From positions 1,235 through 65,234 of the forward strand of contig JBDOIF010000152.1 of NCBI GenBank assembly GCA_041082215.1: a DNA stretch of 64,000 nucleotides. The letters are read 5' to 3'. Numbering within the stretch: position 1 is the first letter of the stretch; each line of letters opens with the position of its first letter. The notes beneath the pieces were generated by a model that worked only from the letters and a program-made list of their open reading frames with translations, was not told where the DNA came from and did not search any database. Origin of the DNA: Anaerolineae bacterium. Its GTDB lineage: Bacteria > Chloroflexota > Anaerolineae > B4-G1 > DUEL01. Of the stretch, positions 1 through 64,000 are shown one piece after another. The position numbers and the translations under genes were made by a program.

Positions 1-130
1 CCTCATGCCCGAAACGGCGGATGGCATCCAGGATGGGGCAGAGCTGCCCGCCAGGAATGCCGAATATGAAACGGACCTTTTCCTGGATCAGACATTTGAC
101 CAGGAGATCAGCGCCCATGGTTGTGCTCAT
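1..130 (-). CDS. Thiamine-pyrophosphate-dependent enzyme (acetolactate-synthase-large-subunit-like), N-terminal fragment running off the window start
   Basis: Minus-strand translation from ATG at 130..128 gives MSTTMGADLLVKCLIQEKVRFIFGIPGGQLCPILDAIRRFGHE, a typical TPP-enzyme N-terminal domain; GGAGGAGG RBS at 140..131. The plus-strand ORF 5..274 is rejected in its favour. Confidence 0.5.
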   Translation of the reverse strand, partial: MSTTMGADLLVKCLIQEKVRFIFGIPGGQLCPILDAIRRFGHE

Positions 131-405
131 TTCCTCCTCCTTTGGACTCTGAGAGAAGCGTCGAGTGGCTGGTTTTGTAATTATATCTTACACCCGGCGC
201 AAAGGGAAGTAGGGGCGACCGATCGGGCGCATTTCAGTTTGGTGGCGAGTTACACCTTAATTTTGCCCACCTGATGGTGGTTTGATCCCTCACTCCTCCC
301 CCTAGGGGTGGGATGAGGGCCAGGTAGAGTAATTAGCCTCCAGCGCAGGCAGCTACCACATCTTCCAAAAAACTGAAATGCGCCCGACCGATCCGGCCGC
401 ACCTA

Positions 406-433
406 CTTGCTATTCCCTGGCTTCGCCGTATAA
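406..433 (+). promoter_or_regulatory. Sigma-70-like promoter candidate (TTGCTA-N16-TATAAT) for the hybrid kinase gene
   Basis: TTGCTA at 406..411 and TATAAT at 428..433, about 47 nt upstream of the ATG at 480. Confidence 0.35.
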
Positions 434-479
434 TGAAATTGTCCATCCTGAACCCTGTAAAAAGAGACGGCCCCTGAAG

Positions 480-1772
480 ATGAGCAGAGAGAAGCCGGCG
501 GAGGGAAAACCGAGGCGGACGGTCCTGATCGCGGAGGATGAGCGATCGCTGGCAGCCGCCATTGCCGCGACGCTGGACCTGGAGGGGCTGGAGACGGTGG
601 TGACCCACGATGGGGAGCAGGCTCTGGCCCTGGCCCGCGCACTGCAGCCCGACCTGGTCCTTCTGGATGTGATGATGCCAGGCCGGTCGGGCATCGAGGT
701 ATGCGCGACCCTGAAGACCGATCCTGCCACCGCATCGATCCCCGTCATCCTTGTCACGGCCAAGACGGAAAAGGCCGACCGGCTGGTGGGGCTTGCAGCA
801 GGGGCCGACGAGTACCTCACCAAACCCTTCAGCCCGACCGAGCTGATTGATCTGGTCAAAGAGGCCCTTTCCGGCCATCCTCTCCAGTTCCGCGCCCATC
901 AGCCCGACCCCTCCTCTATGCCCGCCGATCAGCTGGTGGTCTATGCCCGGGAACTACGGGAGCTGTTCGAGCGGGAACGGCAGGAGCGACAGGCGCTGGA
1001 ACAGGCGCGCCGCCGTCTGGAGGAGCTGGACCGGCTGAAGGCTTCGTTTCTCAGCGCGGTGACCCACGAATTGCTCACCCCCTTCGCGGCTATCGGCCTG
1101 GCCTTGCAGGTCCTCCAGCGGACCAGCGAGGGGTTCACGCAGCTCCAGCAGGAGGCCCTGGATGACCTGATGACGGAGATCGCAGGCCTCCACCGTATGA
1201 TCACCGGCGTGGTCAAGTTCGCCGAACTGGTCACCAAGCGGCGCGAACCCCAGCCTGGCTATATCCGTCTGGACCGGGTGATCCCGTGGGCAGTACACCC
1301 GGCCGCTGTGCTGGCCCAGGCGCGGGGGGTGGACTTCCGGGTCTTCGTGCCGGAGGACCTCCCACCGGTCCACGCCGACCCCGAGCTTCTCGGCGAGGCG
1401 GCCTTCCAGATGGCCCACAACGCGGTGAAGTTCAACCTGCCGGGAGGAAAGGCCCGGGTGCGCGTCTTCCTTTCCGATCCGTGGGTTGTGATCGAGGTAT
1501 CGGATACAGGGGTGGGGCTGACGCCAGACCGGCTGGAGGTCCTCGGGCAGCCCTTTGAGCAGAGCGCCGACTCCCTGAGACGGGGACGCGCAGGGCTGGG
1601 GATCGGCTGGGCTTTCGTATGCTACGTGGCGGAGGTCCACGGCGGCTGGACCCGCGTTGAGAGTCCAGGCCCTGGTCAGGGCAGCACATTCTCCCTGGGC
1701 ATACCGGCGGGCGAGGAAGCCCGTCTGCCGGAGGAAGAGGGGGACAGCCATTCGGAGCTTCACCCTGAATAG
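480..1772 (+). CDS. Hybrid response-regulator receiver / histidine kinase (REC-HisKA-HATPase)
   Basis: The N-terminus (TVLIAEDERSLAAAIA...LVLLDVMMPGRSG...EYLTKPF) is a CheY-like REC domain; LKASFLSAVTHELLTPF is an H-box; the C-terminus has G-box motifs (GVGLTPDRL, GLGIGWAFV). Start moved to the internal ATG at 480 (MSREK), in frame with ORF 378..1772. Confidence 0.8.
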   Translation: MSREKPAEGKPRRTVLIAEDERSLAAAIAATLDLEGLETVVTHDGEQALALARALQPDLVLLDVMMPGRSGIEVCATLKTDPATASIPVILVTAKTEKADRLVGLAAGADEYLTKPFSPTELIDLVKEALSGHPLQFRAHQPDPSSMPADQLVVYARELRELFERERQERQALEQARRRLEELDRLKASFLSAVTHELLTPFAAIGLALQVLQRTSEGFTQLQQEALDDLMTEIAGLHRMITGVVKFAELVTKRREPQPGYIRLDRVIPWAVHPAAVLAQARGVDFRVFVPEDLPPVHADPELLGEAAFQMAHNAVKFNLPGGKARVRVFLSDPWVVIEVSDTGVGLTPDRLEVLGQPFEQSADSLRRGRAGLGIGWAFVCYVAEVHGGWTRVESPGPGQGSTFSLGIPAGEEARLPEEEGDSHSELHPE

Positions 1773-2827
1773 GAGGGCAAATTGGCCCTTCGCCAGCGAG
1801 GGCCTTCCGGCGTGTCTTCCACCGTATAGCCAAGGCGGGCGATCTCTTCCCGCAACCTGTCCGCCCTGACCCAATCCCGCGCCCGGCGGGCTGCTTCCCG
1901 CTCCTCGATAAGGGCCGCTACCTCCAGTGGCAGCTCCTCTTTTACTTGCTCTGCCGCCAGTGCCGCCTCTACCACCCGGGCAGGCAGCCCCTCCTCCAGG
2001 GCAGGCAGCCGCACCTCCCCCAGCAGCCCCAGCGGGAAGGTGGACCCGCCGGAGAAGATCCGCTCTTCCCCGCTCCGCCGGACCGTCGCGCCGGACCGAC
2101 CCACGACCTGCGCCATCCCTTTGGCGAAGTCCAGCACCACGGCCGTGTGCTCGTCAATCCCCAGAATCGTGGCCGTCGGCGGAAGCATCTCCTCCAGCCG
2201 GGCCATCCGTTCCACCCCCATAAAGGCGCAGCGGGTATCCAGATTCTCCCCTCCCTCCGTGTTGTCCCAGTGGGTGACGACGGCCAGCTCCAGTCCGTAG
2301 GGCCGGAAGAGGTCCAGCCCCTCCTCCCAATAGGGATCGGCGCCTGCCTTGTAGATTTCGTAGACCGGCAGGGCATACGCTCCCGAAGCGATGGCCGCCG
2401 CGCTGGCCAGGGCCAGCGCTGCCCCTCGCCGCTGTCGGGCGACGATCGTATGCCAGGCCCACGTGCCCCTGAGGTGGCGGACGGCATAGGTGGGGCTGCC
2501 CGGCCCCATAAAGATATAGTTGGCCTTCAGAAGCGGGGCGGTCAGCTCCGGGTCGTCGGTGCTGTAGGGGCCGTCCCTCCGGCGCGCCGGCACCACCGTC
2601 ACCTGGGGGCGGAAGTTCTGCAACCGCTCCTCGATGAACCCGGCCAGCCGGCCGGCAACCCAGACGGAGTTGGGCTGGAACCCCGCCGGGGTCTCCAGAA
2701 CCGCGACCCGGATCGGCGGTTCGAGCCGACGAAACAGCATCTCATGCACCCGTCGCCCGGCAGGCGCGATCTCTCCAGAGCCGAAAAGGGCGATCGGACC
2801 GGGCTGAATGCCCATCTCTTTCACCAC
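1760..2827 (-). CDS. Peptidase S51 (cyanophycinase/PepE)-like protein with a basic C-terminal helical tail
   Basis: FMGPGSPTYAV and a LASAAAIASGAYAL Ser-nucleophile-like motif resemble S51 peptidases; the C-terminal EEREAARRARDWVRADRLREEIARLGYTVEDTPEGPRW resembles the C-terminal helix of class-I aaRS such as CysRS. Function uncertain. Confidence 0.35.
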   Translation of the reverse strand: MVKEMGIQPGPIALFGSGEIAPAGRRVHEMLFRRLEPPIRVAVLETPAGFQPNSVWVAGRLAGFIEERLQNFRPQVTVVPARRRDGPYSTDDPELTAPLLKANYIFMGPGSPTYAVRHLRGTWAWHTIVARQRRGAALALASAAAIASGAYALPVYEIYKAGADPYWEEGLDLFRPYGLELAVVTHWDNTEGGENLDTRCAFMGVERMARLEEMLPPTATILGIDEHTAVVLDFAKGMAQVVGRSGATVRRSGEERIFSGGSTFPLGLLGEVRLPALEEGLPARVVEAALAAEQVKEELPLEVAALIEEREAARRARDWVRADRLREEIARLGYTVEDTPEGPRWRRANLPSYSG

Positions 2828-2852
2828 GGTTGCTTCCCTTCCCCTTTCACAG

Positions 2853-2858
2853 TATAAT
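2853..2858 (+). promoter_or_regulatory. TATAAT -10 box upstream of the MNT/HEPN pair
   Basis: cacagTATAATcag at 2853..2858, then GGAGGG RBS (2867..2872) and ATG at 2875. Confidence 0.35.
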
Positions 2859-2874
2859 CAGTTACGGAGGGAAA

Positions 2875-3195
2875 ATGCTGGCAGACGCAGATAGAGAAAT
2901 CGCGCGCGAACTCTTGCGCCGTCTGGTGACCATTGTGCCGGTGCTTGACCTGCGTGTGTTCGGTTCTCGGGCCAGGGGTGATGCTGTGCCCGATTCAGAC
3001 CTTGACGTGTTCATCGAGTTGGAGACATGCACCCCCCAGTTGCGCCAGCGTATCAGCGAGATTGCCTGGGAAGTAGGTTTTGAAAAGGAGCGGGTGATCA
3101 CCACAGTGGTCGTTACCCGTGCCGAATTGGAGCACGGCGCGATGGGAGCCAGCCCCCTGGTCCTGAACGTCGAGCGGGAAGGTATCCGGCCTTGA
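2875..3195 (+). CDS. Nucleotidyltransferase-domain protein (MNT-type antitoxin)
   Basis: The FGSRARGDAVPDSDLDVFIEL motif (GS...D.D) is typical of a minimal nucleotidyltransferase; 4-bp ATGA overlap with the downstream HEPN gene. Confidence 0.75.
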   Translation: MLADADREIARELLRRLVTIVPVLDLRVFGSRARGDAVPDSDLDVFIELETCTPQLRQRISEIAWEVGFEKERVITTVVVTRAELEHGAMGASPLVLNVEREGIRP

Positions 3196-3599
3196 AGCCC
3201 GATCAATTGAAGGCACTGCTCTGTTACCGGATGGAGCAGGCCCGTGAATCCCTGCGCGAAGCGGAAATTCTTATGAGGGAATCCGCTCTGCGCGGCGCGA
3301 TTAACCGGGCCTACTATGCAATGTTTTACGCGCTCCTGGCCCTCCTGGCTACCAGGCAATTAGGTACCTCCAAGCACAGCGGCGCACTGGCTCTCTTCGA
3401 CCGCGAGTTCGTGAGAACCAGCGTATTCCCCCGCGAGTTCTCTCGCTCCCTTCACCTGGCTTTTGACCGCCGTCAGACCCACGATTACGGCGAGATGGTC
3501 CCAGTAACCCGTGAGATTGCCGAGGAATCCCTGGCAGATGCCCGCAAATTTGTGGATGCTGTTGAAACATACCTGATCTCCGTCGGTCACTTAGACTAG
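3192..3599 (+). CDS. HEPN-domain protein (toxin partner of the MNT)
   Basis: HEPN-like helices ending in FDRRQTHDYG (R-x4-6-H motif); translationally coupled to the MNT gene. Confidence 0.75.
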   Translation: MKPDQLKALLCYRMEQARESLREAEILMRESALRGAINRAYYAMFYALLALLATRQLGTSKHSGALALFDREFVRTSVFPREFSRSLHLAFDRRQTHDYGEMVPVTREIAEESLADARKFVDAVETYLISVGHLD

Positions 3600-3613
3600 A
3601 CTACCGTTTCTCC

Positions 3614-4396
3614 TCACCCCCGCACCGTCACCAGGTTGCCGGATTCGTACCGCCGCAGCCCCCAGGCGAAGACCCCCCGCGCCGCCAGGACGATGCCTGC
3701 GGTGAAGGCGACCAGCACCGCCAGCCGCCCCCAGTCGAAATCGCTCAACAGCGACGCCGGCATCGAGCCGACAAAGGCCGCCGGAATCAGGGTGTAGAGC
3801 AGCACCCGCACCACGCCAGGAAAGATCTCCACTGGATAAAGGCCGAAGGTGATCAGGGCGTTGATCGCCTGCATCGCCAGGTTGTCGGCGTTGCCCACCC
3901 AGAAGGCCAGCGACCCCACCAGCGTGCCGAAAGCGACCATGATCAGGCCCGCCAGAAGGCCCACCAGCAGGAAGAGCAGCACCCCATCCCACCGCACCGG
4001 CCCGGCGATCAGGAAGACGACCAGGCCGAAGAGGATATCCCCCCAGGCGGAGATGGACATCCGTGAGACCAGCAGATGGACCAGCGGGTCGGCCGGGAGC
4101 GCCAGGTAGTAGTCCAGTTCGCCGCCCGTGATGGCCTGCGCGACGCGGAAACTGTTGCCGCAGACGACGTTGGCCAGCCCGAAGCCGAAGGCGACGACCC
4201 CGTAAATGGTCATCACGCCGGAGAGGTCCCACCCCTGCAGCGTCGGCAGCCGGTTGAAGAGGACCCACCAGAAGAAGAGGAGCATCACGTCGTTGAGCAC
4301 CATGCCGAAGACCTGGAGGAGGAAAGCCCCCCGGTAGGCCATCGCCGACATCAGGTTGTGGCGGACATAGCCCCAGACCAGCCGCGCCGTCTTCAT
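3614..4396 (-). CDS. ABC-2 family transporter permease
   Basis: Six-TM hydrophobic protein, last gene of a three-gene minus-strand operon with an ABC ATPase. Confidence 0.7.
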   Translation of the reverse strand: MKTARLVWGYVRHNLMSAMAYRGAFLLQVFGMVLNDVMLLFFWWVLFNRLPTLQGWDLSGVMTIYGVVAFGFGLANVVCGNSFRVAQAITGGELDYYLALPADPLVHLLVSRMSISAWGDILFGLVVFLIAGPVRWDGVLLFLLVGLLAGLIMVAFGTLVGSLAFWVGNADNLAMQAINALITFGLYPVEIFPGVVRVLLYTLIPAAFVGSMPASLLSDFDWGRLAVLVAFTAGIVLAARGVFAWGLRRYESGNLVTVRG

Positions 4397-4397
4397 C

Positions 4398-5186
4398 TTA
4401 TCCCCCGTGCACCACCATCCGCCGCTGCGCCAGCCGCCACACCAGCGTCACCGCCGCCGCCGTCAGCCCGATGTAGGCCGCCTGCCCTGCCGCCGCCCGC
4501 AACACCTCCCCCGGCGCGAAGGCGACGAAGGCGCGGGCAGGGGCATAGGTGATGAACTGGAAAGGGAGCCACTCCGCCAGCCGCCGCAGACCTGCCGGGA
4601 ACATCTCCAGGGGGAGAAACAGCCCGCCCACGGTGAAAAGAAGCTTCTGGTAGATCCAGAAGACCGGGCTGATCTCCTCGATCCAGAAGGCCAGAAGGCC
4701 GATGAGGACGGCGATAAGCGCGTCCAGCACCAGCGCCAGCGCGGCCATCCCCAGGAAGGCCGCAAATCCTGGCAGGCTTCCCGCCACCCGTCCCGTCCCC
4801 AGCCCCACCACCGCCGACGCTGTCAGCAGATTCATCATGAAGCGGGGAACGGAGTTACCCAGAGAGTAGGCCACCTGATAGAAGGGGTAGCTCATCGGGC
4901 GGGCCAGCGTGTAGGCCAGGTCGCCGGAGCGGACTGCCTGACCGATCTCCATAAAGACCCGCGATGTCGAAAGGGTCACCGTCTCCGTCATCGCCAGATA
5001 CCAGACCATCGCCGGGAGCGAGTAGCCCGCCAGCTCCGCCCGCCCGCTGACGCCGAAGGCCGTGCTCCAGAGGGCCAGGAAGACCCCCATAAAGAGCGCC
5101 ATCTGCGCCGCCCGCATCGCCATCTCGGCGCGGTAGGTCCACTGCTGCCGGGCGGCGGTCCATAAAACGAACCCGTACCGCGTCAT
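4398..5186 (-). CDS. ABC-2 family transporter permease
   Basis: Polytopic membrane protein; start overlaps the stop of the ATPase gene (5183..5186). Confidence 0.7.
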   Translation of the reverse strand: MTRYGFVLWTAARQQWTYRAEMAMRAAQMALFMGVFLALWSTAFGVSGRAELAGYSLPAMVWYLAMTETVTLSTSRVFMEIGQAVRSGDLAYTLARPMSYPFYQVAYSLGNSVPRFMMNLLTASAVVGLGTGRVAGSLPGFAAFLGMAALALVLDALIAVLIGLLAFWIEEISPVFWIYQKLLFTVGGLFLPLEMFPAGLRRLAEWLPFQFITYAPARAFVAFAPGEVLRAAAGQAAYIGLTAAAVTLVWRLAQRRMVVHGG

Positions 5187-6196
5187 CCCCCCGTCTCCGC
5201 GTCCTTCCCTCCCTGCGTCTCCGTGTCCCCGTAGATCCGCGCGATGATCTCCTCCATCGGCGGGTTATCCACGTTGATATCCGCCACGGCGTACCGACTC
5301 AGCAGCCGGGCCACCACCTCCTCGATGGGCACGATGCCCGTATCCACCTGCAACTTGACGCCGTATCCCTTGTGCTTCAGCACCTCCACGCCAGGCAGCT
5401 CAAGCCCCTGCCACGGTTCCCCCAGCTTCAGGGAGATGGTCTTGGTGTGGATGTACTCCCGCTTGAGGGTGGAGACCCGACCGTCGAAGATCACCTCTCC
5501 GTGGTTGATGACCATGGCCCGCTGGCAGAGCACCTCCACATCGCCAGCGTCGTGGGAGGTGAGAAAGATAGTGACCCCCTCCTGCTGGTTGAGTTCCAGG
5601 ATGAGGTCGCGAATGCGCTGCTTGACGACCACATCCAGCCCGATGGTCGGCTCGTCCAGGAAGAGGATGCGGGGGCGGTGGAGGAGGGAGGCGGCGATCT
5701 CACACCGCATCCGCTCCCCCAGGGAGAGTTTCCGCACCGGAACCTGGAGGTAATCGCCGATCTCGAAGAGGTCCACCAGGTAGGCCAGCCGCTGCCGGTA
5801 GGCCCGCCCGTCCAGCTCGTAGATGCGGGCCAGGAGGTCGAAGGAGTCGCTGGGCGGCAGGTGGTACCAGAGCTGGGATTTCTGGCCGAAGACGGCGCCG
5901 ATCTGGTAGGCCAGGCGGGCGCGCTCCCGCCAGGGGACCATCCCCAGCACCTGTGCCTGGCCGGAGGTGGGGTAGAGGATGCCCACCAGCATCTTGATCG
6001 TGGTGGACTTGCCCGCTCCGTTGGGGCCGATGAAGGCCACCCGCTCGCCCGGTTCCACAGCAAAGGAGATCCCCCTCACCGCCCGCACCTCCCGGCGGAC
6101 GGGCCGGAAGAGGGCGCGCAGGCTCCCCGAAAGCCCGGGCTGCTTCTCGCGGGCGAGAAAGGTTTTGGTCAGTTGGCGGGTTTCGATGATCGGCAA
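5183..6196 (-). CDS. ABC transporter ATP-binding protein
   Basis: Walker A GPNGAGKST, signature LSLGERMR, Walker B ILFLDEPTIGLD. Confidence 0.9.
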   Translation of the reverse strand: MPIIETRQLTKTFLAREKQPGLSGSLRALFRPVRREVRAVRGISFAVEPGERVAFIGPNGAGKSTTIKMLVGILYPTSGQAQVLGMVPWRERARLAYQIGAVFGQKSQLWYHLPPSDSFDLLARIYELDGRAYRQRLAYLVDLFEIGDYLQVPVRKLSLGERMRCEIAASLLHRPRILFLDEPTIGLDVVVKQRIRDLILELNQQEGVTIFLTSHDAGDVEVLCQRAMVINHGEVIFDGRVSTLKREYIHTKTISLKLGEPWQGLELPGVEVLKHKGYGVKLQVDTGIVPIEEVVARLLSRYAVADINVDNPPMEEIIARIYGDTETQGGKDAETGG

Positions 6197-6211
6197 AGAG
6201 ACCCCCCTCTC

Positions 6212-7315
6212 TTAGAAATAGGCTTCGTATCCCCCAATCCCCAGCTCGTCCCGCATCACCTGCAGTTCCCGGCGCAGGTTGGGGTTGATGGGGATGCCCT
6301 GCTGGCGGACTTCCTGCTCCTTTTCGTACTCCTTCTCCCCGGCGACGTAGATGCGGTCGTGGCCGGGGGCCTTGCGGGCGTTCTGGAGCGCGCGGAGGAT
6401 CGCCCCGGCGATGCGACGGAACTCCTCCAGCGGAATGAAGTGTTCGATATCCATCGCGAGGAAGAAGTGGCCCAGCATGTAGGGCCGGCGGGAGCCGTCG
6501 GGGGCGACGCCCAGCAGGTCCTTCATAAACGGCCCGCCGGAGAGGGCCGAGGAGAGGATCTCCACCATCACCCCCAGGCCGTACCCCTTGTGGCCGCCCA
6601 TCTCCTCCCCCGCCCCGCCCAGCGGCAGGAAGGCCGCCTTCGCTGTTCCCAGGTCCTCCAGGATACGGGCCGGGTCGGTGAGCGGGTTGCCGTGCTCGTC
6701 AATCACCCAGCCCTCCGGCACCGGCTTCTCGGCGCGGGCCAGCACCTCGATCTTGCCCCGCTGGGTGATGGGCGTGGCGGCGTCGAAGCAGAAGGGGTAC
6801 GGCAGGTCAGTTGGGGCAGCGAAAGCGATGGGGTTGGTCCCCAGCATCGGGTCGGTGCTGAAGGTCGGGGCGACGGACGGCCGGGTGTTGGTCACCGTCA
6901 GGCCAATCATCCCTTCGGCGGCGGCCATCAGGGGGTAGTAGCCGGCGATGCCGAAGTGGGTCGAGTTGCGCACCGCCACCGCCCCCAGTCCGTACCGCCG
7001 GGCCTTCTCCATCGCCAGCCGCATCGAGCGGTAAGCAATGACCTGGCCCATCCCGTGGTGACCGTCCGCCAGCGCCGTCGTCTCGGTCTCTTTGACTACC
7101 TCGAAGTGGGTTTGGGTGAACTGTACCCCCGCCTTGATCCGGTCGTAATAGTACTTCAGCCGACCGATGCCGTGGGAGTCAATCCCCCGCAGGTCGGAGG
7201 TGATGAGGACGTCGGCGCAGATACGGGCGTCCTCCTCTGGCACGCCCAGGGCACGGAAGACGTCGAGCATGAAGCGCTCGGCCACTTCGACTGGCAAGCA
7301 GATCATTTCTGTCAT
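6212..7315 (-). CDS. Ldh_2-family (malate / L-sulfolactate / ureidoglycolate dehydrogenase-type) oxidoreductase
   Basis: MTEMICLPVEVAERFMLDVFRALGVPEEDARICADVLITSDLRGIDSHGIGRL is a typical Ldh_2 N-terminus; the tracked ORF start at 7378 is repeat-derived, so the start is placed at MTEM (7315). Confidence 0.7.
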   Translation of the reverse strand: MTEMICLPVEVAERFMLDVFRALGVPEEDARICADVLITSDLRGIDSHGIGRLKYYYDRIKAGVQFTQTHFEVVKETETTALADGHHGMGQVIAYRSMRLAMEKARRYGLGAVAVRNSTHFGIAGYYPLMAAAEGMIGLTVTNTRPSVAPTFSTDPMLGTNPIAFAAPTDLPYPFCFDAATPITQRGKIEVLARAEKPVPEGWVIDEHGNPLTDPARILEDLGTAKAAFLPLGGAGEEMGGHKGYGLGVMVEILSSALSGGPFMKDLLGVAPDGSRRPYMLGHFFLAMDIEHFIPLEEFRRIAGAILRALQNARKAPGHDRIYVAGEKEYEKEQEVRQQGIPINPNLRRELQVMRDELGIGGYEAYF

Positions 7316-7351
7316 CTTGCTTTCTCCGCCTTTCCCGAGGAACTGTACGCT

Positions 7352-7404
7352 GTGGGCAAGCTGAAGCTTACCTCTCATATTCGGGCAAGCTGAAGCTTGC
7401 CCTG
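7352..7404. repeat. Two tandem copies of a palindromic AAGCTGAAGCTT-core hairpin element
   Basis: gtGGGCAAGCTGAAGCTTaCC (7352..7372, imperfect) and cGGGCAAGCTGAAGCTTGCCCtg (perfect 20-bp palindrome at 7383..7402). Confidence 0.6.
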
Positions 7405-7518
7405 CAAAAGATTATAGGCGGGGGGGAGCATCTCCGCAAGCTGCGGGTTGCGTCCTCCGCGTCCTCTGTGGTAAAATCGGCCCCGGTCCAGAACCCACTT
7501 TCTACAGGAGAAAGCCCG

Positions 7519-8388
7519 ATGGAGACCATTTTGAAGAGCGCTCGGAAAACCGTCGTCATCGGCCCGGAGAGGCCCACGGTGCTCATTGGGGAGCGGATCA
7601 ACCCCACCGGCAAGAAGCGGCTGGCCGCGGCGCTGGCCGAGGGCGACCTGGAGATCGTGCGTCAGGAGGCGGTTGCCCAGGTCGAGGCGGGAGCCGACGT
7701 GCTGGATGTCAACGTTGGCGCAGCGGGGGTGGACGAGGTGAAGATGCTCCCCCGCGCCATCCGCACGGTGATGGAGGTGGTGGATGTGCCGGTGTGTATA
7801 GACACGGCCAACGTCGGTGCGTTGCGGGCCGCCCTGGAACTCCACCGGGAGCTGGCCCCGGAGGGGAAGCCGCTGGTCAATTCGGTCAACGGCGAGGAGG
7901 CCCGGCTGGAGGGGGTGCTGCCGCTGGTGGCGGAATACGGCGCGGCCGTGATCGGCCTGACGATGGACGATGAGGGGATCCCGCAGGTCCCCGAGCGGCG
8001 GCTGGAGATCGCGCGCAAGATCGTCGAGCGGGCGGAGGGGATGGGGATCCCCCGTGCAGATGTGCTGATAGACTGCCTGGCGTTGACCGTCGGCGCCGAC
8101 TCCCGCGCCGGCCGGGTTACGCTCGACGCCATCCGGCTGGTGCGACAGGAGCTGGGGGTCAATATGACCATCGGGGCGAGCAACATCTCCTTCGGCCTGC
8201 CGGAGCGGGAGGTGATCAACCAGGTCTTCCTGAGCATGGCGATCCTGGAGGGGGTCAACTGCCCCATTGTGGATGCGGCCAGGATGCGGCCGGCGATCCT
8301 GGCGGCGGACCTGGTCCTGGGTCGGGACGACTACGGGATGCGGTACATCCGCGCCTACAAGAAACGCCGGCAGGCGGGGGTGGGCTAA
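7519..8388 (+). CDS. Pterin-binding methyltransferase (methyltetrahydrofolate:corrinoid methyltransferase / MtrH / AcsE-like)
   Basis: VIGERINPTGKKRL, DVLDVNVG, VCIDTANVGAL and NSVNGEE match the pterin-binding (DHPS-like TIM barrel) family of methyl-H4folate methyltransferases. Start set at METILK (7519). Confidence 0.65.
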   Translation: METILKSARKTVVIGPERPTVLIGERINPTGKKRLAAALAEGDLEIVRQEAVAQVEAGADVLDVNVGAAGVDEVKMLPRAIRTVMEVVDVPVCIDTANVGALRAALELHRELAPEGKPLVNSVNGEEARLEGVLPLVAEYGAAVIGLTMDDEGIPQVPERRLEIARKIVERAEGMGIPRADVLIDCLALTVGADSRAGRVTLDAIRLVRQELGVNMTIGASNISFGLPEREVINQVFLSMAILEGVNCPIVDAARMRPAILAADLVLGRDDYGMRYIRAYKKRRQAGVG

Positions 8389-8391
8389 ATT

Positions 8392-8421
8392 TGTAGGACA
8401 AGCTTCAGCTTGTCCTACAAC
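8392..8421. repeat. Perfect 30-bp palindrome (TTGTAGGACAAGCTTCAGCTTGTCCTACAA), same AAGCTT-core family as 7352..7404
   Basis: Lies between the convergent methyltransferase (+) and etfA (-) genes and probably acts as a bidirectional terminator. Confidence 0.6.
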
Positions 8422-8474
8422 AAAACGCCGCGCCAACCGGGAGGTCAGCGCGGCGTTCTGTGTCCTCACATCCC

Positions 8475-9461
8475 CTATGAACCCAGCCGCTCCTTCAGCA
8501 CGGCGGTCAGCGCCGGGACCACCTTGAAGAGGTCGCCGACGATGCCGTAGTGGGCCAACTGGAAGATCGGCGCTTCCGGGTCCTTGTTGATGGCAACGAT
8601 GACCTTGCTGGTGCGCATCCCGGCCTGGTGCTGGATCGCGCCGGAGATGCCGCAGGCGATATAGAGGTCGGGGCTGACCGTCTTCCCTGTCTGGCCGACC
8701 TGGTGCTCGTAGGGGATCCAGCCCGCGTCAACGGCGGCGCGGGAGGCGCCGACGGCCGCGTTGAGCACGCTGGCCAGCTCCCGGATCGGCCCGAAGCCCT
8801 CCGGCCCACCCACGCCCCGTCCTCCTGAGACGATGATGGCGGCGTCCGCCAGGCTCACTCCGCCCTCCGTCGTCCGGAAGTCGGTCACTTTGCAGGGGAT
8901 CTCTTCTTCCTTCAAAACCGGTTCCACCCGCACCACCTCTCCGGTCCGTGAAGGATCGGGGTCAGGCTTGGGGAACGCCCGCGTGCGGGTGGTGAAGATG
9001 GCCGGCCGCCGCTCCGGCACCGTGCAGGTGGAAAGGAGCTTGCCGGCATAGATAGGTCGGGTCGCCACCAGCTTCCCGTCCTCGAACTCCAGCGCGGTGC
9101 AGTCGGCGACGCATCCGGTCTCCAGGTCCACCGCCACCGCCGGCCCCAGGTCCCGCCCGCGGAAGGTGGCGCCGAGCAGAATGACCTCCGGTTTCTGTTC
9201 CTGCGCCAGCCGGGTCAGGAGGGCTGCATACGGCTCCAGGCGGAAATCGGCCAGGGTAGGATCGTCGGCCAGGAAGACCTTGTCGGCCCCGTAGGCGATG
9301 GCTTCCTGAGCCAGCCCTTCCACGCCGTGTCCGAAGAGGCAGGCACAGACCTGCCCACCCAGCTTCTGGCTCAGCCTGCGAGCGACGCCGATGGCCTCCC
9401 AGGAAGCCGGGGCCACCTCGCCGCGGAACTGCTCAACCCAGACGAAAACGTCCTTGCCCAT
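8475..9461 (-). CDS. etfA: Electron transfer flavoprotein alpha subunit
   Basis: EtfA N-terminus [12 protein letters not shown] and the C-terminal FAD-binding region; directly follows etfB. Confidence 0.85.
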
Positions 9462-9471
9462 CGCTCACCCC

Positions 9472-10275
9472 CTAGATGACCTTCTCGGCCAGCAGCTTTT
9501 CGACCAGGATGCGGGCTGCCTCGTCAACCGTCTCGGCTGCGATGATCTCCGCTGCTCCCTCCCGGGCCGGCGGCGGGAAGATCCGCTCCCACCGAACGCC
9601 CGACCCCGCTGCCCCGGCCCTGTCCGGCTCCGCGCCGATGTCGGCCGCCTTCCAGACCGGATACTCGGCGCGGGTGGCCTTCCGGATGCCCATAAAGGAC
9701 GGATAACGCGGCTCGTTGATCCCCTTCACCGTACCGACGACGGCCGGGAGCGGGGCCTTCACCACCTGCCGCCCCTGCTCCAGGAGCCGCTCCACGGTGA
9801 TGGAGCGCCCCTCCGGGTCCAGTTCGGCGATCTTGATGACGTAAGTCAGCGGAGCGAAGCCCAGCCGCCGGGCCAGTTCGATCGCCACCTGCCCGGTCTG
9901 GCTGTCAATCGCCGACTTGCCGAAGAGGACCAGGTCCACATCCCCCATCTTCTCGATGGCCTTTGCCAGCACATAGGAGGTCGCCAGCGTGTCCGACCCA
10001 TGAAAGGAGTCGTCCCAGATGCGGATCGCCTCGTCGCATCCCATAGCGATGGCGTGCTTGAGGGCCTCCAGTGCCGCCTCCGGCCCCATCGAGATGACGG
10101 TGACCTTTGGTGCTCCCCCGAACCGCTCCTTGATCAGCAGCGCTTCCTCGACCGCGTACTCGTCCCATGGGTTGATAATGATGGGCGAGTCCCCCCACGA
10201 TACGTTGCCCGCCTCGTCAACGGTCAGTTTGGCTGCCGAGTCGGGCGTCTGTTTGGTGCAGACGACGATGTGCAC
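9472..10275 (-). CDS. etfB: Electron transfer flavoprotein beta subunit
   Basis: MHIVVCTKQTPDSAAKLTVDEAG...WDEYAVEEALLIKE is a canonical EtfB N-terminus. Confidence 0.85.
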   Translation of the reverse strand: MHIVVCTKQTPDSAAKLTVDEAGNVSWGDSPIIINPWDEYAVEEALLIKERFGGAPKVTVISMGPEAALEALKHAIAMGCDEAIRIWDDSFHGSDTLATSYVLAKAIEKMGDVDLVLFGKSAIDSQTGQVAIELARRLGFAPLTYVIKIAELDPEGRSITVERLLEQGRQVVKAPLPAVVGTVKGINEPRYPSFMGIRKATRAEYPVWKAADIGAEPDRAGAAGSGVRWERIFPPPAREGAAEIIAAETVDEAARILVEKLLAEKVI

Positions 10276-10322
10276 AGCTCACCTCCTCTGAACGTGAAAC
10301 CTGGAACCTTAACCGGGGTTAT

Positions 10323-10357
10323 CAGACGTCAAACGTCAGACGTCATATGTCGAACGA
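10323..10357. repeat. Tandem heptanucleotide repeat (CAGACGT/CAAACGT, about 5 units), same family as 59150..59238
   Basis: cagacgtcaaacgtcagacgtcatatgtcgaacga, in the etfB / LysM-gene intergenic space. Confidence 0.6.
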
Positions 10358-10430
10358 TAACTGACCGACAGTCATTATATCCGCGAATGGAAAAGGCGCA
10401 AGTCCCTTCTCTTCTCCTGAGCGGGACCGG

Positions 10431-11456
10431 CTACGGATTCACGATAAGGATCTGTCCCACCTCGATTGTAGCATCCGCCCCTATGCCGTTGAGCGACGCC
10501 AGCGTGTCCACGCTCATCCCGAAGCGGCGGGCGATGGAGTAGAGCGTGTCGTGCGGCTGGACATAATAACCACAGGTCCCCCGCGGCGGCGGGACCGGGA
10601 TCAGGATCATCGCCCCGGCCTGGACCTGCTCCGGGTCGCTGATCTGGCTGGCGGCGGCGATGGCCTGAGCGGTGGTGCCGAACTTCAGCCCGATGCGGAA
10701 GAGGTTCTCCCCCGGCTGGACGACGTAATAGATGCCTCTTCTGCTTGCCTGAGGGGAGGGTTGAGGAGAAGCAGCGGCAGTCGGCTGGGCCGTCGGCACG
10801 GCCGTTGGCTGGGCCGTCGGCCCGGCGGTCGGCTGGGGCGCTTCCCCTTCTCCCCCCTCTCCCACAACGCTGACCAGCCCGGCGGAGAGGGGGGCGATCT
10901 CCAGAGGGTCTCCCTCAGCGTCGAGCGCCGCAACCTGCTCAAAGCGGAGAGCGGAGCTTCCCGCAGCCAATCCGCGCAGGATGAAGGAGGCCACCACCCC
11001 GTTTCCATCCACCCCGGTTCCAGGAGCCATCGCTACCTGGTAGAGGATGCGTCCGCCCTCCTGATCCACCCGGTTTTCCATCACCTGCCCCGGCGGTGGC
11101 ATCCGCCCCGGCGCGATCTGCACCCCCTCCGCCCCGGGGTCGGCATCCTCCACACCGACCAGGGTGGGGGCAAAGCTCAGCTCCACCAGGATGCCGTTCA
11201 ACTGTCGGGCACCGTCCACCCAGATGTTGACGGTGGCCGTTTCCCCTACCCCCAGCTCGACGACCGCCGGCTCCAGATAAAGGCTGGGGGGAAGCCCCTC
11301 CGCCGTCGCAACCGGACTGAGTTCAAAGGGGACGATCGGGGTGGGGACCGTCGGCGCGGTCGTCGGTGTGGTCGGCGTCTCCTCATAGACAGGCTCCACG
11401 CAGCCGGATAGAAGCAACGTCAGGCCGATCCCCAGCATCCATTTCCAAACACGCAT
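10431..11456 (-). CDS. Secreted lipoprotein with two C-terminal LysM domains
   Basis: Lipobox LLLSGC near the N-terminus (start set at MRVWKW); a Pro/Thr/Ala linker; two LysM motifs (YYVVQPGENLFRIGLKFG and YYVQPHDTLYSIARRFG). Confidence 0.75.
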   Translation of the reverse strand: MRVWKWMLGIGLTLLLSGCVEPVYEETPTTPTTAPTVPTPIVPFELSPVATAEGLPPSLYLEPAVVELGVGETATVNIWVDGARQLNGILVELSFAPTLVGVEDADPGAEGVQIAPGRMPPPGQVMENRVDQEGGRILYQVAMAPGTGVDGNGVVASFILRGLAAGSSALRFEQVAALDAEGDPLEIAPLSAGLVSVVGEGGEGEAPQPTAGPTAQPTAVPTAQPTAAASPQPSPQASRRGIYYVVQPGENLFRIGLKFGTTAQAIAAASQISDPEQVQAGAMILIPVPPPRGTCGYYVQPHDTLYSIARRFGMSVDTLASLNGIGADATIEVGQILIVNP

Positions 11457-11556
11457 CGCTACCTCCTCGAGGGGGAAAACTGGATTTCCGCTTGTCATTA
11501 TATCATTATATATGGAGGCACAGAGAACGCGGGGTTTCTCCGTGCCCTCCGCCGCA

Positions 11557-12393
11557 TCAGGTTTCGGGTTTCAGGCGGTAGAGGACCTCCGCCAACCGGG
11601 CCCAATCCTCCAGGCGGAGCCGTTCTGCCCGCTGACGGGGGTCGAGACCGGCCGCCAGCAATGCCCCGGCAACCTGCTGCGGGTCCAGCCCCAATCCCGC
11701 TGCCAGGCTGTTGCGCAACTGCTTGCGCGGCTGGGAGAAACCGGCCCGCACGATATGGAAAAAGGCCGCCACGTCCCCTACCGCCACAGGGGGAAAAGGG
11801 TAGGGATCGATCTGCACCACCGCCGACTCCACCTCCGGCCGGGGGTCGAAAGCGCCGGGCTTCAGGCGGAAGAGCACCCGGGGCCGACCGTAGAACTGAA
11901 CGCTTACCGCCAGCAAGCTCATCCGTCCGCCCCGGGCCTCGATCCGTTCCGCCACCTCCCGCTGGACCGTGACCACCAGGCGACGGGGCGGATGGGAGCT
12001 TTCCAGCAGGTGGCGAAGGACAGCGGAGGTGATGCCATAAGGGAGGTTGGCGACCACCCGGTACGGATGTCCCTCCATCAGGTCCGCCGGGTCGAGCGCC
12101 AGGATGTCCCCCTGAACGATCTGGACGTTGCGGCAGTCAGCCAGCTCCGCTTCAAGGACCGGGATCAGCCGCCGGTCCAGCTCCACCGCCACAACCCGCT
12201 CTGCCCGCTCCGCCAGCGCCCGGGTGAGCGTGCCCAGACCCGCCCCCACCTCCAGCGCCCATTCTCCTGCTTCCAGCTCCGCCGCGTCCGCGATCCGCTC
12301 CAGCGCCCCCCGGTCCACCAGAAAATGCTGCCCCAGCTCCTTCCGGGGCTCCAGCTCGTAGCGGCGCAGGATTTCTCGGATCGAACGATTCAT
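11557..12393 (-). CDS. rsmA: 16S rRNA (adenine1518/1519-N6)-dimethyltransferase
   Basis: LGQHFLVD, LEVGAGLGTLTRAL and NLPYGITS are KsgA/RsmA signature motifs. Confidence 0.9.
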   Translation of the reverse strand: MNRSIREILRRYELEPRKELGQHFLVDRGALERIADAAELEAGEWALEVGAGLGTLTRALAERAERVVAVELDRRLIPVLEAELADCRNVQIVQGDILALDPADLMEGHPYRVVANLPYGITSAVLRHLLESSHPPRRLVVTVQREVAERIEARGGRMSLLAVSVQFYGRPRVLFRLKPGAFDPRPEVESAVVQIDPYPFPPVAVGDVAAFFHIVRAGFSQPRKQLRNSLAAGLGLDPQQVAGALLAAGLDPRQRAERLRLEDWARLAEVLYRLKPET

Positions 12394-12651
12394 TGAAACT
12401 CAGCCGCCGGACAGTTTTATAGATCCCGAATACCACGAATCAGGCAAATGACACGAATTGTGCGAAACAGGCCCAAATAGGACCAGAACTGCCCGCAAGT
12501 ATTCGTGAGATTCGGTCTGTTCGCGCCATTCGCGATAAGGCTCCTGGGCTCCGACAAAGGTGTCAGGTGGTTAAATTGAAACCGCAGATTCAACCACGGA
12601 GACGCAGAGGACACCGAGAAGCCGTGAAGTGCCTTCCGCCCCTTCGTGGTC

Positions 12652-14034
12652 TCATTGCCCGATGATGTAGTTGATCTGATCCGGCGGAGGGACGGGGGTG
12701 AGGAGATAGACGTCCACCCACCGGTACCACAGCACCAGGTTGTCGTCGTCGTATCCCAGGTCAATCCGGCGGCCCTTGATCGCCCCGCCCGTATCCCCGG
12801 CCACGCCGATCCCATAGCCGGGCACGTAGACCTGGCTGCGCAGAGGAATGATGCGGGGGTCCACCGCGACGATGCCATACCCCATCGGCCAGCCCAGCCG
12901 TGTGCGGCCATAGTAAGGGCTGGACCGGGGGGTGCCGGCAGTGGCGGCGCTGTAGGAGGTGGCCAGCATCCGGACCACCCGCCAGTACTCCACCGTCCCC
13001 TCTGGCGTCTCCAGTTGACGGACCACGATCTGGGTCCCGTAGCCGATGATCTTGGTGGTCGGCGGGACGGCGACGTACTCGTTCTCCAGCGTGCGGGAGA
13101 CCTCCTGTCCATTCTCATAACGGACCCGCAGCCGTCGCTCCAGCACGCCGGGGGCGCCTTCCTGGATCAGCCGCTGATGGTCCAGCTCCAGTTCGGGGTC
13201 GGGTTGCCACACCACATCGAAGGGGATCGGCTCCTGCTGGATGAGGAACCGCTCGGAGACGCGCACCACCTCGACGGTCGTCTCCTCATCCAGGGAGGCG
13301 TCCGCGGGGGGAAGGGAGTAATCCTGTCCGGTGAGGACGATCCCCAGGTCGGCCAGAACCTGTCCGACCCGGTCCCGATGGGTGCGGGTGCGGATCGTCC
13401 GCCCGTCTACCCGCACCGTCACCGGGCGGGACCGCTCGATGTAGACATGGGCACCGGCGGTCAGCGGCGTCCCCAGGTCTGGCTCCACCCGGTCCGCCAG
13501 GTAGAGAGTAAGCCCTGTCTCCCACAGCGCGCCGCCCACGGTCCTGGCGGTGGTGTAGAAGGTGAACGAGCGCCCGTCCTCGTGGATCGTGACCGGCACG
13601 GCCCGCTCCACCCGAATGGTCTGCGGGCTGTTCTCCACGACGATCCGGTCGTGGGGCGTCAGGGAGACCCCCGCCTCGGCGAGGACCTGTCGGGGGTCGG
13701 TGGCGTGGGTGCGGACGGGCCAGGCTTCCCCGTCCGCCTCAACCCAGACCGGGCGGGCCCGCACCACGCGGACGGTCATCCCCGGCTCCAGGGGGTGGTC
13801 GGGCTCCGGCTCAACCCAATCCTCCGGGCAGACCTCCAGCCCGACGTCCAGCAGGAGTGCGCCCACCGTCGCCTGATGGGTGCGGACGGGCCGGGACTCC
13901 CCGTCCACGACCAGGGTGACAGCCTTCAGCGTGGATTGATACCCGGCAGCCAGCCCTCCGATGAGGAGCAACGCTGCCAGGATCGTCAAACCCCGCCGGA
14001 GGGACGGCGATAAATCCGGTGATTTGTGCCTCAC
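12652..14034 (-). CDS. YabE-like cell-wall protein (DUF348 / G5 / 3D domains)
   Basis: N-terminal TM anchor, repeated G5-like segments, and a C-terminal 3D (MltA-like) domain SYSAATAGTPRSSPYYGRTRLGWPMGYGIVAVDPRIIPL... Confidence 0.65.
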   Translation of the reverse strand: MRHKSPDLSPSLRRGLTILAALLLIGGLAAGYQSTLKAVTLVVDGESRPVRTHQATVGALLLDVGLEVCPEDWVEPEPDHPLEPGMTVRVVRARPVWVEADGEAWPVRTHATDPRQVLAEAGVSLTPHDRIVVENSPQTIRVERAVPVTIHEDGRSFTFYTTARTVGGALWETGLTLYLADRVEPDLGTPLTAGAHVYIERSRPVTVRVDGRTIRTRTHRDRVGQVLADLGIVLTGQDYSLPPADASLDEETTVEVVRVSERFLIQQEPIPFDVVWQPDPELELDHQRLIQEGAPGVLERRLRVRYENGQEVSRTLENEYVAVPPTTKIIGYGTQIVVRQLETPEGTVEYWRVVRMLATSYSAATAGTPRSSPYYGRTRLGWPMGYGIVAVDPRIIPLRSQVYVPGYGIGVAGDTGGAIKGRRIDLGYDDDNLVLWYRWVDVYLLTPVPPPDQINYIIGQ

Positions 14035-14090
14035 AAACCCTCTCTTAATGATAGGGCTTACTCAGTTCGACCTTTTCTCACCACGGAGAG

Positions 14091-14115
14091 AGGGGCGAAG
14101 CCTGGCTTCGCCCCT
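14091..14115 (-). terminator. GC-rich hairpin downstream of the SRP RNA 3' end
   Basis: aGGGGCGAAGCCtGGCTTCGCCCCt is a perfect 10-bp stem lying right after the predicted SRP RNA 3' end on the minus strand. Confidence 0.4.
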
Positions 14116-14119
14116 GTCC

Positions 14120-14400
14120 TGGCCGTGCACCCCCCTTCGAACCGCACTGCCCGGCTTGTCGTTGCCGTCCGGCTCCGGGCCGGCACCCCTGCGGCACCCG
14201 GGAGGGACTCTTTACCGTTGCTTCCTTCCGGACCTGGCGGGGTTCGGAGGCTCCCGCCGCGCAGGACCAGCCCCTCAACGCCTTCCGACACCGGCAGTCC
14301 CGTTCAGGCAAGCCCTCGGGGGGGAATTCGACCCCGCTATGGCGGATTGCGGGTACAGGGCACCGCCAGCTCCCCGTCTAGCACGGCCAGAGCTCATCTT
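14120..14400 (-). ncRNA. ffs: Signal recognition particle RNA, long (Bacillus-type) form with Alu domain
   Basis: The minus strand carries the domain-IV motif CAGGTCCGGAAGGAAGCAAC (complement of 14221..14240). The 5' part GGCCGTGCTAGACGGGGAGCTGGCGGTGCCCTGTACCCGCAATCCGCCATAGCGGGGTCGAATTCCC is near-identical in pattern to the B. subtilis scRNA Alu domain, and the 3' GAAGGGGGGTGCACGGCC matches the scRNA 3' end. Ends are approximate. Confidence 0.75.
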
Positions 14401-14439
14401 ACTCCAGGCAGGGGGTTTTGTCAAACCGGTTGCTGGTTG

Positions 14440-16680
14440 CTAGTCGGTTTCGCCGCCGATGACGCGGCGGGGCCGACCGGCAGCCTCCTGTGGCCCGACC
14501 AGCCCCATCTCCTCCAGTTGCTCCATCAGCCGGGCAGCGCGGGGGTAGCCGATACGTAGCTGCCGCTGCAGGTAGGAGGCGGAGATCGTCTTCCGTCTCC
14601 GCACCAGCTCGACGGCCTGCTCTAACAGCCCGTCATCCTCATCCGCACTGCCGAGGTCTGTTCCCTCTTCATGTCGCATCATAGGCTCCCAGGGGGCCTC
14701 CGCTGGCCATCCCGGCACCTGACTCCGCCAGAAATCCACCACCCGCTGAACTTCCTCCTCCCCCACGTAGCAACCCTGCACCCGCACCGGCCGTCCGGCG
14801 TCGGCGGCCAGATAGAGCATGTCGCCCCGTCCCAGGAGCGTTTCCGCCCCCGGCATGTCCAGAATCACCCGCGAATCCACCTGGCTGGCGGTGGCGAAGG
14901 AGATGCGGGCCGGAAAGTTGGCTTTGATGAGGCCGGTGACCACGTCGGTGCTGGGCCGCTGCGTGGCGACGACCAGGTGGATGCCGGTCGCCCGGGCCAT
15001 CTGCGCGATGCGGCAGATGGTCCGCTCCGTCTCCTCGGGGGCAAGCATCATCAGATCGGCCAGCTCGTCAATGAGGACGACGATGCGGGGAAGCCGCTCC
15101 TCCGGATTCCGACGCCCCACCTTCTCATTGTAGTCGTCCAGATGACGGGCACCGGCAGCGGCGAACTGCTTATACCGCCGATCCATCTCGTGCGCCACCC
15201 ACCGCAGCACCCGCGCGATGCGGTCCAGCTCCACTTCGGCATGGCCCAGCAGGTGGGGCAGGCCGTTGAAACGGACCAGCTCCACCATCTTGGGGTCAAT
15301 CATCACCATCCTCAGTTCGTCGGGACGGTTGATCATCGCCAGGCAGACGGCCATCGCCTTGATGCAGACCGATTTGCCGGAGCCGGTGGTGCCGGCGATG
15401 AGCAGATGGGGCATCACCCCCAGGTCGGCGACCACGGCGCTCCCGGCCACGTCCTCCCCCAGCGCGATGGCCAGGGGGGAGTCCAGCGCCTGGAACTCCT
15501 CGCTCTCCATCACTGAGCGGAGGGTGACCAGGCCGATCTCCTCGTTTGGGACCTCGATGCCGACCACGGAGCGGCCCGGCACCGGGGCCTCTACCCGCAG
15601 GGAAGGGGCAGCCAGCGCCAGCGCCAGGTCGTCGGTCAGGGCGGCGATCTGGCTCACCCGCACCTTATGGGCCCGCTGCTGCCCGTTGGGTCCGGCCCGC
15701 TGGGTAAAGCCAGGGGCGACGCCGAACTGGGTCACCGTGGGGCCGCGACGCACTTCCACGACCTCCACCGGCAAGCCAAACTGGGCAAGGGTCTCTTCAA
15801 TGATGCGGCTCTTCAGCCGTACCTCCTCATCGGAGAGGCCGGGTTGCTCCCCTTCCTCCAGAAGGTCGAGGGGAGGGAGCATCAGCTCCCCTGGTGGAGG
15901 AGCCGCGGCGGAGAGAGGGACGGGTTTCGGCTTCAGCGGAGGCTCCCGGACGGCGGCGGGGGCGGTGGTGGGCCGCTCCACCGGTGGAGGCGACGGGGCT
16001 GGCGCAGGAGGTTCCCGGACGGCGGATCGGCGTGCCGGAGCTGCTCCTGTCCGCGGGGCCGCACCGGTGCGACGGGAGGGCGCAGCGGTGGGCTGCGGAC
16101 GACGCTGGACCGGACGGGTCCTCCGCACCCTCTCCCACACATCCCGCAACGTTACGTCGAACGCAAGCCCCAGGCCGATCAGGAGGAGCAGGAAAAAGAG
16201 GATCCCGGCGACCAGCACACCCATATAGAGGCTCAAGACGTGGGCCAGCGCCCACCCCACCAGCCCTCCGCCCCATCCGCTCTCGACCAGCGCCCAGGGG
16301 TTGGCGCGGCCAGCCACCAGGTGGGTCAGAGCCAGGAGGGCGAAGAAAACCAGCTCCAGGCCCACGGCCGGCCGCCACCGCCAGACGATGGGGCGGTCCA
16401 GATGGTGCTGGAGGATCAGCACCCCCGCCCCTCCTATCGCCACGGTGACCGGCACGATACCCCAGCCGAAAAGGAACCGCAGCAGGCTGACCCAGGCGTC
16501 GGTCCAGCGGCCGGAGGTCACTCCCAGCAGCGCCAGAAAGGTCAGCAGGGCCAGCACAATCAGACCGACCGCCATCGTCTGCTGGACCAGAGGGCTGGTA
16601 AGCCAGGCCAGCCAGTAGGAGAACTCTCCTGGTCGCCCTTTTTGCGGGCTGCCCTTCCGATCGGCCTCCCGACGTGTCAT
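14440..16680 (-). CDS. ftsK: DNA translocase FtsK/SpoIIIE
   Basis: N-terminal TM segments, a Pro/Ala-rich linker, Walker A GTTGSGKS, and a C-terminal winged-helix gamma domain. Confidence 0.9.
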   Translation of the reverse strand: MTRREADRKGSPQKGRPGEFSYWLAWLTSPLVQQTMAVGLIVLALLTFLALLGVTSGRWTDAWVSLLRFLFGWGIVPVTVAIGGAGVLILQHHLDRPIVWRWRPAVGLELVFFALLALTHLVAGRANPWALVESGWGGGLVGWALAHVLSLYMGVLVAGILFFLLLLIGLGLAFDVTLRDVWERVRRTRPVQRRPQPTAAPSRRTGAAPRTGAAPARRSAVREPPAPAPSPPPVERPTTAPAAVREPPLKPKPVPLSAAAPPPGELMLPPLDLLEEGEQPGLSDEEVRLKSRIIEETLAQFGLPVEVVEVRRGPTVTQFGVAPGFTQRAGPNGQQRAHKVRVSQIAALTDDLALALAAPSLRVEAPVPGRSVVGIEVPNEEIGLVTLRSVMESEEFQALDSPLAIALGEDVAGSAVVADLGVMPHLLIAGTTGSGKSVCIKAMAVCLAMINRPDELRMVMIDPKMVELVRFNGLPHLLGHAEVELDRIARVLRWVAHEMDRRYKQFAAAGARHLDDYNEKVGRRNPEERLPRIVVLIDELADLMMLAPEETERTICRIAQMARATGIHLVVATQRPSTDVVTGLIKANFPARISFATASQVDSRVILDMPGAETLLGRGDMLYLAADAGRPVRVQGCYVGEEEVQRVVDFWRSQVPGWPAEAPWEPMMRHEEGTDLGSADEDDGLLEQAVELVRRRKTISASYLQRQLRIGYPRAARLMEQLEEMGLVGPQEAAGRPRRVIGGETD

Positions 16681-16687
16681 CCGAGCC

Positions 16688-17689
16688 CTACCCGTCCGCC
16701 TGCGCTACCGGCCCCTGGCCATCCGCCTCCTCCAGCTGGCGCAGGCTGAGGCCGAGGCGACGGCGAGCGCCGTCCACACTGACCACCCGCAAACGTACCC
16801 ATTGCCCTTCCTGAACCACCTTGCGAGGGTGCAAATTCTCCCCTTCTTTCAATTCAGAGGCGTGGATCAGCCCCTCCAGCCCCTCTTCGACCCTGACAAA
16901 AGCGCCGAAGTCCACCACGTTGGTGATCACCCCCTCCACCACCTGTCCCACGTGGTACCGCTGTTCAACCGTATCCCAGGGGTTGGTCTGGGCCCGTTTG
17001 AGGCTCAACCCCACCCGCCCCCGTTCCCGGTCCACATTGAGGACGTAAACCTGCACCTCCTGCCCGGGGCGGAGGACATCGGAGGGGTGCTCGATGCGGC
17101 TCCAGGAGATTTCAGAGATATGGATCAGCCCCTCCAGCCCTCCCAGGTCAATGAAGGCGCCGAATGAGCAGAGGTTCGTCACGCGCCCCCTGCGGATATC
17201 CCCCGGCTCCAGGCTCTCCAGCAACGCCAGTCGGCGGGCCTCGTCGGAGCGGCTGGCCCGCTCAGAGAGCACCAGTCGGCTTCGCTCCTCATCCACCTCG
17301 ATGACCCGGAGGCGGAGCACCCGACCGAGCCGGGCTCGCAGCTCCCGCTCCCGCTCCCCCTCGTCCAGGTAGGGCGGAAAGTCGGCCAGGTGGGAGACAG
17401 GGACAAAACCCTGGTGGCCGTTCCATTCGACCAGAAGGCCGCCCCGATTGTAACCGGTGGCCTGCAATTCCAGCACCGTCCCCTCATCCATCGCCTGTCT
17501 GGCCGCCCGCCACCTCCCATCCGAGGGGGGCGGAGAGCTTGCGGGCCTCTCCACAGCAATTCCCAGCATGCGCCAGACCATCTCCGTTTCCACCGGAGGG
17601 GCCGGTAGCTGGCTATGCTCGCCCTCTTCCACCAGAGCCCGCCAGTACGATTCGTCACAAGGCGCATTCCCAGGCAAGAACTCCACCAT
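16688..17689 (-). CDS. S1 RNA-binding domain protein (multi-S1 repeat)
   Basis: Repeated S1 motifs (GRVTNLCSFGAFIDLGGLEGLIHISE..., GVITNVVDFGAFVRVEEGLEGLIHASE...). Confidence 0.75.
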   Translation of the reverse strand: MVEFLPGNAPCDESYWRALVEEGEHSQLPAPPVETEMVWRMLGIAVERPASSPPPSDGRWRAARQAMDEGTVLELQATGYNRGGLLVEWNGHQGFVPVSHLADFPPYLDEGERERELRARLGRVLRLRVIEVDEERSRLVLSERASRSDEARRLALLESLEPGDIRRGRVTNLCSFGAFIDLGGLEGLIHISEISWSRIEHPSDVLRPGQEVQVYVLNVDRERGRVGLSLKRAQTNPWDTVEQRYHVGQVVEGVITNVVDFGAFVRVEEGLEGLIHASELKEGENLHPRKVVQEGQWVRLRVVSVDGARRRLGLSLRQLEEADGQGPVAQADG

Positions 17690-17754
17690 CTTACCTCCCT
17701 ACTGAAGAGACAGACGTACGGATTGATCGGACACGAATTCAAACGAGTTCCAGT

Positions 17755-19683
17755 TCAGCCCCTGCTTCCTTCTTCTCTGTCTGTTTGCTCCTCCCGTTCC
17801 ATCTGTGCCAGCACACGCGCCACTTCCTCGATGGCGATCCGCTGCTTCCGATACAGGTCAGATTCGCTCATCGCCAGCCGCATCGCCACATCCCGTACCC
17901 GGAGCCCCTTAATGAATTTTAGCTCCAGGATGTTGTAGAGCAACCACTCCGCTGCCGTCATGCTCCGGTTCCCCTGAGGTCGAAGCCGTTCGATCGCATC
18001 GCGCAGGACGGCCCGGAGGGCATTGACGGAGCTGCCGTATCGCTCCGATGCCCGCCTGACCACCCGAAGGCCGAGCAGGGGGCTGTGGGTCAGTTCGGGG
18101 CCGCCCCAGTAGTCGGAAAGGGCGCCCCGCACCCATCGGGTGAATTCGGCGTTCACGGCCGGGTCGGCCAGGTCGGTGAGGGCCGTCGGCCCCTCGTACC
18201 GCAACACCCCCCGCCGTCGCTGGATCTCCTCGATCTGGGGGATCATCTGCTCCAGCGCGCCGAAGAGGCCCTGCTGGATCAGCCGGTCCTCCAGCGCTGC
18301 CTCCACCTGCCCGACGAGGGTCAACAGCCCCTCCTCCTCCTCCGGCGATAGATCAGGCTCCGGCACCCGGGCGGCGAGCCCCAGAATGCCGATCACCGTC
18401 TCGCCCGAGCGGGTGTGCAGGGGCAGAAGCCAGTAGCCGTCCCAGACGAAGAATCGGCCGTAGGGGCGCAGGCTCCGTTCCCCACCTTCCTTTGCAACGG
18501 CCGTCACCGCTTCAGGGGGCAACGCTTCGGTGGAAAGGCCAAGGGAGCCACAGATCACCTCCAGGCGGGCCTGCCCTCCATCCACAACAGCAATGAAGGC
18601 GGCGGAGGTGCGCAGCAGATCGCAGAGGGCGGTCAGGACGTTCTCCAGAAACTGACGGAGGTCGGTCGTGGTCAGCAACCGATTGCTCAACCCCTGCAGC
18701 CACTCAATCTCCTCCCGATCCCGCCGGTACAGCAACCGGTCAATCAGCGGCTTGGAGAGCTCCACTCCCAGTTGGATCAGGAGGATGGTGATCACCACAC
18801 CGAAGAGGGTCAGGCGGAGGGCGGGAAGCCCCAGGAAGCCGTCAGCGCGGGAGGCGGCGATGACGACCATCACCACTGCCGTCGCCTGCACCGGCCCCCG
18901 GAGGAGATAGCGGACGAAGCGATGCTTCACCACGCGGTCAGGGGTCAGCGCGCCGAAGAAGGCCACGGTATAGGCCATCACCAGCAACATCAGGCCAACG
19001 GCCAGGTTGCCGAAGATCAGCACCACCCACAAAAGCGCGCCAGGGAGCTGCTGTGGCCAGCCGGTGATGAGCAGGTAGGGGAAGACCCCCGCCGCAGGCG
19101 CGGCGAAGGAGAACGCCAGGTAGGTCATACGGCGACGGGAGGTGGAGGTAAGGCAGCGGGTCCACGCCTTGACGACGTTCCGCCCTCCCCATCCCACGGC
19201 CACGGTGAAATACATGAAGAAGGCCCAGAAATGGGGGCCGGCTTTGAGATGGAAGGCGCCAGCTTCCTGGGTTCCGTCCTTCACCAGAATATCGGTGAGG
19301 GCGGCTATGGCGAGCATCAACCCTCCGAGTCCGTAGGCCACCCGGACGGCGAGGGAACGGGAACGGCTGCGGTCGTTGGTTGTCTGGAGAAGGGCGTCGC
19401 TGAAGTGGAGATAGGCGGCGGGGGTGAAGGCAATCCCCAACCATTGCAGCCGCAACCAGCGGAGGGCCGCCTCCAGCGTGGCCCCCGCCACAGCCAGGTC
19501 AACAAAATAGACGATGAGAACGCAGGCCAGAAGGGCGCAGAAGGCCCGGGCCACATTGTTGCGGAAGTTATAGATGAGAATATAGACCAGAAGGGCAAAG
19601 GAGAGAATGACGATCCCCGAAGTGAAGACCGCGTTGATCAGCGAGAGCAAGCCCACCCAGTCCACAGAAGATATCCCCACCAT
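17755..19683 (-). CDS. Polytopic membrane sensor with cytoplasmic GAF-like domain and C-terminal sigma-70-region-4/LuxR-like HTH
   Basis: About 10 predicted TM helices over the first ~300 aa; a GAF-like region; the C-terminal RSMTAAEWLLYNILELKFIKGLRVRDVAMRLAMSESDLYRKQRIAIEEV is a region-4-type HTH. Confidence 0.5.
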   Translation of the reverse strand: MVGISSVDWVGLLSLINAVFTSGIVILSFALLVYILIYNFRNNVARAFCALLACVLIVYFVDLAVAGATLEAALRWLRLQWLGIAFTPAAYLHFSDALLQTTNDRSRSRSLAVRVAYGLGGLMLAIAALTDILVKDGTQEAGAFHLKAGPHFWAFFMYFTVAVGWGGRNVVKAWTRCLTSTSRRRMTYLAFSFAAPAAGVFPYLLITGWPQQLPGALLWVVLIFGNLAVGLMLLVMAYTVAFFGALTPDRVVKHRFVRYLLRGPVQATAVVMVVIAASRADGFLGLPALRLTLFGVVITILLIQLGVELSKPLIDRLLYRRDREEIEWLQGLSNRLLTTTDLRQFLENVLTALCDLLRTSAAFIAVVDGGQARLEVICGSLGLSTEALPPEAVTAVAKEGGERSLRPYGRFFVWDGYWLLPLHTRSGETVIGILGLAARVPEPDLSPEEEEGLLTLVGQVEAALEDRLIQQGLFGALEQMIPQIEEIQRRRGVLRYEGPTALTDLADPAVNAEFTRWVRGALSDYWGGPELTHSPLLGLRVVRRASERYGSSVNALRAVLRDAIERLRPQGNRSMTAAEWLLYNILELKFIKGLRVRDVAMRLAMSESDLYRKQRIAIEEVARVLAQMEREEQTDREEGSRG

Positions 19684-19713
19684 ACCCGGCTTCGTTTCAC
19701 AAACGCTTTCAAC

Positions 19714-20253
19714 TCAAATCCGTCTGCGCAGGGCCAGTCCGAACAGCAGGGCGATATCCTGCGAGCGCCAGTGCTGGTCGTGGTAGCCGCAGAAGGAAAG
19801 GCCCAGCGACCGGCAGAAGCGGACCCCCGGATCGTTTCGCGTCTGTACTTCCACCACAAGCCGCCGCAGGTCCTGGCTCACTGCCCAGGCAGCGGCCTCG
19901 TGAAGGAGCTGACTGCCAACGCCCTGTCGCCGCCGGGCCGGCTCCACGACCAGGTCCTGCACCCAGACTATCCCGTGCCCCAGGAGGGTCCGCGCTGCCA
20001 GGTAGCCCCAGATTTTCCCCTCGTCGGTCGCCACCAGGAAGAGATCGCACCCCTTCCAGCCGTCCACCAGCTCTTCCCCCTGGCGGGGGTAGGGGAGGCG
20101 GACCTGACGGGGCAGGCGCACGGGCTGAAAGGCGATGGTGACCGCCCCCTCGTGCTCCTGCTCCTCCATCCGCCAGGCGTACTCGGTGAGGATGGAGTGG
20201 TCCAGACGAAAACAGGCCTCCAGGTCCGCAGGACGGGCCTCGCGGATGCGCAC
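19714..20253 (-). CDS. GNAT-family N-acetyltransferase
   Basis: Acetyl-CoA binding motif RRQGVGSQLL and overall GNAT topology. Confidence 0.75.
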   Translation of the reverse strand: MRIREARPADLEACFRLDHSILTEYAWRMEEQEHEGAVTIAFQPVRLPRQVRLPYPRQGEELVDGWKGCDLFLVATDEGKIWGYLAARTLLGHGIVWVQDLVVEPARRRQGVGSQLLHEAAAWAVSQDLRRLVVEVQTRNDPGVRFCRSLGLSFCGYHDQHWRSQDIALLFGLALRRRI

Positions 20254-20336
20254 GATGCTCCCTCCAGCTCAGGTGGGTTTATTCTACCATCGGAAACTGG
20301 AGGGGACAAGTGGGGTGGAGGGGAGGGAATTGATGG

Positions 20337-20365
20337 TTGCATCTCCCCTTCAAGTCTGCTATAAT
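20337..20365 (+). promoter_or_regulatory. Near-consensus extended -10 promoter (TTGCAT-N17-TGcTATAAT)
   Basis: TTGCAT at 20337..20342, TGc at 20357..20359 and TATAAT at 20360..20365; GGGAGGG RBS and ATG at 20404 follow. Confidence 0.5.
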
Positions 20366-20403
20366 GTGTAAAATCGTATTGCGCACAGAGCGCGGGAGGG
20401 AAG

Positions 20404-21000
20404 ATGCAGATCGTGCAGGCATTCCTCAGTCTCTCTACGGCCTTCGGCCTCTCCGCGTCCGCCGGGCTGAATGCCTACATCCCTCTGCTGACCATCGCAC
20501 TGGTGGACCGGTTGACTGATGGCCTCATAGACCTGCAGGGGCCGTGGGTCTGGCTGAGCAGTTGGTGGACCATTGGGGTGCTGGCAGTGCTGCTGACGGT
20601 CGAGCTGCTGGTGGATAAGGTCCCCGCCCTGGACACCGTCAACGACATCATCCAGACAGTGGTCCGCCCCGCAGCAGGGGCGATCCTCTTTGCAGCTTCC
20701 ACCCGCGCCATCGGCCTTCACCCCGTTCTGGCCGCCATCTGCGGCGTGATCCTGGCGGGCGGTGTGCACACGGTCAAGGCGGGGGGGCGGCCCGTGGTGA
20801 CGGCCACCACCGGGGGCACAGCCAACCCCATCGTCAGCACCATAGAGGACATCGTCGCCGCGATCGGCTCTGTCATCGCCGTTGTCTACCCTTATCTGGT
20901 GGTCGTTTTCTTCCTGCTGCTGGTCCTGCTGATCGTCCTGCTGGTGGTCTGGCGGCGGCGGCGTGCGGCGGCGGGACACACTCACGCGAAAGGGAGCTGA
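20404..21000 (+). CDS. DUF4126-family membrane protein
   Basis: Four hydrophobic helices with the pattern LVDKVPALDTVNDIIQTVVRPAAGA typical of DUF4126. Confidence 0.5.
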   Translation: MQIVQAFLSLSTAFGLSASAGLNAYIPLLTIALVDRLTDGLIDLQGPWVWLSSWWTIGVLAVLLTVELLVDKVPALDTVNDIIQTVVRPAAGAILFAASTRAIGLHPVLAAICGVILAGGVHTVKAGGRPVVTATTGGTANPIVSTIEDIVAAIGSVIAVVYPYLVVVFFLLLVLLIVLLVVWRRRRAAAGHTHAKGS

Positions 21001-21003
21001 GAA

Positions 21004-21327
21004 ATGGAACAACAACCCTACGGTTACGGCTACACGCCAGCTCCGCCGACCAGTGGGCTGGCCATCGTCTCCCTGATCTCCAGCATCCTCGGGCTGACCT
21101 TCCTCCCCGTCGTCGGGAGCATTGTCGGCCTGATCCTGGGCTATATGGCCAGGCGGCAGATTCAGGAGAGCGCCGGCGCTCAGGGCGGTGAAGGGCTGGC
21201 CAAAGCGGGGATCATCGTCGGCTGGGTAGGCATCGGCCTGTTTGTCCTGGGTATCTGCATCGCGCTTGCGATCATCGCTATGAGCGGTGGCCTGGCCGCC
21301 TGCGCAGCGTTGGGGAACTTCCAGTAA
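21004..21327 (+). CDS. DUF4190-family small membrane protein
   Basis: Two-TM protein in which the GLILGYMARRQI pattern lies between the helices. Confidence 0.5.
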   Translation: MEQQPYGYGYTPAPPTSGLAIVSLISSILGLTFLPVVGSIVGLILGYMARRQIQESAGAQGGEGLAKAGIIVGWVGIGLFVLGICIALAIIAMSGGLAACAALGNFQ

Positions 21328-21329
21328 CT

Positions 21330-21602
21330 TTGCCTGTCCCCCGTTCCCCTTACCCGTCCTTCCTTGCCCTGGGGATCGGCGTGGTGAGCCTGGGCCTGCT
21401 GCCCTTCATCCCCATCCTTCCAGGGCTGGGGAGCCTGCTGGCCCTGACGCTGGGCCTGCTGGCCTACCGCCGTCTGCCCGCAGGGCGGAGAGGGAGGGCG
21501 GTCGTAACTATAGCCATCGGAGGAATGGGGGCCATGCTGGCGTTGACCCAGCTACTGGCCGCTCTCCTTGCTGTGCTCGCCGCTCCCGGCGCCGAAAGAT
21601 AG
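21330..21602 (+). CDS. Small membrane protein, DUF4190-like paralog
   Basis: Hydrophobic two-helix protein immediately after the previous gene; start uncertain. Confidence 0.4.
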   Translation: MPVPRSPYPSFLALGIGVVSLGLLPFIPILPGLGSLLALTLGLLAYRRLPAGRRGRAVVTIAIGGMGAMLALTQLLAALLAVLAAPGAER

Positions 21603-21680
21603 GTTGGGGGGTGGCAAGGGCTGGCCGCGCTCCTCTTGTCCAGACGTTTTTCCAGTTCATCCTCATTCAGGAGAGAAACG

Positions 21681-21884
21681 ATGGGAGAACAGGGTTACGA
21701 GACATTCGAAGCTCCAGTCCAGAAGAAGAGCAACAGAGGGCTTATCATCGCCATCATCGTTATCGCTGTCCTGCTCTGTTGCTGCTGCGTGGCGCTCCTG
21801 GCCTTCGGCTGGTTCTACGGGGACCAGATCCTGGAAGCCCTGAAGCAGATGGGCCGGGTGATGCCCGCGCTGCCGATCGGTTAG
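21681..21884 (+). CDS. Small single-TM membrane protein
   Basis: MGEQGYETFEAPVQKK, then a TM helix with a CCCC run; start set at the internal ATG. Confidence 0.35.
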   Translation: MGEQGYETFEAPVQKKSNRGLIIAIIVIAVLLCCCCVALLAFGWFYGDQILEALKQMGRVMPALPIG

Positions 21885-21918
21885 TACCTTCTCCACAATC
21901 CTGCCGGTCTCACCATAA

Positions 21919-21976
21919 GGACACGGAGAACACGGAGCCCCTCACGGGTCCTCCGTGTCCTCCGTGTCTCCGTGGT
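21919..21976. repeat. Inverted arrangement of CACGGAGA nonamer/heptamer repeats forming a hairpin
   Basis: ggACACGGAGAACACGGAG...gtCCTCCGTGTCCTCCGTGTCTCCGTGg, between the small membrane gene and uvrC; same family as 28336..28364. Confidence 0.55.
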
Positions 21977-22026
21977 TTCTGATACGATGTTCTTTCCCGG
22001 CCGGATGGTCGGGCGGCCTGTACGGG

Positions 22027-23889
22027 ATGATGAGAGCCGGTATTCCAGAAGCTGTCCTGCAGGTCCTGCAAAACCTGCCTGCCCGCCCCGGCGTCTATCT
22101 GATGCACGACGCCAGGGGACAGGTGATCTACGTGGGCAAGGCGGTCAACCTCCGCAATCGGGTTCGTTCCTACTTCACCTCCTCCGCCCAGGAGAGCGCC
22201 AAAATCCGACGGCTGGTGGCAGAGGTGACGGAGCTGGAATTTATCGTCACCGATACGGAGCTGGAAGCTCTCATCCTCGAGGCCAACCTCATCAAGAGCC
22301 ACCGCCCCCGCTTCAATGTGCGGCTTCGGGACGACAAGCGGTACCCCTATATCAAGATCACCTGGGCGGACCCCTTTCCCCGGGTCCTGATCACGAGGCG
22401 GATGGAACGGGACGGCAGCCGGTACTTCGGCCCGTATACCTCCGCTTCGGCGGTCCGGGAGACGCTGGAGATGCTCCGGCGGACCTTCCCCTACCTCACC
22501 TGCGATCGGGAGATCACGGGGAAGGACGAGCGGGCCTGCCTCTACCACGACATCAGGCTCTGTCTGGCTCCATGCATCGGTGCGGTGAGCCAGGAGGAGT
22601 ACCGGGCGATGATCCGGGGGCTGATCCGCTTCCTGGAGGGGCGCGGCGAGGAGGTGCTGGACGACCTGGAGGCACGGATGCGGGCGGCTGCCGACGGGCT
22701 GGACTTCGAGCGGGCGGCGCTCCTGCGGGATCAGCTCCAGGCGGCGCGACGGGTGGTGGAGCGACAGAAAATCGTCGCCACGGCCGGCAGCGACCAGGAC
22801 GTGATCGCCTTCGCCCGGGACGACGGCAACGCCTGCGCGCAGGTCTTCTTCATCCGCGGCGGCAAGCTCCTGGGACGGGAATATTTCCTGCTGGAAGGGG
22901 CCGAGGCGGAAGAGGACCGGGAGGTGATGGCCGCCTTCCTCAAGCAGTTCTACGAGGAGGCAGCCTATGTTCCGCCGGAGGTCATCCTGCCAGAGGACGT
23001 GGACGAGGCCCTTGTGATCGAGGAGTGGCTGCGCTCCAAGCGGGGGGCGAAGGTGGCCCTCCGGGTCCCCCGTCGGGGGCGGAAGCGGGAGCTGGTGCAG
23101 ATGGCGGCGGAGAACGCAGCCCAGATGCTGGCCGTGGTCCGTGCCCAGTGGGAGACGGACGCCCACAAGCAGGAACAGGCACTGGACGAGCTGCAGGAGG
23201 CGCTGGGGCTGCCCAATCGCCCTGCCCGCATCGAATGCTACGACATCTCCACCACCCAGGGGGCCCAGCCAACGGGGAGCCTGGTGGTCTTCGAACAGGG
23301 GGTGCCCCGTAAGTCCCACTACCGCCGCTTCACGGTCCGCACCGTGGAGGGGCCGGACGACTACGCCTGTATGCGGGAGGTGCTGACCCGCCGGTTCGAG
23401 CGGTGGCAGGCTGCCACGTCGGAGGAGCTGAAGGGAGCGCGGGAGATCAAGGCGTGGGCGCTTCTGCCGGACCTCCTGATCGTGGACGGGGGAAAGGGGC
23501 AGTTGGCTGTGGCAGTGGAGGTGCTGGAGCGTTTCGGTCTACGGGATCGGGTGCCGGCGGCGGCGCTGGCTAAAAGGGAGGAGGAGCTTTTCCTGCCGGG
23601 GCTGCCCCAACCAGTGCGGCTGCCAGAGGGGTCCCAGGGGCTTTTTCTCCTCCAGCGCATTCGGGATGAGGCCCACCGCTTCGCCATCGCCCACCACCGG
23701 CTGCGACGGGGGCGGGCAGGGCTGGCTTCCGAGCTGGACGGGATCCCGGGCGTCGGGCCGGCCCGGAGACGGGCGCTGCTGCGGGCCTTCGGCTCGGTGG
23801 AGCGGATCCGGGCCGCCAGCGTGGAGGAGTTGACCGCCGTGCCGGGCATCTCCCGCAGGGTGGCAGAGGCGATTAAGGAACATCTCTAG
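22027..23889 (+). CDS. uvrC: Excinuclease ABC subunit C
   Basis: GIY-YIG N-terminus (GVYLMHDARGQVIYVGKAVNLRNRVRSYF), UvrC central domain, C-terminal RNaseH-like and HhH regions. Start set at MMRAG. Confidence 0.9.
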   Translation: MMRAGIPEAVLQVLQNLPARPGVYLMHDARGQVIYVGKAVNLRNRVRSYFTSSAQESAKIRRLVAEVTELEFIVTDTELEALILEANLIKSHRPRFNVRLRDDKRYPYIKITWADPFPRVLITRRMERDGSRYFGPYTSASAVRETLEMLRRTFPYLTCDREITGKDERACLYHDIRLCLAPCIGAVSQEEYRAMIRGLIRFLEGRGEEVLDDLEARMRAAADGLDFERAALLRDQLQAARRVVERQKIVATAGSDQDVIAFARDDGNACAQVFFIRGGKLLGREYFLLEGAEAEEDREVMAAFLKQFYEEAAYVPPEVILPEDVDEALVIEEWLRSKRGAKVALRVPRRGRKRELVQMAAENAAQMLAVVRAQWETDAHKQEQALDELQEALGLPNRPARIECYDISTTQGAQPTGSLVVFEQGVPRKSHYRRFTVRTVEGPDDYACMREVLTRRFERWQAATSEELKGAREIKAWALLPDLLIVDGGKGQLAVAVEVLERFGLRDRVPAAALAKREEELFLPGLPQPVRLPEGSQGLFLLQRIRDEAHRFAIAHHRLRRGRAGLASELDGIPGVGPARRRALLRAFGSVERIRAASVEELTAVPGISRRVAEAIKEHL

Positions 23890-23903
23890 GGGACGCGGAG
23901 ACG

Positions 23904-24905
23904 ATGAGGGCAATGCTTCTGCCCAGGCCCCGGCCAGCGGAGGAACGGCCGCTCGAGCTTGCCGACCTTCCCCTTCCCCAACCCGGCCCCGGCCAGGTCC
24001 GCATCCGGGTGCGGGCCTGCGGGGTCTGCCATACCGACCTCCACACGGTGGAAGGGGACCTCGCCCTGCCGAAGCTCCCCCTTGTCCCCGGCCACCAGAT
24101 CGTGGGGGTGGTGGAGGAAAGGGGAGAGGGGGCGGACCGGTTCGAGGTCGGGCAGCGGGTAGGGGTGCCCTGGCTCTACCATACCTGCGGCGCATGCGAG
24201 TTCTGCCGGCGGGGGCTGGAAAACCTCTGCACCGAGGCCCGCTTTACCGGCCTCCACGCCGACGGCGGCTACGCCGAGGCGATGGTGGCCCATCAGGACT
24301 TTGCCTATCCCCTCCCCGAAGGTTTCCCGGATGTGGCAGCGGCGCCTCTCCTCTGCGCGGGGATCATCGGCTACCGGGCGCTCAGGCTGAGCGGGGTGGA
24401 GCCAGGGCAGCGGCTGGGGATGTACGGCTTCGGCGGCTCGGCTCACATCACCATCCAGGTGGCCCGCCACTGGGGCTGCGAGGTCTACGTCTTCACCCGC
24501 AGCGAAAGCCACCGACGGCACGCCCTGGAGCTGGGGGCGGCCTGGGTGGGGGGCGCGGAAGAGGATCCCGGGGTCCGGCTGCACGGGAGCATCATTTTCG
24601 CTCCGGCAGGAAAGCTGGTGCCGGAGGCGCTTCGGGTGCTGGAGCGGGGCGGCACGCTGGCGCTGGCCGGAGTGACGATGACCCCCATCCCGGAGCTGGA
24701 TTACGACCGGCTGCTCTACTGGGAACGGTCGGTCAGAAGCGTGGCCAACTTCACCCGGCAGGATGCGGAAGAGCTGCTGGCGCTGGCCGCCGAGATCCCC
24801 ATCCGCACCACTGTGCAGACCTTTCCCCTGGAAGCGGCCAACGAGGCGCTGCTGGCCCTCAAGCGGAGCCAGATCGAAGGGACGGGGGTGCTGGTCATCG
24901 GATAG
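23904..24905 (+). CDS. Zinc-binding alcohol dehydrogenase (MDR family)
   Basis: GVCHTDLH zinc motif and Rossmann glycine motif GFGGSAH. Confidence 0.85.
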   Translation: MRAMLLPRPRPAEERPLELADLPLPQPGPGQVRIRVRACGVCHTDLHTVEGDLALPKLPLVPGHQIVGVVEERGEGADRFEVGQRVGVPWLYHTCGACEFCRRGLENLCTEARFTGLHADGGYAEAMVAHQDFAYPLPEGFPDVAAAPLLCAGIIGYRALRLSGVEPGQRLGMYGFGGSAHITIQVARHWGCEVYVFTRSESHRRHALELGAAWVGGAEEDPGVRLHGSIIFAPAGKLVPEALRVLERGGTLALAGVTMTPIPELDYDRLLYWERSVRSVANFTRQDAEELLALAAEIPIRTTVQTFPLEAANEALLALKRSQIEGTGVLVIG

Positions 24906-27900
24906 CGGCCGGCAACCGCGCCCGGAGCGGGGCCGGGAGGAGCGGCGCCAGCATTTCCCATTCCTGCGGGGTGATCGCCCGCAACCCAACCAGCGCCACC
25001 AGGTAGACCCCCAGCCCTGCCAGCCCTGCCAGCGGACGGTTCAGGAGAGCCACCCCTCCGGTCACCACACCCATCGCCAGCCCGGCCAGGGCCAGCCGCC
25101 CGATCGTCTGCCGCCAGCCCACCGGCCCCAACTGGCGGCGCAGGTCCAGGTAGAACAGCCCCGCCAGCAGCAGTTCTCCCCCCACGATGATCCACGCCGA
25201 GGCAATGTAGCTGAAAGCCGGCACGAAGAGGAGGTTTGCCACCACGGCGAAGACCACCCGCGCCCCTGAGGCCAGGAGGACGTACCGCTGGCGGTTGAGG
25301 GCGATCAGCACATAGTTGGTCAGGCTGTTGAGCCAGCCGAAGAGGATGGACCAGATCAGCAGCCGCAGCGCCGTCGCGCCATGGGGGAGGAACCGGCTGC
25401 CGCTGAGCAGCCCGACCAGCCCCGTCGCCGCCAGCGCGACCACCACCGCTACCGGCAACGCCACCGCCGTCAGCAGCTTGACGGAGAGCTGATAGGAGCG
25501 GCGGAGGCCGGCCCGGTCCTGGGCTGCCTGCTGGGACATCACCGGAAAGACGGCGAGGGTGAAGAAGGAGGGGATGATGTTCAGGGCGTCCACCCACTTG
25601 CGGGCGGCGTCATACCAGCCGACGGCGGCATCCCCCTGGAGGTTCTGGAGCAACAGCACGTTGACGCCCGGGAAGAGGGCCTGCAGCAGGATGGAGGCCA
25701 TCAGGGGCCAGCTCTCGGAGAGCATCAGCCGTTGCAGGGGCCAGGCCACCTGTTCGCGGGTGGGCGGAAGGCGGGACCAGACCAGCCGGTGGGCCAGTAC
25801 CGCCAGTACCGCCAGGGTCGCCAGGTTGGTCAGGACCGCCGCTCCGGCCAGCCCCACGATCCCCATCCCGGCCACCAGCACCAGCACCCCCAGCGTGACC
25901 CGCACCACCGTGGTCACCGTCTGGATGGCGGCGGGGATTTCGTGCTTTTCGAAGCCGCGAAAGAGGGCGGCAAACCCGTAGGCCACGCTCCCCGGCAGCA
26001 GGCCGACGTAGAGCAGCGCCGTCGCCCAGACCGTCTCCTCCGCCAGTGCCCCACCCAGCCCCTGCCATCCGGCCAGAAACCCCCCCAGCATGGGGGCCAC
26101 CGCGGCGTAGAGAAGTAGCCGGAGGACGGTGGTGTTGAGGAAAATCCTGCGCGCCTGATCCCGCTGACGGGCCACCTCCCGCATCATGTACATGTCCAGG
26201 CCGAAGTTGGCCAGCGTGTCAAACCAGAGGTAAATGTTGACCGCCGTCGCGTACTGGCCGTTCCCCACCGGTCCCAGGATGCGGGCCATCAGCGCGGCGA
26301 AGGCGAACTCGATGGCCCGGTTGAAGAGGTTGAGGACAATGGGGGCCAGAGAGTTCTTCGCCACCCGCCGGACGGTGCTGACCTCGTCCTCCTCCCGGTA
26401 AAAGAACCGCCAGAGGTAGAGGCCGACGAGGAAGAGCACCATCATCCCGGCGATGAAGGTGATGAAGGCGCCGACCTTCACGCTGTTGGGGCTGTATTTG
26501 AAGCGGACGGTCCAGGCCCCCGGCTCCAGGAATACTCCCCGGAAGTTCCCGTCCACCCGGGCCACTGCCACCTCCTGTTCTGCCTCTTCTCCCGCCCCCT
26601 GAGGCCGCACGAAGGCCCGCCAGCCGGGGAAGTAGGAGTCGGTCAGCACCAGCCAGCTCGGCTCGGAGACGCTGACATCAATAAAGACCTCGTTGAGGGT
26701 GTAGCTGGTGACTCGTTGCTGGTTGCTGATTGCTGGTTGCTCGCTGCCAGCAACCAGCGACCAGTGACCAGTTTCGAGTATTACGTAGCGGTGGGGGTCA
26801 TAGGTCCGCAGGGCCTGAGCGACGTCGTCGGCCACGACGGCGGCGGTGGCGGGGAGGGTAAAGGCGCGGGGGAGCGCCGAGAGGTTTTCGTACACTCGCA
26901 CCGCCTCGTCCTGATAGACCAACCGGTATTTGGCCGGGTTGGGGATTTCCACCTCGGTGACGATGTATTTGACGTTGAGCAGGTCGAGGAGGGGGCTATC
27001 GAGGCTGGACCACTGCCGGAGGGGGGCAATCCGATTGTACTGGAGCTGGTCCTGTGGCTCGATCAGCTCCATATAAGCGGCGTACTGCTGGGGAAAGATA
27101 GAGTCGTACCCATCCACTGCCTGGAGTCCGTAGAACATCCCCACATTGGCGTTCATTGTCTTGGTAGTGCCGGGCGGGGTGAAGGCGGCGTACCGCCAGA
27201 GGGAGCCGTCCTGCCGCAGGAACGCCACCACCGGCGGGGTGTAGTCCAGAAGCGCCGGGTCCACTGCCGGATGGAACCCCGCGCCGAAGGAGACCAGGTC
27301 CACCACCAGCACTGTCACGGCCAGGAACTCCCACACCGGCCGGCGGCGGAGGAAGATGGGGCAGCGGCTCACCCGCAGGGCGATGCCGGTGGCAGCAAGC
27401 AGCAGTCCGAAGAGGGCAACCCACCTGAACTCGTAGGAGTAGAAGGCCCGATGGTCGGGAAAGGCGCTGGAGGCCAGGGCCAGATTCCAGAAGGCCTGCT
27501 CCACCAGCGGCTCGATCTGTCCGAAGAAGGCCCGGCTGAGGACCAGCCCGACCAGGGTCACCACCCCTCCCCAGAAAGCCATCGCGGCCAGCAGGCTCAC
27601 CAGCGACGGAGCGGCGTCCAGGAGGAGAAACCTGCCCACTCCCCGCTTTCCCCCTCCTGTCCCCTCTTCCCTGCTTCGCCTCACCTCATCCACCCCGAAC
27701 CCTGCCAGCACCGCTACCGACAGGGTGAGGGGGAAGACCCAGCGGAAGGGAGAGTGGGACTGGTGGAGGTAGGGCAGGGCGTAGACGAGGGCGTAGAGGG
27801 GGGTTCCGAAGATGCAGCCGAAGGAGAAGAAGGCGAGAAGGGTAAAAAAGGCACCGATCGCAGGGCGCATAGCGCAGGGCAGCCTGCGGAATACGCAATA

Positions 27901-29124
27901 CGCCATACGGAATACAGCCACTGCGGCCAGGAAAAGCGGCAGAAGCCCCACATAGGCCCCACCCTCGACGTAGTTCTTGATCCCCCAGTCGTGGCTGAGG
28001 ATCGGCTCCCCGTGGGCGTTGACGGAGGCGGGGACCGTGCGCCACTGGAAAAGGTCAAAATAGCTGTGGTGAGCCGGGTTGCCGAAGAAATTGGGGATGG
28101 CGAAGGCGATAATGCGGCGCGGCGGGTATGCCCAGCCGAGCACCTGCTGGAGTGTCGGTGCCGCCTGTGCGCTGCGGAAGCCGGTGGTGGCCACCTCGTA
28201 GAGGGGGACGAACTGCACCGCCCCCAGCGCCAGCCCCAGCAGGACCATCAGGACCAGCCATGCCGCCGTTCTTAACCGCAAAGGGCACAAAGTCTTCTTT
28301 AAGGAAACCACGGAGGGAGCCCTGAAAACTCTGCGAAACTCTGTGTTCTCCGTGTCTCCGTGGTTAGAACCTGATGGAACTGCATAAGTCCTGCCAATCA
28401 ACCGCCAGACGGCGTAGGCTCCGGTCACCAGGAGCACGAAGTAGGTGTTCTCAGCGTGGCCCGCCAGCATCTGGCAGCCCAGCCCCATCCCTCCCAGGAG
28501 CACCCAGGGAAGGCTGGATGGGCGGCTACCCAGTGCCGGCCGCTGCTGGATCACCCGCTCCACCATCGCCAGGATGAAGGGAAGCCAGGAAGAGCCTGCG
28601 ATGATCATCGGGTGGACCACGGAGACCAGCATAAAACCGCTGAACTGGAAGGTGATCCCGGCGATGAGCCCCCCCAGCCGGCTGGCCCCCAGCGTACGGG
28701 CGAGGAGGTAAGCCCACCAGCCAGCCAGCCCCAGTTGGAGCCAGGTAAAGACCCCGTAGGCCCGCCACAGTGGGAGGACATAGAAGACAAGGCTCAGGGG
28801 GTAGAGGACCGAATGCTGCCCGTTGGCGAAGAAGGGATGGCCGGCGAAGACATAGGGGTCCCAGAGAGGCAGCTCCCGCGCCTGGATTGCTTCCACCAGA
28901 AGCCGCTTCCAGGCATAGTTTTCCAGGATCAGGTCGGCCAGCAGGTGGTTTTGGGGGACCCCCACTCCCAGCTCCTCTGCTGCTGCCCGATAGGGCTGGT
29001 GCAGAAAGAGAGCGTCGGCAGGGAGGAGGGTGCGGTCGTCCAGGACGACGGGGGCGAAGAGGATCAGCGGCAGAAAGAGGAGGATGGAGGCCGCAGCCAG
29101 GGTGGAAAGCCTGCAACGGATCAT
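24895..29124 (-). CDS. Giant fusion protein: N-terminal YfhO-family membrane glycosyltransferase-like domain (about 900 aa) fused to a C-terminal Wzx/MATE-like polysaccharide flippase domain (about 500 aa)
   Basis: The N-terminus ([12 protein letters not shown]...[22 protein letters not shown]...) is typical of YfhO. From [37 protein letters not shown] onward it is a canonical Wzx-family flippase. Start set at MIRCRL (29124), overlapping the upstream GT2 stop by 4 bp. Confidence 0.6.
26713..26775. repeat. Palindromic TTGCTGG-type heptamer array embedded in frame in the YfhO-Wzx CDS
   Basis: gttgctggttgctgattgctggttgctcg / ctgccagcaaccagcgaccagtgaccag are reverse complements of each other; translated as [14 protein letters not shown]. 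Confidence 0.55.
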
Positions 29125-29858
29125 GCGCCTGCCCGGAGGGACCGCAGGTGCCGGTGTCGCCAGCGGACCTCCCACACCCGCAGTGCCGCCTCGATCTTGA
29201 CCGGCATCGTCATCTTGGAGCGACCGATGCGCCGGTCCTCGAAGTAGATGGGGACTTCTAAGACGCGGTAGCCGAGCCGTTCGCAGACGTAGGCCATCTC
29301 CACCTGGAAGACGTAGCCCTGGGAGCGGATGGCACTCAGGTCAATGCCCTCCAGGGCCTCCCGCTTCCAGGCCTTGAATCCGGCGGTGATATCTCGCACC
29401 CGGCAGCCGAGGATGATGCGGGCGTAGAGGTTGGCCCACCAGGAAAGGATCACCCGCCCCAGGCCCCACTTCTCATCGGTGCGGCCCCCCTTTACATAGC
29501 GGGATCCCACCACGACATCGTATTGGGGGATATGGGCCAGGAGCCGGGGGACGTCGGAGGGAGCGTGGGAGAAGTCGCAGTCCATCTGCACGATTGCCTC
29601 CGCTCCGTGGGCCAGCGCCCACCGGAAGCCGTCCACATAGGCCCGTCCCAGCCCCCGTAGTCCGGTCCGATGGAGGACGTAGAGCCTGCCGGGGTTTTCC
29701 TCCGCCAGCCGGTCAGCGATCGCTCCGGTGCCGTCGGGCGATTCGTCGTCCACGATCAGGATGTCCAGGTCGGGGACCCCCAGCTCCCACAGCGCCCTTG
29801 CCATGGGGGTCACGTTTTCCGCCTCGTTATACGTTGGTATCACAACGGTTGTTTTCAT
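29121..29858 (-). CDS. GT2 polyprenyl-phosphate mannose/glucose synthase (Dpm1-like)
   Basis: [12 protein letters not shown]...[13 protein letters not shown]...QMDCDFSH are GT2 / DPM-synthase motifs. Confidence 0.8.
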
Positions 29859-29939
29859 CCGGGCCTTTCTTTCAAAGCAAAAGGGCGCGGCTGGGTGGAA
29901 GCAAGCCGCAGCCCGGCGTTTGGAGCAGACCGATGGGGG

Positions 29940-30806
29940 TTACGAGGAGGCCAGCGAACCCCGGATCGCCTCCCGCAACCCATTCAGGTCCGAAAAAGCC
30001 CCGGGGCCGGTGAGCGTGCCCAGCCGGACCGACAGATGGGGGAGGGGGGAACCATCCCGGCTGCGGCCGGTTTCCCAGTCAACGCGGGGGTAGAAGAAGA
30101 TCAGCGTTTCCCGCAGGCGGGTGCTCAGCCGTTCCCGCGCCCGCAGGACATTTTCGGGGTGGAGGGGGAGGAAGAACACCGTGTCGTCCAGGTGGCCGAC
30201 GAAGGCATCCACTCCCTCTTCCTCTCGGGCGATGCGCTGGATCATCAGTGCCACGGCGCGGAGTACGTCGTCGCGGGCCACGAAGCCGTAGACATCGGCA
30301 AACCTTTCCAGGCCATCCAGCGCCACAGTCACAACGGCCCAGGGGTCCTTTGTTGTCAGGAGCTCCCTGAGCCGTGCTTCGGCGAGGGCGGCGAAGGGAA
30401 TGCCGGTCACCGGGTGGGTGACCGGCTCTGTGCTGGCCCGCCGCAGGACGTTGCGGACCCGCAGCTTGAGTTCCTGGACGTCGAAGGGCTTGGTGATGTA
30501 GTCTACCGCTCCCAGCTCCAGCCCGGCCAGTCGGTCAATCCGCTCCCGCCTTTCGGTGAGGAAGATGATGGGGATATGGGCGGTCCGCCTGTGGCTGCGC
30601 AGTCGTCGGCAGATCTCGTAGCCGTCTATATCCGGCAGGCGGATGTCCAGCACGATCAGATCGGGTGGGTTCTTTTTTGCGAGGGCCAGAGCTTCGTTCC
30701 CCCAGCCTACAGCCGTGACCGCGTACCCCTGTGCCTCGAAGTACGAGGTCAGCATCTCGGCCGTGTTTGGCTCATCTTCGACAATTAGGATATGCCGCGG
30801 CTCCAT
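29940..30806 (-). CDS. Response regulator with C-terminal degenerate GGDEF-like domain
   Basis: REC domain (ILIVEDEPNTAEML...DLIVLDIRLPDIDG...DYITKPF); the C-terminal GGDEF fold carries GHLDD in place of GG(D/E)EF. Confidence 0.65.
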   Translation of the reverse strand: MEPRHILIVEDEPNTAEMLTSYFEAQGYAVTAVGWGNEALALAKKNPPDLIVLDIRLPDIDGYEICRRLRSHRRTAHIPIIFLTERRERIDRLAGLELGAVDYITKPFDVQELKLRVRNVLRRASTEPVTHPVTGIPFAALAEARLRELLTTKDPWAVVTVALDGLERFADVYGFVARDDVLRAVALMIQRIAREEEGVDAFVGHLDDTVFFLPLHPENVLRARERLSTRLRETLIFFYPRVDWETGRSRDGSPLPHLSVRLGTLTGPGAFSDLNGLREAIRGSLASS

Positions 30807-30827
30807 CGCCGCCCCCGATGGTCCTGA

Positions 30828-31460
30828 CTAGCCGATAGGTTCTTTATAAATCGCATAGGTGCAGACCTTGCCGCCGGCGGCTGCGCATTCGATCTCGTCT
30901 ATACGGAACTTTTTGCCGCCGCTGACCCAGTGAAGCCCTTCTTCGATGACCCCCATCCCGGCGAAACAGATGGGCCGGTCCGCATGGCGACCCCAGCAGA
31001 CCGGGCAGGGGTGCATTGTGTAGGTGTAGTATTCTCCCTTGTCCTCCACTTCGCTGACCTGGTCGCTGAACTGGGTGAAGATTTTGGCCAGCGCCGGTAG
31101 CCCGGCCTTCAATTTGGCGGGAAGGGGTAGCACTTTAAAGGCGAGGTCTCCCACACCAGCCAGAGGGCCAAACCCTGGCAGCCCCAGGGCGAAGGCTGCC
31201 CGACCGGCCCGCAACTGAAGCCCCCGCCCTCCGCGCGGGCCGTACATCTCCTCCAGCGCCCAGTTCAGGGCCGAAAAATCGGCAAAGTCGAATTCTTTGT
31301 CGAAGTTGTCCGGGGGATAATTGTCGATCAGATGGGAGAGGCCGGCCAGGTTGAGGATCGCGTTGAGGCCGTTTTTCCCCATCACCTCCTCGATGGCCTG
31401 GATGTAGATCCGGGCCAGCTTGTTGGGGTAGAAGTAACCGCTGGGCTCGATCCGTCTCAC
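30828..31460 (-). CDS. V4R (4-vinyl reductase) domain protein
   Basis: C-terminal HPCPVCWG...CFAGMGVIEEGLHW Cys motif and overall V4R-like sequence. Confidence 0.5.
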   Translation of the reverse strand: MRRIEPSGYFYPNKLARIYIQAIEEVMGKNGLNAILNLAGLSHLIDNYPPDNFDKEFDFADFSALNWALEEMYGPRGGRGLQLRAGRAAFALGLPGFGPLAGVGDLAFKVLPLPAKLKAGLPALAKIFTQFSDQVSEVEDKGEYYTYTMHPCPVCWGRHADRPICFAGMGVIEEGLHWVSGGKKFRIDEIECAAAGGKVCTYAIYKEPIG

Positions 31461-31484
31461 GTCTAGCCTCCTGTGCCGCCTCTG

Positions 31485-31874
31485 CTACAAAATATCTGCC
31501 AGCTCTTCGGCCGCGCGACGCATCTCCAGGAAAACCAGCCCCAGCTTGGCGCCTGCCCGGGCCAGGACGGTCAGGACGGCCTCTTCACCGACTGCGGTCA
31601 GGATGACATAGCCGCCCTCACCCTTCACGTACACCTCGTCCAGCGTCCCCCGGCCCAGCTCGCTGGCGATCCGTTCGCCCAGCGAGAGCATCGCCGCAGA
31701 CATCGCCGAGACCCGGTCCTCCTCCACCCCCGCCGGCAGGGATGAAGCCATCGTCAGCCCGTCTACACTCACCACAGCGGAGGCCTCGATGTCGGGGGTG
31801 CTCATCTGGAGTTCACGCAGGCGTTCTACCAGCCGCTCGGTGCGGGACCTTTCTACCATTCCGTGCTCCTTCAA
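31485..31874 (-). CDS. Roadblock/LC7 (MglB-like) domain protein
   Basis: ASAVVSVDGLTMASSL...GGYVILTAVGEEAVLTVLA is a typical Roadblock/LC7 fold signature. Confidence 0.65.
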   Translation of the reverse strand: MKEHGMVERSRTERLVERLRELQMSTPDIEASAVVSVDGLTMASSLPAGVEEDRVSAMSAAMLSLGERIASELGRGTLDEVYVKGEGGYVILTAVGEEAVLTVLARAGAKLGLVFLEMRRAAEELADIL

Positions 31875-32029
31875 GGTGGGGTTGCCCTTCCAATAAACTT
31901 CCCACTGCCGGAGCTCCCGGCGGGAGGAATAACGAAATAAAGGTTACCATAGGTAGCGAAGCTTGTCAAGTTCTCTTGTTTGAAGGTCGGACGTGAGTTC
32001 AGACACAAACGCTCATCGGCCGCTTCTGA

Positions 32030-32110
32030 CCTCACCCCATCCCCCTCACCCCACCCCCTGGCTCCCTGCCGCGCGGGAGAGGGGAGGGGGTAGGGGGAAG
32101 GGTGAGGGTC
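32030..32110. repeat. About 80-nt C-rich / G-rich imperfect hairpin (G-quadruplex-capable arm)
   Basis: gacctcaccccatccccctcaccccaccccctggctccctgccgcgcgggagaggggagggggtagggggaagggtgagggtc; the arms are reverse complements, and the G-arm has four or more G3-5 runs. Downstream of comEA. Confidence 0.5.
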
Positions 32111-32153
32111 GCTTTCCCACCATGTCCGAAGCCCGGCTCCTGAAAGCAACCGC

Positions 32154-32765
32154 TCAGTCCACCGTGATCCGACCCCGGATCTCCTCGAAGACCGCCGGGC
32201 CAATGCCAGGGACCTCCATCAGCTCTTCCACGCTCTTGAAGGGGCCGTATGTCTCCCGGTATTCGACGATCCGCTGGGCTGTGGAAGGGCCGATGTGGGG
32301 GAGCATTTCCAGCTCCTCAACGGTGGCGATGTTGATGTTTACTATCCCCCCGCTGGCGGAAGCAACCCCGCCGGAAAGAACAGGGATAGGGGGCTCCTCC
32401 CCCACGCGCGGCACGTAGACCTGTTGCTGGTCTCTCAGCTCCTGCGCCAGGTTGATGCGCTCGAGATCGGCTTCGGGCGCCGGACCCCCGGCTGCGCGCA
32501 CGGCGTCTTCCACCAGGCTGCCGGGGGGAAGACGGTAGACCGCGGGCTGCTGCACCGCCCCACAGACGTAAACTCGCAGAGGGAGGGGGGTGGGAGTGGG
32601 GAGGGGGGTGGCCGTGGGGTCAGGGGTGCTGACCTCGATGGGAGGGGCCTGGGGATGGGGGGTGAAGAAGCCCAGCAGGCCGCCTGCGATCAGGCTCAGC
32701 ACAGAGCAGAGGACCAGAAGGCTGCGGTGACGCGCGACGCCGCTCCCCAAATCCGTGTTTTCCAT
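32154..32765 (-). CDS. comEA: ComEA-like DNA-binding protein (tandem helix-hairpin-helix)
   Basis: N-terminal TM; C-terminal VNINIATVEELEMLPHIGPSTAQRIVEYRETYGPFKSVEELMEVPGIGPAVFEEI has HhH motifs. Confidence 0.75.
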   Translation of the reverse strand: MENTDLGSGVARHRSLLVLCSVLSLIAGGLLGFFTPHPQAPPIEVSTPDPTATPLPTPTPLPLRVYVCGAVQQPAVYRLPPGSLVEDAVRAAGGPAPEADLERINLAQELRDQQQVYVPRVGEEPPIPVLSGGVASASGGIVNINIATVEELEMLPHIGPSTAQRIVEYRETYGPFKSVEELMEVPGIGPAVFEEIRGRITVD

Positions 32766-32898
32766 GTGCTTTTCTCCGTTGTAAGCTGCGTTTGTGCCTG
32801 ATTATACTCCGGGAGGCAAAAGAGACAAGTCCACCTTCTCCCCTTGTCCACTCCTCCCTTTCATGCTACAATCTTCCAGGCCTGGGAGTGCGGAAAGC

Positions 32899-33795
32899 AT
32901 GCTCGATGTGGGGATTGTGATCGTTAACTACAACACGCGCGACCTGTTGCGCACCTGCCTGCAAACCGTCTATGCCAGCCGGGGGCAGCTCTCCTTCGAG
33001 GTATGTGTGGTGGACAACGGCTCCGCCGACGGCAGCGCCGATATGGTCGCAGCCGAGTTCCACCAGGTCCGCCTGATCGCCAACGCCGACAACCACGGCT
33101 ACCCGGCAGCCAACAACCAGGGGTTACGGGCCTTCGGCTACCCCGACGGGGCCGACGCTCCCCGTTTCGCCCTGCTCCTGAACCCCGACACCGAGCTTCC
33201 GGAAGACGCGCTGACAGAGATGCTGGCCTTTATGACAGCGAGGCCCGACGCTGGCGTGGCTGGCCCCAAACTGGTCCGGCCGGACGGCTCGCTGGACCTG
33301 GCCTGTCGTCGTTCCTTCCCGTCCCCTGCTGTCTCCTTTTACCGGCTTGTCGGCCTTTCCCGCCTCTTCCCCCGCAGCCGCCGCTTCGGCCGCTATAACC
33401 TGACCTACCTCGACCCCGACCAGACGGCCGAGGTGGACGCCGTCGTGGGGGCCTTCATGCTCGTCCGCCGGGAGGCGATCCGGGACGCCGGGCTGCTGGA
33501 TGAGACTTTTTTTATGTATGGGGAGGACCTGGACTGGTGTTACCGCATCAAAGCGGCAGGGTGGAAGGTGTACTATAACCCGGCCGTCACGGTCCTCCAC
33601 GTGAAACGGGCGTCCAGCCAGCACAGCCCCCGCGCGCGGGTGGAGTTCTGGCGGGCGATGGAGCTTTTCTATACCAAGCACTATGCTTCCCATACCCCCC
33701 GTCCCCTCCACACGCTCATCCTCGGCACCCTGCGCGCGCGGACCGATCTGGAGCGGCTGAGGCAGAAGCTCACGGCCGGGCCGGAGGTGGTTTGA
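32899..33795 (+). CDS. Family-2 glycosyltransferase
   Basis: VIVNYNTRDLL...VVDNGSADGS...NHGYPAANN motifs; start at MLDVGIV is uncertain (an alternative ATG lies at 32863). Confidence 0.75.
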   Translation: MLDVGIVIVNYNTRDLLRTCLQTVYASRGQLSFEVCVVDNGSADGSADMVAAEFHQVRLIANADNHGYPAANNQGLRAFGYPDGADAPRFALLLNPDTELPEDALTEMLAFMTARPDAGVAGPKLVRPDGSLDLACRRSFPSPAVSFYRLVGLSRLFPRSRRFGRYNLTYLDPDQTAEVDAVVGAFMLVRREAIRDAGLLDETFFMYGEDLDWCYRIKAAGWKVYYNPAVTVLHVKRASSQHSPRARVEFWRAMELFYTKHYASHTPRPLHTLILGTLRARTDLERLRQKLTAGPEVV

Positions 33796-35219
33796 TGAGA
33801 GCCTTGATGAAAAAGCAAAGGGCTCACATCTTTTTTGTCGTTACCCTCGCCTTCACCGACGTGGTGATGAGTGGTGCGGCCTTCTACGCCGCCTACTGGC
33901 TGCGCCGCTATCTCCCTCTGCCAACCCCGGCCATTGATATGGGCCGGCCCGCCCGGTACATCCTGCTAATGTTCACCCATGTCCTCTCCGTCCTTATCGT
34001 GCTCCTCTACAGCCGTATGTACCGGCTGGTCCGAAGCCCTTCCCGGGTGGACGAGTTCTACCAGATTTTCGGCGCGGGGACGGTGGGGACGGTGACCGGC
34101 GTCGCTCTATCGTACCTCTTTTTCAAGAACACCCCGCTTGAGGTGGATTACCCGCGGGGGATGATCGGATATACCTGGCTGCTGACCATCGCCCTGATCA
34201 CGGTGGGACGGCTGGCCCACGGCCGACTCCGCGCCGCCCTCCAGGCCCGGGGCTGGGGGCGGGACCGGGTGCTGGTGGTCGGCACCGGGGATGTCGCCCG
34301 GATGATCCTTCAGAAGATCCTGGGCAACCCCTCTCTGGGCTACGAGGTGGTGGGCGCGGTGGCGGTCAACGGCCATCCGGAGGCTGCCCTGCCTGCTCCC
34401 ATCCTCGGCCACGCTGGCAACCTGGCCGAGATGATCGAACAGCACCAGGTGGACGAGGTGATCATCGCCCTGCCAGAGGCCTCCCATCAGGACATCCTGC
34501 TGCTGATCTCGGAATGCGAGCGGGGTAAGGCGACCATCAAGGTGTTCCCTGACCTCTTCCAGATTATGGCCGGTCAGATGAGCATCGGCGATCTGGGAGG
34601 ACTCCCCCTGCTGACCGTGCGGGACATCGCCCTGCGGGGCTGGCGGCGGGCAGCCAAACGGGCTATGGACATCGTTGGAGCCACCGTCGGGCTGGTCCTT
34701 CTCTCCCCGCTGATGCTCTTAACCGCTATTCTGATCAAGCTGGACTCCCCCGGCCCGGTCTTCTACGTCCAGGAGCGGATGGGGCTGGATGCCCGTCCCT
34801 TTCCCATGTTGAAGTTCCGCTCGATGCGTCAGGACGCGGAACGGACAGGACCGGGGTGGACCCGCCCCAACGACCCCCGTGTTACCCGGCTGGGTAGCTT
34901 CCTGCGCCGCCTCAACGTGGATGAGCTGCCCCAGTTGATCAATGTGCTGCTGGGTGAGATGAGCCTGGTCGGGCCGCGGCCGGAGCGCCCTGTTTATGTC
35001 TCCCAGTTCCGCCGCTCCATCCCCCGCTACATGGAGCGCCACCGGGAAAAGGCGGGGATGACGGGCTGGGCCCAGATCAACGGGCTGCGTGGCGATACCT
35101 CCATCGCCGAACGGACAAAATACGACCTCTGGTATATCGAGAACTGGTCGCTCCTCCTGGATATCAAGATCCTCATCCGCACCCTTTTCAACGTCTTTCG
35201 TGCCCCCAACGCCTACTGA
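33792..35219 (+). CDS. Polyprenyl-phosphate glycosyl-1-phosphate transferase (bacterial sugar transferase, WcaJ/PssY-like)
   Basis: N-terminal TM block and a C-terminal bacterial sugar transferase domain ([11 protein letters not shown]...[16 protein letters not shown]...[16 protein letters not shown]). Confidence 0.85.
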
Positions 35220-35294
35220 TTGGCTCCCGGCCCGTTCCGATTTGGTCAATCGCACGGGAGTGTGGTATACTCAGAAGAGCAGAGAGGGCGGGGT

Positions 35295-35996
35295 ATGGAC
35301 GAGATCCGGATCATCATTGTGGACGATCACCCCTTTTTCCGCGAGGGGCTGCGGAATGTGCTCGCCTCCGAACAGGACATCCGGGTTGTGGGCGAGGCAG
35401 GAGACGGAGAGGAGGCCGTGGAAAAGGCTGCCGAGCTCCAGCCCGACGTCATCCTGATGGACGTCAATCTGCCCCGGATGAACGGACTGGAGGCGATGCG
35501 GCGCATTAAAGAAGCCCGCCCCGAAACCAACTTCGTCATCCTCACCGCCTACGACGACGAGGAGCAGGTCTACCACGCCGTGCGGGCCGGCGCCTCCGCC
35601 TACCACGCCAAAGATGTGGACCCCAGGAGGCTCGTGACGACGATCCGGGAGGTCAACGCTGGCCGATATGTGGTGGGCGGTGCGACGCTGACGGAGACGG
35701 AGATCGGCCAGTGGCTCCTGGAAAAGTTCCGCCTCTTCGGCGGGGAGATGTTCGAAGAAGGCCGCTACCTCTCCCCCCTGTCGGCGCGGGAGATGGAGAT
35801 CCTCCGCATGGTTGTGGCCGGGATGAGCAACAAGGAAATCGCCTACCGCCTGGGCATCAGCCATCAGACAGTGAAGAACCACATCACGGCCATCCTGAAC
35901 AAGCTCGGCGTGGCCGACCGGACCCAGGCCGCTGTCTATGCGCTCCGCCGGGGCTGGGTGCCGCTCCGGTCGGCCTCCGGGGGGGAGTCCTCGTAG
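35295..35996 (+). CDS. NarL/FixJ-family response regulator (REC + LuxR HTH)
   Basis: IIVDDHPFFREGL...VILMDVNLPRMNG; C-terminal LSAREMEILRMVVAGMSNKEIAYRLGISHQTVKNH. Confidence 0.85.
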   Translation: MDEIRIIIVDDHPFFREGLRNVLASEQDIRVVGEAGDGEEAVEKAAELQPDVILMDVNLPRMNGLEAMRRIKEARPETNFVILTAYDDEEQVYHAVRAGASAYHAKDVDPRRLVTTIREVNAGRYVVGGATLTETEIGQWLLEKFRLFGGEMFEEGRYLSPLSAREMEILRMVVAGMSNKEIAYRLGISHQTVKNHITAILNKLGVADRTQAAVYALRRGWVPLRSASGGESS

Positions 35997-36006
35997 GGGG
36001 GCAACT

Positions 36007-37056
36007 ATGGTCGTGCAGGGTCAGTCCGATTCCTCGTTCCAGCAGTTCGTGGAAGAGTGCCGCAAAGAGTACGAGCAGATCCAGACCGAGCTGAAGGAGG
36101 TGGACCTGCTGATCCAGCAGACGGTGGGAGAGGTGGATCGGCTCTCCCAGCGCAGTGCCCAGGTTGCCAACCGGCTGCGGCAGGTCGAATCGCTCTTCGA
36201 CACCATCCCCCGGGAGGACATCCGTGAGGCATATACCGCTGTGCTGGAGACCCAGCAGCGCCTCTTCACGATGCGCGGCCAGCTGGAGAAGCTCCAGTCC
36301 GACCAGCGGAATATGGATCGGCTGGCCCGCCTCCTGCGGCGTGTCCTGGAGTTTTCCCAGGTGGACGTATCTTTACAGGGCCAGGTAGCAGAGGAGGAGG
36401 AAGGGGAAACCATGCCCCTGGTCATCCGCATCATCGAGGCCCAGGAGCGGGAACGAAAGGACATGGCCCGTCAGATCCACGACGGGCCTGCCCAGGCCCT
36501 GACCAACCTGGTCCTCCAGGCAGAGATCTGCGAGCGGCTATTTGATTCCAACCCCGAAAGAGCACGGGCGGAGCTGGCCAACCTGAAGACGGCAGTAGCC
36601 GCCACGTTCCAGAAGGTCCGTGGCTTCATCAGCGACCTGCGGCCCATGATGCTGGACGACCTGGGGCTGGTGCCCACTCTGAAGCGACACATCGAGGGGT
36701 TCAATGAGACCAACGAGATGCAGGTTAGCCTCCTGGTCACTGGCCGGGATAGAAGGTTTGCCCCTTACAAGGAAGTGACCGCCTTCCGCGTGATCCAGAC
36801 ACTGCTCATCAACGCCCGCGACCTCTCCCACGCCTCCAACGTTCAGGTCTCCCTCGACGTGGGGGAGAACTCCCTCCACGCGGCCGTAGAGGATGACGGC
36901 AGCGGGTTCGAGATGGAAGAGCTGGCCAGCGGGCCGATCGCCGAGCAGATGGGCCTGCGGGCGTTGCGGGAACGGGTGGAGATGGTGGGGGGGGAGTTCT
37001 GGGTGGAAAGCAGCCCCGGTCGGGGCACCAGGGTCAGCTTTGACATCCCCCTGTGA
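36007..37056 (+). CDS. Sensor histidine kinase, HisKA_3 (NarX/DegS-type), probably cytoplasmic
   Basis: H-box ERERKDMARQIHDGPAQALTNL and an HATPase region with ...DDGSGF...; no clear TM segment, a coiled N-terminus. Confidence 0.8.
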   Translation: MVVQGQSDSSFQQFVEECRKEYEQIQTELKEVDLLIQQTVGEVDRLSQRSAQVANRLRQVESLFDTIPREDIREAYTAVLETQQRLFTMRGQLEKLQSDQRNMDRLARLLRRVLEFSQVDVSLQGQVAEEEEGETMPLVIRIIEAQERERKDMARQIHDGPAQALTNLVLQAEICERLFDSNPERARAELANLKTAVAATFQKVRGFISDLRPMMLDDLGLVPTLKRHIEGFNETNEMQVSLLVTGRDRRFAPYKEVTAFRVIQTLLINARDLSHASNVQVSLDVGENSLHAAVEDDGSGFEMEELASGPIAEQMGLRALRERVEMVGGEFWVESSPGRGTRVSFDIPL

Positions 37057-37097
37057 CGCTCCGGGCCGACCCGGTCCGCTATAGTACTCACTTCCTA

Positions 37098-37128
37098 TTG
37101 ACCCCTCAGTGCTTTTGTGGCATCATAT
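37098..37128 (+). promoter_or_regulatory. Promoter candidate upstream of the flp pilin (TTGACC ... CATCATAT)
   Basis: TTGACC at 37098..37103 and an AT-rich -10-like catcatat at about 37121..37128; GGAGGTG RBS at 37191..37197. Confidence 0.3.
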
Positions 37129-37198
37129 GCATAGACGTTGAGGGGGATTGCCTCCCCGCAGGGTTATTCTCACACAGAGAGGAGGTGAATGAACATGT

Positions 37199-37351
37199 TG
37201 TATCTGCCGCGCGAAGAGGGCCAGGGCCTGGTCGAGTATGCTTTGATCCTCGTTCTGGTGGCCATCGTCGTGATCGTCATTCTGGCGCTGCTGGGCCCGG
37301 CCATTGGGAACATCTTCTCCAACATCGTCAGCGCGATCTAGTGTCCCTAGC
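37199..37351 (+). CDS. flp: Flp/Fap-family type IVb pilin (50 aa), missing from the ORF track
   Basis: MNMLYLPREEGQGLVEYALILVLVAIVVIVILALLGPAIGNIFSNIVSAI; the G/xxxxEY processing motif (GQGLVEYALI) plus a hydrophobic helix; strong RBS. Confidence 0.7.
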
Positions 37352-37384
37352 CCCCCATCTCTATTCCAGCATAAGCTGAGCCCC

Positions 37385-37421
37385 GCTCTCCGGCGGGGCT
37401 CAGCGTCTTTCAACTCCCTGA
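37385..37421 (+). terminator. Rho-independent terminator after flp
   Basis: GCTGAGCCCCGCtctccGGCGGGGCTCAGC hairpin followed by GTCTTTC. Confidence 0.6.
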
Positions 37422-37445
37422 CCGATTTAACCGTCTCTCCACCTT

Positions 37446-38243
37446 TCACGCTTGCGGCCCTGTCCTCCCCAATCGCTGCTCCAGGGCTTCCATTACTTCG
37501 GAGACCGCCTCTTCAATATTGGGATAGGCCAGCCAGACCGTCGCCAGGCCAAACAGGGCGCCTGTCACAACGCGCCGCAGAGGGGTGCTCTCCAGCGAGG
37601 GGACCGGCAGGGCGGGGTAAAGAAGACGAAGGGCATGGGAGAAAAGCTGGAGGCCTCCGTCCAGCCCGACGGGCAGGACGCCGAAAAGGAGATAGGCCCA
37701 AAACGGCAGCGGGCGCAGCCGTCGGCGGACCAGCCCGTAAGCCAGCCCGCCAAGGAGCACAGAACCGTAAATGGCCGTGTCCCGCTGACAGAGGGCCACC
37801 TTGAACCCCAGCACCGCGTCGCCGATGTAGCCATGGGGAACGAGGGCCTCTGGACCGACCCGCTGGCTCAGCTCCTCCATCGTATAGGCTGGCCGCAGGC
37901 CGAAGAGATACCAGGAGCGGTAGGGCAACTGATGGCAGAGGGGGCGGTACATCGCATAGATGACCTGTGCCGGCCCCTCCACCCCCCAATGCATCAGGAC
38001 CGGGGCCAGAAAGGGGAGGCCAACGTAGAGAAAGGCCACCAGGTTGAACAGGGCCAGCCAGCGGCGCATCAGCCAGTAGATCAACCGGTCCGCCGCCAGG
38101 ACCAGGCGGCGCTCCCCCGGGGAAAGGGGCCGGTCCAGGCCAGCGCGGGCCGTCCGCCGCCTTTCAACCTCCGCCAGGACCTCCTCCGTCGTCGGTTCCG
38201 GCGCGGCTGCAGGGCATCCTCCGTTCGACGTTTCCCGGTCCAC
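37446..38243 (-). CDS. DUF2085-family membrane protein
   Basis: CHQLPYRSWYLFG...CQRDTAIYG motifs and four TM helices. Confidence 0.5.
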   Translation of the reverse strand: MDRETSNGGCPAAAPEPTTEEVLAEVERRRTARAGLDRPLSPGERRLVLAADRLIYWLMRRWLALFNLVAFLYVGLPFLAPVLMHWGVEGPAQVIYAMYRPLCHQLPYRSWYLFGLRPAYTMEELSQRVGPEALVPHGYIGDAVLGFKVALCQRDTAIYGSVLLGGLAYGLVRRRLRPLPFWAYLLFGVLPVGLDGGLQLFSHALRLLYPALPVPSLESTPLRRVVTGALFGLATVWLAYPNIEEAVSEVMEALEQRLGRTGPQA

Positions 38244-38256
38244 GTTCCGTGTCCCC

Positions 38257-39213
38257 TCACCGCAGATAGACCAGCGGGTCTACCGGCTGCCCCTGATGGC
38301 GCAGCTCAAAGTGGAGGTGGGGGCCGGTGGAGTAGCCGGTGGACCCCGCCGCGCCGATGACCTCCCCCTGCGCCACCTCCTGCCCCGTCACCACAGAAAT
38401 GTAGGAAAGATGGGCATACCAGGTCTGCCACCCGTCTGCATGGTCAATCAGCACCAGATTGCCGTACCCCCCGGACGGCCCGGCAAAGGAAACGGTGCCG
38501 GCGGCGGCAGCGACGATGGGATCGTATAATGCGGCGGCGATGTCGAGCCCGTTGTGGGAAGGATTCTCCGGGTCGTGGAAGTACCAGCCAGAAATGGCCC
38601 TTCGCGGGCTGGGCCAGATAAAGCCCCACCCTCTGGAGGCCTGTCCCTCCTCGCCCGGGGGTAGCCCGTCCAGCGAAAGGGTGCCGGTATAGATTTCGGG
38701 CCGGGTGAGCAGCCGCTCTTCGGAGAGGGTGACCAGCAGGGTGTATCGTCCCGGCCGGCCGGAGCGGGCCGTCAGCCGCAGAAGATAGGAGCCGGTCTGA
38801 TCCAGCTCCTGCTCGACAATGTAGGGGGGCAGGGTGACCGTGCCGGCCTCCTGGATCAGCGTCACCCCTTCAGGCCCCAGGAGCGTCGCCTCCACCTCCG
38901 CCTCCGGCCCCGAAGCGGTGGCGGGGCGGAACCAGACCTCCACCGTCGCCAGGTGCCCGGCGGTGGTGGCGAAGACCCAGCGGTCGGTTTCTCCTACCTC
39001 CAGCTCCCCTTCCGCCATCTCGCCGACCACCAGCAGCTCCTGGGGGGGCGGCGTGCTGTTAGGAAGGGGAAGAGCGTCCCCCGCCGGGCGGCCGTCCCCA
39101 GGGGGTGGGGAACCGCACGCCACCCCGGCCGCCAGCAACAGAGCGGCCGGAAGGAAAAGCCAGATGGGCCAGCGCGTCCTCACCCTTCCTCCACCCCGGA
39201 CCCTCGCTGCCAT
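38257..39213 (-). CDS. Secreted M23-family metallopeptidase
   Basis: Signal peptide; C-terminal HNGLDIAA...GNLVLIDHADGWQTWYAHL...GSTGYSTGPHLHFE (HxxxD / HxH motifs). Confidence 0.85.
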   Translation of the reverse strand: MAARVRGGGRVRTRWPIWLFLPAALLLAAGVACGSPPPGDGRPAGDALPLPNSTPPPQELLVVGEMAEGELEVGETDRWVFATTAGHLATVEVWFRPATASGPEAEVEATLLGPEGVTLIQEAGTVTLPPYIVEQELDQTGSYLLRLTARSGRPGRYTLLVTLSEERLLTRPEIYTGTLSLDGLPPGEEGQASRGWGFIWPSPRRAISGWYFHDPENPSHNGLDIAAALYDPIVAAAAGTVSFAGPSGGYGNLVLIDHADGWQTWYAHLSYISVVTGQEVAQGEVIGAAGSTGYSTGPHLHFELRHQGQPVDPLVYLR

Positions 39214-39833
39214 ACGTGAAGCACCCTCACCGACGGATCGGCGCAGATGGCCTCCAGGAGGGCCTCCCGCTCCACCCCCTCCACCCGCAGGGTCAGGTTC
39301 ATCCTTTCCCCCCCACCCGGACGGTGGGAGACGATGGAGCAGATGTTCCCTCCGATCGCGGCGATCCGACCGGCCATCTTGGCCAGCTCCCCCGGCCGGT
39401 CTGGCACCTGGACAGTGATCCGCAGCGAGGGGGTGTCGGCCCCCAGCGCCTCAGCAAACTGGGCGAAGATGTCGGAACGGGTGATGATCCCAACCAGCCG
39501 CCCGCCTTCTTCCACAACCGGCAACCCACCGATGTCGTGCTCGATCATGAGACGGGCGGCCTCCTCCAGGGGGTAGTCGGGCGGGACGGTGACGACAGGG
39601 GAGCGCATCACCTGCTCCACCCGGTGCTGGCGCTGCATCACGCCGGGGGAAGGGGCGGTGGAAAGAAAGAGCCGCAGGTCGTTTTCGGTGACGATCCCCA
39701 CCACCCGCCCCTCCTCATCCACGACCGGCAGACGACAGAAGCCTCCGCTCTTGCAAAGGGCCACCCCCGCCAGTGGATCGCTGCCCGGGCGAAGGGTGAC
39801 CGGGTTAGGTGTCATTCGATCCCGTACCAGCAT
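39180..39833 (-). CDS. CBS-pair + ACT domain protein (AcuB-like)
   Basis: Two CBS motifs (VTLRPGSDPLAGVALCKSGGFCRLPVVDEEGRVVGIVTENDL; VTVPPDYPLEEAARLMIEHDIGGLPVVEEGGRLVGIITRSDI) and a C-terminal ACT-like region. Start set at MLVRDRM. Confidence 0.7.
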   Translation of the reverse strand: MLVRDRMTPNPVTLRPGSDPLAGVALCKSGGFCRLPVVDEEGRVVGIVTENDLRLFLSTAPSPGVMQRQHRVEQVMRSPVVTVPPDYPLEEAARLMIEHDIGGLPVVEEGGRLVGIITRSDIFAQFAEALGADTPSLRITVQVPDRPGELAKMAGRIAAIGGNICSIVSHRPGGGERMNLTLRVEGVEREALLEAICADPSVRVLHVWQRGSGVEEG

Positions 39834-40035
39834 CGCGGTCCTCCCTGCAAAGATTATACCTCCCGGGAGGGGAAGCGCAACCTGGCGGTTCGTCATTTTA
39901 CCCCAAACAGGATATAATTATCCTGTCCCTAATACCCTGAACACCGCTCCCCTGGTAGGGCCTTCCGAAAACCACAAAGGACACGAAGGACGCAAAGGGC
40001 ACAAAAGTTTAAAATGTGTTTTTAAATATTTCCTT

Positions 40036-41577
40036 ATGCAACCAACAACCCGAAAAGCAGAGCATACCTATCTTTACCTCACCGTCTTCACGGGCGGGCT
40101 GGTCTCCCTGGGTGTGGAACTTTCCGCCTCCCGACTGCTGGCCCCCTATTTCGGCGACTCCCACCCTGTCTGGGCGGCCATCATCGGCCTGATCCTCCTC
40201 TACCTCACCGTGGGCTACTTCCTCGGCGGCCGTTGGGCCGACCGCTCCCCCCGCCCCGCCACCCTCTATCAGATCGTCGTCTGGGCTGCCCTGATGGTGG
40301 GGCTGGTCCCCTTCGTCTCCCGGCCCATCCTGCTCATGGCCGTGCGCGGCTTTGCCCGCTACGACCTGGCCCTCCTGGTGGGGCCGTTCCTGGCGGTCCT
40401 CCTCCTCTTCTCCTTCCCTGTCACGCTGATGGGTTGTGTCTCCCCCTTCGTCATCCGGCTGCTGATGGAGCAGCCGGAGCGGGCCGGGGATGTGGCAGGG
40501 CGGACCTACGCCATTTCCACGGCGGGCAGCCTGCTGGGAACCCTTTTGCCGGTCTTTCTCCTCATCCCTGCCCTGGGCACTCGCAACACCTTTGTCCTTC
40601 TCTCCCTGCTCCTGATGGGGGTGGGACTGGTGGGGCTGGCCCGCGTCGCCCCCCGACGTGCCCTGATCTATATCTGGATGCCTCTGGCGGTGCTCCTCCC
40701 TGCCTTCCTCCTCCACCGGCAGCCCCTCAAGCCCGGGGAAGGGGCCATTTACGAGGCCGAGTCCGCCTATAATTACATCCAGGTGGTGGAAAAGGGCAGC
40801 TGGCGCCAGCTTTACCTGAACGAGGGGCAGGGCATCCACTCCGTCTACCGGCCCGGGCAGCGAAGGGTAGGGGGGACGTGGGATTATTTTCTCATCGCGC
40901 CCTTCTTCAACCCGCCTCCCTTTCCGCCCGGCCGGGTTGAGAGCCTGGCGATGGTCGGCCTGGCCGCCGGCACGATCCCCAAAGAGTACACCGCCTTCTT
41001 CGGCCCCATCCCCATTGACGGGGTGGAGCTGGACCCGGAGATTGTACAGGTGGGGCGGGCGTTCTTTGCGATGGACGAGCCTAACCTGAACGTCGTCGTC
41101 GGCGACGGACGGGCCTTCCTGGCCCGCTCCGCCCGGAGCTATACAGTGGTAGGGGTGGATGCCTACCGGCTCCCCTATATCCCCTGGCACCTGACCACGG
41201 TGGAGTTCTTCCGGGAGGTGAGGGACCACCTCACCGATGACGGCGTCGCGGTGGTCAACGTGGGGCGGACACCGGAGGATGACCGGCTGGTGCGGTCCCT
41301 CGCCGCCACCCTCCTCCAGGTCTTTCCCACCGTCCATCGGATAGATGTGCCAGCTTCCTTCAACACCATCCTGGTAGCGACGGTCCGGCCGACGGTGCCG
41401 GAGAACCTGCTGGCCAACCGGTCCCTGCTGACCGATCCGGTCCTTCAGGAGATCGCCGACGAGGCGTGGGCCAGCCTCCGGCCCCTCGAACCCGGCCCCC
41501 CTGTCCTCACCGACGACCGGGCCCCCGTGGAGATGCTCACCCACGCGGTGGTGCTGAGCTATCTTTTGGGAGAATAG
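40036..41577 (+). CDS. Membrane-anchored spermidine-synthase-family protein (N-terminal polytopic domain + C-terminal aminopropyltransferase fold)
   Basis: About 7 TM helices, then YNYIQVVEKGSW..LYLNEG..HS...VGLAAGTIPKE...GVELDPEIV..VVGDGRAFL...YTVVGVDAY; start at ATG 40036, the upstream part of tracked ORF 39589 is spurious. Confidence 0.7.
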   Translation: MQPTTRKAEHTYLYLTVFTGGLVSLGVELSASRLLAPYFGDSHPVWAAIIGLILLYLTVGYFLGGRWADRSPRPATLYQIVVWAALMVGLVPFVSRPILLMAVRGFARYDLALLVGPFLAVLLLFSFPVTLMGCVSPFVIRLLMEQPERAGDVAGRTYAISTAGSLLGTLLPVFLLIPALGTRNTFVLLSLLLMGVGLVGLARVAPRRALIYIWMPLAVLLPAFLLHRQPLKPGEGAIYEAESAYNYIQVVEKGSWRQLYLNEGQGIHSVYRPGQRRVGGTWDYFLIAPFFNPPPFPPGRVESLAMVGLAAGTIPKEYTAFFGPIPIDGVELDPEIVQVGRAFFAMDEPNLNVVVGDGRAFLARSARSYTVVGVDAYRLPYIPWHLTTVEFFREVRDHLTDDGVAVVNVGRTPEDDRLVRSLAATLLQVFPTVHRIDVPASFNTILVATVRPTVPENLLANRSLLTDPVLQEIADEAWASLRPLEPGPPVLTDDRAPVEMLTHAVVLSYLLGE

Positions 41578-41579
41578 GG

Positions 41580-42269
41580 ATGAATCGCTTCTGGTCTCGG
41601 CTGTTCCATACCCTGATCGTCCTGGCCCTGCCAGTGGTGTTCCTCTCGGCAAGCCTGCGGGCCGTGACTGCCCACTGGCTGGTCCGCTGGGAGTACGGGA
41701 AGGCTGGCTTCCCCCCCGACCCTTTCGGGCTGACGACGGAGGAACGCATCCGGCTGGCGGGGACCTGCGTGGACTATCTGGCGACGGGTGCGGGGATCGA
41801 GCTCCTGGCCGACCTGCGGCTCCCCGATGGGAGGCCCGCTTTCAACCAGCGGGAGCTGGACCATATGGTGGACGTGAAGCGGGTGTTTGGGGGGATCCTC
41901 TGGGCGGGGCTGGTCGCCGGGGTGGTAGCCGTGGGGGGAACGGCGGCCCTTGCCGCCCGCCCGGCGACCCGGTCCCGTGCCCCGGCTGCGCTGATGGGCG
42001 GCTCTCTCCTCACCTTCGGCCTGCTCGTCCTGATAGGGGGGCTGATGCTGGCCCGGTGGGAGGTCTTCTTCACCGGCTTCCACGAGCTGCTATTCCCGCC
42101 GGGTACGTGGACCTTTCCCACCTCCGACACCCTCATCCGCCTCTATCCGGAGCGGTTCTGGATGGACGTAGGGGCGACGGTGGTGGGACTGATCGTCGTT
42201 CAGATGGCCGTCGCTGGCGGGGGGGCCTTTTTCTGGCAGAGGCTGGGAAGACGCGAATGGAACGAATGA
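41580..42269 (+). CDS. TIGR01906/DUF1461-like integral membrane protein
   Basis: MNRFWSRLFHTLIVLALPVVFLSASLRAVTAHWLVRWEYGKAGFPPDPFGLTTEERIRLA matches this family pattern; begins 3 nt after the previous gene. Confidence 0.5.
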   Translation: MNRFWSRLFHTLIVLALPVVFLSASLRAVTAHWLVRWEYGKAGFPPDPFGLTTEERIRLAGTCVDYLATGAGIELLADLRLPDGRPAFNQRELDHMVDVKRVFGGILWAGLVAGVVAVGGTAALAARPATRSRAPAALMGGSLLTFGLLVLIGGLMLARWEVFFTGFHELLFPPGTWTFPTSDTLIRLYPERFWMDVGATVVGLIVVQMAVAGGGAFFWQRLGRREWNE

Positions 42270-42330
42270 GAGCGAATGAAACGAATTCGCCTGATTCAGG
42301 AGATTCGCGATCCGCGGACGCACAAGGAGA

Positions 42331-42942
42331 TCACCTGTCCTGAAGTCGAAAAGCGGCCTGCGCTGCCTGCCACTCCTGGGGCGTGTTGATATTGCGGAAG
42401 GAGCGCAGGTCGGGATCGAGCCGGGCGACCTCCTCTTCCGTCACATACCGCACGCGGACGTGGGGAAAGAAGGAGATGATGCGACGGTGGCCGGCGCGGA
42501 TGGCAGCCTCCATTGCCGGAAGACAGGTACGGCGGTAGGCGGCGTGAAGGGTCTCTACCTGCTCCCCCTGCCGGAGCGCAGCCACGTCGAACCCTTCCGC
42601 CCAGGCGACGAAGGCCCGCAGGAGAACCGGATTCAGGAACGGCATGTCGCAGCCGACGGCCAGGATCAGGTCGTATCCGGCCGCCTGAAGCCCTGCATGC
42701 AGTCCGCCCAGCACGCCAACGCCGGGAAATCGGTCCGGGACGACAGGCACACCCAGCCCGGCATACCGCTGGACGTCGTTTGCCACAATCAGCACCTCGG
42801 CGCAGACCCCGGCCATTCGGTCCAGGACGTGGGCGATGAGCGGCCGGCCCCCCAGGTCCAGAAACGCTTTATCCCGTCCCATCCTCCGGCTGGCCCCGCC
42901 GGCCAGCACCACACCCGTCACCGACAGACGCTCCACCATTTC
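42331..42942 (-). CDS. mobA: Molybdenum cofactor guanylyltransferase
   Basis: GVVLAGGASRRMGRDKAFL...DRFPGVGVLGGLHAGL; start set at MVERL. Confidence 0.8.
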   Translation of the reverse strand, partial: EMVERLSVTGVVLAGGASRRMGRDKAFLDLGGRPLIAHVLDRMAGVCAEVLIVANDVQRYAGLGVPVVPDRFPGVGVLGGLHAGLQAAGYDLILAVGCDMPFLNPVLLRAFVAWAEGFDVAALRQGEQVETLHAAYRRTCLPAMEAAIRAGHRRIISFFPHVRVRYVTEEEVARLDPDLRSFRNINTPQEWQAAQAAFRLQDR

Positions 42943-42977
42943 GTTCCCTGTAAATACAGGCGAGGCACGCCTCGCCC

Positions 42978-43319
42978 CTACTCTACCTCTATGCTTTCCA
43001 CCAGCAATTCCTTGCCCCCCACGGCGATCGGCTGGAGCAGGCCGCACTGAGGGCAGGTCCAATCCGCTCCATCCGGCTCATACTCCGCCCCGCAGTTCAG
43101 ACAACGGAAGCGGGCGGGCACGTGTCGGAAGGCCAGCTCTGCCCCTGCTGCCATCGTATCCCGGCTGAGGAAATCGAAGTAGAACTGAACCGATTCGCCG
43201 ACGATGCCGGAGAGCTCCCCCACGGCCAGGTGGATGCGAAGGATACGATTCGCCCCGGCCTGTTTGGCGTGGGCCAGGGCGATGTCCAGAATGGATTGGG
43301 TTACGGAGAGTTCATGCAT
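42978..43319 (-). CDS. hypA: Hydrogenase/metalloenzyme nickel-insertion protein HypA
   Basis: MHELSVTQSILDIALAHA, C-terminal CLNCG...CPQCG zinc motif. Confidence 0.85.
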   Translation of the reverse strand: MHELSVTQSILDIALAHAKQAGANRILRIHLAVGELSGIVGESVQFYFDFLSRDTMAAGAELAFRHVPARFRCLNCGAEYEPDGADWTCPQCGLLQPIAVGGKELLVESIEVE

Positions 43320-43334
43320 ACGGAATACGGAGCA

Positions 43335-43364
43335 CGGAGTACGTATTGCGTGTTGCGTACTCCG
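43335..43364 (-). terminator. Repeat-derived hairpin (CGGAGTACG / CGTACTCCG) immediately 3' of fdhA
   Basis: cggagtacgTATTGCGTGTTGcgtactccg lies 2 nt after the fdhA stop; TACGGAA/TATTGCG repeat family. Confidence 0.45.
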
Positions 43365-43365
43365 T

Positions 43366-45471
43366 TTACGAAACCGGCTCCACCCGCACCGCGCAGACCT
43401 TGTACTCCGGGATTTTGGCGAGGGGGTCCAGCGCGGCGTGGGTGAGCGCGTTCGCCGCCGCCTCCGCGTAGTGGAAGGGGATGAAGACGACGCCGGGCCG
43501 GATGCGCTTCGTCAGCCGCACCGCAACCTCGATCTCCCCTCGGCGACTCATCACCCGCACCCGCCGAGCGCCGTCCAGGCCGATGCGGGCCGCGTCGTCC
43601 GGATGCATCTCCACATACGGCTCCGGCGCCTCCTGCTCCAGTTTGGGCGACCGGCGGGTCATGGTGCCGGTGTGGAACTGGAACATGGTGCGGCCCGTGG
43701 TCAGGATGAACGGGTACTCCTCATCGGGCAGTTCCGCCGCCTCCTGGAACTCTATCGCGTGGAAGCGGCCCAGGCCTCGGGTGAACTTCTCCTTGTGCAG
43801 GTACGGGGTGCCGGGGTGTTCGGCCGACGGGACGGGCCACTGCAGGGAGCCCTCCCGGTCCAGCCGCTCGTAGGTGACGCCGCCGTAGGAGGGCGCGACG
43901 CGGGCGATTTCAGACATGATTTCGGCGGGGGAGGAGTAGTCCCATTGCGTATTGCGTATTGCGTATTGCGTATCGCGTGCTGCGTGTTGCGTAAGGCGCT
44001 TGGCCAGTTCACAGAGGATTTCCCAGTCGGCCTTGGCCTGGCCCGGCGGGTCCACGGCCTTCCGCACCCGCTGGATGCGCCGGTCGGTGGCGGTGAAGGT
44101 GCCGTCTTTCTCGGCAAACGATGCGCCCGGCAGAACCACGTGCGCCAGTTGTGCCGTCTCCGTCAGGAAGATGTCCTGAACGACCAGGAAGTCCAGTTTC
44201 TCCAGGCACTCCCGCGCGTGGTGGATGTCGGGGTCGGAGAGAAGGGGGTTCTCGCCCATCACGAAGAGGCCCCGCAGGCGCCCCTCCCCTGCCGCGTGGA
44301 CCATCTCCACGACGGTCATGCCAACCTTGTCGGACAACCCCTCCATGCCCCAGGCGGCCTCAAATCTGGCCTTCGCCTCCGGCGAGGTGACGGGCTGGTA
44401 GGCCGGGTAGACGTTGGGGAGGCCGCCCATGTCGCAGGCGCCCTGGACGTTGTTCTGGCCCCGCAGGGGGTTGACCCCGCCGCCAGGGACGCCCAGATTG
44501 CCGGTGAGCATGGCCAGGTTGGCTACGCTCTTGACGTTGTCGGTGCCGGTGGTGTGCTGGGTGATCCCCATTGCATAGAGAATGGCGGCAGGCTTGTTCT
44601 GGGCGTACATCCGCGCCGCGGCGCGCAGGTCCTCCGCTGGGATGCCGGTAATCTCCTCCACCCGCTCCGGCGGGTACTGCTGGACCACCTGCCACATTTC
44701 CTCAAAGCCCTCGGTCCGCTGCCGGATAAACTCCTGGTCGGCCAGTTCCTCGGTGATGATGACGTACATCAGGCCGTTGAGCCAGGCGACATCGGTGCCG
44801 GGGCGGGGGCGCAGGTAGAGGTCGGCCATCCGGCCGATCTGGACCTCGCGCGGGTCGATGACGACAATTTTCGCCCCCCGCTCCTTTGCTTTGAGGACAT
44901 GGCTGGCGATGAGGGGGTGGCCCTCGGTGGTGTTGGAGCCGGTGATCAGGAAGCAGCGGGTGTATTCGCTGAACTCCGGGATGGAGTTAGTCATCGCGCC
45001 ACTGCCGAATGCGGCGGCCAGACCGGCCACCGTGGGGGCGTGTCAGAGACGGGCGCAGTGGTCCACGTTGTTGGTCCTGAAGACGGCGCGGGCCAGTTTC
45101 TGGGCCAGGTAGTTCTCCTCGTTGGTGCACTTGGCGGAGACCAGGAAGCCCAGGGCGTCGGGGCCGTATGTGTCGCGGATGTGGAGCAGCCGATCCGCGA
45201 CCAGGCCCAGCGCCTCGTCCCAGGACGCCTCCCGGAACCCCCCCTGTGTCCCCCCCGCATGCAGGGGGGAGCGGATGAGGGGGGTCGTCAGCCGGTCCGG
45301 GTGGCGGACGAAGGCGGTGGCGTTCCAGCCCTTGATGCAGAGTTTCCCCCCGCTGACGGGGTGCTCCTTCGCCGGCAACACCCCGACGATTTCGCCGTCC
45401 AGCACCTGGATGTAGAGGCCGCATCCGGTGCCGCAGTAGGGGCAGGTAGTGAAGATGTTTCGGTAGTCCAT
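43366..45471 (-). CDS. fdhA: Formate dehydrogenase catalytic subunit (FdhF/FdhA-type), selenocysteine-containing; in-frame TGA at 45043..45045 read as Sec
   Basis: Tracked ORFs 45043..45513 and 43366..45030 are in the same frame and together align with FdhF: CPYCGTGCG...NNVDHCARL-[TGA]-HAPTVAGL (E. coli: CARV-U-HGPSVAGL). Downstream MGITQHTTG, RGQNNVQGACDMG and a C-terminal KVCAVRVEP are molybdopterin-enzyme motifs. N-terminus placed at MDY (45471); the tracked upstream 14 aa are repeat-derived. Confidence 0.85.
43944..43995. repeat. TTGCGTA heptanucleotide tandem array (about 7 units) in frame inside fdhA
   Basis: attgcgtattgcgtattgcgtattgcgtatcgcgtgctgcgtgttgcgtaag, translated as ...[12 protein letters not shown]..., an insertion relative to the E. 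coli FdhF alignment. Confidence 0.7.
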
Positions 45472-45513
45472 AGGGTACTCCGTGTTACGTATTCCGTATT
45501 GCGTGTCCTGCAT

Positions 45514-47193
45514 TCACGCATCCAGACTCTTGAGAAAATCATTCGCTGCTTTTGCCAGTAATCGCGCTCTTTCCTTGAGAAACTGCTCGTAGTGCTCAAT
45601 GCTCCATTGCCCTTCTAACTGGGCCTTATTTCCAACAGCTTGCGCAAATGAATCGGGGATCAAGTGCTCAAGAAGTAACTGTTCGGAAATGTTGAATTGG
45701 GCCAGGTATTTTGCAGGTGGTTTTCCAGACAACCGGTTCACGTTTGTGCTTTCGTTCAGTACCGTGATGTTTGCCAGAGCATGAATCCGGTCATCAGGGA
45801 CACCGGCACTTCTCAGCACGCTGCGAGGATAAACGTGGTGCCACTGGGGTTCAAACCCACTCACGATTAAAGCACCTGTCCTATCATAGCCAATACGGGT
45901 TTGGTCTACCCAATCCCGCGCTTCTCGGTGAAACACCACCAGATAAAGCATCAGACGCAAGAAACGGCTACCAGCGCAGTCATACCGGCTCAGAAACTCT
46001 TCGGGGGTAATTTCGGAAGGCGCGTGTAAGCGCCCGTATAGGTTCTTTAAAGCCTGATCAAAGTCCTGCGCTTCAGTAATTGCGCGCACGTCCTCGTTCA
46101 AACTGGTAATCGCTGAACCGCTGTAACGGCCATCCCAGTTTGCCAGAAGAAACCAGCGAACAGCCTTGCTAAATCGGTAATTTTTCGTATCTTTCCAGCG
46201 GTGATGTAGCACGAAGAGAGGGATCAGACTGTTAACCGAGGGGAGCAACTTTACTGACATAATCCCGACCTCGGCCAGCCGTTTTCGAACTTCCACGATT
46301 ACTTCTCTGGTTTGTTGCCAAACAACGCTCAGGTTTTGAGGATTCCAAAAGTCTTTAGGGACTTCCTTCAGTCGGGCTCGCCCTTTACCAATGCCAGTCA
46401 TTGTGCGGACGAAGATGCCGGCATCCAGTCCCCATCCTATATCCTCCAACTCGCCGCAAAAGGGAAGATATTCCTCTCGCACCCAGCCTGGATTCCGTAC
46501 AGCGGCCAGCGCCAGAACAACATCGGCTTCCTTCACTCGCGTCCCTTCTTGATTCAACCGAGCGAAAATCTCGGCCACGTCTTCCACTTCATGGTTGATC
46601 CGAATTATGGGAATATCTCGCTCACGGATTTGCCACAAGCGCTGTAAGCGAGCATGGACTTTTGCAAACAGGTCCATCATCTGGGCAGGCTCAGGCTGAA
46701 TGGATGCCACAATCTCTTGAGCCAGTAGAGTTAGTGTCTCAACGTTCTCTGTGCTCAGTACACGGCGCAGGCTAATCCAGTGTGGATCGCGGCGACGGAT
46801 AGGGTTCGGCAGAGCAAACTCCAGATGGTCTTCGTCAGGGAGAAGATTTACCATCACATCATACCGCTCCAGGGCCCTGTTCCATTCCTGTGCGCTATCC
46901 CACCAGTATGGCTTTTGCCCTAAAAGCAGGCAAAGAGCAACCGTCCGTTGTTGCCCATCTACAATCCAAAGCGAAGCCTGCGTACCCTGGGCCGTTTTGG
47001 ACTCCTGGTACGAATACGAAGAGGAGTCCCAGAGCAAAAACGAACCGATCGGATAATCGCGATAGAGTGACTCCGCCAGTTTCTTGACCTGCTCCGGATC
47101 CCAAACGAATTCTCGCTGAAATTCAGGAATATCCACGCTCTTGTTGACCGCCTGTTTGACAATCTCCCGAACTTTCTGTTGCTCAAGTGCCAT
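45514..47193 (-). CDS. GmrSD-family type IV restriction endonuclease (DUF262 ParB-like + DUF1524 HNH-like)
   Basis: DUF262 N-terminus (IPEFQREFVW...DGQQR) and DUF1524 C-terminus (His/Asn motifs); markedly AT-richer than its surroundings. Confidence 0.75.
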   Translation of the reverse strand: MALEQQKVREIVKQAVNKSVDIPEFQREFVWDPEQVKKLAESLYRDYPIGSFLLWDSSSYSYQESKTAQGTQASLWIVDGQQRTVALCLLLGQKPYWWDSAQEWNRALERYDVMVNLLPDEDHLEFALPNPIRRRDPHWISLRRVLSTENVETLTLLAQEIVASIQPEPAQMMDLFAKVHARLQRLWQIRERDIPIIRINHEVEDVAEIFARLNQEGTRVKEADVVLALAAVRNPGWVREEYLPFCGELEDIGWGLDAGIFVRTMTGIGKGRARLKEVPKDFWNPQNLSVVWQQTREVIVEVRKRLAEVGIMSVKLLPSVNSLIPLFVLHHRWKDTKNYRFSKAVRWFLLANWDGRYSGSAITSLNEDVRAITEAQDFDQALKNLYGRLHAPSEITPEEFLSRYDCAGSRFLRLMLYLVVFHREARDWVDQTRIGYDRTGALIVSGFEPQWHHVYPRSVLRSAGVPDDRIHALANITVLNESTNVNRLSGKPPAKYLAQFNISEQLLLEHLIPDSFAQAVGNKAQLEGQWSIEHYEQFLKERARLLAKAANDFLKSLDA

Positions 47194-47233
47194 AGATGTT
47201 TCTCCTTCCGTAAGTTGGCATCCAGCAGAAGCC

Positions 47234-47428
47234 TCATTCCTGCTCCGTTCGCCACGCCAGAATCTGGTGCTGAAGTTCCACAGAGGTATAGCGAGAACCC
47301 AGGTCCCTTAAGGCACCGGCCCATTCAAACCCTGGATGAGCCCGGACCTTCTTTTCACGCTTTGCCAGCAGAAACTCAATAAAATCCCGCACTTCCTGCC
47401 GGATGTCCGCAGGAAGCATCCGATGCAT
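47234..47428 (-). CDS. DUF2281-like small protein (antitoxin-like)
   Basis: 64 aa with QEVRDFIEFLLAKREKK, the DUF2281 pattern. Confidence 0.45.
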   Translation of the reverse strand: MHRMLPADIRQEVRDFIEFLLAKREKKVRAHPGFEWAGALRDLGSRYTSVELQHQILAWRTEQE

Positions 47429-47447
47429 TATCTCACCTCCGCTATCT

Positions 47448-47520
47448 GCCCCTCCGCCAGCGTCAGCGACAGCGGCGGGGCGGCGAAGAGGTCGGCGCCG
47501 GGTGCGTAGCCCAACAAATC
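47448..47520. repeat. 73-bp direct repeat, copy A (about 88% identical to 48104..48176)
   Basis: cccctccgccagcgtcagcgacagcggcggggcggcg...cccaacaa; the first 38 nt are identical to copy B. Confidence 0.8.
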
Positions 47521-47523
47521 GGC

Positions 47524-47772
47524 CTATGCTGGAGAGAGAGCGACTTCCAGGGTTCTCATCCGGCGGTCAACCTCCTCCAGCATATCCTGAATCGCTCTGA
47601 TCGCCTCCTCGTCAAAAAGCACTTCTCCGCACTGGTCACATACCCAGGCCGGGACAGCATCCACAATGAGATGATACCCCTTGCGCGTGACCGTATAACT
47701 GACCGGTTTTCGGACCAGCGTCCCTTTACAATAGAAGCATTCCATGACAATCACCTCTTTCGGGTGCGCCAA
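47524..47772 (-). CDS. YgiT-type (MqsA-like) zinc-finger antitoxin
   Basis: MECFYCKG...VCDQCGEVLFDEEA is the YgiT-type zinc-finger motif. Confidence 0.7.
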   Translation of the reverse strand: MAHPKEVIVMECFYCKGTLVRKPVSYTVTRKGYHLIVDAVPAWVCDQCGEVLFDEEAIRAIQDMLEEVDRRMRTLEVALSPA

Positions 47773-48083
47773 TCAGGTTCCCAGTAGTCCTCGCTGGGCA
47801 GGTAAGCAGTGATGATTGCCAGATAATCCTTCTTCGGCGCACAGACTACGTGCACCGGACGACCCATATGCCCCCAACCCAGCATCAGGCAACTATGCCC
47901 CCGGGCATCCTCCGGATAGTCTTCTATCACTTCGCCGTAGAGAACCACCGCGCGAACTTCATCCGGAGAAATCATCCGGTCAGGAGCATTCATCTGATGT
48001 AAGGCGTGCGGCAGGTAAAGAATCCGCTTCGCAGCAGCTTCTCTAACCTTCTCCAGAATGCTCCTATGGCTCTCGGGTCTCAT
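47751..48083 (-). CDS. DUF4258-family toxin-like protein
   Basis: MRPESHRSILEKVREAAAKRILYLPHALHQMNAPDRMISPDEV...; its ATG (48083..48081) overlaps the TGA of the upstream fdhB-like gene by 1 nt. Confidence 0.6.
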   Translation of the reverse strand: MRPESHRSILEKVREAAAKRILYLPHALHQMNAPDRMISPDEVRAVVLYGEVIEDYPEDARGHSCLMLGWGHMGRPVHVVCAPKKDYLAIITAYLPSEDYWEPDWRTRKR

Positions 48084-48913
48084 CACTCCATACCTACCAT
48101 CGGCCCCTCCGCCAGCGTCAGCGACAGCGGCGGGGCGGCGGCGAGGTCCGCTCCTGGCTCGTACCCCAACAACTCCCCCACATCGCGCCGGATCAGGTCG
48201 TAGAGGACGGTCAGCGGGATGTGGGCCGGGCAGGTCAGTTCGCACTGGCGGCAGCCGACGCAGCGGGCCGCCATGTGCATGGCCCGGATAAGGTGGAAGG
48301 ACGGGAAGGGCGGGGCCAGCACCCCCGGCTCCACCCAGAGCGGGTCCTCCAGCGCGCAGGCCTCGCAGAAGCACTCCGGGCAGATGTTGCGGCAGCCGTA
48401 GCACTTGATGCATTTGGCGAACTGCTCCCGCCAGAAGGCCCAGCGCTCCGCCCAATCCATACTCTCGTACCGGGCGATGATGGGGTTGGGCGAGCCAGCG
48501 AGAGCTGGCGTCCCCAGCGCCACGGCTTGAGGCCAGCCCTCCGTCTTCGGGAAGGGGGCATCGCAGTGGCACGCCTCCGCCTCCTCCGCGGTGCAGGCCA
48601 CCCCCAGGATGTACAGGCGCTCGGGGTCTATCTGATTCCGCTTGGCCATCTCCACCAGCGCGCGCAGATCGCAGGCACGGGCGACAATGCCGAAGCGGGC
48701 CTGCGGGTAGCGCTTCTGGAGCAGGGAGACGACGGACGCCAGAGGGTAGCGAGGGGAGAGAACCAGTTCGGAGAGGTCATCTCCCTGGCGGAAGAGATAC
48801 GGCGCGGTGCCCACAGCCGTCCGCCGCAGGCCGACAACGCCGTCCAGTTCAGGAAGTTTCTCCGCCACGTGGGCGCGCAGGGTGTCCAAAAGGTCGTTAT
48901 CGGTCATCGGCAA
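48083..48913 (-). CDS. FrhB/FdhB-family iron-sulfur protein (putative formate dehydrogenase beta / electron-transfer subunit)
   Basis: An FrhB_FdhB-like core (FGIVARACDLRALVEMAKRNQIDPERLYILGVAC) and two C-terminal Cys clusters (CIKCYGCRNICPECFCEAC; CVGCRQCELTCP). Its last ~25 codons are encoded by repeat copy B. Confidence 0.5.
   Translation of the reverse strand: MPMTDNDLLDTLRAHVAEKLPELDGVVGLRRTAVGTAPYLFRQGDDLSELVLSPRYPLASVVSLLQKRYPQARFGIVARACDLRALVEMAKRNQIDPERLYILGVACTAEEAEACHCDAPFPKTEGWPQAVALGTPALAGSPNPIIARYESMDWAERWAFWREQFAKCIKCYGCRNICPECFCEACALEDPLWVEPGVLAPPFPSFHLIRAMHMAARCVGCRQCELTCPAHIPLTVLYDLIRRDVGELLGYEPGADLAAAPPLSLTLAEGPMVGME
48104..48176. repeat. 73-bp direct repeat, copy B, forming the 3' end of the fdhB-like gene
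   Basis: See copy A; together they bracket the YgiT/DUF4258 cassette. Confidence 0.8.
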
Positions 48914-48929
48914 ATACTCCCCATAGAGA

Positions 48930-49316
48930 TTATCGGAGTCCCAGCAATCGGCGGGCGAACCGCCGTACCTTTCCGGCTATTTGCACGGCTATCCTTGCTT
49001 CTTCCGGAAGGGGTTCTTCGCCGGGATAGCGTACTTCTACAGCATAAGCAGAGAGCCGATCCAGGTCATCCGGATGAATGGGTACGATGATCCCTGCCTG
49101 TTCACACAAAGTACCCAGCGCTGCCAGGTCGTGTGTCTTCGGGAAATCCTGCCCATGGAAAACCAGCAGGGCTTTCAGATATTTCTCAGCGCATTGTTGT
49201 GCATGAAAGCAGGCGCCATACAATAATGGCCTTTTGCGACGTATAGCAGATTGGGCCAGCCAGTAGTCCTCCTCGGCCCGGGTTGCCCACGAGGCAGGGT
49301 CAAGAATGGCGCTCAT
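48930..49316 (-). CDS. HEPN-domain protein
   Basis: HEPN helices with the ...EVRYPGEE motif; paired with the upstream nucleotidyltransferase. Confidence 0.65.
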   Translation of the reverse strand: MSAILDPASWATRAEEDYWLAQSAIRRKRPLLYGACFHAQQCAEKYLKALLVFHGQDFPKTHDLAALGTLCEQAGIIVPIHPDDLDRLSAYAVEVRYPGEEPLPEEARIAVQIAGKVRRFARRLLGLR

Positions 49317-49677
49317 ACAGGGTCAAGCCCTTTTCCAGAATTTCTCTAATGAAGAAATCGCCTTCCGCCAGAGCCTGCTGGATTTCCGCGGGCGTTCTGA
49401 CCAGAATATCCACCGGAAAGGGGCGGGGGCGCAGCAGGCGGGAGACCTTCAGGTACCGCTCGACGGGGGGGGCCACGCTCTCCATCACCACCAGCAGGTC
49501 CACATCGCTATCAGTTGTGGCTCCACCCCGAGCATAGGAACCAAAGAGGACGATTTTCTCTGGCTGCAGCGCATCGGCCAGCCGCCGGATCAGCGCGTGA
49601 AAGGCTCGGGCGTCCACTTCTGGAAACCCCCGGGCCCGAATCGGGGTGGGAAGATCTACAGCCGCTCGTTCAGCCAT
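49300..49677 (-). CDS. Nucleotidyltransferase (MNT) antitoxin
   Basis: LFGSYARGGATTDSDVDLLVV; start uncertain (set at MAERAAV). Confidence 0.65.
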   Translation of the reverse strand: MAERAAVDLPTPIRARGFPEVDARAFHALIRRLADALQPEKIVLFGSYARGGATTDSDVDLLVVMESVAPPVERYLKVSRLLRPRPFPVDILVRTPAEIQQALAEGDFFIREILEKGLTLYERHS

Positions 49678-50063
49678 TCCGAGTGCTCCCCCAGCCAGCG
49701 CCGGTAAGCCGAAGCGACCGCCTCCAGGTCGGTCAGGCGCTGGCTGCAAATCTCGTACAATTCCTCGGGACTCACCTCGTGGTAAAAGTGAACCAGCCGG
49801 TTTCTGTAGCCAGCCAGTATGCGCAACAGAGCCGCTTCTTCGGGAGAAAGAACAGCCTGCTCTTCCAGCCGAATAGCGATCTCCCAGTATTCGCTTACAC
49901 CGGTCCCGAAGCCCTTCGCCAGAATATACCGGCCCAGGTCCAGCAGGGCCTCCAGCGCCCGGTGCAGGCAGGATTCCGCTGTCCAGAGATTGCGCCGATC
50001 GGCGAAAAAAGCATCCCGGTCGGTCAGGGGCAGAGAGCGGATTTCCCCGATCATCCGCTCCAC
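49656..50063 (-). CDS. hepT: HepT-like (DUF86) HEPN toxin
   Basis: RNLWTAESCLHRALEALLDLGRYILAK...YRNRLVHFY; R-x4-HxY motif. Confidence 0.75.
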   Translation of the reverse strand: MERMIGEIRSLPLTDRDAFFADRRNLWTAESCLHRALEALLDLGRYILAKGFGTGVSEYWEIAIRLEEQAVLSPEEAALLRILAGYRNRLVHFYHEVSPEELYEICSQRLTDLEAVASAYRRWLGEHSEWLNERL

Positions 50064-50109
50064 CCAGGCCAGACGATCCGCACTACACGCCGGGAAAGGG
50101 TGCCAGGAG

Positions 50110-50538
50110 TCATACCGGTTTTCCCAGGATCAACGCGATGCGCTCCCGCTCCAGCGGGGCGAGATCCCCCGCACGGCGCAGGACGTAGAGGTCGTACTCG
50201 TCGGCGTCGTCCTCGTCGCGGGCGTGGAGGCGCTCACCCCGGATAATCTCCGCTGCCAGGAAGGGGTCCGCGTCGTCCAGCGAGACCAGGTCCACCCTAT
50301 GGACGCCGAAGAGGTCCTCCAGGGCAATCGCCAGCCGGACCTTGTCGTGGACGGAGAGCCGGAGTCCCCGCGCGGGCTTCACCCCGATGTCCAGGTCGGA
50401 CGGGCCCGGGGTCAGAGCCGGGAGTCCCCCCTCCAGCCACGCCCGGGCCTCCCCGGCCCGGCTGCCGAAGGCATAGAGGATGTCCACGCCGAAGGATTCG
50501 CAGAGTTGCCGGAGCCGCACGCTCCGGTCCTCGTTCAT
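50110..50538 (-). CDS. mntA: MntA-like nucleotidyltransferase antitoxin
   Basis: ILYAFGSRAG...SDLDIGV. Confidence 0.75.
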   Translation of the reverse strand: MNEDRSVRLRQLCESFGVDILYAFGSRAGEARAWLEGGLPALTPGPSDLDIGVKPARGLRLSVHDKVRLAIALEDLFGVHRVDLVSLDDADPFLAAEIIRGERLHARDEDDADEYDLYVLRRAGDLAPLERERIALILGKPV

Positions 50539-50552
50539 TTCTCCATCTCCTC

Positions 50553-50762
50553 CTACTTCCGGTGACGGGTGGCCTCAAGTTCCTCTGGACTCCAGCTCGC
50601 CTCCGGCGGTCGCCTACCCACCACTGTTTCCCGTACCGGCACAATCATCACCACCGGCAGACCGTCCCGCTCCACGATGAAGGTCTCGCCGTCCCGATAC
50701 ACCCGCCGGATCACCTCCCCAAACCGGTTCTTCGCCTCCGTCGCCGAAATGACCGTGGGCAT
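50553..50762 (-). CDS. Phd/YefM-family antitoxin (apparent orphan)
   Basis: MPTVISATEAKNRFGEVIRRVYRDGETFIVERDGLPVVMIVPV. Confidence 0.7.
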   Translation of the reverse strand: MPTVISATEAKNRFGEVIRRVYRDGETFIVERDGLPVVMIVPVRETVVGRRPPEASWSPEELEATRHRK

Positions 50763-50855
50763 CGCTTCGCCTCCTTCCAGATTGGCTAACACAATCCAAT
50801 TATAGCCGACGTTGCCCAATCTGGTAAGCGCGCGTAGCGCGAGATTTATCTTGCG

Positions 50856-51275
50856 CTACAGGCCCAGTTCCTGCTCGATCGGCCCCAGGGCGCGGATGGT
50901 CTCCACGAACTCGGCGGTCACCTGGGCAAACTTGGGGGCCTCCGCCGAGGAGACCCAGTCCAGTCGCAGCCGCTGGGGGTTGATGCCCACGTAGGAAAGC
51001 AGGTTACGCAGCAGGGGCATCCGTTTGGCGGTGCGGTGATTACCGTTGATGTAATGGCAGTCGCCGATGTGGCAGCCCAGCACCAGCACCCCGTCGGCGC
51101 CAGCGCGAAAGGCCCGCAGCACCATTTCCGGCGACACCCGCCCGGAGCACATCACCCGGATGGGCAGGACGTTGGGCGGCGACTTCATCCGCGCGATGCC
51201 CGCGTTATCGGCTCCGGCGTAGGAGCACCAGTTGCACAGAAAAGCGACAATGCGAGGTTGAAAAACTTCGCTCAT
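50856..51275 (-). CDS. mvhD: MvhD/FlxD-type hydrogenase iron-sulfur subunit (HdrA-associated)
   Basis: IVAFLCNWCSYAGAD...VMCSGRVSPEMVLRAF..GADGVLVLGCHIGDCHY. Confidence 0.85.
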   Translation of the reverse strand: MSEVFQPRIVAFLCNWCSYAGADNAGIARMKSPPNVLPIRVMCSGRVSPEMVLRAFRAGADGVLVLGCHIGDCHYINGNHRTAKRMPLLRNLLSYVGINPQRLRLDWVSSAEAPKFAQVTAEFVETIRALGPIEQELGL

Positions 51276-51301
51276 AGCGTACTCCGTATTGCGTATTCCG
51301 T

Positions 51302-51802
51302 TTATGACATGGGCACTTCGCTCAGGAGTTCAGAAAGTTCGGCATCAGGGTCGGTGGTAGAGTAGAGATAGGGCGCGCTACTTTCACACAGTTGTACGAT
51401 ACCGGTGGTTTCCCGCTCCTCAGGAATAATAGAGAGGAGCAGGCGGACAATCTGGGTCAGCAGGTGGAGCCGATGAGCCAGGACAGCCTCTTTCAGGCCA
51501 TGGCGCCCCTCGTAGTACCAGGTTCGGGCCTCGCGGGCGGAGCCCAGGGCGTACTCGTAGAATCGGGCCCGCTCCTTCCCGGACCGGCGGCTGTACCCTT
51601 CGGCGATGTTGGCGGCGATAGAACCCAGGGCCCGATATAACTGGTCGGCCAGGCCGCGCATCCGGGCATCCTCAGCCAGCACCGAAACATCGTGCCAGCC
51701 CAGGTCGGCAGCGAAGAGGGCCAGCCGGTACACCCGCATCTGCCAGAGCGGATCCGCCGTAATCTCCGACGGCACGCTCTGCAACCACTCCTCGTGCGTC
51801 AT
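51302..51802 (-). CDS. Four-helix-bundle protein (TIGR02436 / 23S-rRNA-IVS-protein family)
   Basis: MTHEEWLQS...YRLALFAADL...LGSIAANIAEGYSRRSGKERARFYEYALGSAREARTWYYEG is characteristic of this family; the tracked N-terminal 24 aa are repeat-derived. Confidence 0.7.
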   Translation of the reverse strand: MTHEEWLQSVPSEITADPLWQMRVYRLALFAADLGWHDVSVLAEDARMRGLADQLYRALGSIAANIAEGYSRRSGKERARFYEYALGSAREARTWYYEGRHGLKEAVLAHRLHLLTQIVRLLLSIIPEERETTGIVQLCESSAPYLYSTTDPDAELSELLSEVPMS

Positions 51803-51825
51803 CGCCCACCTCCAACGGAACATGG

Positions 51826-51870
51826 AGTACGGAATACGTGCTGCGTACTGCGTATTCCGTATTCCGTGCT
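51826..51870. repeat. TACGGAA-family palindromic repeat hairpin between the 4HB gene and hdrA
   Basis: ggagtacggaatacgTGCTGCGTACTGcgtattccgtattccgtgctcc. Confidence 0.6.
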
Positions 51871-51877
51871 CCACGCG

Positions 51878-53833
51878 CTACACCCAGACGCCCGCTAAGA
51901 GGCCCTCTATCTGCGCCACAATCTGCTCGTCGGTAAAGTGAAGGCCGGTGATGGCATGGGATGGGCAGGTGGCGACGCAGGTGCCACATCCCTGACACAG
52001 CGCCGGGTTTACCTGCGCTTTCCCTTCCACGCGGGAGATCGCGGAGTAAGGGCAGGCCAGGATGCACTCACCGCACCCCACGCAGGCCTCCCGATCCACC
52101 ACGGCGACGGTGGGCGATATGGTGACCTCGCCCTGGTTGAACAACCGCACCACCTCCAGCGCCGCCGCCCCGGCATGGGCCACCGTGTCGGGGATGTCCC
52201 GTGGCCCCTGGGCACAGCCGGCCAGGAAGACCCCCGCCGTGGCCGTCTCCACCGGCCGCAGTTTGGGGTGCGCTTCGGCAAACCAGCCGTCGGGTGTGCG
52301 GCCCAGGCCGAACAACGGGGCGATGCGGTCCACATCGGGCTGCGGCTCGATGGCCGACTCCAGGATCACCAGGTCCACGTCCACAAACACCAGCCGTCCC
52401 AGGTTGGCATCCTCTCCCTTCACGCGGAGTTTGCCATCCGGCATGACTTCCACCTCGGCTCCCTTGCCCCGGACGAAGACGACTCCCTCCTCCTGCACCC
52501 GCTCGTAGAACTCCTCATAGGCCTTGCCGAAGGCCCGCATATCCATATAGAAATCGTACACCTCGGCTCCGGTCTTATCCCGCACCTGGTGGGCGTGCTT
52601 GAGGGCGTACATGCAACAGATGCGGGAGCAGTAAGGGTGAGCGTTCTCGTCGCGGCTGCCGACGCAATGGATGATGGCCACCCGCTGGGGCTTCTTCCCC
52701 TCGGCGGTGACGATCTCCCCCCCGGTGGGGCCGGTGGCGCTGGTGAGCCGCTCAAACTGTAGCCCGGTGATGATATTGGGCGAGAGGCCGTAGGAATACT
52801 GCGGAAGTTTCGCGGGGTCCCACATCGCAAACCCGGTCGCCACGATGATGGCGCCGACCTGAACTTCGAGCAGTTGATCCTCCTGGGTGTAATCAATCGC
52901 CCCGGTGGGGCAGAACTTCTCGCAGACCTTACACTTGCCCTGGGTAAAGAACCGGCAGTTCTCCCGGTCAATCACCGGGATGTTCGGGATGGCCTGGGCG
53001 AAGGGGCGGTAGATGGCCTTCCGCTTCCCCATCCCCGCCTCGAAGGCTGTATCCACCACTTTGGTGGGGCACTTCTCCTGGCAGAGGCCACAGCCGGTGC
53101 ACTTCTCCTCATCCACCGACCGCGCCCGTTTGCGGATGCGGGCGGTGAAATGGCCCACATAGCCGGAGACCTCTTCAACTTCACTGTAGGTCAGGAGGGT
53201 GATGTTGGGATGCCGACCGGCATCCATCATCTTGGGGCCCAGGATTCAGGTACTACAGTCCAGCGTGGGGAAAGTCTTATCCAACTGGGCCATATGGCCG
53301 CCGATGGATGGCTCCCGTTCCACCAGATAGACCGGGTAGCCCGCGTCAGCGATGGAGAGGGCGGCCTGGATGCCGGCGATGCCGCCGCCCACCACCAGCG
53401 CCGCTTTTGTCACCGGCTCCCGCCGGGGCTCCAGCGGGGCCTGGTATGCCACCCGGAAAACCGCCGACCGCACCAGCCGCTTCGCCTTCTCCGTGGCTGC
53501 CTCTTTATCATCGGTGATCCAGGAGACATGCTCGCGGATGTTGGCCATCTGGAAGAAATAGGGGTTGAGCCCGGCGGCCCCCAGGGCTCGCTGGAAGGTC
53601 GTCTCGTGCATCCGGGGGGTGCAGGACGCCACCACGACCCGGTTCAGGCCCAGGTTGCGGATGTCCTCCTGGATCATCAACTGGCCCGGCTCGGAGCACA
53701 TGTACTTGTACACCCGGGCGACGGCGACGCCAGGCAGTTTAGAAGCCATCTCTGCGACCGCCTCCACATCCACCGTGGCCGAGATATTGATGCCGCATTC
53801 ACAGATGTAGACGCCGATTCGGGGTTGCTCCAT
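51878..53833 (-). CDS. hdrA: Heterodisulfide reductase subunit A, selenocysteine-containing paralog 1; in-frame TGA at 53246..53248
   Basis: Tracked ORFs 53246..53971 and 51878..53230 are in one frame: ...GGGIAGIQAAL...KTFPTLDCST-[TGA]-ILGPKMMDAGRHPNITLLTYSEV..., which aligns with the HdrA consensus KTFPTLDCS-x-C-ILxPKMVEVxRHPNI with TGA at the Cys position. Also an FAD Rossmann motif, four or more ferredoxin Cys clusters, and an N-terminal YICECG. Start set at MEQPRIGVY. Confidence 0.85.
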
Positions 53834-53865
53834 AGCGAGCGCTCCTTCCATTTCGGTCTCAGACA

Positions 53866-55065
53866 TCAGGACTCTGCAGCCTGAATAGACTGCCAGAGCA
53901 GTTCCATTACATCCATTGCCCGCACGCGGATGCGGTTCTGCCGCGCTCCTTCCTGGAGGGTGCGCTTGCACTGCTGGCAGGCGGACGCCAGGATGCTGGC
54001 TCCTGTCGCCTGGATCTGGGCCAGCCGTTTTGCCGCGACGCCCATTGTGACAGCAGGGTCAGCCATCTCTACATCTCCGCCGCCGCCACAGCACAGCGCG
54101 CTCTGGCGAGACATAGACATCTCTCTCAATTCCAGCCCCGGAATGCGGGTCAGTATTTCCCGGGGTGGATCATATACGCCGCTCTTGCGCCCCAGGTCAC
54201 AGGGGTCGTGATAGGTCACCACGCCTTCCACTGGTCCCAATGGCGGGGCGGATTGTGCCATTCGTTCTGCCAGGAACTCGGTAGCATGCTGGAAATGGAG
54301 CCCTCGCACATCCGCCATCTCCGGATACAGGTGGGACCAGGCGTAGTAACAGGACGGACAGGTGAAGACCACCCTTTCCGCGCCCACCCTGCGCACCTGT
54401 TCCAGGTTGTGTCGGGCGATTTCCGCCATCTGATCCCGCAGTCCCGCGACATAGAGCGGGTATCCGCAACACCACTCGTCTCCGCCCAGGGTGGTAAACT
54501 CCACCTCTGCCCGCTCCAGCACTTTGACCGTTGCCTGAGGGATGGAGTACGCGCGCGGGTAGAACGACCCCACGCATCCCACAAAATAAACGACCTCCGC
54601 CGTTCGCCGCAGGGGTTGCACGCCCACCGGTGGGTCGGGCATATTCTGGCTCCATACCAGACGGTTGGCGTTCTCGTCGCCGGAGATGTTGTACTGGCTG
54701 GTGACGGTCTGGCTGACTCGCAGCAGCAGTTGGGGGACTTCCAGGCCCTGGCGCTGGACGTACTCCCGAAGGGCCACCATCGTATCCGTGATCTGGATGC
54801 CCCGGGGGCAACGGACCTGGCAGGACTTACAAACCGTGCAGAGCCAGAAGGTGCGGCTGGTCAATACCTCCGCCGTTAGTCCCAGCTGCACCATTCGCCA
54901 CAACTGACGCGGGGTATAATCCATCGCGTAGGAGGTGGGACAGGAAGCGGAGCATGTGCCGCACTGGATGCAGGAGAGAATCTTTTCCCAGCGGCCGGGG
55001 GTCACCTGCTGAGCAAACGTCCGGTCCGCCTGGGCGAGGTCCAGGATTTCAGGGGGGTTGGTCAT
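53866..55065 (-). CDS. HdrC-HdrB fusion protein (HdrD/GlpC-like; 2x[4Fe-4S] + two CCG domains)
   Basis: N-terminal CIQCGTCSASCP...CTVCKSCQVRCP; C-terminal CCG motifs (DEWCCGYP..., LCCGGGG). Confidence 0.8.
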   Translation of the reverse strand: MTNPPEILDLAQADRTFAQQVTPGRWEKILSCIQCGTCSASCPTSYAMDYTPRQLWRMVQLGLTAEVLTSRTFWLCTVCKSCQVRCPRGIQITDTMVALREYVQRQGLEVPQLLLRVSQTVTSQYNISGDENANRLVWSQNMPDPPVGVQPLRRTAEVVYFVGCVGSFYPRAYSIPQATVKVLERAEVEFTTLGGDEWCCGYPLYVAGLRDQMAEIARHNLEQVRRVGAERVVFTCPSCYYAWSHLYPEMADVRGLHFQHATEFLAERMAQSAPPLGPVEGVVTYHDPCDLGRKSGVYDPPREILTRIPGLELREMSMSRQSALCCGGGGDVEMADPAVTMGVAAKRLAQIQATGASILASACQQCKRTLQEGARQNRIRVRAMDVMELLWQSIQAAES

Positions 55066-55196
55066 CTACAGCCTCCCGGTTTGGGATTCAGAAGCAGCGG
55101 GGGATGTTGTATCACATAAACTATATCCTGTCAAGAGAAATACCTGAAGGATACAGCAGGCATCGTGTCGGGTAACCTGGCAAACCCTTATTGAAA

Positions 55197-55238
55197 GAAG
55201 CGTTTTGCGATGGCAAAGTCATCGCAAAACGCTTCTAT
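55197..55238. terminator. Perfect 16-bp-stem hairpin (GAAGCGTTTTGCGATG gcaaagt CATCGCAAAACGCTTC) downstream of the FNT-REC gene
   Basis: Unusually AT-rich palindrome in the 190-bp gap between the FNT-REC gene and the hdrCB gene. Confidence 0.45.
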
Positions 55239-55256
55239 GTAGTAGTAAACCGGCCC

Positions 55257-56522
55257 TTATCCGCCCGCCTGGGGCAAAAAGCGGCGAACGGTGTGCAGAA
55301 GATGGTCCGGGTCTATCGGTTTGCTGATCCAGGCGTCTATCGGGATGTGCAGGGTATCGGGCAGAAGGCCAGCGTACTGGCTGCTATCAATGCTGGAGAC
55401 CATCACCACCGGGATAGGCCGCAGGGCCGGGTCCGCCGCGATTTCCTGGGCGACACCCGCGCCTTCCAGCGGCGTCGCCATCATCACGTCCAGCATGACC
55501 AGGTCCGGCTTCTCCTCCCGCATCATCTTCAACGCCTGCTGCCCGTTGCTGGCGGTCGCGACCTGATACCCCGCTTTGCTGAGAATCCGCCGGGAGAGGT
55601 CCACGAAGTCCGGGTCATCGTCCACCACCAGAATCCTCAGCGCCACTCCTGGCTTGACCTCCACCTTCTTCTTCGGTCGCAGATAGATGAACCAGTAGGC
55701 CAGGCCGACAAAGCCTGCGCCGCCGATGATGTTCCCGATGGTCACCGGCAGCAGATTTCTCAGGAAGAAGCCCCCCCAGGTAAGCGCGGCGAAGTCGGCG
55801 GGCGTCTTGCCGATGGCTTCCCAGAAAGCCGCTGGTGCCCATGACTTGATGAAAAGGCCGATCGGGATGAGGTACATATTGGCGATACTGTGCTCAAACC
55901 CGGCGGCGACAAAGGCAGTAATGGGGAAGATGATGGAGAGGATTTTATCCGTTGTGGACCGGGCCGACGCGCAGAGCCACACCGCCAGGCAGACCAGCGC
56001 ATTACACATAATGCCCAGCGCGGTGGCCTGAAGGAATCCCAGGCTGCATTTCGCGTTGGCGATAGAGAGTGCGTTCAATCCCAGCGCGCCCGAGGCAAAG
56101 GTGTACTGGCTGGTAAGAAACATCACCAGCGCGGTGAAGATAGAACCGATGAAGTTGCCCGCGTAGACAATGGCCCAGTTGCGCAGGAGTTGGACAGTGG
56201 TGACCCGGCGGCTGGCGTAGGCCATCACAATGAGATTGTTGCCGGTGAACAGTTCTGCCCCAGCGACCACGACCGCGATCAGGCCGAGGCAGAAGACCAG
56301 GCCGCCTGCCAGCCGGATCAGTCCATACGGCACACCAGCCGCGCTCAAGCCGGTCGTCACGGTGGTCAGGAAGATACCACCCGTTCCGATAAACGCGCCG
56401 GCCAGAACGGCAAGAGCGAACATCGTCCAGAAATCCAGGTTCGCTTTGGTGACCCCCACCTCTTCCATACGGCTGGCCATTTTCGCCGGTGGGAAGGCAT
56501 CAATTTGCAATTCACTGCTCAT
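55257..56522 (-). CDS. Formate/nitrite transporter (FocA/FNT) fused to a C-terminal response-regulator receiver domain
   Basis: An FNT core (FLTTVTTGLSAAG...LFTGNN...AAGFEHSIANMY) followed by RILVVDDDPDFVDLSRRILSKAGYQVATASNGQQALKMMREEKPDLVMLDVMM..., i.e. a CheY-like REC with the phospho-acceptor Asp context. Confidence 0.75.
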   Translation of the reverse strand: MSSELQIDAFPPAKMASRMEEVGVTKANLDFWTMFALAVLAGAFIGTGGIFLTTVTTGLSAAGVPYGLIRLAGGLVFCLGLIAVVVAGAELFTGNNLIVMAYASRRVTTVQLLRNWAIVYAGNFIGSIFTALVMFLTSQYTFASGALGLNALSIANAKCSLGFLQATALGIMCNALVCLAVWLCASARSTTDKILSIIFPITAFVAAGFEHSIANMYLIPIGLFIKSWAPAAFWEAIGKTPADFAALTWGGFFLRNLLPVTIGNIIGGAGFVGLAYWFIYLRPKKKVEVKPGVALRILVVDDDPDFVDLSRRILSKAGYQVATASNGQQALKMMREEKPDLVMLDVMMATPLEGAGVAQEIAADPALRPIPVVMVSSIDSSQYAGLLPDTLHIPIDAWISKPIDPDHLLHTVRRFLPQAGG

Positions 56523-56590
56523 CGGTCTCCTCCTGTGGAAGCGGGATGGATTAGAACGGTTCCTGCAGTGTGCAACTGCATCCGGCTATG

Positions 56591-56779
56591 TTATTGTGCC
56601 ACCAGTTCCACCACGTCCATCACCCGGATACGGAGTTTCTCGTGCCGGGCTGCGCCCGCCAGGGTCCGCTTGCACTGATGGCAGTTGGAGAGCAGGATTT
56701 TCGCGCCTGTGACCTGTACCTCACCGATGCGCCGCTGGGGGACCGCTGCGACCAGTTCTTTGCGCCTCTGCGGTGGGTT
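56591..56779 (-). pseudogene. In-frame HdrB C-terminal remnant following the hdrC TGA (deletion scar, or part of a recoded read-through)
   Basis: After the TGA at 56780..56782 the same frame continues NPPQRRKELVAAVPQRRIGEVQVTGAKILLSNCHQCKRTLAGAARHEKLRIRVMDVVELVAQ*, homologous to the C-terminus of the HdrCB fusion (ILASACQQCKRTLQEGARQNRIRVRAMDVMELLWQ). Confidence 0.45.
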
Positions 56780-57160
56780 TCATCCTGTGGCCTTTCCCAG
56801 GACCGCCCGCACCCGCCCGGGTGGGGCCAGCTCCACCGGTTCCAATCCCCACAGCGCGCGCCCTTCATTGACCTCCGGGCCCACACACAGGGCATAGCCA
56901 CAGGCCAGGACATTCTCAAAGGCCTGTCGGTACCCCTCCGGCGCCGACCTTCGGCGGCGTGCTTCCATCATCAACTCGTGGATGTCCACCCCGGCGGGGC
57001 AGGCCTCCTGGCAGCGCCAGCAGGAGGTGCAGAGCCACACATCGTAAACAGGATCACCGGCCAGGAAGGAGACGATGGCGTGCCCTCCCACCGTCTCCAC
57101 CGGGCAGACGGTGACACAGAGGCCACAGCCCAAACACTCGTCCGGTCGGTTCACTGCCAT
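56780..57160 (-). CDS. hdrC: Heterodisulfide reductase subunit C-like ferredoxin
   Basis: CLGCGLCVTVCP...CTSCWRCQEACP. Confidence 0.75.
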   Translation of the reverse strand: MAVNRPDECLGCGLCVTVCPVETVGGHAIVSFLAGDPVYDVWLCTSCWRCQEACPAGVDIHELMMEARRRRSAPEGYRQAFENVLACGYALCVGPEVNEGRALWGLEPVELAPPGRVRAVLGKATG

Positions 57161-58005
57161 TCCTCCTTCCGCAGCCCCAGCCGCTCCGCCGGAAGCCCCA
57201 TTGCCAGCCCGATCAACTGTGGCAGAAGGAGCGCTCGCCTGCGCAGGGCTTCGTCATTGCCCGCAATCTTGCGCTGAAAGCGACGGAGGAGCAAATGGCA
57301 GTTCCCGCAAGCATAGAGCAGCAGGTCGGCCTCTTGCACCGCCTCGAGTCTCCGCCGCCCGGCCCTCAGGGCCAGTTCTGGATCGGCCAGATAGACCGTC
57401 GCCCCGCAGCACTCGTCCTCCCCGCCATACTCCAGGACCTCCGCGCCGGTCAGCTCCACCAGGCGGCGAAGGCTCTGTGGTTCCACCGGGTCGTCGAAGC
57501 CCATCACCTCGCCGGGGCGAAAGGCCTGGCAGGGGTTGATGAACGCCACCCGGAAGGGTAGCGGGCGGACGATCCGCGCCCGCACTCCCTCCTCCCGCTC
57601 GGCCAGCAACCGGATCAGGTGGATCGGCTCCACCTCCCCCGCGACCGAAAGCCCCATTGGCTCCAGCCGCCGGTTCGCCTCGGTCCGCACCCTGGGATCG
57701 GCCCGGAGCGCGCGAGCGGCGCGGGCCAGGGTGTTGGTGCAACCCCCGCACACTGTGACCACCTGCCGGTGGCCCATCCGCTCCACCAGCGCCAGGTTGT
57801 AGGCTGCCAGGTAAACCCAATCAGCGGTGAAGGATTCGACGACGGGCGAGCCACAACAGGCGGCCTGCTGGACCAGCTCCAGTTCCATTCCCAGCGCCTC
57901 CAGCACCGCCCGGGTGGCCGCCTCGTATTCGGGCATGCGCTGGAGGACCAGGCAGCCGGGGTAGAAGGCAAATTGCAGGTTACAGGTTGCAGACTGCAGA
58001 GCCAA
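57151..58005 (-). CDS. hdrB: Heterodisulfide reductase subunit B-like (two CCG domains)
   Basis: FYPGC...CCGSP and INPCQ...CCGAT motifs; the N-terminal ~10 aa overlap a CAGGTTR repeat (57975..58002), so the start is uncertain. Confidence 0.75.
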   Translation of the reverse strand: MALQSATCNLQFAFYPGCLVLQRMPEYEAATRAVLEALGMELELVQQAACCGSPVVESFTADWVYLAAYNLALVERMGHRQVVTVCGGCTNTLARAARALRADPRVRTEANRRLEPMGLSVAGEVEPIHLIRLLAEREEGVRARIVRPLPFRVAFINPCQAFRPGEVMGFDDPVEPQSLRRLVELTGAEVLEYGGEDECCGATVYLADPELALRAGRRRLEAVQEADLLLYACGNCHLLLRRFQRKIAGNDEALRRRALLLPQLIGLAMGLPAERLGLRKEEWQ

Positions 58006-58087
58006 AAGCCGGCGTCCCTATAATATGCTGCGATCCCGTGTATAACAAGTGCAGGTCGGCACGCAGAAGGGATGACATCCGTCGCTC

Positions 58088-59128
58088 TTACAGCGCCACC
58101 ACCCGGGCGAAGTCCGCCGGGGTCACGCCGGGGGTCTCGATATGGTACTCGGCATAGAAGCGGGAGATGATCGGCTCCACTTCCTCCAGCCTTGCCCCTA
58201 TCAGTGCGCTTTCCAGATCTGTCAGCCGCTCCGCTGGATAGAAGAAGAAGTCGCCAGAGAGGGAGACACTCTCGATCACTCCTTCTCGCACCTCGGCCGT
58301 GGCGCGGATGAGGCCGCCGGGGGCTTTGTAGGCCCGCTGAACCACCTGGACGCCGGAGCGGATGGTGACGGCACGGCCTTCCTGGGGCCGGCCGTGGCGG
58401 AACAGCCACTCGTCGGTGAGCATCCTCTGCGCCAGCCGGTCCGCCTCCGCCCGCCATTCGGCATCCACCTCCGTCACCACCTCCATCGGCCCCAGCACAT
58501 CGGCGAACCTCTCCGCCAGCAGGTCCCACAGTTCCTCGCGCGGCGGCGCTGTGCCCAGCTCCCTCCGGATAGTGGAGAGATTATCCTGCAGGGTCTTGTA
58601 GACTTTATCGCGGAACTTCTCGTCGGGCACCCGCAGCACCCGTACCATCGTCTCGTAGTCAAAATCCACAATCAGGTTGCCGACGAAGACGATGTAGTCG
58701 CCGATCTCGGCCACGCCGTTGCCGGAAATCTTGCGGCCGTTGGCGATGATGTCGTTGACCGGCTTGTACTCGGCGGGGATGCCCAGAGCCCGGTAGGCGG
58801 CGATGGGGGCCTGGAGAAACTTCTGGTAGAACGCTGCCTTGTCCTTCGGGACCAGCGGGTTATCCTTGTGGATGATTAACTGGTAGAAGAGTTGTTCGCC
58901 ATCCAGATAGACGGCGCCCCCTCCCACCTCTCGCCGGAAGACCGGAATGCCGCGCTCCCGGCAGTAGTCCAGGTCCACCTCCTGCGCGGCGTCCTGGAAG
59001 TAGCCGATGCAGACGTAGGGGGATGCAGGGGAAAGCAGATTCAGCCCCTCCCGCCCGATGCGAGGAAGGGCATGGTAGAGAATTTGGGAGTCCTGCCAGG
59101 GTACGGTCTCGAGGCGGTAGAGTTTCAT
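58088..59128 (-). CDS. lplA: Lipoate-protein ligase A-like (LplA/LipB/BirA catalytic fold + LplA C-terminal domain)
   Basis: MKLYRLETVPWQDSQILYHAL...RREVGGGAVYLDGEQL...K(I)SGNG lysine motif; AGGAGG RBS before the ATG at 59128. The tracked N-terminal 11 aa are rejected. Confidence 0.7.
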   Translation of the reverse strand: MKLYRLETVPWQDSQILYHALPRIGREGLNLLSPASPYVCIGYFQDAAQEVDLDYCRERGIPVFRREVGGGAVYLDGEQLFYQLIIHKDNPLVPKDKAAFYQKFLQAPIAAYRALGIPAEYKPVNDIIANGRKISGNGVAEIGDYIVFVGNLIVDFDYETMVRVLRVPDEKFRDKVYKTLQDNLSTIRRELGTAPPREELWDLLAERFADVLGPMEVVTEVDAEWRAEADRLAQRMLTDEWLFRHGRPQEGRAVTIRSGVQVVQRAYKAPGGLIRATAEVREGVIESVSLSGDFFFYPAERLTDLESALIGARLEEVEPIISRFYAEYHIETPGVTPADFARVVAL

Positions 59129-59149
59129 GAATTCCTCCTGTTTTTGGGT

Positions 59150-59238
59150 GTCGGGCGTCAAACGTCAGGCGTCAAACGTCAAACGTCAAACGTCAGGCGT
59201 CAAACGTCAAACGTCAAACGTCAAACGTCAGGCATCAA
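59150..59238. repeat. Tandem array of about 13 GTCAAAC / GTCAGGC heptamers
   Basis: gtcgggcgtcaaacgtcaggcgtcaaacgtcaaacgtcaaacgtcaggc...gtcaggcatcaacc, between mvhD2 and lplA. Confidence 0.85.
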
Positions 59239-59656
59239 CCGCTGCTCGCATCTCCAGCGGGCCCAGCCGGCGCACCTTTTCGGTGAACTCCCGCACCGTC
59301 TGGGCAAACAGCTCCCCCTCCGAGGAAGAGACCCACTTGACCAGGAATCGCTCCGGCTCGATGCCGGTGAACGCCAGCAGGGCCTTGAGGACCGGCATTC
59401 GGCGGGCGGTGCGGTGGTTGCCGGTGGCGTAGTGGCAGTCGCCGATATGGCAACCCAGCACCATTACCCCATCGGCTCCCTCTTTGAAAGCGCGGATCAC
59501 CAGCTCCGGCGCGACCCGTCCCGAGCAGGGGACGCGGATGATCTTGAGGTTGGGAGGGTACTTCAGCCGGGTCGCCCCGGCCAGGTCCGCTCCGGCATAA
59601 CTGCACCAGTTGCAGAGGAAACCGATGATCTTCGGCTCGTAAGCCTGCTCGCTCAT
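59228..59656 (-). CDS. mvhD: MvhD/FlxD-type iron-sulfur subunit, paralog 2
   Basis: IIGFLCNWCSYAGADLAG...VPCSGRVAPELVIRAF..GADGVMVLGCHIGDCHY. Confidence 0.85.
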   Translation of the reverse strand: MSEQAYEPKIIGFLCNWCSYAGADLAGATRLKYPPNLKIIRVPCSGRVAPELVIRAFKEGADGVMVLGCHIGDCHYATGNHRTARRMPVLKALLAFTGIEPERFLVKWVSSSEGELFAQTVREFTEKVRRLGPLEMRAAVDA

Positions 59657-59665
59657 CCCAGCCTC

Positions 59666-59715
59666 CTACGGAATACGCAGTACGTACTACGTATTGCGTG
59701 TCGCGTATTGCGCCC
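59666..59715. repeat. TACGGAA/TATTGCG-family repeat overlapping the hdrA2 3' end
   Basis: ctacggaatacgcagtacgtactacgtattgcgtgtcgcgtattgcgc; it encodes the last residues (AMRAQYATRNT) of the tracked HdrA2 ORF. Confidence 0.6.
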
Positions 59716-61678
59716 GCATCGCGAAGATCGCCCCCATCATCTCCGAAACCAGTTGCCGGTCGGTGAAGTGACGGAGGGTGATCGCTTTGGAAGGGCAGGC
59801 TCCGGCGCAGGTGCCGCACCCCTTGCAGAGCGCATCGATCACATGGGCGACCCTGCGCTCTTTCAGGTATTCGATGGCCGCGTACGGACAGGACTGGATA
59901 CACTGCCCGCAGCCGGTGCACATCAGCTCGTCCACGAGGGCGGTGGCCGACTCTACCTTCACCTCTCCCTGGCCGATGAGGGAAAGGACCCGCGCCGCCG
60001 CCGCCGAGCCCTGGGCCACCGAGTCCGGGATGTCCTTCGGCCCCTGAGCGCACCCGGCGACGAGCACCCCGTCGGTCATCGTCGCCACCGGGTCCAGCTT
60101 GGGGTGCTTTTCCCTGAACCACCCGTCGGCGTCGGTGCTGATGCCGAAGAGACGGGCCACTTCCCGGCTGTCGTGGCGCGGTTCCAGGCCGATCGCCAGC
60201 ACCACCATATCCACCGGCAGCCGTCGCTGCCGCCCCACCAGGGAATCGTCGAACTGGACGACCAGTTTTCCCTCCTCCTCCGGCCCGCGTGCAGCGTCCG
60301 TCACCTGGGCCACCTTCCCGCGGATGAAGTGGATCCCCTCATCCAGCATCCGGTGGTAGAACTCCTCATATAGCTTGCCGGGGGCGCGAATGTCAATATA
60401 GAAGTTATATACCTCGGCGTGGGTCTTATGGCGGATCAGGTGGGCCAGCTTCAGGGAGTACATACAGCAGACCCGGGAGCAGTATTCGTGGTACTTCTTG
60501 TCCCGGCTGCCCACGCAGTGGATGATGGCCACCTGTCGGGGGACCGTTTCCCCATCCCGCAGGACCACCTTGCCGCCGGTAGGACCAGCCCCGCTGAGCA
60601 TCCGCTCCATCTCCAGGCTGGTGAAGACGTTGGGGAAACGGCCGTAGCCGTACTGGGGAATCCGTCGGGCGTCGAAGGGATCGAAGCCGGTGGCGAGGAT
60701 GATGTTGCCCACCTGGACCTCCAGGATGGTGTCCTGCTGGTTGTAGTCTATGGCGCCGGTGGGGCAGACCTTTTCACAGAGGCGGCAACGGCCTTTGGTA
60801 AACCAGAGGCAGTTGTCGCGGTCAATGACGGGGACGGGGGGCACTGCCTGGGCGAAGGGGCGGTAGACCGCCTTCCGATACCCCAGCCCCGCCTCGTAGG
60901 CGGCGTCAACGACTTTCGTGGGGCACTTTTCCTCACACGTACCGCATCCGGTGCACTTCTCTGCATCCACCGACCGGGCCCGAACGCGGATGCGGACCAC
61001 AAAGTTGCCCACATAGCCGGAGACGCTTTCCACCTCGCTGTAGGTCAGGAGATTGATGTTGGGATGCCGACCGGCATCCATCATTTTGGGCCCGAGAATT
61101 CAGGCACTACAGTCGAGCGTGGGGAAGGTCTCATCCAGTTGAGCCATCCGGCCGCCGATGGAAGGCTCCCGTTCCACCAGATAGACCGGGTAGCCGGCGT
61201 TGGCCAGCTCCAGGGCCGCCTGGATGCCGGTGATCCCCCCGCCGACGACCAGCGTGGCCGGGTTGATGCGCACCCGGTTTTCCTCCAGGGGCTGGTGGTG
61301 GCGCACCCTTAGGACCGCCGCCTCGACCAGGGCTTTTGCCTTCCCGGTGGCGATCTCGGGGTCATCGTGGACCCAGGAACACTGTTCGCGGATGTTGGCC
61401 ATCTCGAAGAAGTAGGGGTTGAGACCTGCCTCTGCCACAGCTCGCTGGAAGGTCGGCTCGTGCATCCGCGGGGTGCAGGAAGCCACCACCACCCGGTCCA
61501 GTCCCAGCTCCTGAATGTCCTTTTTGATCAGCTCCTGGCCCAGGCTGGAACACATGAAGCGGTAGTCGCGGGCCACGGCCACCCCCGGCAGGTCGGCGGC
61601 CCAGCGGGCCACCTCCGCCACGTCTACCACACCGGCGATGTTGGAACCACAGTGGCAGATGTAGACGCCGATCTTCAT
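59687..61678 (-). CDS. hdrA: Heterodisulfide reductase subunit A, selenocysteine-containing paralog 2; in-frame TGA at 61100..61102
   Basis: Tracked ORFs 61100..61708 and 59687..61084 share a frame: ...ETFPTLDCSA-[TGA]-ILGPKMMDAGRHPNINLLTYSEV...; the same architecture as paralog 1 (about 75% identity by eye). Start set at MKIGVY. Confidence 0.85.
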
Positions 61679-61753
61679 CGAGCACCCCCATTTGTAGTTG
61701 TGCGGCACTTCGCTACGCTTCGTGCCTCAATACGAACACCCAACCGTTTGTAG

Positions 61754-62740
61754 TCAGCGACGGAGCGAAGCGGAGTCGCGCTGTACGGCCGCCAGCGGTT
61801 CGGGCATCGGCAGGCCGGTCCGCTCCCGGCGCGGTTTGCGTTCCGCTGTCTCCTCTTCGGGTGGCGGGTTGCGGAACTTCTCCAGCACCCGTTCCGCCGA
61901 CACGATCTCCTGCCCAAAGCCCAGTTTCTCCGGCTCCAATCCGAAGGCCAGGCCCATCATCTGGGTGAAGTAGAGGACCGGGATGTGGAAATCGGTGCCG
62001 AAGTGGGAGTTGACCTGTCCCTGGTAGGCGTCCAGGTTGAGCTGGCACATCGGGCAGGCAGTGACGAGGGCGTCCACCTCCAGCTTGGCCGCGTTGTAGA
62101 GCAGGTAGTGGATCATCCTGTAGGCGGTCTCGGCGTCCAACTGGGTCATATGGCCGCCGCAGCAGTTGGCCCGCAGGGTGTAATCCACCACCTCCGCCCC
62201 CAGCGTCTCCAGCAGCCGCTCCATCCGCGAGGGGTATTCGAAGTTGTCGCGCCCCTCTGGGCGGACAGTGACACAGCCGTAGTAGGCGGCCAGCCGCAGC
62301 CCCCGCAGCGGCGCCTTCACGTGGGCTCCGATCTCCTCCAGGCTGAAATCCTCCACAACCACCTCCAGCGCGTGGCGGGAGTGGACCCGGCCCGGATCAT
62401 AGTGGAGCTTCCCCGCCGCCAGCGCCTCGTTCACCGCCGCTGCCAGCTTGGGATGGGCAAGCATATTCTTGTCGGTCTTCAGCATATTGTAGTAACAGGC
62501 GGAGCAGGGGGCCACCACCTCCTTCAGGTCGGGGGGCACCAGCGCCAGGTTGCGGGCCACCAGCGCGTAAGCGGGGAGCAGGTCGAGGGAAAAGTACTCC
62601 GTTGCCCCGCAGCAGTTCCAATCGGGGATCTCCACCAGCTCGATCCCCAGAACCTCTGCCACGGCGCGGAAAGACTCGTCGTAGGCCGCAGCGTTCCGTT
62701 CCAGCGAACAACCGGGGTAGTAGGCGTACCGTCTCACCAT
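61754..62740 (-). CDS. hdrB: Heterodisulfide reductase subunit B-like, paralog 3
   Basis: MVRRYAYYPGC...NCCGATE and GCV...NCCGGH CCG motifs; start set at the ATG 62740 (GGGAGGTG RBS), and the long tracked upstream extension is rejected. Confidence 0.8.
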   Translation of the reverse strand: MVRRYAYYPGCSLERNAAAYDESFRAVAEVLGIELVEIPDWNCCGATEYFSLDLLPAYALVARNLALVPPDLKEVVAPCSACYYNMLKTDKNMLAHPKLAAAVNEALAAGKLHYDPGRVHSRHALEVVVEDFSLEEIGAHVKAPLRGLRLAAYYGCVTVRPEGRDNFEYPSRMERLLETLGAEVVDYTLRANCCGGHMTQLDAETAYRMIHYLLYNAAKLEVDALVTACPMCQLNLDAYQGQVNSHFGTDFHIPVLYFTQMMGLAFGLEPEKLGFGQEIVSAERVLEKFRNPPPEEETAERKPRRERTGLPMPEPLAAVQRDSASLRR

Positions 62741-63279
62741 GCACCTCCCAGTTCTTTGGCCCTGCGGAGGATAGCGCGCAGTTGGCGGATGCCCTGGATC
62801 CGTTTGGGCGTGAAGGACATCCGGCCCCGGGTCACCATGCCCAGCATCAGGGGGGACATGCGGATGCTCTGGAGGGGATGGTGGCGAAGGTAGTGCCCGG
62901 TCGCCAGACCCAGTTCGAAACTGCGCCCGTAAGTCTCCACCTGCCCCACGAAGGTCTCGGAGAAGCCGGTGATGGAAGCAGTGTAGTAGCCAGCCTGGAT
63001 GGCCAGCCGCTTGAGCTGGTACATAATGTCTGTGATCGGGATCTCCTGGGGGCAGCGGATGGTGCAGTAGTAGCAGGAGACGCAGAACCAGAAGGTGTTG
63101 CTTTTGAGGACCTCCTCCCGCATTCCGGCCAGGATCATTGCGAAGATCTCCCGCGGCGTGTAGTCCATAGCCGGGCCGGAAGGGCACGACCCGCCACAGG
63201 AACCGCACTGAATACAGGCCCTCAGCCGCTCCCCGCCGGGGATCGCCATCACCTCTTCTAGGAAGCTCTTTTCTGCCAT
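62734..63279 (-). CDS. hdrC: Heterodisulfide reductase subunit C-like, paralog 3
   Basis: CIQCGSCGGSCP...CVSCYYCTIRCP; start set at MAEKSF (could be MARRRD at 63324). Confidence 0.75.
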   Translation of the reverse strand: MAEKSFLEEVMAIPGGERLRACIQCGSCGGSCPSGPAMDYTPREIFAMILAGMREEVLKSNTFWFCVSCYYCTIRCPQEIPITDIMYQLKRLAIQAGYYTASITGFSETFVGQVETYGRSFELGLATGHYLRHHPLQSIRMSPLMLGMVTRGRMSFTPKRIQGIRQLRAILRRAKELGGAW

Positions 63280-63304
63280 ACTCTCCTCCTGATCCGACCG
63301 GCTC

Positions 63305-64000
63305 TTATCCCGCCTCCGTGCCAAAGAGCAGCCTCTCCACTTCCCGTAGCCGCTCCAGTCCTTTCACCTCGAAAGGGAGCAGAGGGAGCTTGACCAGCGT
63401 GATCCGGTCGCCGTACTCCTCCTCCAGCATCTGGAGGTAGGGACGCTGCATCTGTGCCCGTTGCCGCAGGAAATCCCCGTTCGCGTTCAATACCAGGTCG
63501 TTGACGATCATGTACCGGACCTCAAGCCCATACCGGGCCAGGTCCCGGATCACCCGGCGGCTCTGGTAGACCCCCAGAGCTTCGGGGATGGTGACCAGGA
63601 TGAACTCGACATTGGCCGGATCGGTGAAGAAGCGAATCGTCTGCTCCGAGAGGGCCTTCCAGCTCTCGATGATCTCCAGAAAGGGGGTCCTGGAGAGTTT
63701 AAAGGTGTCCCGCACCTCCAGATAGACCTTGGGCGCTACCCGCAGATGTTCCAGGAACCGCTGCGGCAGGCCCAGGAGGCGGAGCGTATCGCCAGCCGGC
63801 GCCGTATCCCAGACGATCATGTCGTAGCGCCGATCCCGTACCCGTTCCAGGATGTAATCCAGCAGAAACTCCTCCTGGATGCCGGGGGCCATAGCCACAT
63901 AATCTACCACCTCGTCATAGGGCAGGTCAATCAACGCCGACGCCGCCTCATACACTTCCGGCCCGAACTTCTCCTTCCAGCGGCGCATCACCTCGTCGGG
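63305..64000 (-). CDS. ArsA/GET3-family ATPase-like protein, C-terminal part (N-terminus beyond window end)
   Basis: MIVWDTAPAGDTLRLLGLP...FILVTIPEALGVYQSRRVIRDLARYGLEVRYMIVNDL resembles the ArsA-type anion-transporting ATPase distal region; the frame is open to the window edge. Confidence 0.5.
   Translation of the reverse strand, partial: PDEVMRRWKEKFGPEVYEAASALIDLPYDEVVDYVAMAPGIQEEFLLDYILERVRDRRYDMIVWDTAPAGDTLRLLGLPQRFLEHLRVAPKVYLEVRDTFKLSRTPFLEIIESWKALSEQTIRFFTDPANVEFILVTIPEALGVYQSRRVIRDLARYGLEVRYMIVNDLVLNANGDFLRQRAQMQRPYLQMLEEEYGDRITLVKLPLLPFEVKGLERLREVERLLFGTEAG

Follow-up and report, generated by a model that had tools for sequence, protein, structure and literature searches.

The three-component CsbB/GtcA/YfhO systems of the Gram-positive bacteria B. 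subtilis, S. aureus and Listeria combine a GT2 glycosyltransferase that presumably synthesizes a polyprenyl-phosphate sugar with a flippase and a GT-C enzyme of the YfhO family that has a large external domain, and the GT2 and GT-C genes adjoin (PMC8035078, PMC5836110). The GacI/GacJ/GacK/GacL system of Streptococcus pyogenes includes the cytoplasmic GT2 GacI, the GT-C enzyme GacL, and the Wzx-family protein GacK, a proposed flippase for a monophosphate-linked sugar (bioRxiv 10.1101/180810). It offers a multi-component precedent, as GacK is proposed to serve GacL together with GacI (PMC8035078; bioRxiv 10.1101/180810). GacI requires the membrane partner GacJ for full activity, and GacK, the sole flippase of the Wzx type put forward for a monophosphate sugar, is itself unproven in this role (bioRxiv 10.1101/180810).

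In the window, the whole 64,000-nt stretch analyzed here, putative GT-A synthase, flippase, and GT-C functions are linked in two overlapping genes. Compared with CsbB/GtcA/YfhO, the flippase is of the Wzx/MOP type rather than the GtrA type and is covalently fused to the GT-C part; the GT2 lacks C-terminal TM segments and is closer to DPMS than to CsbB-like enzymes; and the host belongs to the Chloroflexota class Anaerolineae, where teichoic acids are not established. GacK and GacL, in contrast, are separate proteins, and GacL is PMT_2-like, not a YfhO protein. Mycobacterial AftD and other class-A GT-C enzymes (STT3/AglB/PglB, PMT, and ArnT) showed only 8-13% sequence identity, and none is joined to a flippase, unlike the fusion described here. 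We regard it as probable, though with considerable doubt, that the two genes form a compact three-component extracytoplasmic (transmembrane) glycosylation system, in which repeat arrays slip within permissive loops.

Domain architecture of the fusion protein

The fusion gene and its parts were located as follows.

24895..29124, minus strand: fusion gene, YfhO-type GT-C domain, linker and Wzx/MOP flippase domain (1,409 aa plus stop)
26413..29124, minus strand: GT-C (YfhO family) part, aa 1-904, with 13 TM helices, external domain and TM14
28933..29016, minus strand: part of the first external loop with candidate catalytic acidic residues (D37 codon 29014-29016; D64 codon 28933-28935)
26350..26412, minus strand: cytoplasmic linker from TM14 to the flippase domain, aa 905-925
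24898..26349, minus strand: Wzx/MOP-type flippase domain, aa 926-1409 (PF01943 and PF13440)

Read from its first GTG, the minus-strand ORF covered 24895..29175, and the ATG at 29124, which gives 1,409 aa, coincided in the alignment with the MIR... start that the orthologues conserve. Pfam searches of the fusion protein detected Polysacc_synt (PF01943; 105.9 bits, aa 922-1198, profile positions 2-272 of 274) and PF13440 (67 bits, profile positions 1-290 of 293), both above the gathering threshold, and the Wzx/MOP domain is, as the preliminary description stated, part of the same uninterrupted ORF, at its C-terminal end. YfhO (PF09586) was matched in three stretches with 47.4 bits (cut-off 28.5), a modest score that we count against the preferred reading. 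Standalone YfhO relatives scored 89-109 bits and were collinear over profile positions 33-603 and 757-835.

The GT-C part has the fold of its class, an N-terminal multi-TM module followed by an extracytoplasmic globular domain of ~265 aa (aa 615-879). Topology was assigned by the positive-inside rule, with a K+R density of 0.20 inside and 0.04 outside; TM14 leads the chain back to the cytoplasmic side before the Wzx domain. The same rule placed the loop carrying D37 and D64 outside. Among 109 fused and standalone YfhO relatives, D64 was invariant and D37 was at least 90% conserved. Acidic residues just after TM1 are in a position typical of GT-C enzymes, and the two aspartates are candidate catalytic residues. 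The linker was rich in K and R, and the N-terminus of the flippase domain is assigned to the cytoplasm, which fits the preceding domain. Against the NCBIfam models Wzx_EPS, SpoVB, and MurJ, the flippase domain reached ~40 bits, far below the equivalence cut-offs of 372-800; judged by these profiles, it is a family member and the equivalog of no characterised flippase.

An assembly chimera or decaying pseudogene was suggested by the unusual length and the internal repeats, and by nothing more. This explanation is refuted, and its probability is practically nil. A separate Logan assembly of run SRR28530377 was identical over 4,513/4,513 nt (24815..29327), a stretch that includes the three arrays. 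The ORF was intact in the related species loci examined, the mean column identity of 24 aligned orthologues was 68%, and the GC3 of 0.83 was typical for genes of the window. The fusion protein is an intact membrane protein; its fusion is genuine and recurs in other genomes.

Distribution and gene neighbourhood of the fusion

A species scan found confirmed relatives of the fusion protein in 195 GTDB species. The best 80 of these 195 were all Anaerolineae-class MAGs (48-79% identity), in which the ORF was fused and uninterrupted wherever the contig permitted; no split Anaerolineae version was present among these 80 loci. The protein search returned >120 full-length homologues or clusters at 63-79% identity, and a count by eye gave roughly 46 fused clusters at 50% identity. 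Rather than being peculiar to this genome, the fusion is how the gene normally occurs throughout the class Anaerolineae.

This conservation bears on whether two independent activities were fused only for co-expression or stability. In that case, the MOP domain would export another lipid-linked precursor (an exopolysaccharide unit or a lipid II-like molecule), and the YfhO donor would arrive through a different flippase, e.g. one of the GtrA type whose gene lies elsewhere. Consistent with this, the flippase part of some relatives gave weak MurJ (PF03023) and MatE matches, SpoVB and Wzx_EPS scored equally (NCBIfam), and standalone YfhO relatives in Armatimonadota adjoin GT2 and PMT_2 genes with no Wzx neighbour. 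However, the fusion was retained over the whole identity range of the 80 best species with no split version, and the linker length is fixed: across 77 orthologues the W905-K923 spacing stayed at 17 residues (17-20), in contrast to the variable sites described below. We consider independent activities improbable.

The genes upstream of the fusion gene are listed below.

31485-31874, minus strand: Roadblock/LC7 protein (Pfam)
30828-31460, minus strand: V4R-domain protein (Pfam)
29940-30806, minus strand: response regulator with a degenerate GGDEF-like C-terminus (Pfam)
29121..29858, minus strand: GT2, 245 aa, candidate Dpm1/DPMS-like polyprenyl-phosphate sugar synthase (PF00535)
29121..29124, minus strand: start/stop overlap ATGA, translational coupling of the GT2 and fusion genes (from the sequence)

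The GT2 matched PF00535 with 95.8 bits (Pfam), and its best solved relative was the Dol-P-Man synthase of P. furiosus (5mlz, E = 3e-29), which aligned through its GT2 catalytic domain with residues 1-229. In this alignment, the nucleotide-sugar and metal motifs IPTYNE, VDDxSPD, MDxD (MDCD), and GSRYVKGG were retained. PfDPMS has four C-terminal TM helices that are missing here, and the GT2 contains no TM segment; eukaryotic DPM1 and mycobacterial Ppm1-D2 likewise have no TM anchor of their own. Its top NCBIfam matches were AglJ, Dol-P-hexose transferase, PpgS, and ArnC; it fell under every equivalog cut-off (the best, AglJ, at 72 bits vs 325), and no specific sugar or lipid was assigned, which also counts against the preferred reading.

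The coupling to a Dpm1/DPMS-like GT2 noted in the preliminary description was borne out, as the ATG of the fusion gene overlaps the TGA of the GT2 gene. Of 75 loci, 52 had the GT2 gene directly 5' of the fusion gene, and 36 of these 52 shared the 4-nt overlap (36/75 overall); the Roadblock-V4R-response regulator order 5' of the two genes was retained in most of the 75 Anaerolineae loci. Two observations were counted against the preferred reading: in 20/75 loci the GT2 gene was non-adjacent and the response regulator adjoined the fusion gene, and the more distant fused homologue P0318 had neither neighbour.

Canonical Wzx substrates are polyprenyl-diphosphate oligosaccharides, which also counts against a monophosphate substrate. 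The Wzx domain could instead flip a polyprenyl-diphosphate repeat unit, as classical Wzx proteins do. The GT-C part would then act in the manner of an oligosaccharyltransferase or ligase, transferring or polymerising the unit en bloc on a protein or cell-wall acceptor, and the neighbouring Dpm1-like GT2 would take part in a different step or merely decorate the product. However, neither a phosphoglycosyltransferase nor a further cytoplasmic GT set was present in the conserved cluster at any inspected locus, and the sole conserved GT neighbour was the DPMS-like monophosphate-sugar synthase, often translationally coupled. Characterised YfhO members, moreover, use monophosphate sugars in partnership with GT2 enzymes of the CsbB type (PMC8035078). 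These points make the en bloc alternative unlikely.

Short tandem arrays in the fusion gene

Mazel et al. reportedly described heptanucleotide STRR repeats in cyanobacteria in 1990. STRR repeats are 7-bp, often hairpin-capable elements of unknown function, which occur as tandem units, mostly intergenic, with several families per genome (PMC2670836). The window likewise contained tandem 7-nt units of several families (lag-7 regions, the TACGGAA family, and TRF arrays). It differs from the cyanobacterial case in phylum, in its ~65% GC, in also having 8-nt units, and in carrying arrays that keep the reading frame within loop-coding parts of a conserved gene and are polymorphic in three-unit steps. 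Four variable sites were distinguished in the fusion gene.

28312..28392, minus strand: variable site 1, cytoplasmic loop after TM6, aa 245-271 (pLDDT below 50)
27886..27920, minus strand: variable site 2, TACGGAA/TACGCAA-type heptamer array, aa 402-413, cytoplasmic end of TM8 and the next loop
27604..27660, minus strand: variable site 3, cytoplasmic loop after TM10, aa 489-507, array hot spot in orthologues
26704..26779, minus strand: variable site 4, two inverted heptamer arrays with hairpin, encoding aa 784-807

At site 1, 28347..28362 consists of two copies of CACGGAGA and a degenerate third unit, encoding HGDTEN(TEF); CACGGAGA has the inverted partner CTCCCTCCGTGG, and a hairpin was weakly supported (z = -1.7). 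Taken alone, this two-copy array is weak. At site 2, the residues encoded by TACGGAA in part lengthen the cytoplasmic end of TM8 in the structure model. Site 3 has no array in the window's gene. The inverted ACTGGTC-type and AACCAGC-type arrays of site 4 encode a coil (aa ~785-803; 785-800 in the model) between two beta-strands of the external domain, and their RNA hairpin had an MFE of -38.9 kcal/mol (z = -5.1). Elsewhere, hairpin potential was moderate for an intergenic array at 43300 (z = -2.5) and not significant for sites 1 and 2. The topology and the model agreed with the earlier presumption that the inserts lie in loops: two are in predicted cytoplasmic loops and one in the external-domain coil, and none is within the buried TM core.

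The term insertion was apt for site 1 only, where the segment R241-W289 measured 47 aa against a median of 22 (range 17-52) in orthologues and aligned as a pure gap with P0318. The segments at sites 2 and 4 were no longer than in orthologues (15-66 aa at site 2; 25-47 aa at site 4, 29 in the window), and that at site 3 varied from 8 to 112 aa.

Lag-7 self-similarity was found in 8 regions of the window, 3 of them in the fusion gene, compared with 0.03 in shuffles, and TRF detected arrays across the window. Only the TACGGAA family was clearly dispersed in the window (13 matches vs 0.06 expected); CACGGAGA had 3 matches vs 0.07 expected, and TTGCTGG 6 vs 1.3, essentially local. The three arrays are real and exceed chance.

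In 77 orthologous genes, 81 of 102 arrays of period 7, 8, 14, or 16 fell in the four sites, where the unit sequences vary between species. Site 2 accounted for 30 period-7/8/14 arrays from 25 genes, site 3 for 28 in 19, and site 4 for 16 in 14. Among sequences clustering at 90% identity or more, the sites showed indels of 7, 8, or 16 aa, or of 4/8 aa when the period of the amino-acid repeat was 4 residues. Frameshifting copy-number variants were absent among these close relatives, whose array sites differed only by multiples of three units. Since close strains differ by 7, 8, or 16 residues, the arrays appear to slip, with only frame-preserving changes surviving. Period-7/8 arrays were 3.4 times denser within the gene than in its flanks; tolerance alone does not fully explain this density, which counts against the preferred reading.

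Surface-glycan genes are classical phase-variable loci. The arrays could be contingency tracts, in which adding or losing a single unit of 7 or 8 nt switches a glycosylation machine on or off; neither unit length is divisible by three, the arrays are enriched in this gene, and some orthologues carry long near-perfect tracts (e.g. GACCACG x15, 96% match). Nevertheless, all full-length orthologues were in frame, variants within clusters differed by whole multiples of three units, and the single split allele is interrupted near aa 868, outside the arrays. In the window, the arrays themselves are short, with imperfect units (77-92% match), and similar arrays are common in intergenic DNA and occur in one unrelated gene. 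Phase variation is therefore very improbable.

A proposed glycosylation mechanism

Homology, synteny, and topology point to a mechanism in which a lipid-linked sugar is made, flipped, and transferred. The soluble Dpm1-like GT2 would place a sugar from a nucleotide sugar on polyprenyl phosphate at the inner membrane face. Lacking any membrane anchor, this enzyme probably binds to the large membrane protein. A GacJ/DUF2304 homologue was not seen at this locus, and we therefore propose the fusion protein itself as the membrane partner of the GT2. The C-terminal Wzx/MOP domain would flip the polyprenyl-phosphate sugar, and the N-terminal YfhO-type GT-C domain, with its active-site loop and ~265-aa globular domain predicted to face outward, would transfer the sugar to an envelope acceptor. 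Such a fusion may be possible because the last TM helix of YfhO proteins leads the chain back into the cytoplasm, the side on which Wzx must begin.

The arrays would not be specific to the function of the gene. Anaerolineae genomes appear to contain many 7-8-nt tandem arrays, which resemble the cyanobacterial STRR repeats and may often form hairpins, and in this otherwise highly conserved gene these may persist only in four permissive segments, growing and shrinking by slippage, with only in-frame changes, three units at a time, surviving.

The fusion gene and its conservation in Anaerolineae

The fusion gene occupies a single unbroken minus-strand ORF, which extends over 24895..29175 when counted from the first GTG. 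Started at ATG 29124, which the alignment places in register with the N-terminus MIR... conserved in all orthologues, it encodes a protein of 1,409 aa. The ATG is shared with the TGA stop of the upstream gene in the motif ATGA. The preliminary description had proposed both this overlap and the presence of YfhO and Wzx domains in one uninterrupted ORF, and the sequence and the Pfam matches bear it out.

Pfam matches of the fusion gene and the adjoining GT2 gene
24895..29124, minus strand, fusion gene: YfhO PF09586, 47.4 bits (cut-off 28.5)
same gene, aa 922-1198: Polysacc_synt PF01943, 105.9 bits
same gene: Polysacc_synt_3 PF13440, 67 bits
29121..29858, minus strand, GT2 gene: 245 aa, PF00535, 95.8 bits

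In a contig assembled separately (Logan, run SRR28530377), the whole fusion gene with its three repeat arrays was covered, and 4,513 of 4,513 nt were identical; thus, the arrays are not an artefact of one assembler. Together with the intact ORFs of related loci, this identity ruled out a pseudogene or chimera. Promoter and terminator scans of the fusion locus remained at chance level.

A protein search returned >2,000 matches, the best 120 of which were all approximately 1,400 aa long, carried the same two Pfam families, and showed 63-79% identity. They came from Anaerolineae/Chloroflexota MAGs and were mostly annotated just as "oligosaccharide flippase family protein"; current pipeline annotation overlooks the transferase half. 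A locus scan, for which each GTDB species was represented by a single genome, confirmed relatives in 195 of these species. All of the best 80 loci came from Anaerolineae-class MAGs (labeled Anaerolineales, Thermoflexales/Thermoflexia, Ardenticatenales, or unclassified Chloroflexota) and, where the contig allowed, matched the query over its full length at 48-79% identity. On re-analysis of these 80 loci, every fusion gene not truncated by a contig end was one open frame. The architecture search thus found YfhO-Wzx fusions as a conserved family, and the fusion is the normal Anaerolineae form of the gene, not a peculiarity of one genome.

With the N-terminal 905 aa as query, an exhaustive HMMER search revealed 27,971 relatives, among which we counted approximately 46 fused clusters at 50% identity (at least 1,290 aa). 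Standalone relatives of 800-950 aa were also matched; these are collinear YfhO members (89-109 bits, profile positions 33-603 and 757-835). The nearest apparently standalone relative was P0121, and a metagenome scan for its locus returned just another fused gene. Two proteins probably from one ENA contig (the longest contig given for each is 22,768 nt), P0429 (884 aa) and P0430 (557 aa), are a member of the P0046 cluster split by a frameshift near residue 868, away from the array sites; the break may have arisen through faulty sequencing, or may mark a rare but natural split near the GT-C/flippase boundary.

Gene order was compared in 75 related loci with sufficient upstream sequence. A GT2 gene lay directly upstream of the fusion in 52 loci, 36 of them with the 4-nt start/stop overlap; in 20 loci a response regulator was directly upstream with no GT2 between, and in three it was something else. 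Farther upstream, genes for a Roadblock/LC7 protein, a V4R-domain protein, and a response regulator kept their order in most loci. This block, present in the window (29940-31874, minus strand) and in most of the related Anaerolineae loci (L003-L085), has a regulator with a degenerate GGDEF-like tail, and could serve as a dedicated regulatory unit. The neighborhood differed in a more divergent fused homologue, whose two halves showed 38% and 45% identity, and an Armatimonadota genome carried standalone YfhO genes amid GT2 and PMT_2 genes, without Wzx.

Predicted fold and proposed glycosylation scheme

A first AF2 model of the N-terminal part, for which the alignment was shallow (33 close orthologues), had a pLDDT of 48 and was discarded. 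The model based on 109 YfhO relatives, both fused and standalone, reached a pLDDT of 93.4 and a pTM of 0.93, with residues 251-271 as the sole disordered stretch. Searching PDB sequences with a profile of the full-length alignment gave no match, and the tie to solved GT-C structures came from fold comparison alone, with which Foldseek agreed.

Fold comparison of the N-terminal model (score)
AftD: 21.1, 568 residues aligned
STT3B: 18.5
AglB: 18.4
PglB: 17.7
Pmt4: 17.2
AftA: 15.7
ArnT: 14.6

The model helices form 13 TM segments, followed by a beta-strand-rich external domain of 265 aa (aa 615-879) and by TM14. With the N-terminus taken as inside, the K+R density was 0.20 in cytoplasmic loops versus 0.04 in external loops, satisfying the positive-inside rule. 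GT-C enzymes bear catalytic acids in the first external loop, and here, among the 109 relatives, D64 never varies and D37 almost never, making them candidate catalytic residues. The residues G672-Y673-D674-S675 are invariant as well. TM14 is predicted to bring the chain back to the cytoplasm exactly where the Wzx domain must begin, and the linker between the GT-C and flippase parts is of fixed length in 77 orthologues. A minor indel spot was seen in the first external loop near aa 51 of the window protein, where the eight residues GSTELAE[VA] (GSNELAEV once) are present or absent among close relatives (P0401, P0404, P0408, P0033, and P0053).

The nearest solved relative of GT2 was the dolichol-phosphate-mannose synthase (DPMS) of Pyrococcus furiosus (5mlz, E = 3e-29); the match spans the complete catalytic domain, and IPTYNE, VDDxSPD, MDxD, and GSRYVKGG align. 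ArnC enzymes came next. The best NCBIfam matches were polyprenyl-phosphate sugar synthases (AglJ, Dol-P-hexose transferase, PpgS, PgfS, and ArnC), none of which reached its equivalog cut-off, so no particular sugar can be assigned. The P. furiosus enzyme has C-terminal TM helices, whereas GT2 is without them. The translational coupling of this anchorless synthase to the fusion suggests that GT2 may dock on the fusion protein, as GacI on GacJ.

The simplest reading of these data is a three-component transmembrane glycosylation system, all of whose enzymatic steps we infer. The synthase would act at the inner membrane face, the flippase domain would carry its product across the membrane, and the GT-C domain would transfer the sugar at the outer face. 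Such a scheme is established for CsbB/GtcA/YfhO (PMC8035078), and one that uses a Wzx-type flippase has been proposed for GacI/J/K/L (bioRxiv 10.1101/180810). The identity of polyprenyl-monophosphate-sugar flippases is largely inferred, and the role of GacK is a hypothesis (bioRxiv 10.1101/180810). The Anaerolineae gene holds flippase and transferase in one polypeptide. The main rival is an OST-like machine that would "flip and ligate" diphosphate-linked units. It is the gene content of the locus, rather than the fold, that speaks against it; neither a phosphoglycosyltransferase nor an extra cytoplasmic GT was found in the conserved block of the related loci inspected. The preliminary description is confirmed as an observation; of its interpretation, the architecture is largely supported and the mechanism is plausible.

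Heptanucleotide arrays and length-variable sites

Self-similarity at a lag of 7 nt marked eight regions in the 64-kb window versus 0.03 in dinucleotide shuffles, and 7 was the sole enriched lag. Three of the eight regions fall within the fusion gene. The three arrays described there were found in place and code for the peptides attributed to them.

Array families of the fusion gene (matches in the window versus expected)
TACGGAA/TACGCAA: 13 versus 0.06; site 2; also at six other places in the window
CACGGAGA: 3 versus 0.07; site 1; the in-gene copy has just two exact units
TTGCTGG: 6 versus 1.3; site 4; essentially local

At 26704..26779, two inverted heptamer arrays were predicted to fold into a strong hairpin (-38.9 kcal/mol, z = -5.1); hairpin potential was moderate at the intergenic array at 43300 (z = -2.5) and not significant at sites 1 and 2. 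When 77 full-length orthologues were aligned, four segments proved hypervariable in length, and control segments were constant.

Length-variable sites of the fusion protein
Site 1, R241-W289, loop after TM6: 17-52 aa, window 47, median 22
Site 2, A403-F426, loop after TM8: 15-66 aa, window 22, median 33
Site 3, G477-L501, loop after TM10: 8-112 aa, window 23, median 31
Site 4, V781-N811, coil in the external domain: 25-47 aa, window 29, median 32

The three arrays had been called insertions. This holds for site 1 (47 versus a median of 22 aa), which alone exceeds the usual length, but not for sites 2 and 4. Their presumed placement in loops was upheld by the predicted topology, since they fall in the loops after TM6 and TM8 and in the external-domain coil; arrays inside buried TM cores were rejected from the structure model and topology.

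TRF detected 102 arrays of period 7, 8, 14, or 16 in 43 of the 77 orthologous genes, and 81 of them map to the four sites. The units vary by species (for example, GACCACG x15, CAGCAAAT x6.8, and GGAGACAA x10). Within clusters of at least 90% identity, lengths at the four sites differed by 7, 8, or 16 residues (21, 24, or 48 nt, equal to three or six units), or by 4 or 8 residues where the amino-acid repeat period was 4. No frameshifted array variant was seen among the orthologues and clusters compared. These site-bound, in-frame differences indicate that the arrays are dynamic and that selection keeps the frame; phase variation as their main role was rejected on the same in-frame variants.

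Across loci L006-L085 (80 Anaerolineae species), the density of period-7/8 arrays was 3.4 times higher in fusion genes (0.31 per kb) than in flanks (0.092 per kb), which simple loop tolerance does not obviously explain. On a reading that we consider improbable, the enrichment, always in the loops after TM6, TM8, and TM10, would reflect more than tolerance; the arrays could form mRNA hairpins that pace translation during membrane insertion, or tune loop length. The arrays resemble cyanobacterial short tandem 7-bp repeats (STRRs; PMC2670836) in their 7-nt unit and, at site 4 above all, in hairpin tendency, and we found no literature report of STRR-like heptanucleotide repeats in Chloroflexota. 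The arrays place STRR-like repeats beyond cyanobacteria and beyond intergenic DNA, and offer a clear example of probable slippage filtered by reading-frame selection.

Other heptanucleotide arrays of the window (10322-10356, 43318-43343, 45475-45504, 51278-51301, 51851-51867, 59156-59230, and 59667-59680) fall between genes or at their ends, as judged on a rough gene map drawn from stop to stop. They include CGTCAAA x10.7, TCAAACG x5, and several of the TACGGAA/TACGCAA family, and some have inverted halves with hairpin potential. The fusion gene is not the sole coding host, because an in-frame ATTGCGT x7 array (43944-43993) lies between the Molybdopterin and Molydop_binding Pfam domains of a minus-strand, formate-dehydrogenase-like molybdopterin oxidoreductase gene (43366-45513). 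In the same gene, the Fe4S4 and Molybdopterin domains run on across an in-frame TGA (45043-45045, minus strand, motif NNVDHCARL*HAPTVAGL), which is probably a selenocysteine codon and not a gene boundary. A low-GC island at approximately 45-48 kb (0.52-0.55 versus approximately 0.65) holds a likely horizontally acquired defense gene (45514-47307, minus strand), whose 597-aa product carries a GmrSD_N restriction-endonuclease domain. Upstream of the Roadblock gene, the spacer has short-period arrays in opposed positions (32030-32108), C-rich (CCTCACCCCATCCC) against G-rich (GGGAGG...), and an additional G-rich array (32579-32628) lies approximately 500 nt off, within a ComEA-like ORF (32154-32801, SLBB and HhH).

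Implications for the Anaerolineae envelope

What is new with respect to known three-component systems is that the system is fused, with a Wzx-type flippase and a DPMS-like synthase. No description of a fused Wzx-type system was found in the searchable literature, and the top-ranked publications for YfhO and Chloroflexi made no mention of YfhO. A more far-reaching reading, which we consider improbable, would make the fusion a self-contained glycolipid assembly line and the array enrichment functional: the anchorless synthase would be docked on the variable cytoplasmic loops, and the MOP domain would pass the flipped polyprenyl-phosphate sugar straight to the GT-C active site. If true, this assembly line would provide natural "Rosetta-stone" evidence for the flipping of monophosphate-linked sugars by MOP/Wzx proteins. 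The fusion is a natural test case for such flipping. The strongly conserved covalent MOP-GT-C fusion and its translationally coupled synthase form a tractable two-gene unit in which to study coupled synthesis, flipping, and transfer. Anaerolineae are an abundant, mostly uncultured class whose cell envelope is poorly known, and the fusion is the kind of conserved envelope function worth understanding in these bacteria.

Follow-up and report, generated by a model that had tools for sequence, protein, structure and literature searches.

What a response regulator, a V4R protein and a Roadblock/LC7 protein might control together, when they are encoded side by side with neither a GTPase nor a kinase beside them, is the question raised by this locus. 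It lies in a 64,000-nucleotide stretch of DNA from an Anaerolineae bacterium, referred to below as the window, and the three open reading frames listed in the initial annotation are all present there, co-oriented on the minus strand between positions 29940 and 31874. Read along that strand, the Roadblock gene comes first, followed by the V4R gene and then the regulator gene. Envelope-polysaccharide genes make up the wider neighbourhood in the window, among them a GT2 gene (32794-33795) and a Bac_transf gene (33792-35219).

A candidate operon promoter, read off the sequence itself, occupies 31941..31969 (minus strand), where TTGACA (31969-31964) and TAACCT (31946-31941) are separated by a 17-nt spacer. 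The second hexamer agrees with the -10 consensus at 3 of 6 positions, which makes this weak promoter evidence and explains why the site is missing from a consensus scan. It is situated downstream of a strong hairpin lying between comEA and the operon. Scanned permissively with Rfam, the region 29700-32900 returned spurious miRNA-type matches on a hairpin and nothing else, while the whole 64-kb window gave, at the gathering threshold, SRP RNA alone and no tRNA. A riboswitch or other RNA element governing the operon was rejected, the Rfam searches having found no c-di-GMP or other riboswitch in the region.

Conservation was assessed in a sample of 80 species-level Anaerolineae genomes, all 80 loci thus coming from one class. 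The order Roadblock-V4R-regulator is kept in 51 of them, so that the outcome named at the outset as fatal to the idea of a module, a triad conserved in no related genome, does not arise. In 41 of these 51 triad loci a GT2 gene follows directly, the median gaps along the Roadblock-V4R-regulator-GT2 operon being 25, 26 and 68 bp, and the cultured species Anaerolinea thermolimosa shows a 4-bp overlap between its regulator and GT2 genes. Of the 80 genomes, 31 have a YfhO/flippase gene after GT2, and 21 of these 31 possess the full triad. Chance falls far short of explaining this recurrence of gene order, combined with such tight spacing. Conservation does not extend to the genes upstream of the triad.

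The association with GT2 is also seen in the incomplete versions of the operon. Five loci (L031, L053, L085, L088 and L090) have Roadblock, V4R and GT2 with no regulator, and at one distant locus (L092) V4R, GT2 and the YfhO/flippase gene stand alone, the V4R protein there being 48% identical to that of the window. V4R is the triad member tied most tightly to GT2. The initial annotation, confined to three genes, missed this larger unit, in which Roadblock and V4R remain linked to GT2, and in many cases to the YfhO/flippase gene as well, in lineages lacking the regulator. Conversely, eight triad loci with sufficient flanks, mostly from Aggregatilineales, have no GT2, and 15 genomes carry a solo V4R gene with no GT2 nearby.

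These observations bear on whether the triad acts on its downstream neighbours at all. It could instead be an independent signalling relay with its target elsewhere, its position before GT2 being merely inherited gene order. The eight triad loci devoid of GT2 suit such a relay, as does the derivation of all 80 loci from a single class, within which shared ancestry could keep the order, and the window neighbourhood is in any case one of envelope-polysaccharide genes. We nevertheless consider it unlikely: the V4R-GT2 link persists at V4R identities of 48-55% and despite loss of the regulator or of Roadblock, the genes on the upstream side show no such conservation, and the regulator and GT2 genes of A. 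thermolimosa overlap. That the GT2 link outlasts loss of the regulator or Roadblock we count in favour of a switch acting on glycosylation. Against such a switch we count that co-transcription is no proof of enzyme regulation, and that GT2 synteny, as the loci just mentioned demonstrate, is not universal.

The GT2 gene (29121..29858, minus strand) encodes a Dpm1-like polyprenyl-phosphate glycosyltransferase of 245 aa (PF00535, E 3.5e-27) consisting of the catalytic domain only, with no membrane segment. Its residues 1-229 match residues 23-244 of the 374-aa Pyrococcus dolichol-phosphate mannose synthase (PDB code 5mlz; E 3e-29), and its NCBIfam neighbours, namely AglJ, dolichyl-phosphate hexose transferase and PpgS, all score far below their cutoffs. 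The Pyrococcus relative has a membrane domain that is missing here, so the enzyme plausibly needs protein partners. Human DPM1 and mycobacterial Ppm1 likewise comprise a catalytic domain only and are dependent on partner proteins.

Following GT2 is a gene for a 1,426-aa membrane protein (24895..29175, minus strand) in which a YfhO-type (GT-C) region is fused to a Polysacc_synt region, the latter a Wzx-like flippase domain at residues 939-1264. Both assignments come from profile matches (YfhO 48.1 bits against a cutoff of 28.5; Polysacc_synt E 3e-30). The true start of this fusion is probably downstream of 29175, as alignments with homologues begin at residues 1-48 of the longest open reading frame. 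Judged by their sequences, the three parts, Dpm1-like GT2, flippase domain and YfhO GT-C enzyme, would make up a polyprenyl-phosphate glycosylation set. Three-component extracytoplasmic glycosylation is familiar from GtrB/GtrA/GtrC and from CsbB/YfhO, and the synthase, flippase-type and GT-C activities of those systems are all predicted here; unlike in the Gtr systems, the flippase is Wzx-like and fused to YfhO rather than being a separate GtrA.

The response regulator (288 aa; 29940..30806, minus strand) combines a receiver with a catalytically dead GGDEF-fold domain. The receiver, at residues 6-117 (30456..30791, minus strand; PF00072, E 1e-30), has its phospho-acceptor at D54 (codon 30645-30647), and E10, D11, D54, T84 and K106 occur without exception in the 32 sequences compared, giving an intact receiver pocket. 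The nearest profiles are those of OmpR/PhoB-type receivers, and a domain search found no DNA-binding domain in the protein.

The remainder, residues about 130-288 (29943..30419, minus strand), is a GGDEF-derived pseudo-cyclase domain recognised by its fold match to PleD, WspR and DgcR. The GGDEF Pfam profile, aligning with residues 143-197, scores 20.8 bits against a cutoff of 23.8. The derivation is supported by several further comparisons: over its full length the regulator shares 40-41% identity with paralogues exceeding the GGDEF cutoff, a profile of the pseudo-cyclase finds diguanylate cyclases only among PDB matches at E < 0.1, and the predicted model (pLDDT 86.5) has PleD, WspR and DgcR as its top full-length structural matches, with a TM of 0.59 over 290 columns to 6zxm_A for this predicted structure. 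The two-domain architecture and predicted fold are those of the receiver-GGDEF cyclases, and the regulator segments HPxTGLP, a start motif, and YGFVA.DD, a helix, align with the DxLTGL and GHxxGD of the cyclases.

Inspection of these alignments shows that hallmarks of PleD, WspR and DgcR have been lost: the Asp that binds metal, the Asn that binds guanine, the GH-motif His, the GG(D/E)EF signature and the RxxD I-site. The metal and guanine roles of the first two we take to be as in PleD. The metal Asp aligns with position 162, where Gly, Ala or Ser is found (Gly and Ala accounting for 25 of the 32 sequences), and the guanine Asn with position 170 (Ala, Ser or Gly). F175 stands opposite the GH-motif His, and all that survives of that segment is the Asp of GD, in the form of D179/D180. 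Absence of the catalytic motif, as originally proposed, is borne out, the signature being replaced by DDTVF. The exact equivalence was misplaced, however: the aligned residues are not GHLDD but D207-D208-T209-V210-F211 (30174..30188, minus strand), as indicated by both BLASTP and HMMER. BLASTP aligns DDTVF without gaps to IGHAGGDNF and IGHIGGDDF of paralogues, and HMMER sets it opposite the GGEEF of a solved cyclase. Position 207 is Asp in 26 of 32 sequences and position 208 in 29 of 32, with 209 and 210 variable.

In place of the lost residues the family has acquired motifs of its own, YGFVARDD (173-180), VG[HQ]LDDxxF (203-211) and FFYPRxDW (237-244), in which or near which R178-D179-D180, G204, R230, E233 and F238-Y239-P240-x-x-D243 are invariant. 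Identity to orthologues is 44-69%. Sequence comparison thus indicates that the regulator should neither make c-di-GMP nor be feedback-inhibited by it. This type of regulator is already annotated by JGI as a PleD-like cyclase.

The possibility raised in the initial annotation was that the degenerate domain senses c-di-GMP through its I-site; such a receptor would relay the level of the nucleotide to its partners or to the glycosyltransferase. The idea has parallels in PelD, YdaK and PssE, degenerate-GGDEF c-di-GMP receptors of polysaccharide operons that act through a retained RxxD I-site; here too an inactive GGDEF-fold domain is encoded beside a GT2, the predicted fold is that of a GGDEF domain, and other genes of c-di-GMP type occur in Anaerolineae, for example a large HD-GYP-like sensor at L080, as judged from its ORF translation. 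Yet the suggested check for an RxxD motif turned out negative for the window protein, in which the equivalent positions 198-201 read GVDA and fall in the most variable stretch of the domain. Among relatives, RxxD in any register of residues 186-206 is found in 6 of 32, and with the canonical 5-residue spacing to the GGDEF position in 0 of 32. I-site receptors, PopA as well as the PelD/YdaK/PssE type, have their RxxD at that distance ahead of the GGDEF position. With the I-site gone, sensing of c-di-GMP through it is unsupported, and the region has no c-di-GMP riboswitch; we regard this explanation as highly improbable. A phosphorylatable receiver and the Roadblock and V4R partners further distinguish the present regulator from PelD, YdaK and PssE.

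The V4R gene (30828..31460, minus strand) encodes a 210-aa protein which PF02830 and a predicted model suggest to be a stand-alone V4R / H-NOX-fold ligand-binding protein. The Pfam match covers residues 147-202 only and lies just under the cutoff (29.1 against 31 bits), while close relatives have a precomputed PF02830 match. In Foldseek the model (pLDDT 96) matches H-NOX, MopR/PoxR and TRAPPC3 folds across all 210 residues, with a TM of about 0.63 to Nostoc H-NOX; TRAPPC3 ranks below H-NOX and about level with MopR/PoxR in the match list. A shallower profile of orthologues retrieved nothing meaningful from the PDB, and it was the fold search and a deeper 70-sequence family profile that succeeded, the latter reaching the V4R protein MJ1460 at E 4e-4 and MopR/PoxR at E 0.02-0.06. 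Identity across the 80 genomes is 64-92%; a metagenome scan with the single V4R protein produced four short loci only.

The Cys motif noticed originally is genuine. Each of the cysteines C152, C155, C165, C192 and C200 occurs in 90% or more of 70 family sequences, and together with E189, which is invariant among orthologues, they form a cluster at residues 152-200 (30861..31007, minus strand). C165, E189, C192 and C200 align with C155, E178, C181 and C189 of MopR, which we take to be the zinc ligands of that protein, so that the cluster is predicted to be a zinc site plus an extra CPVC pair. Model and sequence together point to a whole-length H-NOX/MopR-type ligand-binding fold in which the MopR zinc ligands are kept. 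Differences from the MopR/PoxR/DmpR phenol sensors are the CPVC pair and the absence of fusion to an AAA+ transcription activator. No His conserved at 90% or more, as would be expected for heme, occurs in the 70-sequence alignment; the modelled fold is that of H-NOX, yet with the proximal heme His absent the window protein is outside the H-NOX family proper. Stand-alone H-NOX proteins control partner kinases, and they share with the present locus the arrangement of a small sensor gene beside a two-component or GGDEF-type partner (PMC4436077).

Elsewhere, V4R modules of this family occur joined to TIR, kinase, CHAT-FHA and PP2C effector domains, the kind of fusion that a sensor module would show. 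An alternative role in lipid handling was also weighed, in which V4R would carry the polyprenyl-phosphate lipid or lipid-linked sugar for the anchorless GT2, Roadblock and the regulator being accessories. The V4R model resembles TRAPPC3, which holds palmitate in a hydrophobic channel, including the structure with covalently bound palmitate (6aq3), as well as phenol-binding MopR/PoxR. Hydrophobic-ligand cavities are described for the V4R/TRAPPC3 fold (PMC10933270), and the tightness of the V4R-GT2 association and the lack of a membrane segment in GT2 are in keeping with a carrier. The fusions, however, better suit a sensor, and 15 genomes carry a solo V4R away from any GT2, leaving this role very unlikely in our estimation.

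The Roadblock/LC7 protein (31485..31859, minus strand; PF03259, E 4e-20) has 124 aa and a profile score of 71.8 bits, well above the cutoff of 23. The gene listed originally at 31485-31874 stands, but its start probably needs moving: the longest open reading frame, from TTG at 31874, would give 129 aa, and the ATG at 31859 is likelier, with AAGGAG 6 nt upstream and a 124-aa product that is the version recorded in NCBI/Logan. Orthologues are 70-91% identical. Its best solved relatives are 7f8m (E 3e-31), whose provenance we could not trace in the literature, the actinobacterial conservon protein CvnB5 (3leq, E 3e-10) and Rv3364c. Similarity to MglB in the PDB is marginal (E 0.007), and the NCBIfam MglB model gives 23 bits against a cutoff of 200, which does not place the protein in MglB at equivalog level.

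Roadblock is linked to two-component signalling in both the conservons and the triad (PMC4316618); unlike a conservon, the locus has no CvnA-type kinase, CvnC (DUF742) or CvnD GTPase, with V4R and a receiver-GGDEF-like protein instead. A precedent for direct contact between a Roadblock protein and a response regulator comes from Myxococcus, where MglC binds RomR as part of a RomR/MglC/MglB complex (PMC10329633). The Roadblock/LC7 family is common to MglB, MglC and the window protein, but no MglA-type GTPase is near the latter in 80 genomes, and the output of the window regulator is a pseudo-cyclase, not the C-terminal region of RomR.

The lack of an adjacent GTPase or kinase, remarked upon from the start, holds for the window and for the 80 genome loci, where no recurring family of either kind is found. 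No GTPase occurs in the 64-kb window or within 8 kb of any of the 80 triad/V4R loci. Small-GTPase and PatA_N queries gave no tblastn match in the window or loci, and clustering of all flanking ORFs of the 80 loci revealed no recurrent family beyond the five operon genes. Three candidate local partners were rejected: a hybrid kinase (378-1772) and a DegS/DegU-like pair (35220-37056), neither conserved with the triad, and a GAF-PAS kinase found divergently upstream in four loci only (L035, L038 and L040 among them).

A second Anaerolineae cluster does contain such genes. It encodes PatA_N, a GTPase, a hydrolase, a V4R protein (V4R'), an LbH protein, a dehydrogenase, a receiver-GGDEF protein (regulator') and a giant GAF histidine kinase, and recurs, conserved, in six or more independent contigs, among them that of a MAG named Thermoflexia. 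This paralogous pairing of V4R and regulator with a GTPase, PatA_N and a GAF kinase was absent from the initial annotation. V4R' is 52% and regulator' 40% identical to the window proteins, and duplication of the two as a pair argues that they work together. Among the best 120 of more than 8,000 matches, the cluster's GTPase shows 81-88% identity, and every named source among those 120 is Anaerolineae, Chloroflexota or Thermoflexia. The naming by JGI of the LbH protein as a sugar nucleotidyltransferase is not relied on here, as Pfam supports hexapeptide repeats only.

The Roadblock protein could accordingly be the GAP- or GEF-type partner of this small GTPase acting in trans. A polarity or localisation system would then be split in two, with the triad as one half; the GAF kinase would phosphorylate both paralogous regulators and the glycosylation genes would be a downstream target or mere neighbours. 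The conservation of the second cluster and of its GTPase family, and the paralogy of its V4R' and regulator', are in keeping with this, as is the complementarity whereby one cluster has a GTPase and no Roadblock, the other a Roadblock and no GTPase. Roadblock proteins typically regulate GTPases, and PATAN proteins have been seen encoded close to MglA/MglB homologues (PMC4316618). On the other hand, no GTPase is encoded near the triad, the similarity to MglB is weak, and a survey found 328 of 749 MglB homologues (44%) uncoupled from an MglA anyway (PMC4316618). We judge a trans-acting GTPase module unlikely, and it would be compatible with control of envelope glycosylation.

The explanation we tentatively favour, at a little short of an even chance, is that the proteins form a complex, controlled by a ligand and by phosphorylation, through which the synthesis of lipid-linked sugars for envelope glycosylation is regulated. 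The triad would be the regulatory front end of an operon of Roadblock, V4R, regulator, GT2 and often YfhO/flippase genes. V4R would sense a small ligand of hydrophobic or redox-active character, the Roadblock protein would serve as a dimeric adaptor, and D54 would be phosphorylated by an unlinked histidine kinase, dimerising the receiver and thereby joining two pseudo-cyclase domains. The resulting complex may bind or release the anchorless GT2, setting the supply of polyprenyl-phosphate sugar for the YfhO-type enzyme, which would move the sugar to an envelope acceptor outside the membrane. Output would be through protein-protein contact, with no synthesis or sensing of c-di-GMP and no DNA binding. 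Among the precedents are archaeal proteins in which V4R-like and Roadblock-like domains are fused to receivers (PMC5847659).

A more specific, and quite unlikely, version has Roadblock and V4R forming a hetero-complex like the longin/Roadblock-plus-Bet3 platforms of TRAPP and Ragulator, gating lipid-linked sugar synthesis at the membrane; its client would be the phosphorylatable pseudo-cyclase regulator rather than a Ras-like GTPase, possibly with the second-cluster GTPase in trans. The pairing of a V4R/TRAPPC3 fold with a Roadblock type resembles that of Bet3/TRAPPC3 with longin-type subunits in eukaryotic and Asgard TRAPP, a likeness of parts only, known here from genes and predicted fold, and unlike in TRAPP there is no GTPase in the window operon. 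V4R/TRAPPC3 and Roadblock folds have been discussed as ancestors of GTPase-regulating platforms (PMC10933270). If true, a prokaryotic Roadblock and V4R pairing would act as one regulatory platform, and an 'orphan' MglB-family protein would have its first function.

The triad was originally supposed to be uncharacterised, and full-text literature searches found no paper describing it, nor any description of a Roadblock/V4R/regulator trio before an extracytoplasmic glycosylation system. All the parts come from known families; their combination was found in no paper. The receiver-GGDEF subfamily defined here, having lost its catalytic and I-site residues and gained new motifs, is prone to misannotation as PleD-like cyclase. 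The paired V4R-regulator duplication in the GTPase/PATAN/GAF-kinase cluster offers a natural comparison for the contribution of each component. No orphan MglB homologue had been characterised at the time of a 2014 survey (PMC4316618), and the tight, class-wide operon gives such an 'orphan' Roadblock/MglB-family protein a testable function. In the Chloroflexota, a group with poorly understood envelopes, it connects signalling proteins of the cytoplasm with envelope glycosylation of the Dpm1-like/YfhO kind.

The operon lies on the - strand and opens with three closely spaced genes: a Roadblock/LC7 gene (31485-31874 as the longest ORF; PF03259, E 4e-20), that of a 210-aa V4R protein (30828-31460; PF02830 at 29.1 bits against a cutoff of 31, over residues 147-202 only) and that of a 288-aa response regulator (29940-30806; REC E 1e-30, GGDEF 20.8 bits against a cutoff of 23.8), with gaps of 24 bp and then 21 bp. 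A glycosyltransferase gene, GT2 (29121-29858, 245 aa), begins 81 bp past the regulator, and the gene of a 1,426-aa YfhO/flippase membrane protein (24895-29175) follows downstream on the same strand. The Roadblock start is more likely the ATG at 31859 than 31874: AAGGAG lies 6 nt 5' of this ATG, and the product recorded in NCBI/Logan is of 124 aa, so that the end coordinate of the initial annotation was 15 bp too far. A strong hairpin (32027-32111, - strand) with a C-rich and a G-rich arm, in the gap that separates the Roadblock gene from the comEA stop, sets the operon apart from comEA. As RNA it is predicted to fold at -69 kcal/mol (z -3.8 relative to shuffled sequences), Rfam gave it nothing beyond spurious miRNA-type matches, and it may be a comEA terminator or a repeat element. 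Downstream of it a promoter-like TTGACA-17-TAACCT (31969-31941) was read by eye, under the scan threshold.

With one genome scanned per species, at least 532 loci encoding a relative came up, and the best 80 were taken for arrangement counts. All 80 belong to Chloroflexota, being MAGs or isolates under names such as Anaerolineae, Thermoflexia/Thermoflexales and Aggregatilineales, the cultured Anaerolinea thermolimosa among them. Conservation of the triad, on which the initial annotation had staked its proposal, was found: the Roadblock-V4R-regulator order recurs in 51 of the 80 loci, GT2 comes next in 41 of those 51, and the triad is accompanied by both GT2 and the YfhO/flippase gene in 21 of the 80. 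Other arrangements are V4R-regulator without Roadblock (6 of 80 loci) and Roadblock-V4R-GT2 without regulator (3-4 of 80, 3 being clear-cut and 1 at a contig end). Median intergenic gaps across loci are 25, 26 and 68 bp; the regulator and GT2 genes of A. thermolimosa share 4 bp. Identity to the window proteins is 70-91% for Roadblock and 64-92% for V4R, the regulator being far less conserved (44-69%). The genes 5' of the triad differ between loci, and clustering of all flanking ORFs gave no other recurrent family, kinases and GTPases included, in agreement with the earlier remark that neither a GTPase nor a kinase is linked.

A V4R gene without operon partners nearby, 66-69% identical to that of the window, occurs in 15 of the 80 loci (L047-L049, L057, L059, L062, L065, L068, L072, L074, L076-L079 and L082); in both of those that were read, L048 and L059, its last Cys (C200) is replaced.

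Among more distant V4R relatives (48-55% identity) two loci (L088, L090) have Roadblock-V4R-GT2 and one (L092) V4R-GT2-YfhO/flippase, so that the most persistent link is that of V4R, usually with Roadblock, to GT2. Set beside this persistence, an independent relay whose position next to GT2 was simply inherited seems to us distinctly unlikely.

The receiver of the regulator is complete, with E10, D11, D54, T84 and K106 invariant among 32 relatives. Its AlphaFold model (pLDDT 86.5) has PleD, WspR and DgcR as best full-length matches (TM 0.59 over 290 columns against 6zxm_A), a profile of the C-terminal domain matched nothing but diguanylate cyclases in the PDB at E < 0.1, and full-length identity to paralogues passing the Pfam GGDEF cutoff is 40-41%. 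Judged by model and profile alike, the C-terminal domain is a GGDEF derivative. The register of its active-site positions is fixed by alignments to the paralogues and to the cyclases that the domain profile matched: D207-D208-T209-V210-F211 occupies the GG(D/E)EF position, position 162 (Gly, Ala or Ser) corresponds to the metal-binding Asp and position 170 (Ala, Ser or Gly) to the guanine-binding Asn, and an invariant Phe stands in place of the His of the GH motif. The initial annotation was right that the cyclase motif is lost, the catalytic residues being replaced, but the GHLDD that it took for the motif is not what aligns there. Nor does its suggestion of c-di-GMP sensing through an RxxD I-site stand, the equivalent positions reading GVDA in the most variable stretch of the domain; RxxD is present anywhere near the I-site position in 6 of the 32 relatives, and at the canonical spacing in none (0/32). 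With the catalytic residues and RxxD lost, the domain is not expected to make c-di-GMP or to bind it through an I-site. An active cyclase and an I-site c-di-GMP receptor were both rejected on these, their defining features, and the second is in our estimation highly improbable. The domain has invariant residues of its own (Y173-G-F-V, R178-D-D, G204, R230, E233, F238-Y-P and D243), a pattern consistent with a pseudo-enzyme that has acquired a new surface for binding. The 'PleD family' label on the regulator is an annotation trap, corrected here.

The V4R model (pLDDT 96, pTM 0.91) is one fold spanning all 210 residues, against a Pfam match in the last 60 residues alone. It matches the Nostoc H-NOX and sGC beta H-NOX domains (TM about 0.6), the MopR/PoxR phenol sensors and TRAPPC3, while a 70-sequence family profile matches the V4R protein MJ1460 and MopR/PoxR. 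In that profile C165, E189, C192 and C200 align with MopR C155, E178, C181 and C189, the zinc ligands of MopR; this V4R family has, in addition, a CPVC pair of its own (C152, C155). No conserved His was found in the family alignment, which rules out a heme H-NOX. The V4R, H-NOX and TRAPPC3 folds are related, and ligand cavities have been described in them (PMC10933270, PMC5847659). That the V4R protein serves as a lipid carrier for GT2 has, we believe, a slim chance. The family comprises 1,190 clusters at 50% identity (E <= 1e-3), and in a representative library its 200-residue module is fused to TIR, Ser/Thr-kinase-TIR, CHAT-FHA, PP2C (SpoIIE) and DUF433 (P0251, P0273, P0301, P0257, P0384, P0362, P0363). 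Such fusions look as expected of a sensor module, and suggest one serving varied effectors, defence-like ones included.

GT2 aligns over its residues 1-229 with the catalytic domain (residues 23-244) of the dolichol-phosphate mannose synthase from Pyrococcus (E 3e-29), and the C-terminal membrane domain of that enzyme is missing. Among NCBIfam families it comes nearest to AglJ, dolichyl-phosphate hexose transferase and PpgS, scoring well under each cutoff. The large protein joins a YfhO (GT-C) part and a Wzx-like Polysacc_synt domain in a single 1,426-aa chain, a fusion conserved in 31 of 80 Anaerolineae genomes. Together the two proteins would, from their sequences, supply the same three activities as extracytoplasmic glycosylation systems of the GtrB/GtrA/GtrC or CsbB/YfhO type.

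Elsewhere in the window, an envelope-polysaccharide set on the + strand (32794-37056), divergent from comEA and not kept together with the triad in other genomes, consists of another GT2 gene (32794-33795), a Bac_transf polyprenyl-phosphate sugar phosphotransferase gene (33792-35219) and a DegU/DegS-like pair of NarL-type regulator (35220-35996) and HisKA_3 kinase (35938-37056). A low-GC stretch (45514-48572; 0.54 against about 0.64) encodes a restriction endonuclease of the GmrSD_N type and a DUF4258 protein, and was probably acquired as a small islet of defence or toxin genes. The bacterial large SRP RNA (14123-14386, - strand, 172 bits) is the sole Rfam family over threshold in the window, and no tRNA genes were found there.

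A second conserved cluster, of Anaerolineae/Thermoflexia, for which we found no describing paper, comprises PatA_N, a small Ras/Arf-like GTPase, an alpha/beta hydrolase, a V4R paralogue, LbH, (a dehydrogenase), a REC-GGDEF paralogue of the regulator and a giant GAF kinase. It is present in L089 (3783-10060), L091 (4640-9952), L093-L096, L097 (5218-14587) and L098 (4013-13382), one of these loci being an NCBI MAG whose GTPase cluster is named Thermoflexia. Among the best 120 matches listed, the GTPase is 81-88% identical, and matches with names are Anaerolineae, Chloroflexota or Thermoflexia. V4R relatives in this cluster are 44-52% identical to the window V4R (the paralogue itself 52%); the regulator paralogue is 40% identical and keeps GGD(D/E/N)F. 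Since both paralogues occur in the one cluster, the V4R-regulator pair is, on sequence grounds, duplicated as a unit. The second cluster lacks a Roadblock gene, whereas the triad has Roadblock but no GTPase or kinase; action of Roadblock in trans on that GTPase, although unlikely, would be compatible with our main model.

That model, the best supported of those considered though advanced tentatively, is of a signalling complex controlling lipid-linked sugar synthesis through GT2. The data show the anatomy of the locus, the loss of the catalytic and I-sites, the folds, the conservation and the linkage of the genes; all interactions, the ligand, the kinase and any effect on the enzyme are inferred. 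V4R would be a ligand or redox sensor, Roadblock a dimeric adaptor and the regulator a switch driven by phosphorylation, its pseudo-cyclase domains dimerising into a binding platform; the complex would control the anchorless GT2 and thereby YfhO-dependent envelope glycosylation. By analogy, precedents exist for each contact: the Roadblock protein MglC has the regulator RomR as a binding partner (PMC10329633), partner kinases are governed by H-NOX sensors (PMC4436077), and in archaea V4R-like domains (MetOD1) and Roadblock-like ones (NitrOD3) are found fused to receivers (PMC5847659). The lineages of L035, L038 and L040 lack Roadblock and have, upstream of V4R-regulator-GT2-YfhO and in divergent orientation, the gene of a GAF-PAS histidine kinase, possibly the cognate kinase in that subgroup.

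By the tests that define them, the locus is neither an MglA/MglB pair nor a conservon. Orphan MglB homologues were reported in 2014 to be common and uncharacterised (PMC4316618), and the description of the triad as uncharacterised agrees with a full-text search (Roadblock, V4R, response regulator, TRAPP, GGDEF, Chloroflexi) that found no paper on the arrangement. The operon is solidly real and class-wide; it combines known kinds of signalling, with no new principle, and suggests experiments.

Follow-up and report, generated by a model that had tools for sequence, protein, structure and literature searches.

A probable selenocysteine codon and coding-region SECIS hairpin in the formate dehydrogenase gene fdhA of an uncultured Anaerolineae bacterium

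Among bacterial selenoproteins, FdhA is the most widespread, and HdrA, too, is established as a selenoprotein family (PMC1794560, PMC13326102). The consensus model of the bacterial SECIS (bSECIS), which was taken here from Figure 2 of PMC13188914, places 16–37 nt between an in-frame UGA, aligned to the Sec or Cys of homologues, and an apical loop of 3–9 nt, where the upper stem has 4–16 bp, at least one G occupies the first two loop positions and is usually followed by G or U, and the MFE is −7.5 kcal/mol or lower. The conserved loop G is expected about 20 nt after the UGA (PMC4605307), and archaeal SECIS elements are located in untranslated regions (PMC4605307, PMC13188914). The SECIS of Moorella has been crystallised with SelB WH3/4 (PDB 1WSU and 2UWM, cited in PMC4605307).

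The DNA analysed here is a single stretch of 64 kb (64,000 nucleotides), referred to as the window. The fdhA coding sequence lies on the minus strand at 43,366..45,471, as delimited by translation and Pfam domains; it comprises 701 codons, including the putative Sec143, and ends with a TAA stop at 43,368..43,366. In the ORF translation, the frame from 45,513 to 43,366 is open save for one TGA. The ATG at 45,513, chosen by the ORF finder, is probably not the real start; the start comparison indicates that fdhA homologues begin with M(D/E)YRN, and the ATG at 45,471 has a GGAG 8 nt upstream. The Pfam domains PF04879 (Fe4S4), PF00384 (Molybdopterin) and PF01568 (Molydop_binding) follow one another in FdhA, every one above its cut-off, which is the domain order of the Sec-containing Mo/W-bisPGD FdhA/FdhF family. 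The nearest solved chains are 9t1s_L, 7qv7_S, 7bkb_D and 1aa6_A, and the product is the alpha subunit of a cytoplasmic FdhF / F420-type formate dehydrogenase.

The in-frame UGA is located at 45,043..45,045 on the minus strand, which reads AAC AAC GUG GAC CAC UGC GCC CGU CUC UGA CAC GCC CCC ACG GUG GCC GGU CUG GCC GCC GCA and yields the motif DHCARL-U-HAPTVAGL. The motif CAR(L/V)-U/C-H, found at the metal-ligand position (U140-H141 in E. coli FDH-H), is present as DHCARL-U-HAPT. When FdhA is aligned with E. coli FDH-H (1aa6, residues 113–188), the UGA falls at about residue 140, and in 9t1s_L, the closest solved structure, the residue aligned to it is a non-standard X. Among the best 120 protein matches, 70 are full-length and carry Cys at this position, and 50 are ORFs cut short exactly at the UGA. 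The codon is therefore in frame and aligned to the Sec/Cys of homologues, as the bSECIS model describes, and the comparison of NNVDHCARL-TGA-HAPTVAGL with the Sec site of FdhF, made in a preliminary description of this DNA, holds at the catalytic Sec/Cys position.

The same TGA could be a real stop, in which case fdhA would be a pseudogene or a split gene, with a 142-residue Fe-S fragment and a catalytic fragment of 540–550 residues that restarts at GTG 45,030 or ATG 44,994. This agrees with the annotation by public gene callers: the public protein P0006, identical in sequence, is a 542-residue C-terminal fragment of FdhA, like fragments account for the 50 shortened entries among the best 120 matches, a GTG and an ATG lie in frame after the UGA, and more genes in the window stop at TGA than at any other codon. 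However, shortened database entries are the expected behaviour of gene finders at Sec codons, and a nonsense mutation would not strike the catalytic codon precisely in each of 67 related loci with 56–92% identity. Coding signatures are kept by both halves of fdhA, where GC3 is 0.88–0.89 both 5' and 3' of the UGA, and a stop or a split would mean the loss of a metal-ligating residue. A real stop at this position is considered very improbable.

The apical hairpin downstream of the UGA lies at 45,012..45,032 on the minus strand and consists of the 5' arm CGGUGGCC (45,032..45,025), the loop GGUCU (45,024..45,020) and the 3' arm GGCCGCCG (45,019..45,012). The hairpin begins 11 nt 3' of the UGA, and its loop occupies +19..+23. 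The 6-bp stem GUGGCC/GGCCGC with the loop GGUCU, previously reported 12 nt past the UGA, is present, and in the MFE fold it stretches to 8 bp, from C45032-G45012 through C45025-G45019, where the conserved part is the inner 7 bp. Compared with the published bSECIS model, the loop of 5 nt, the stem of 8 bp and the distance of 18 nt from the UGA to the loop are all within the given ranges. The loop opens with G G U at +19..+21 from the UGA, which is invariant in 63 distinct sequences, and the loop G at +19/+20 is in line with the position of about 20 nt given in PMC4605307. The 25-nt hairpin has an energy of −16.5 kcal/mol, which is below the limit of the model and is not significant relative to shuffles. 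The likeness of the loop to that of E. coli fdhF, which had been pointed out previously, is borne out by the SECIS_2 consensus (CGGuUGCaGGUCuGCaCC), which encodes V-U-H-G-P-S-V-A-G-L and shares with the fdhA hairpin the register of U17 and G22 G23 U24 C25 U26, counted from the U of UGA.

The z-score of the fdhA hairpin against dinucleotide shuffles is only −0.6 to −0.7, so stability was dropped as evidence, although the hairpin is the MFE fold. A SECIS-like structure, on which the preliminary description had made its claim depend, is thus obtained under a thermodynamic fold, but it is no stabler than shuffled sequence. The window contains 12 hairpins with a GGUC loop and a stem of 6 bp or more, compared with about 5 in shuffles. 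By stability alone, the fdhA hairpin is no more than what chance provides; by position and conservation, it is far beyond chance.

At gathering thresholds, the Rfam search of the window gave no SECIS, and its sole match was the large SRP RNA. Below the threshold, a match to SECIS_3 was obtained at 44,990..45,048 on the minus strand, with 58.1 bits relative to a gathering score of 63; in the local search, it covered the full length of the model (1–59) with E = 2.8e-13. The accession of SECIS_3 is RF01989, and not RF01990 as given previously. The enterobacterial fdhF model SECIS_2 (RF01988) reached 15.6 bits with E = 2.1, where the threshold is 70. Two Cys homologues without the UGA, used as controls, scored 45.4 and 28.2 bits with SECIS_3, which indicates that this score largely reflects shared coding sequence, and it was not used as proof. 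The covariance-model search that had been proposed gives SECIS_3 as the best match and is not decisive. The structure of SECIS_3, with a bulged U between 2-bp and 5-bp helices, a GUC triloop and a 9-bp lower stem, is refuted by the alignment: the model pairs 19-34 and 15-42 are each unpaired in 63 of 63 sequences, 19-34 being G-G, and the overall pairing is 73.8% for the SECIS_3 structure versus 89.2% for the continuous helix. The stretch matched by SECIS_3 also takes in a possible lower stem, formed by positions 7–12 with 43–49 (alignment A1), which the comparison supports weakly, since 84% of it is paired and unpaired cells are numerous; this lower stem is not claimed.

The decisive evidence for the SECIS is comparative, rather than the folding energy or the Rfam score. 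In 77 copies of fdhA at related loci, which span Anaerolineae, Thermoflexales, Syntrophia and others, the codon is TGA in 67 and TGC or TGT in 10. In the TGA set (63–68 distinct sequences, according to which stretch is compared), the third positions of codons +5..+9 (GUG GCC GGU CUG GCC) have entropies of 0.11, 0, 0, 0 and 0.31 bits, compared with 1.2–2.0 bits at flanking four-fold sites and 0.9–1.85 bits at the same third positions of the 10 Cys homologues. Of the 67 Sec genes, 64 have GCTGC as their third-position pattern, as do 2 of the 10 Cys genes (Fisher p = 3e-7). This freeze of synonymous sites immediately 3' of the codon is peculiar to the TGA genes, which also argues against a real stop. 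The nucleotides of the hairpin are under selection in the UGA-bearing genes only, in agreement with their earlier reading as a SECIS.

The helix is 92.9% paired across 63 distinct sequences, where the counts of conserved and covarying cells do not represent independent events because the sequences compared are related to one another. The variants that keep pairing are GC/UA/AU at 18-36, UG/UA at 20-34, GC/GU/AU at 21-33 and GC/GU at 22-32. Pair 18-36 shows 10 double-sided changes, and the three other pairs show single changes that preserve pairing, two of which are non-synonymous (Ala to Val and Ala to Thr). The 15-nt core GUGGCCGGUCUGGCC is almost invariant in the copies from Chloroflexota and Syntrophia-type Deltaproteobacteria; because these 15 nt also encode Val-Ala-Gly-Leu-Ala, they are under constraint at the protein level as well as at the RNA level.

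The conservation could be ascribed to another RNA or DNA function or to codon preference if the UGA were read through by near-cognate Trp or Cys insertion or by a suppressor tRNA and the hairpin were not a SelB-binding SECIS. The hairpin is indeed not unusually stable, no Sec machinery was found in the window, and one Cys homologue, L084, retains the entire 15-nt core. However, a recent Sec-to-Cys conversion is a simple explanation for L084, and codon preference is argued against by the Gly codon GGU of the loop, which is invariant in the conserved set yet rare here (8% usage). The nucleotides conserved here coincide, register included, with those of the known fdhF SECIS loop, their conservation is linked to the presence of TGA by the Fisher test given above, and in two unrelated genes, both hdrA, a TGA is accompanied by a hairpin with a GGUC loop at the spacing of a bSECIS. 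Read-through of this kind is likewise held to be highly improbable.

In HdrA paralogue 1 (frame 53,971..51,878, minus strand), the UGA at 53,246..53,248 lies in the motif FPTLDCST-U-ILGPKM, and folding gives the hairpin GGAUGCC-GGUC-GGCAUCC at 53,225..53,208. The TGA and the same hairpin are found at this site in 18 related loci, and in L056/L057 a C-G pair of the hairpin is replaced by U-A, a compensatory change. In HdrA paralogue 2 (frame 61,708..59,687, minus strand), the UGA at 61,100..61,102 lies in the motif FPTLDCSA-U-ILGPKM, and folding gives the hairpin GGAUGCC-GGUC-GGCAUCC at 61,079..61,062. An Rfam search at the hdrA site gave no match. The window contains only three genuine in-frame TGAs, each with a GGUC-loop hairpin 18–27 nt downstream. 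The further candidates at 20,998, 35,217 and 19,714 are neighbouring genes that share a frame by chance, and none has a GGUC hairpin. Since TGA is the ordinary stop of 27 of the 54 predicted genes in the window, a genome-wide reassignment of the codon was rejected.

Taken with a probability of about 0.93, the UGA at 45,045..45,043 is the Sec codon of the active site of a Mo/W bis-PGD FdhA, and the hairpin at 45,032..45,012 is a bacterial SECIS. The mechanism is drawn from the established E. coli and Moorella systems, by analogy with which the C-terminal winged-helix domains of the elongation factor SelB would bind to the GGUCU loop and the adjacent upper end of the helix. SelB-GTP-Sec-tRNA(Sec) would thereby be tethered at the entrance of the ribosome mRNA channel at the moment when the UGA moves into the A site, and this tethering would cause Sec to be inserted in place of chain termination. 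SelB binding and the actual incorporation of selenium would be expected on the same grounds.

The tRNA search of the 64-kb window gave no tRNA and hence no selC, domains of SelA, SelB and SelD were absent from the 40 ORFs scanned in the window, and none of 60 related loci has a tRNA-Sec beside fdhA. The presence of the decoding machinery in the genome is therefore an assumption and not an observation; the indirect argument for it is that three UGA genes each have a SECIS-like hairpin. A 2.6-kb insertion sits between fdhA and its usual upstream partner gene, and a heptamer array lies within the fdhA coding sequence, so that the expression of fdhA in the present genome is not guaranteed.

The 276-residue gene adjoining fdhA aligns with the C-terminal part of FdhB. 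The window also encodes two Sec-containing HdrA, two MvhD and a formate channel, and together with fdhA and this FdhB-like subunit they point to a putative selenium-dependent, formate-linked, Hdr-type electron-bifurcating module, whose host would be an uncultured Anaerolineae/Thermoflexales bacterium. For annotation, the consequence is that the fdhA product, of which the public record holds just the piece P0006, is correctly read as a full-length selenoenzyme, and at least 50 related database entries are shortened at the UGA in the same way. Close relatives carry this operon in a Sec form and in a Cys form, which provides a clean natural control for the freezing of synonymous sites by a SECIS within a coding region.

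The bulge-less apex GCC-GGUC(U)-GGC is common to all three hairpins, that of fdhA and those of the two hdrA genes. We tentatively suggest, while regarding it as rather doubtful, that this apex represents a distinct, Moorella-type SelB recognition code without the bulged U, perhaps travelling between phyla with the selenoprotein genes of formate-driven Hdr/Fdh bifurcating modules. Such a code, if true, would extend known biology and would add no new kind of system.

The E. coli fdhF SECIS (SECIS_2, RF01988) resembles the present hairpin in that it follows directly on the Sec UGA, which stands at the same codon in the two homologous enzymes; its G15 G16 U17 and its loop nucleotides are in the same register as here, and both elements encode V-A-G-L. 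However, the loop of E. coli fdhF is a GGUC tetraloop with an A-U closing pair, and its helix contains a bulged U. Neither feature is found here: C21 and U26 cannot pair, which gives the loop GGUCU, U17 lies within a continuous helix and pairs with G as a wobble (with A in 5 relatives), and the stem is GC-rich. The SECIS of the FdnG/FdoG type (SECIS_3, RF01989) shares the apex GCC-(G/A)GUCU-GGC, whereas the bulged U of its model is absent here and its pair 19-34 is replaced by the G-G noted above. The closest solved proteins belong to the F420-type, Hdr-associated FdhAB of methanogens (9t1s, E = 8e-238; 7bkb, E = 6e-208), and the gene order hdrCB-hdrA-mvhD-fdhB-fdhA is that of formate-driven Hdr complexes. 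In contrast to archaeal FdhAB, the SECIS lies within the coding region, as in bacteria, and in contrast to the FdhAB of methanogens, the FdhB-like protein is short, its N-terminal two thirds being absent. The fdhA SECIS of Moorella thermoacetica, which we take to have a GGUCU pentaloop and a GC-rich continuous stem, presumably ends in the same top, GCC-GGUCU-GGC, as the apex found here; it differs in that it comes from another phylum (Firmicutes) and has an unlike lower helix, and SelB binding in the present case is only predicted. The arrangement in fdhA is a genuine, ordinary, textbook bacterial SECIS, which leaves the known picture of selenocysteine decoding unchanged.

The minus-strand fdhA frame runs open from 45513 to 43366, interrupted only by the UGA at 45045..45043 in the context GAC CAC UGC GCC CGU CUC UGA CAC GCC CCC ACG GUG GCC GGU CUG GCC GCC GCA UUC. 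The product carries the Fe4S4, Molybdopterin and Molydop_binding domains, the set of a formate dehydrogenase alpha subunit, and among solved structures it comes nearest to Fdh of the F420 or Hdr-associated type (9t1s, 7bkb), the HDCR FdhF (7qv7) and E. coli FDH-H. Because homologues begin with M(D/E)YRN and a GGAG lies 8 nt upstream of the ATG at 45471, the predicted gene was set at 45471..43366, with 701 codons and the UGA as codon 143. Among the best 120 protein matches, 70 are full-length proteins with Cys at the UGA position, and the remaining 50 are 530-558-residue ORFs beginning just past it, which is the output expected of a gene caller at a Sec codon. One of these shorter ORFs is a 100% identical public entry (P0006), and public annotation in this lineage cuts fdhA short. 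It is very improbable that the UGA is a true stop or that the gene is split.

A genome-wide reassignment of TGA is ruled out, as TGA terminates 27 of the 54 predicted genes in the window. A window scan for in-frame TGAs with coding signal on both flanks gave six candidates, three of which are adjacent genes sharing a frame by chance; the remaining three are fdhA and two paralogues of HdrA, a known selenoprotein family (PMC1794560). The hdrA TGAs, both on the minus strand, lie at 53248..53246 (FPTLDCST-U-ILGPKM) and 61102..61100 (FPTLDCSA-U-ILGPKM). Each is followed, 20 nt 3' of the UGA, by a 7-bp hairpin, GGAUGCC-GGUC-GGCAUCC (53208-53225 and 61062-61079, minus), whose loop begins 27 nt after the UGA. 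The TGA and hairpin are kept in 18 related loci, two of which show a compensatory change from C-G to U-A, and the sequence at the hairpin site is variable in Cys versions of hdrA. An Rfam search at the hdrA sites returned no match.

As the preliminary description had proposed for fdhA, a 6-bp stem with a GGUCU loop is present downstream of the UGA, and the MFE fold lengthens it to an 8-bp stem, CGGUGGCC / GGCCGCCG, at 45032..45012 (minus), with the loop at 45024..45020. This SECIS-like hairpin is the MFE fold, yet against dinucleotide-shuffled sequence its energy deviates by less than 1 s.d. (z = -0.6 to -0.7), and a GGUC(N) loop on a stem of 6 bp or more occurs 12 times in the window versus about 5 in shuffles; stability does not show the hairpin to exceed chance. 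The covariance-model search suggested earlier did find a SECIS_3 (RF01989) match, at 58.1 bits under a local permissive search, which is below the cut-off of 63; SECIS_2, the model of enterobacterial fdhF, reached 15.6 bits against a cut-off of 70, and no SECIS stood above the curated Rfam thresholds. Scanned over the corresponding stretch as a control, two close Cys homologues without the UGA scored 45.4 and 28.2 bits on SECIS_3; therefore, much of the score reflects shared coding sequence, and Rfam does not show the hairpin to exceed chance either. The sole Rfam family at curated thresholds in the window is a large (Bacillus-type) bacterial SRP RNA at 14123-14386 (minus; 172 bits).

Related loci were obtained by scanning one genome per species, which gave 80 loci, mainly from Anaerolineae and Thermoflexales MAGs, with some from Syntrophia and other phyla and the top locus at 92% identity. 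The codon at the UGA site is TGA in 67 of their fdhA copies and TGC in 6, and four further close Cys homologues were added as controls, giving 10. In the TGA genes, the third positions of GUG GCC GGU CUG GCC have entropies of 0.11, 0, 0, 0 and 0.31 bits, compared with 1.2-2.0 bits at adjacent four-fold sites; at these positions in the Cys set of 10, where V-A-G-L-A is likewise encoded by 8, the values are 0.9-1.85 bits. The synonymous positions of the five codons are frozen in the TGA genes. The third-position pattern GCTGC occurs in 64/67 Sec genes and 2/10 Cys genes (Fisher p = 3e-7, indicative only because the compared sequences are related). The invariant loop codon GGU is rarely used for Gly in this genome (8%), and this counts against codon preference having caused the conservation. 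The helix is 92.9% paired over 63 distinct sequences; by alignment column, pair 18-36 is G-C (37), U-A (8) or A-U (2), pair 20-34 changes from U-G to U-A, pair 21-33 from G-C to G-U or A-U, and pair 22-32 from G-C to G-U. Two of these helix changes are non-synonymous (Ala to Val and Ala to Thr), with pairing retained. Readthrough of the UGA independently of a SECIS is very improbable. An extended lower stem is poorly supported by the alignment.

A Cys-type fdhA that is 74% identical (locus L084) retains the full 15-nt SECIS core GTGGCCGGTCTGGCC at the region equivalent to 45012-45032, with codon TGC, and may carry a 'fossil' SECIS after a recent Sec-to-Cys conversion. Locus L032 has a tandem pair of fdhA-like genes with TGA at 5998-6000 and 10540-10542 and a common GUGGCCGGUCUGGCC core; the hdrA upstream of them is the Cys form.

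In listed order, the minus-strand genes around fdhA are a CCG-domain (HdrB/GlpC-like) gene, hdrA2(U), mvhD, lplA, hdrB, hdrC, a focA-receiver fusion (55260-56522), an hdrCB fusion, hdrA1(U), a small inserted gene, mvhD, an MNT/HepT toxin-antitoxin pair, a short fdhB-like gene and, after a 2.6-kb insertion (45517-48175), fdhA(U), hypA and mobA. The focA-receiver gene, located between two hdr clusters, combines a FocA-like formate/nitrite transporter domain with a C-terminal response-regulator receiver domain. The insertion separates the fdhB-like gene from fdhA, which abut in the Cys-type relatives L082-L084, and may uncouple fdhA from the operon promoter. Its two genes are one with a GmrSD_N domain, of type IV restriction-like kind (45517-47193; GC3 0.54 versus about 0.85 elsewhere), and a DUF4258 gene (47754-48086). 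On either side of the DUF4258 gene lies one copy of a 77-nt direct repeat (47444-47520 and 48099-48175; 87% identity), in which the 3' end of the fdhB-like gene is duplicated. Smaller insertions in the hdr-mvhD-fdh operon (49659-50538 and 51305-51874) comprise the MNT (Polbeta) / HepT pair and the small gene between hdrA1 and mvhD, of the 23S rRNA intervening-sequence protein family.

Heptanucleotide ACGCAAT / AATACGC arrays occur at at least seven sites, mostly at gene boundaries (27886-27915, 43318-43365, 43942-43993, 45475-45504, 51278-51301, 51838-51867 and 59668-59713), with 24 matches where chance alone would give 0.06. The array at 43942-43993 lies within fdhA, where 7.1 in-frame copies give 17 residues in place of the 'GAAG-F' of relatives; two homologues (P0041 and P0047) have arrays of differing lengths at the same site. 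Further arrays are (CGTCAAA)x10.7 at 59156-59230, (TCAAACG)x5 at 10322-10356 and (GCTGGTT)x5.4 at 26704-26741.

The directly observed sequence facts and selection pattern are best explained by standard bacterial Sec insertion at the fdhA UGA. Neither the window nor the surroundings of fdhA in 60 related loci yielded a tRNA-Sec, selA, selB or selD; the decoding machinery is presumably present. By analogy with work on E. coli, Moorella and Aquifex (PMC4605307), the C-terminal winged-helix domains of SelB would bind the GGUCU loop and upper helix, and SelB would then bring Sec-tRNA(Sec) to the UGA, with Sec143 as a ligand of the Mo or W centre.

The fdhA site is a genuine, entirely conventional Sec site with a conventional bacterial SECIS. 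A 2026 review gives the consensus model as four constraints (PMC13188914, Fig. 2), and the hairpin agrees with all of them: a loop of 3-9 nt and stem of 4-16 bp (here 5 nt and 8 bp), G within the first two loop positions (GG), a UGA-to-loop spacing of 16-37 nt (18 nt) and a folding energy no higher than -7.5 kcal/mol (-16.5 kcal/mol). SECIS hairpins are also described with stems of 6-8 bp and with a conserved G in the loop, roughly 20 nt past the UGA (PMC4605307); the loop Gs of the fdhA hairpin fall at +19 and +20. The likeness to E. coli fdhF, pointed out in the preliminary description, holds against the SECIS_2 (RF01988) consensus, which has the same register (G15 G16 U17 ... G22 G23 U24 C25 U26, counted from the U of UGA) and encodes V-U-H-G-P-S-V-A-G-L. 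Because both curated thresholds are missed and the bulged U of both families is absent, the element should be placed under the general bacterial SECIS model and not RF01989 or RF01988. Unlike the E. coli element, it has U17 paired with G or A instead of a bulged U, and a loop of 5 nt instead of 4. Both features match those reported for the hairpin of Moorella thermoacetica fdhA in crystals with SelB.
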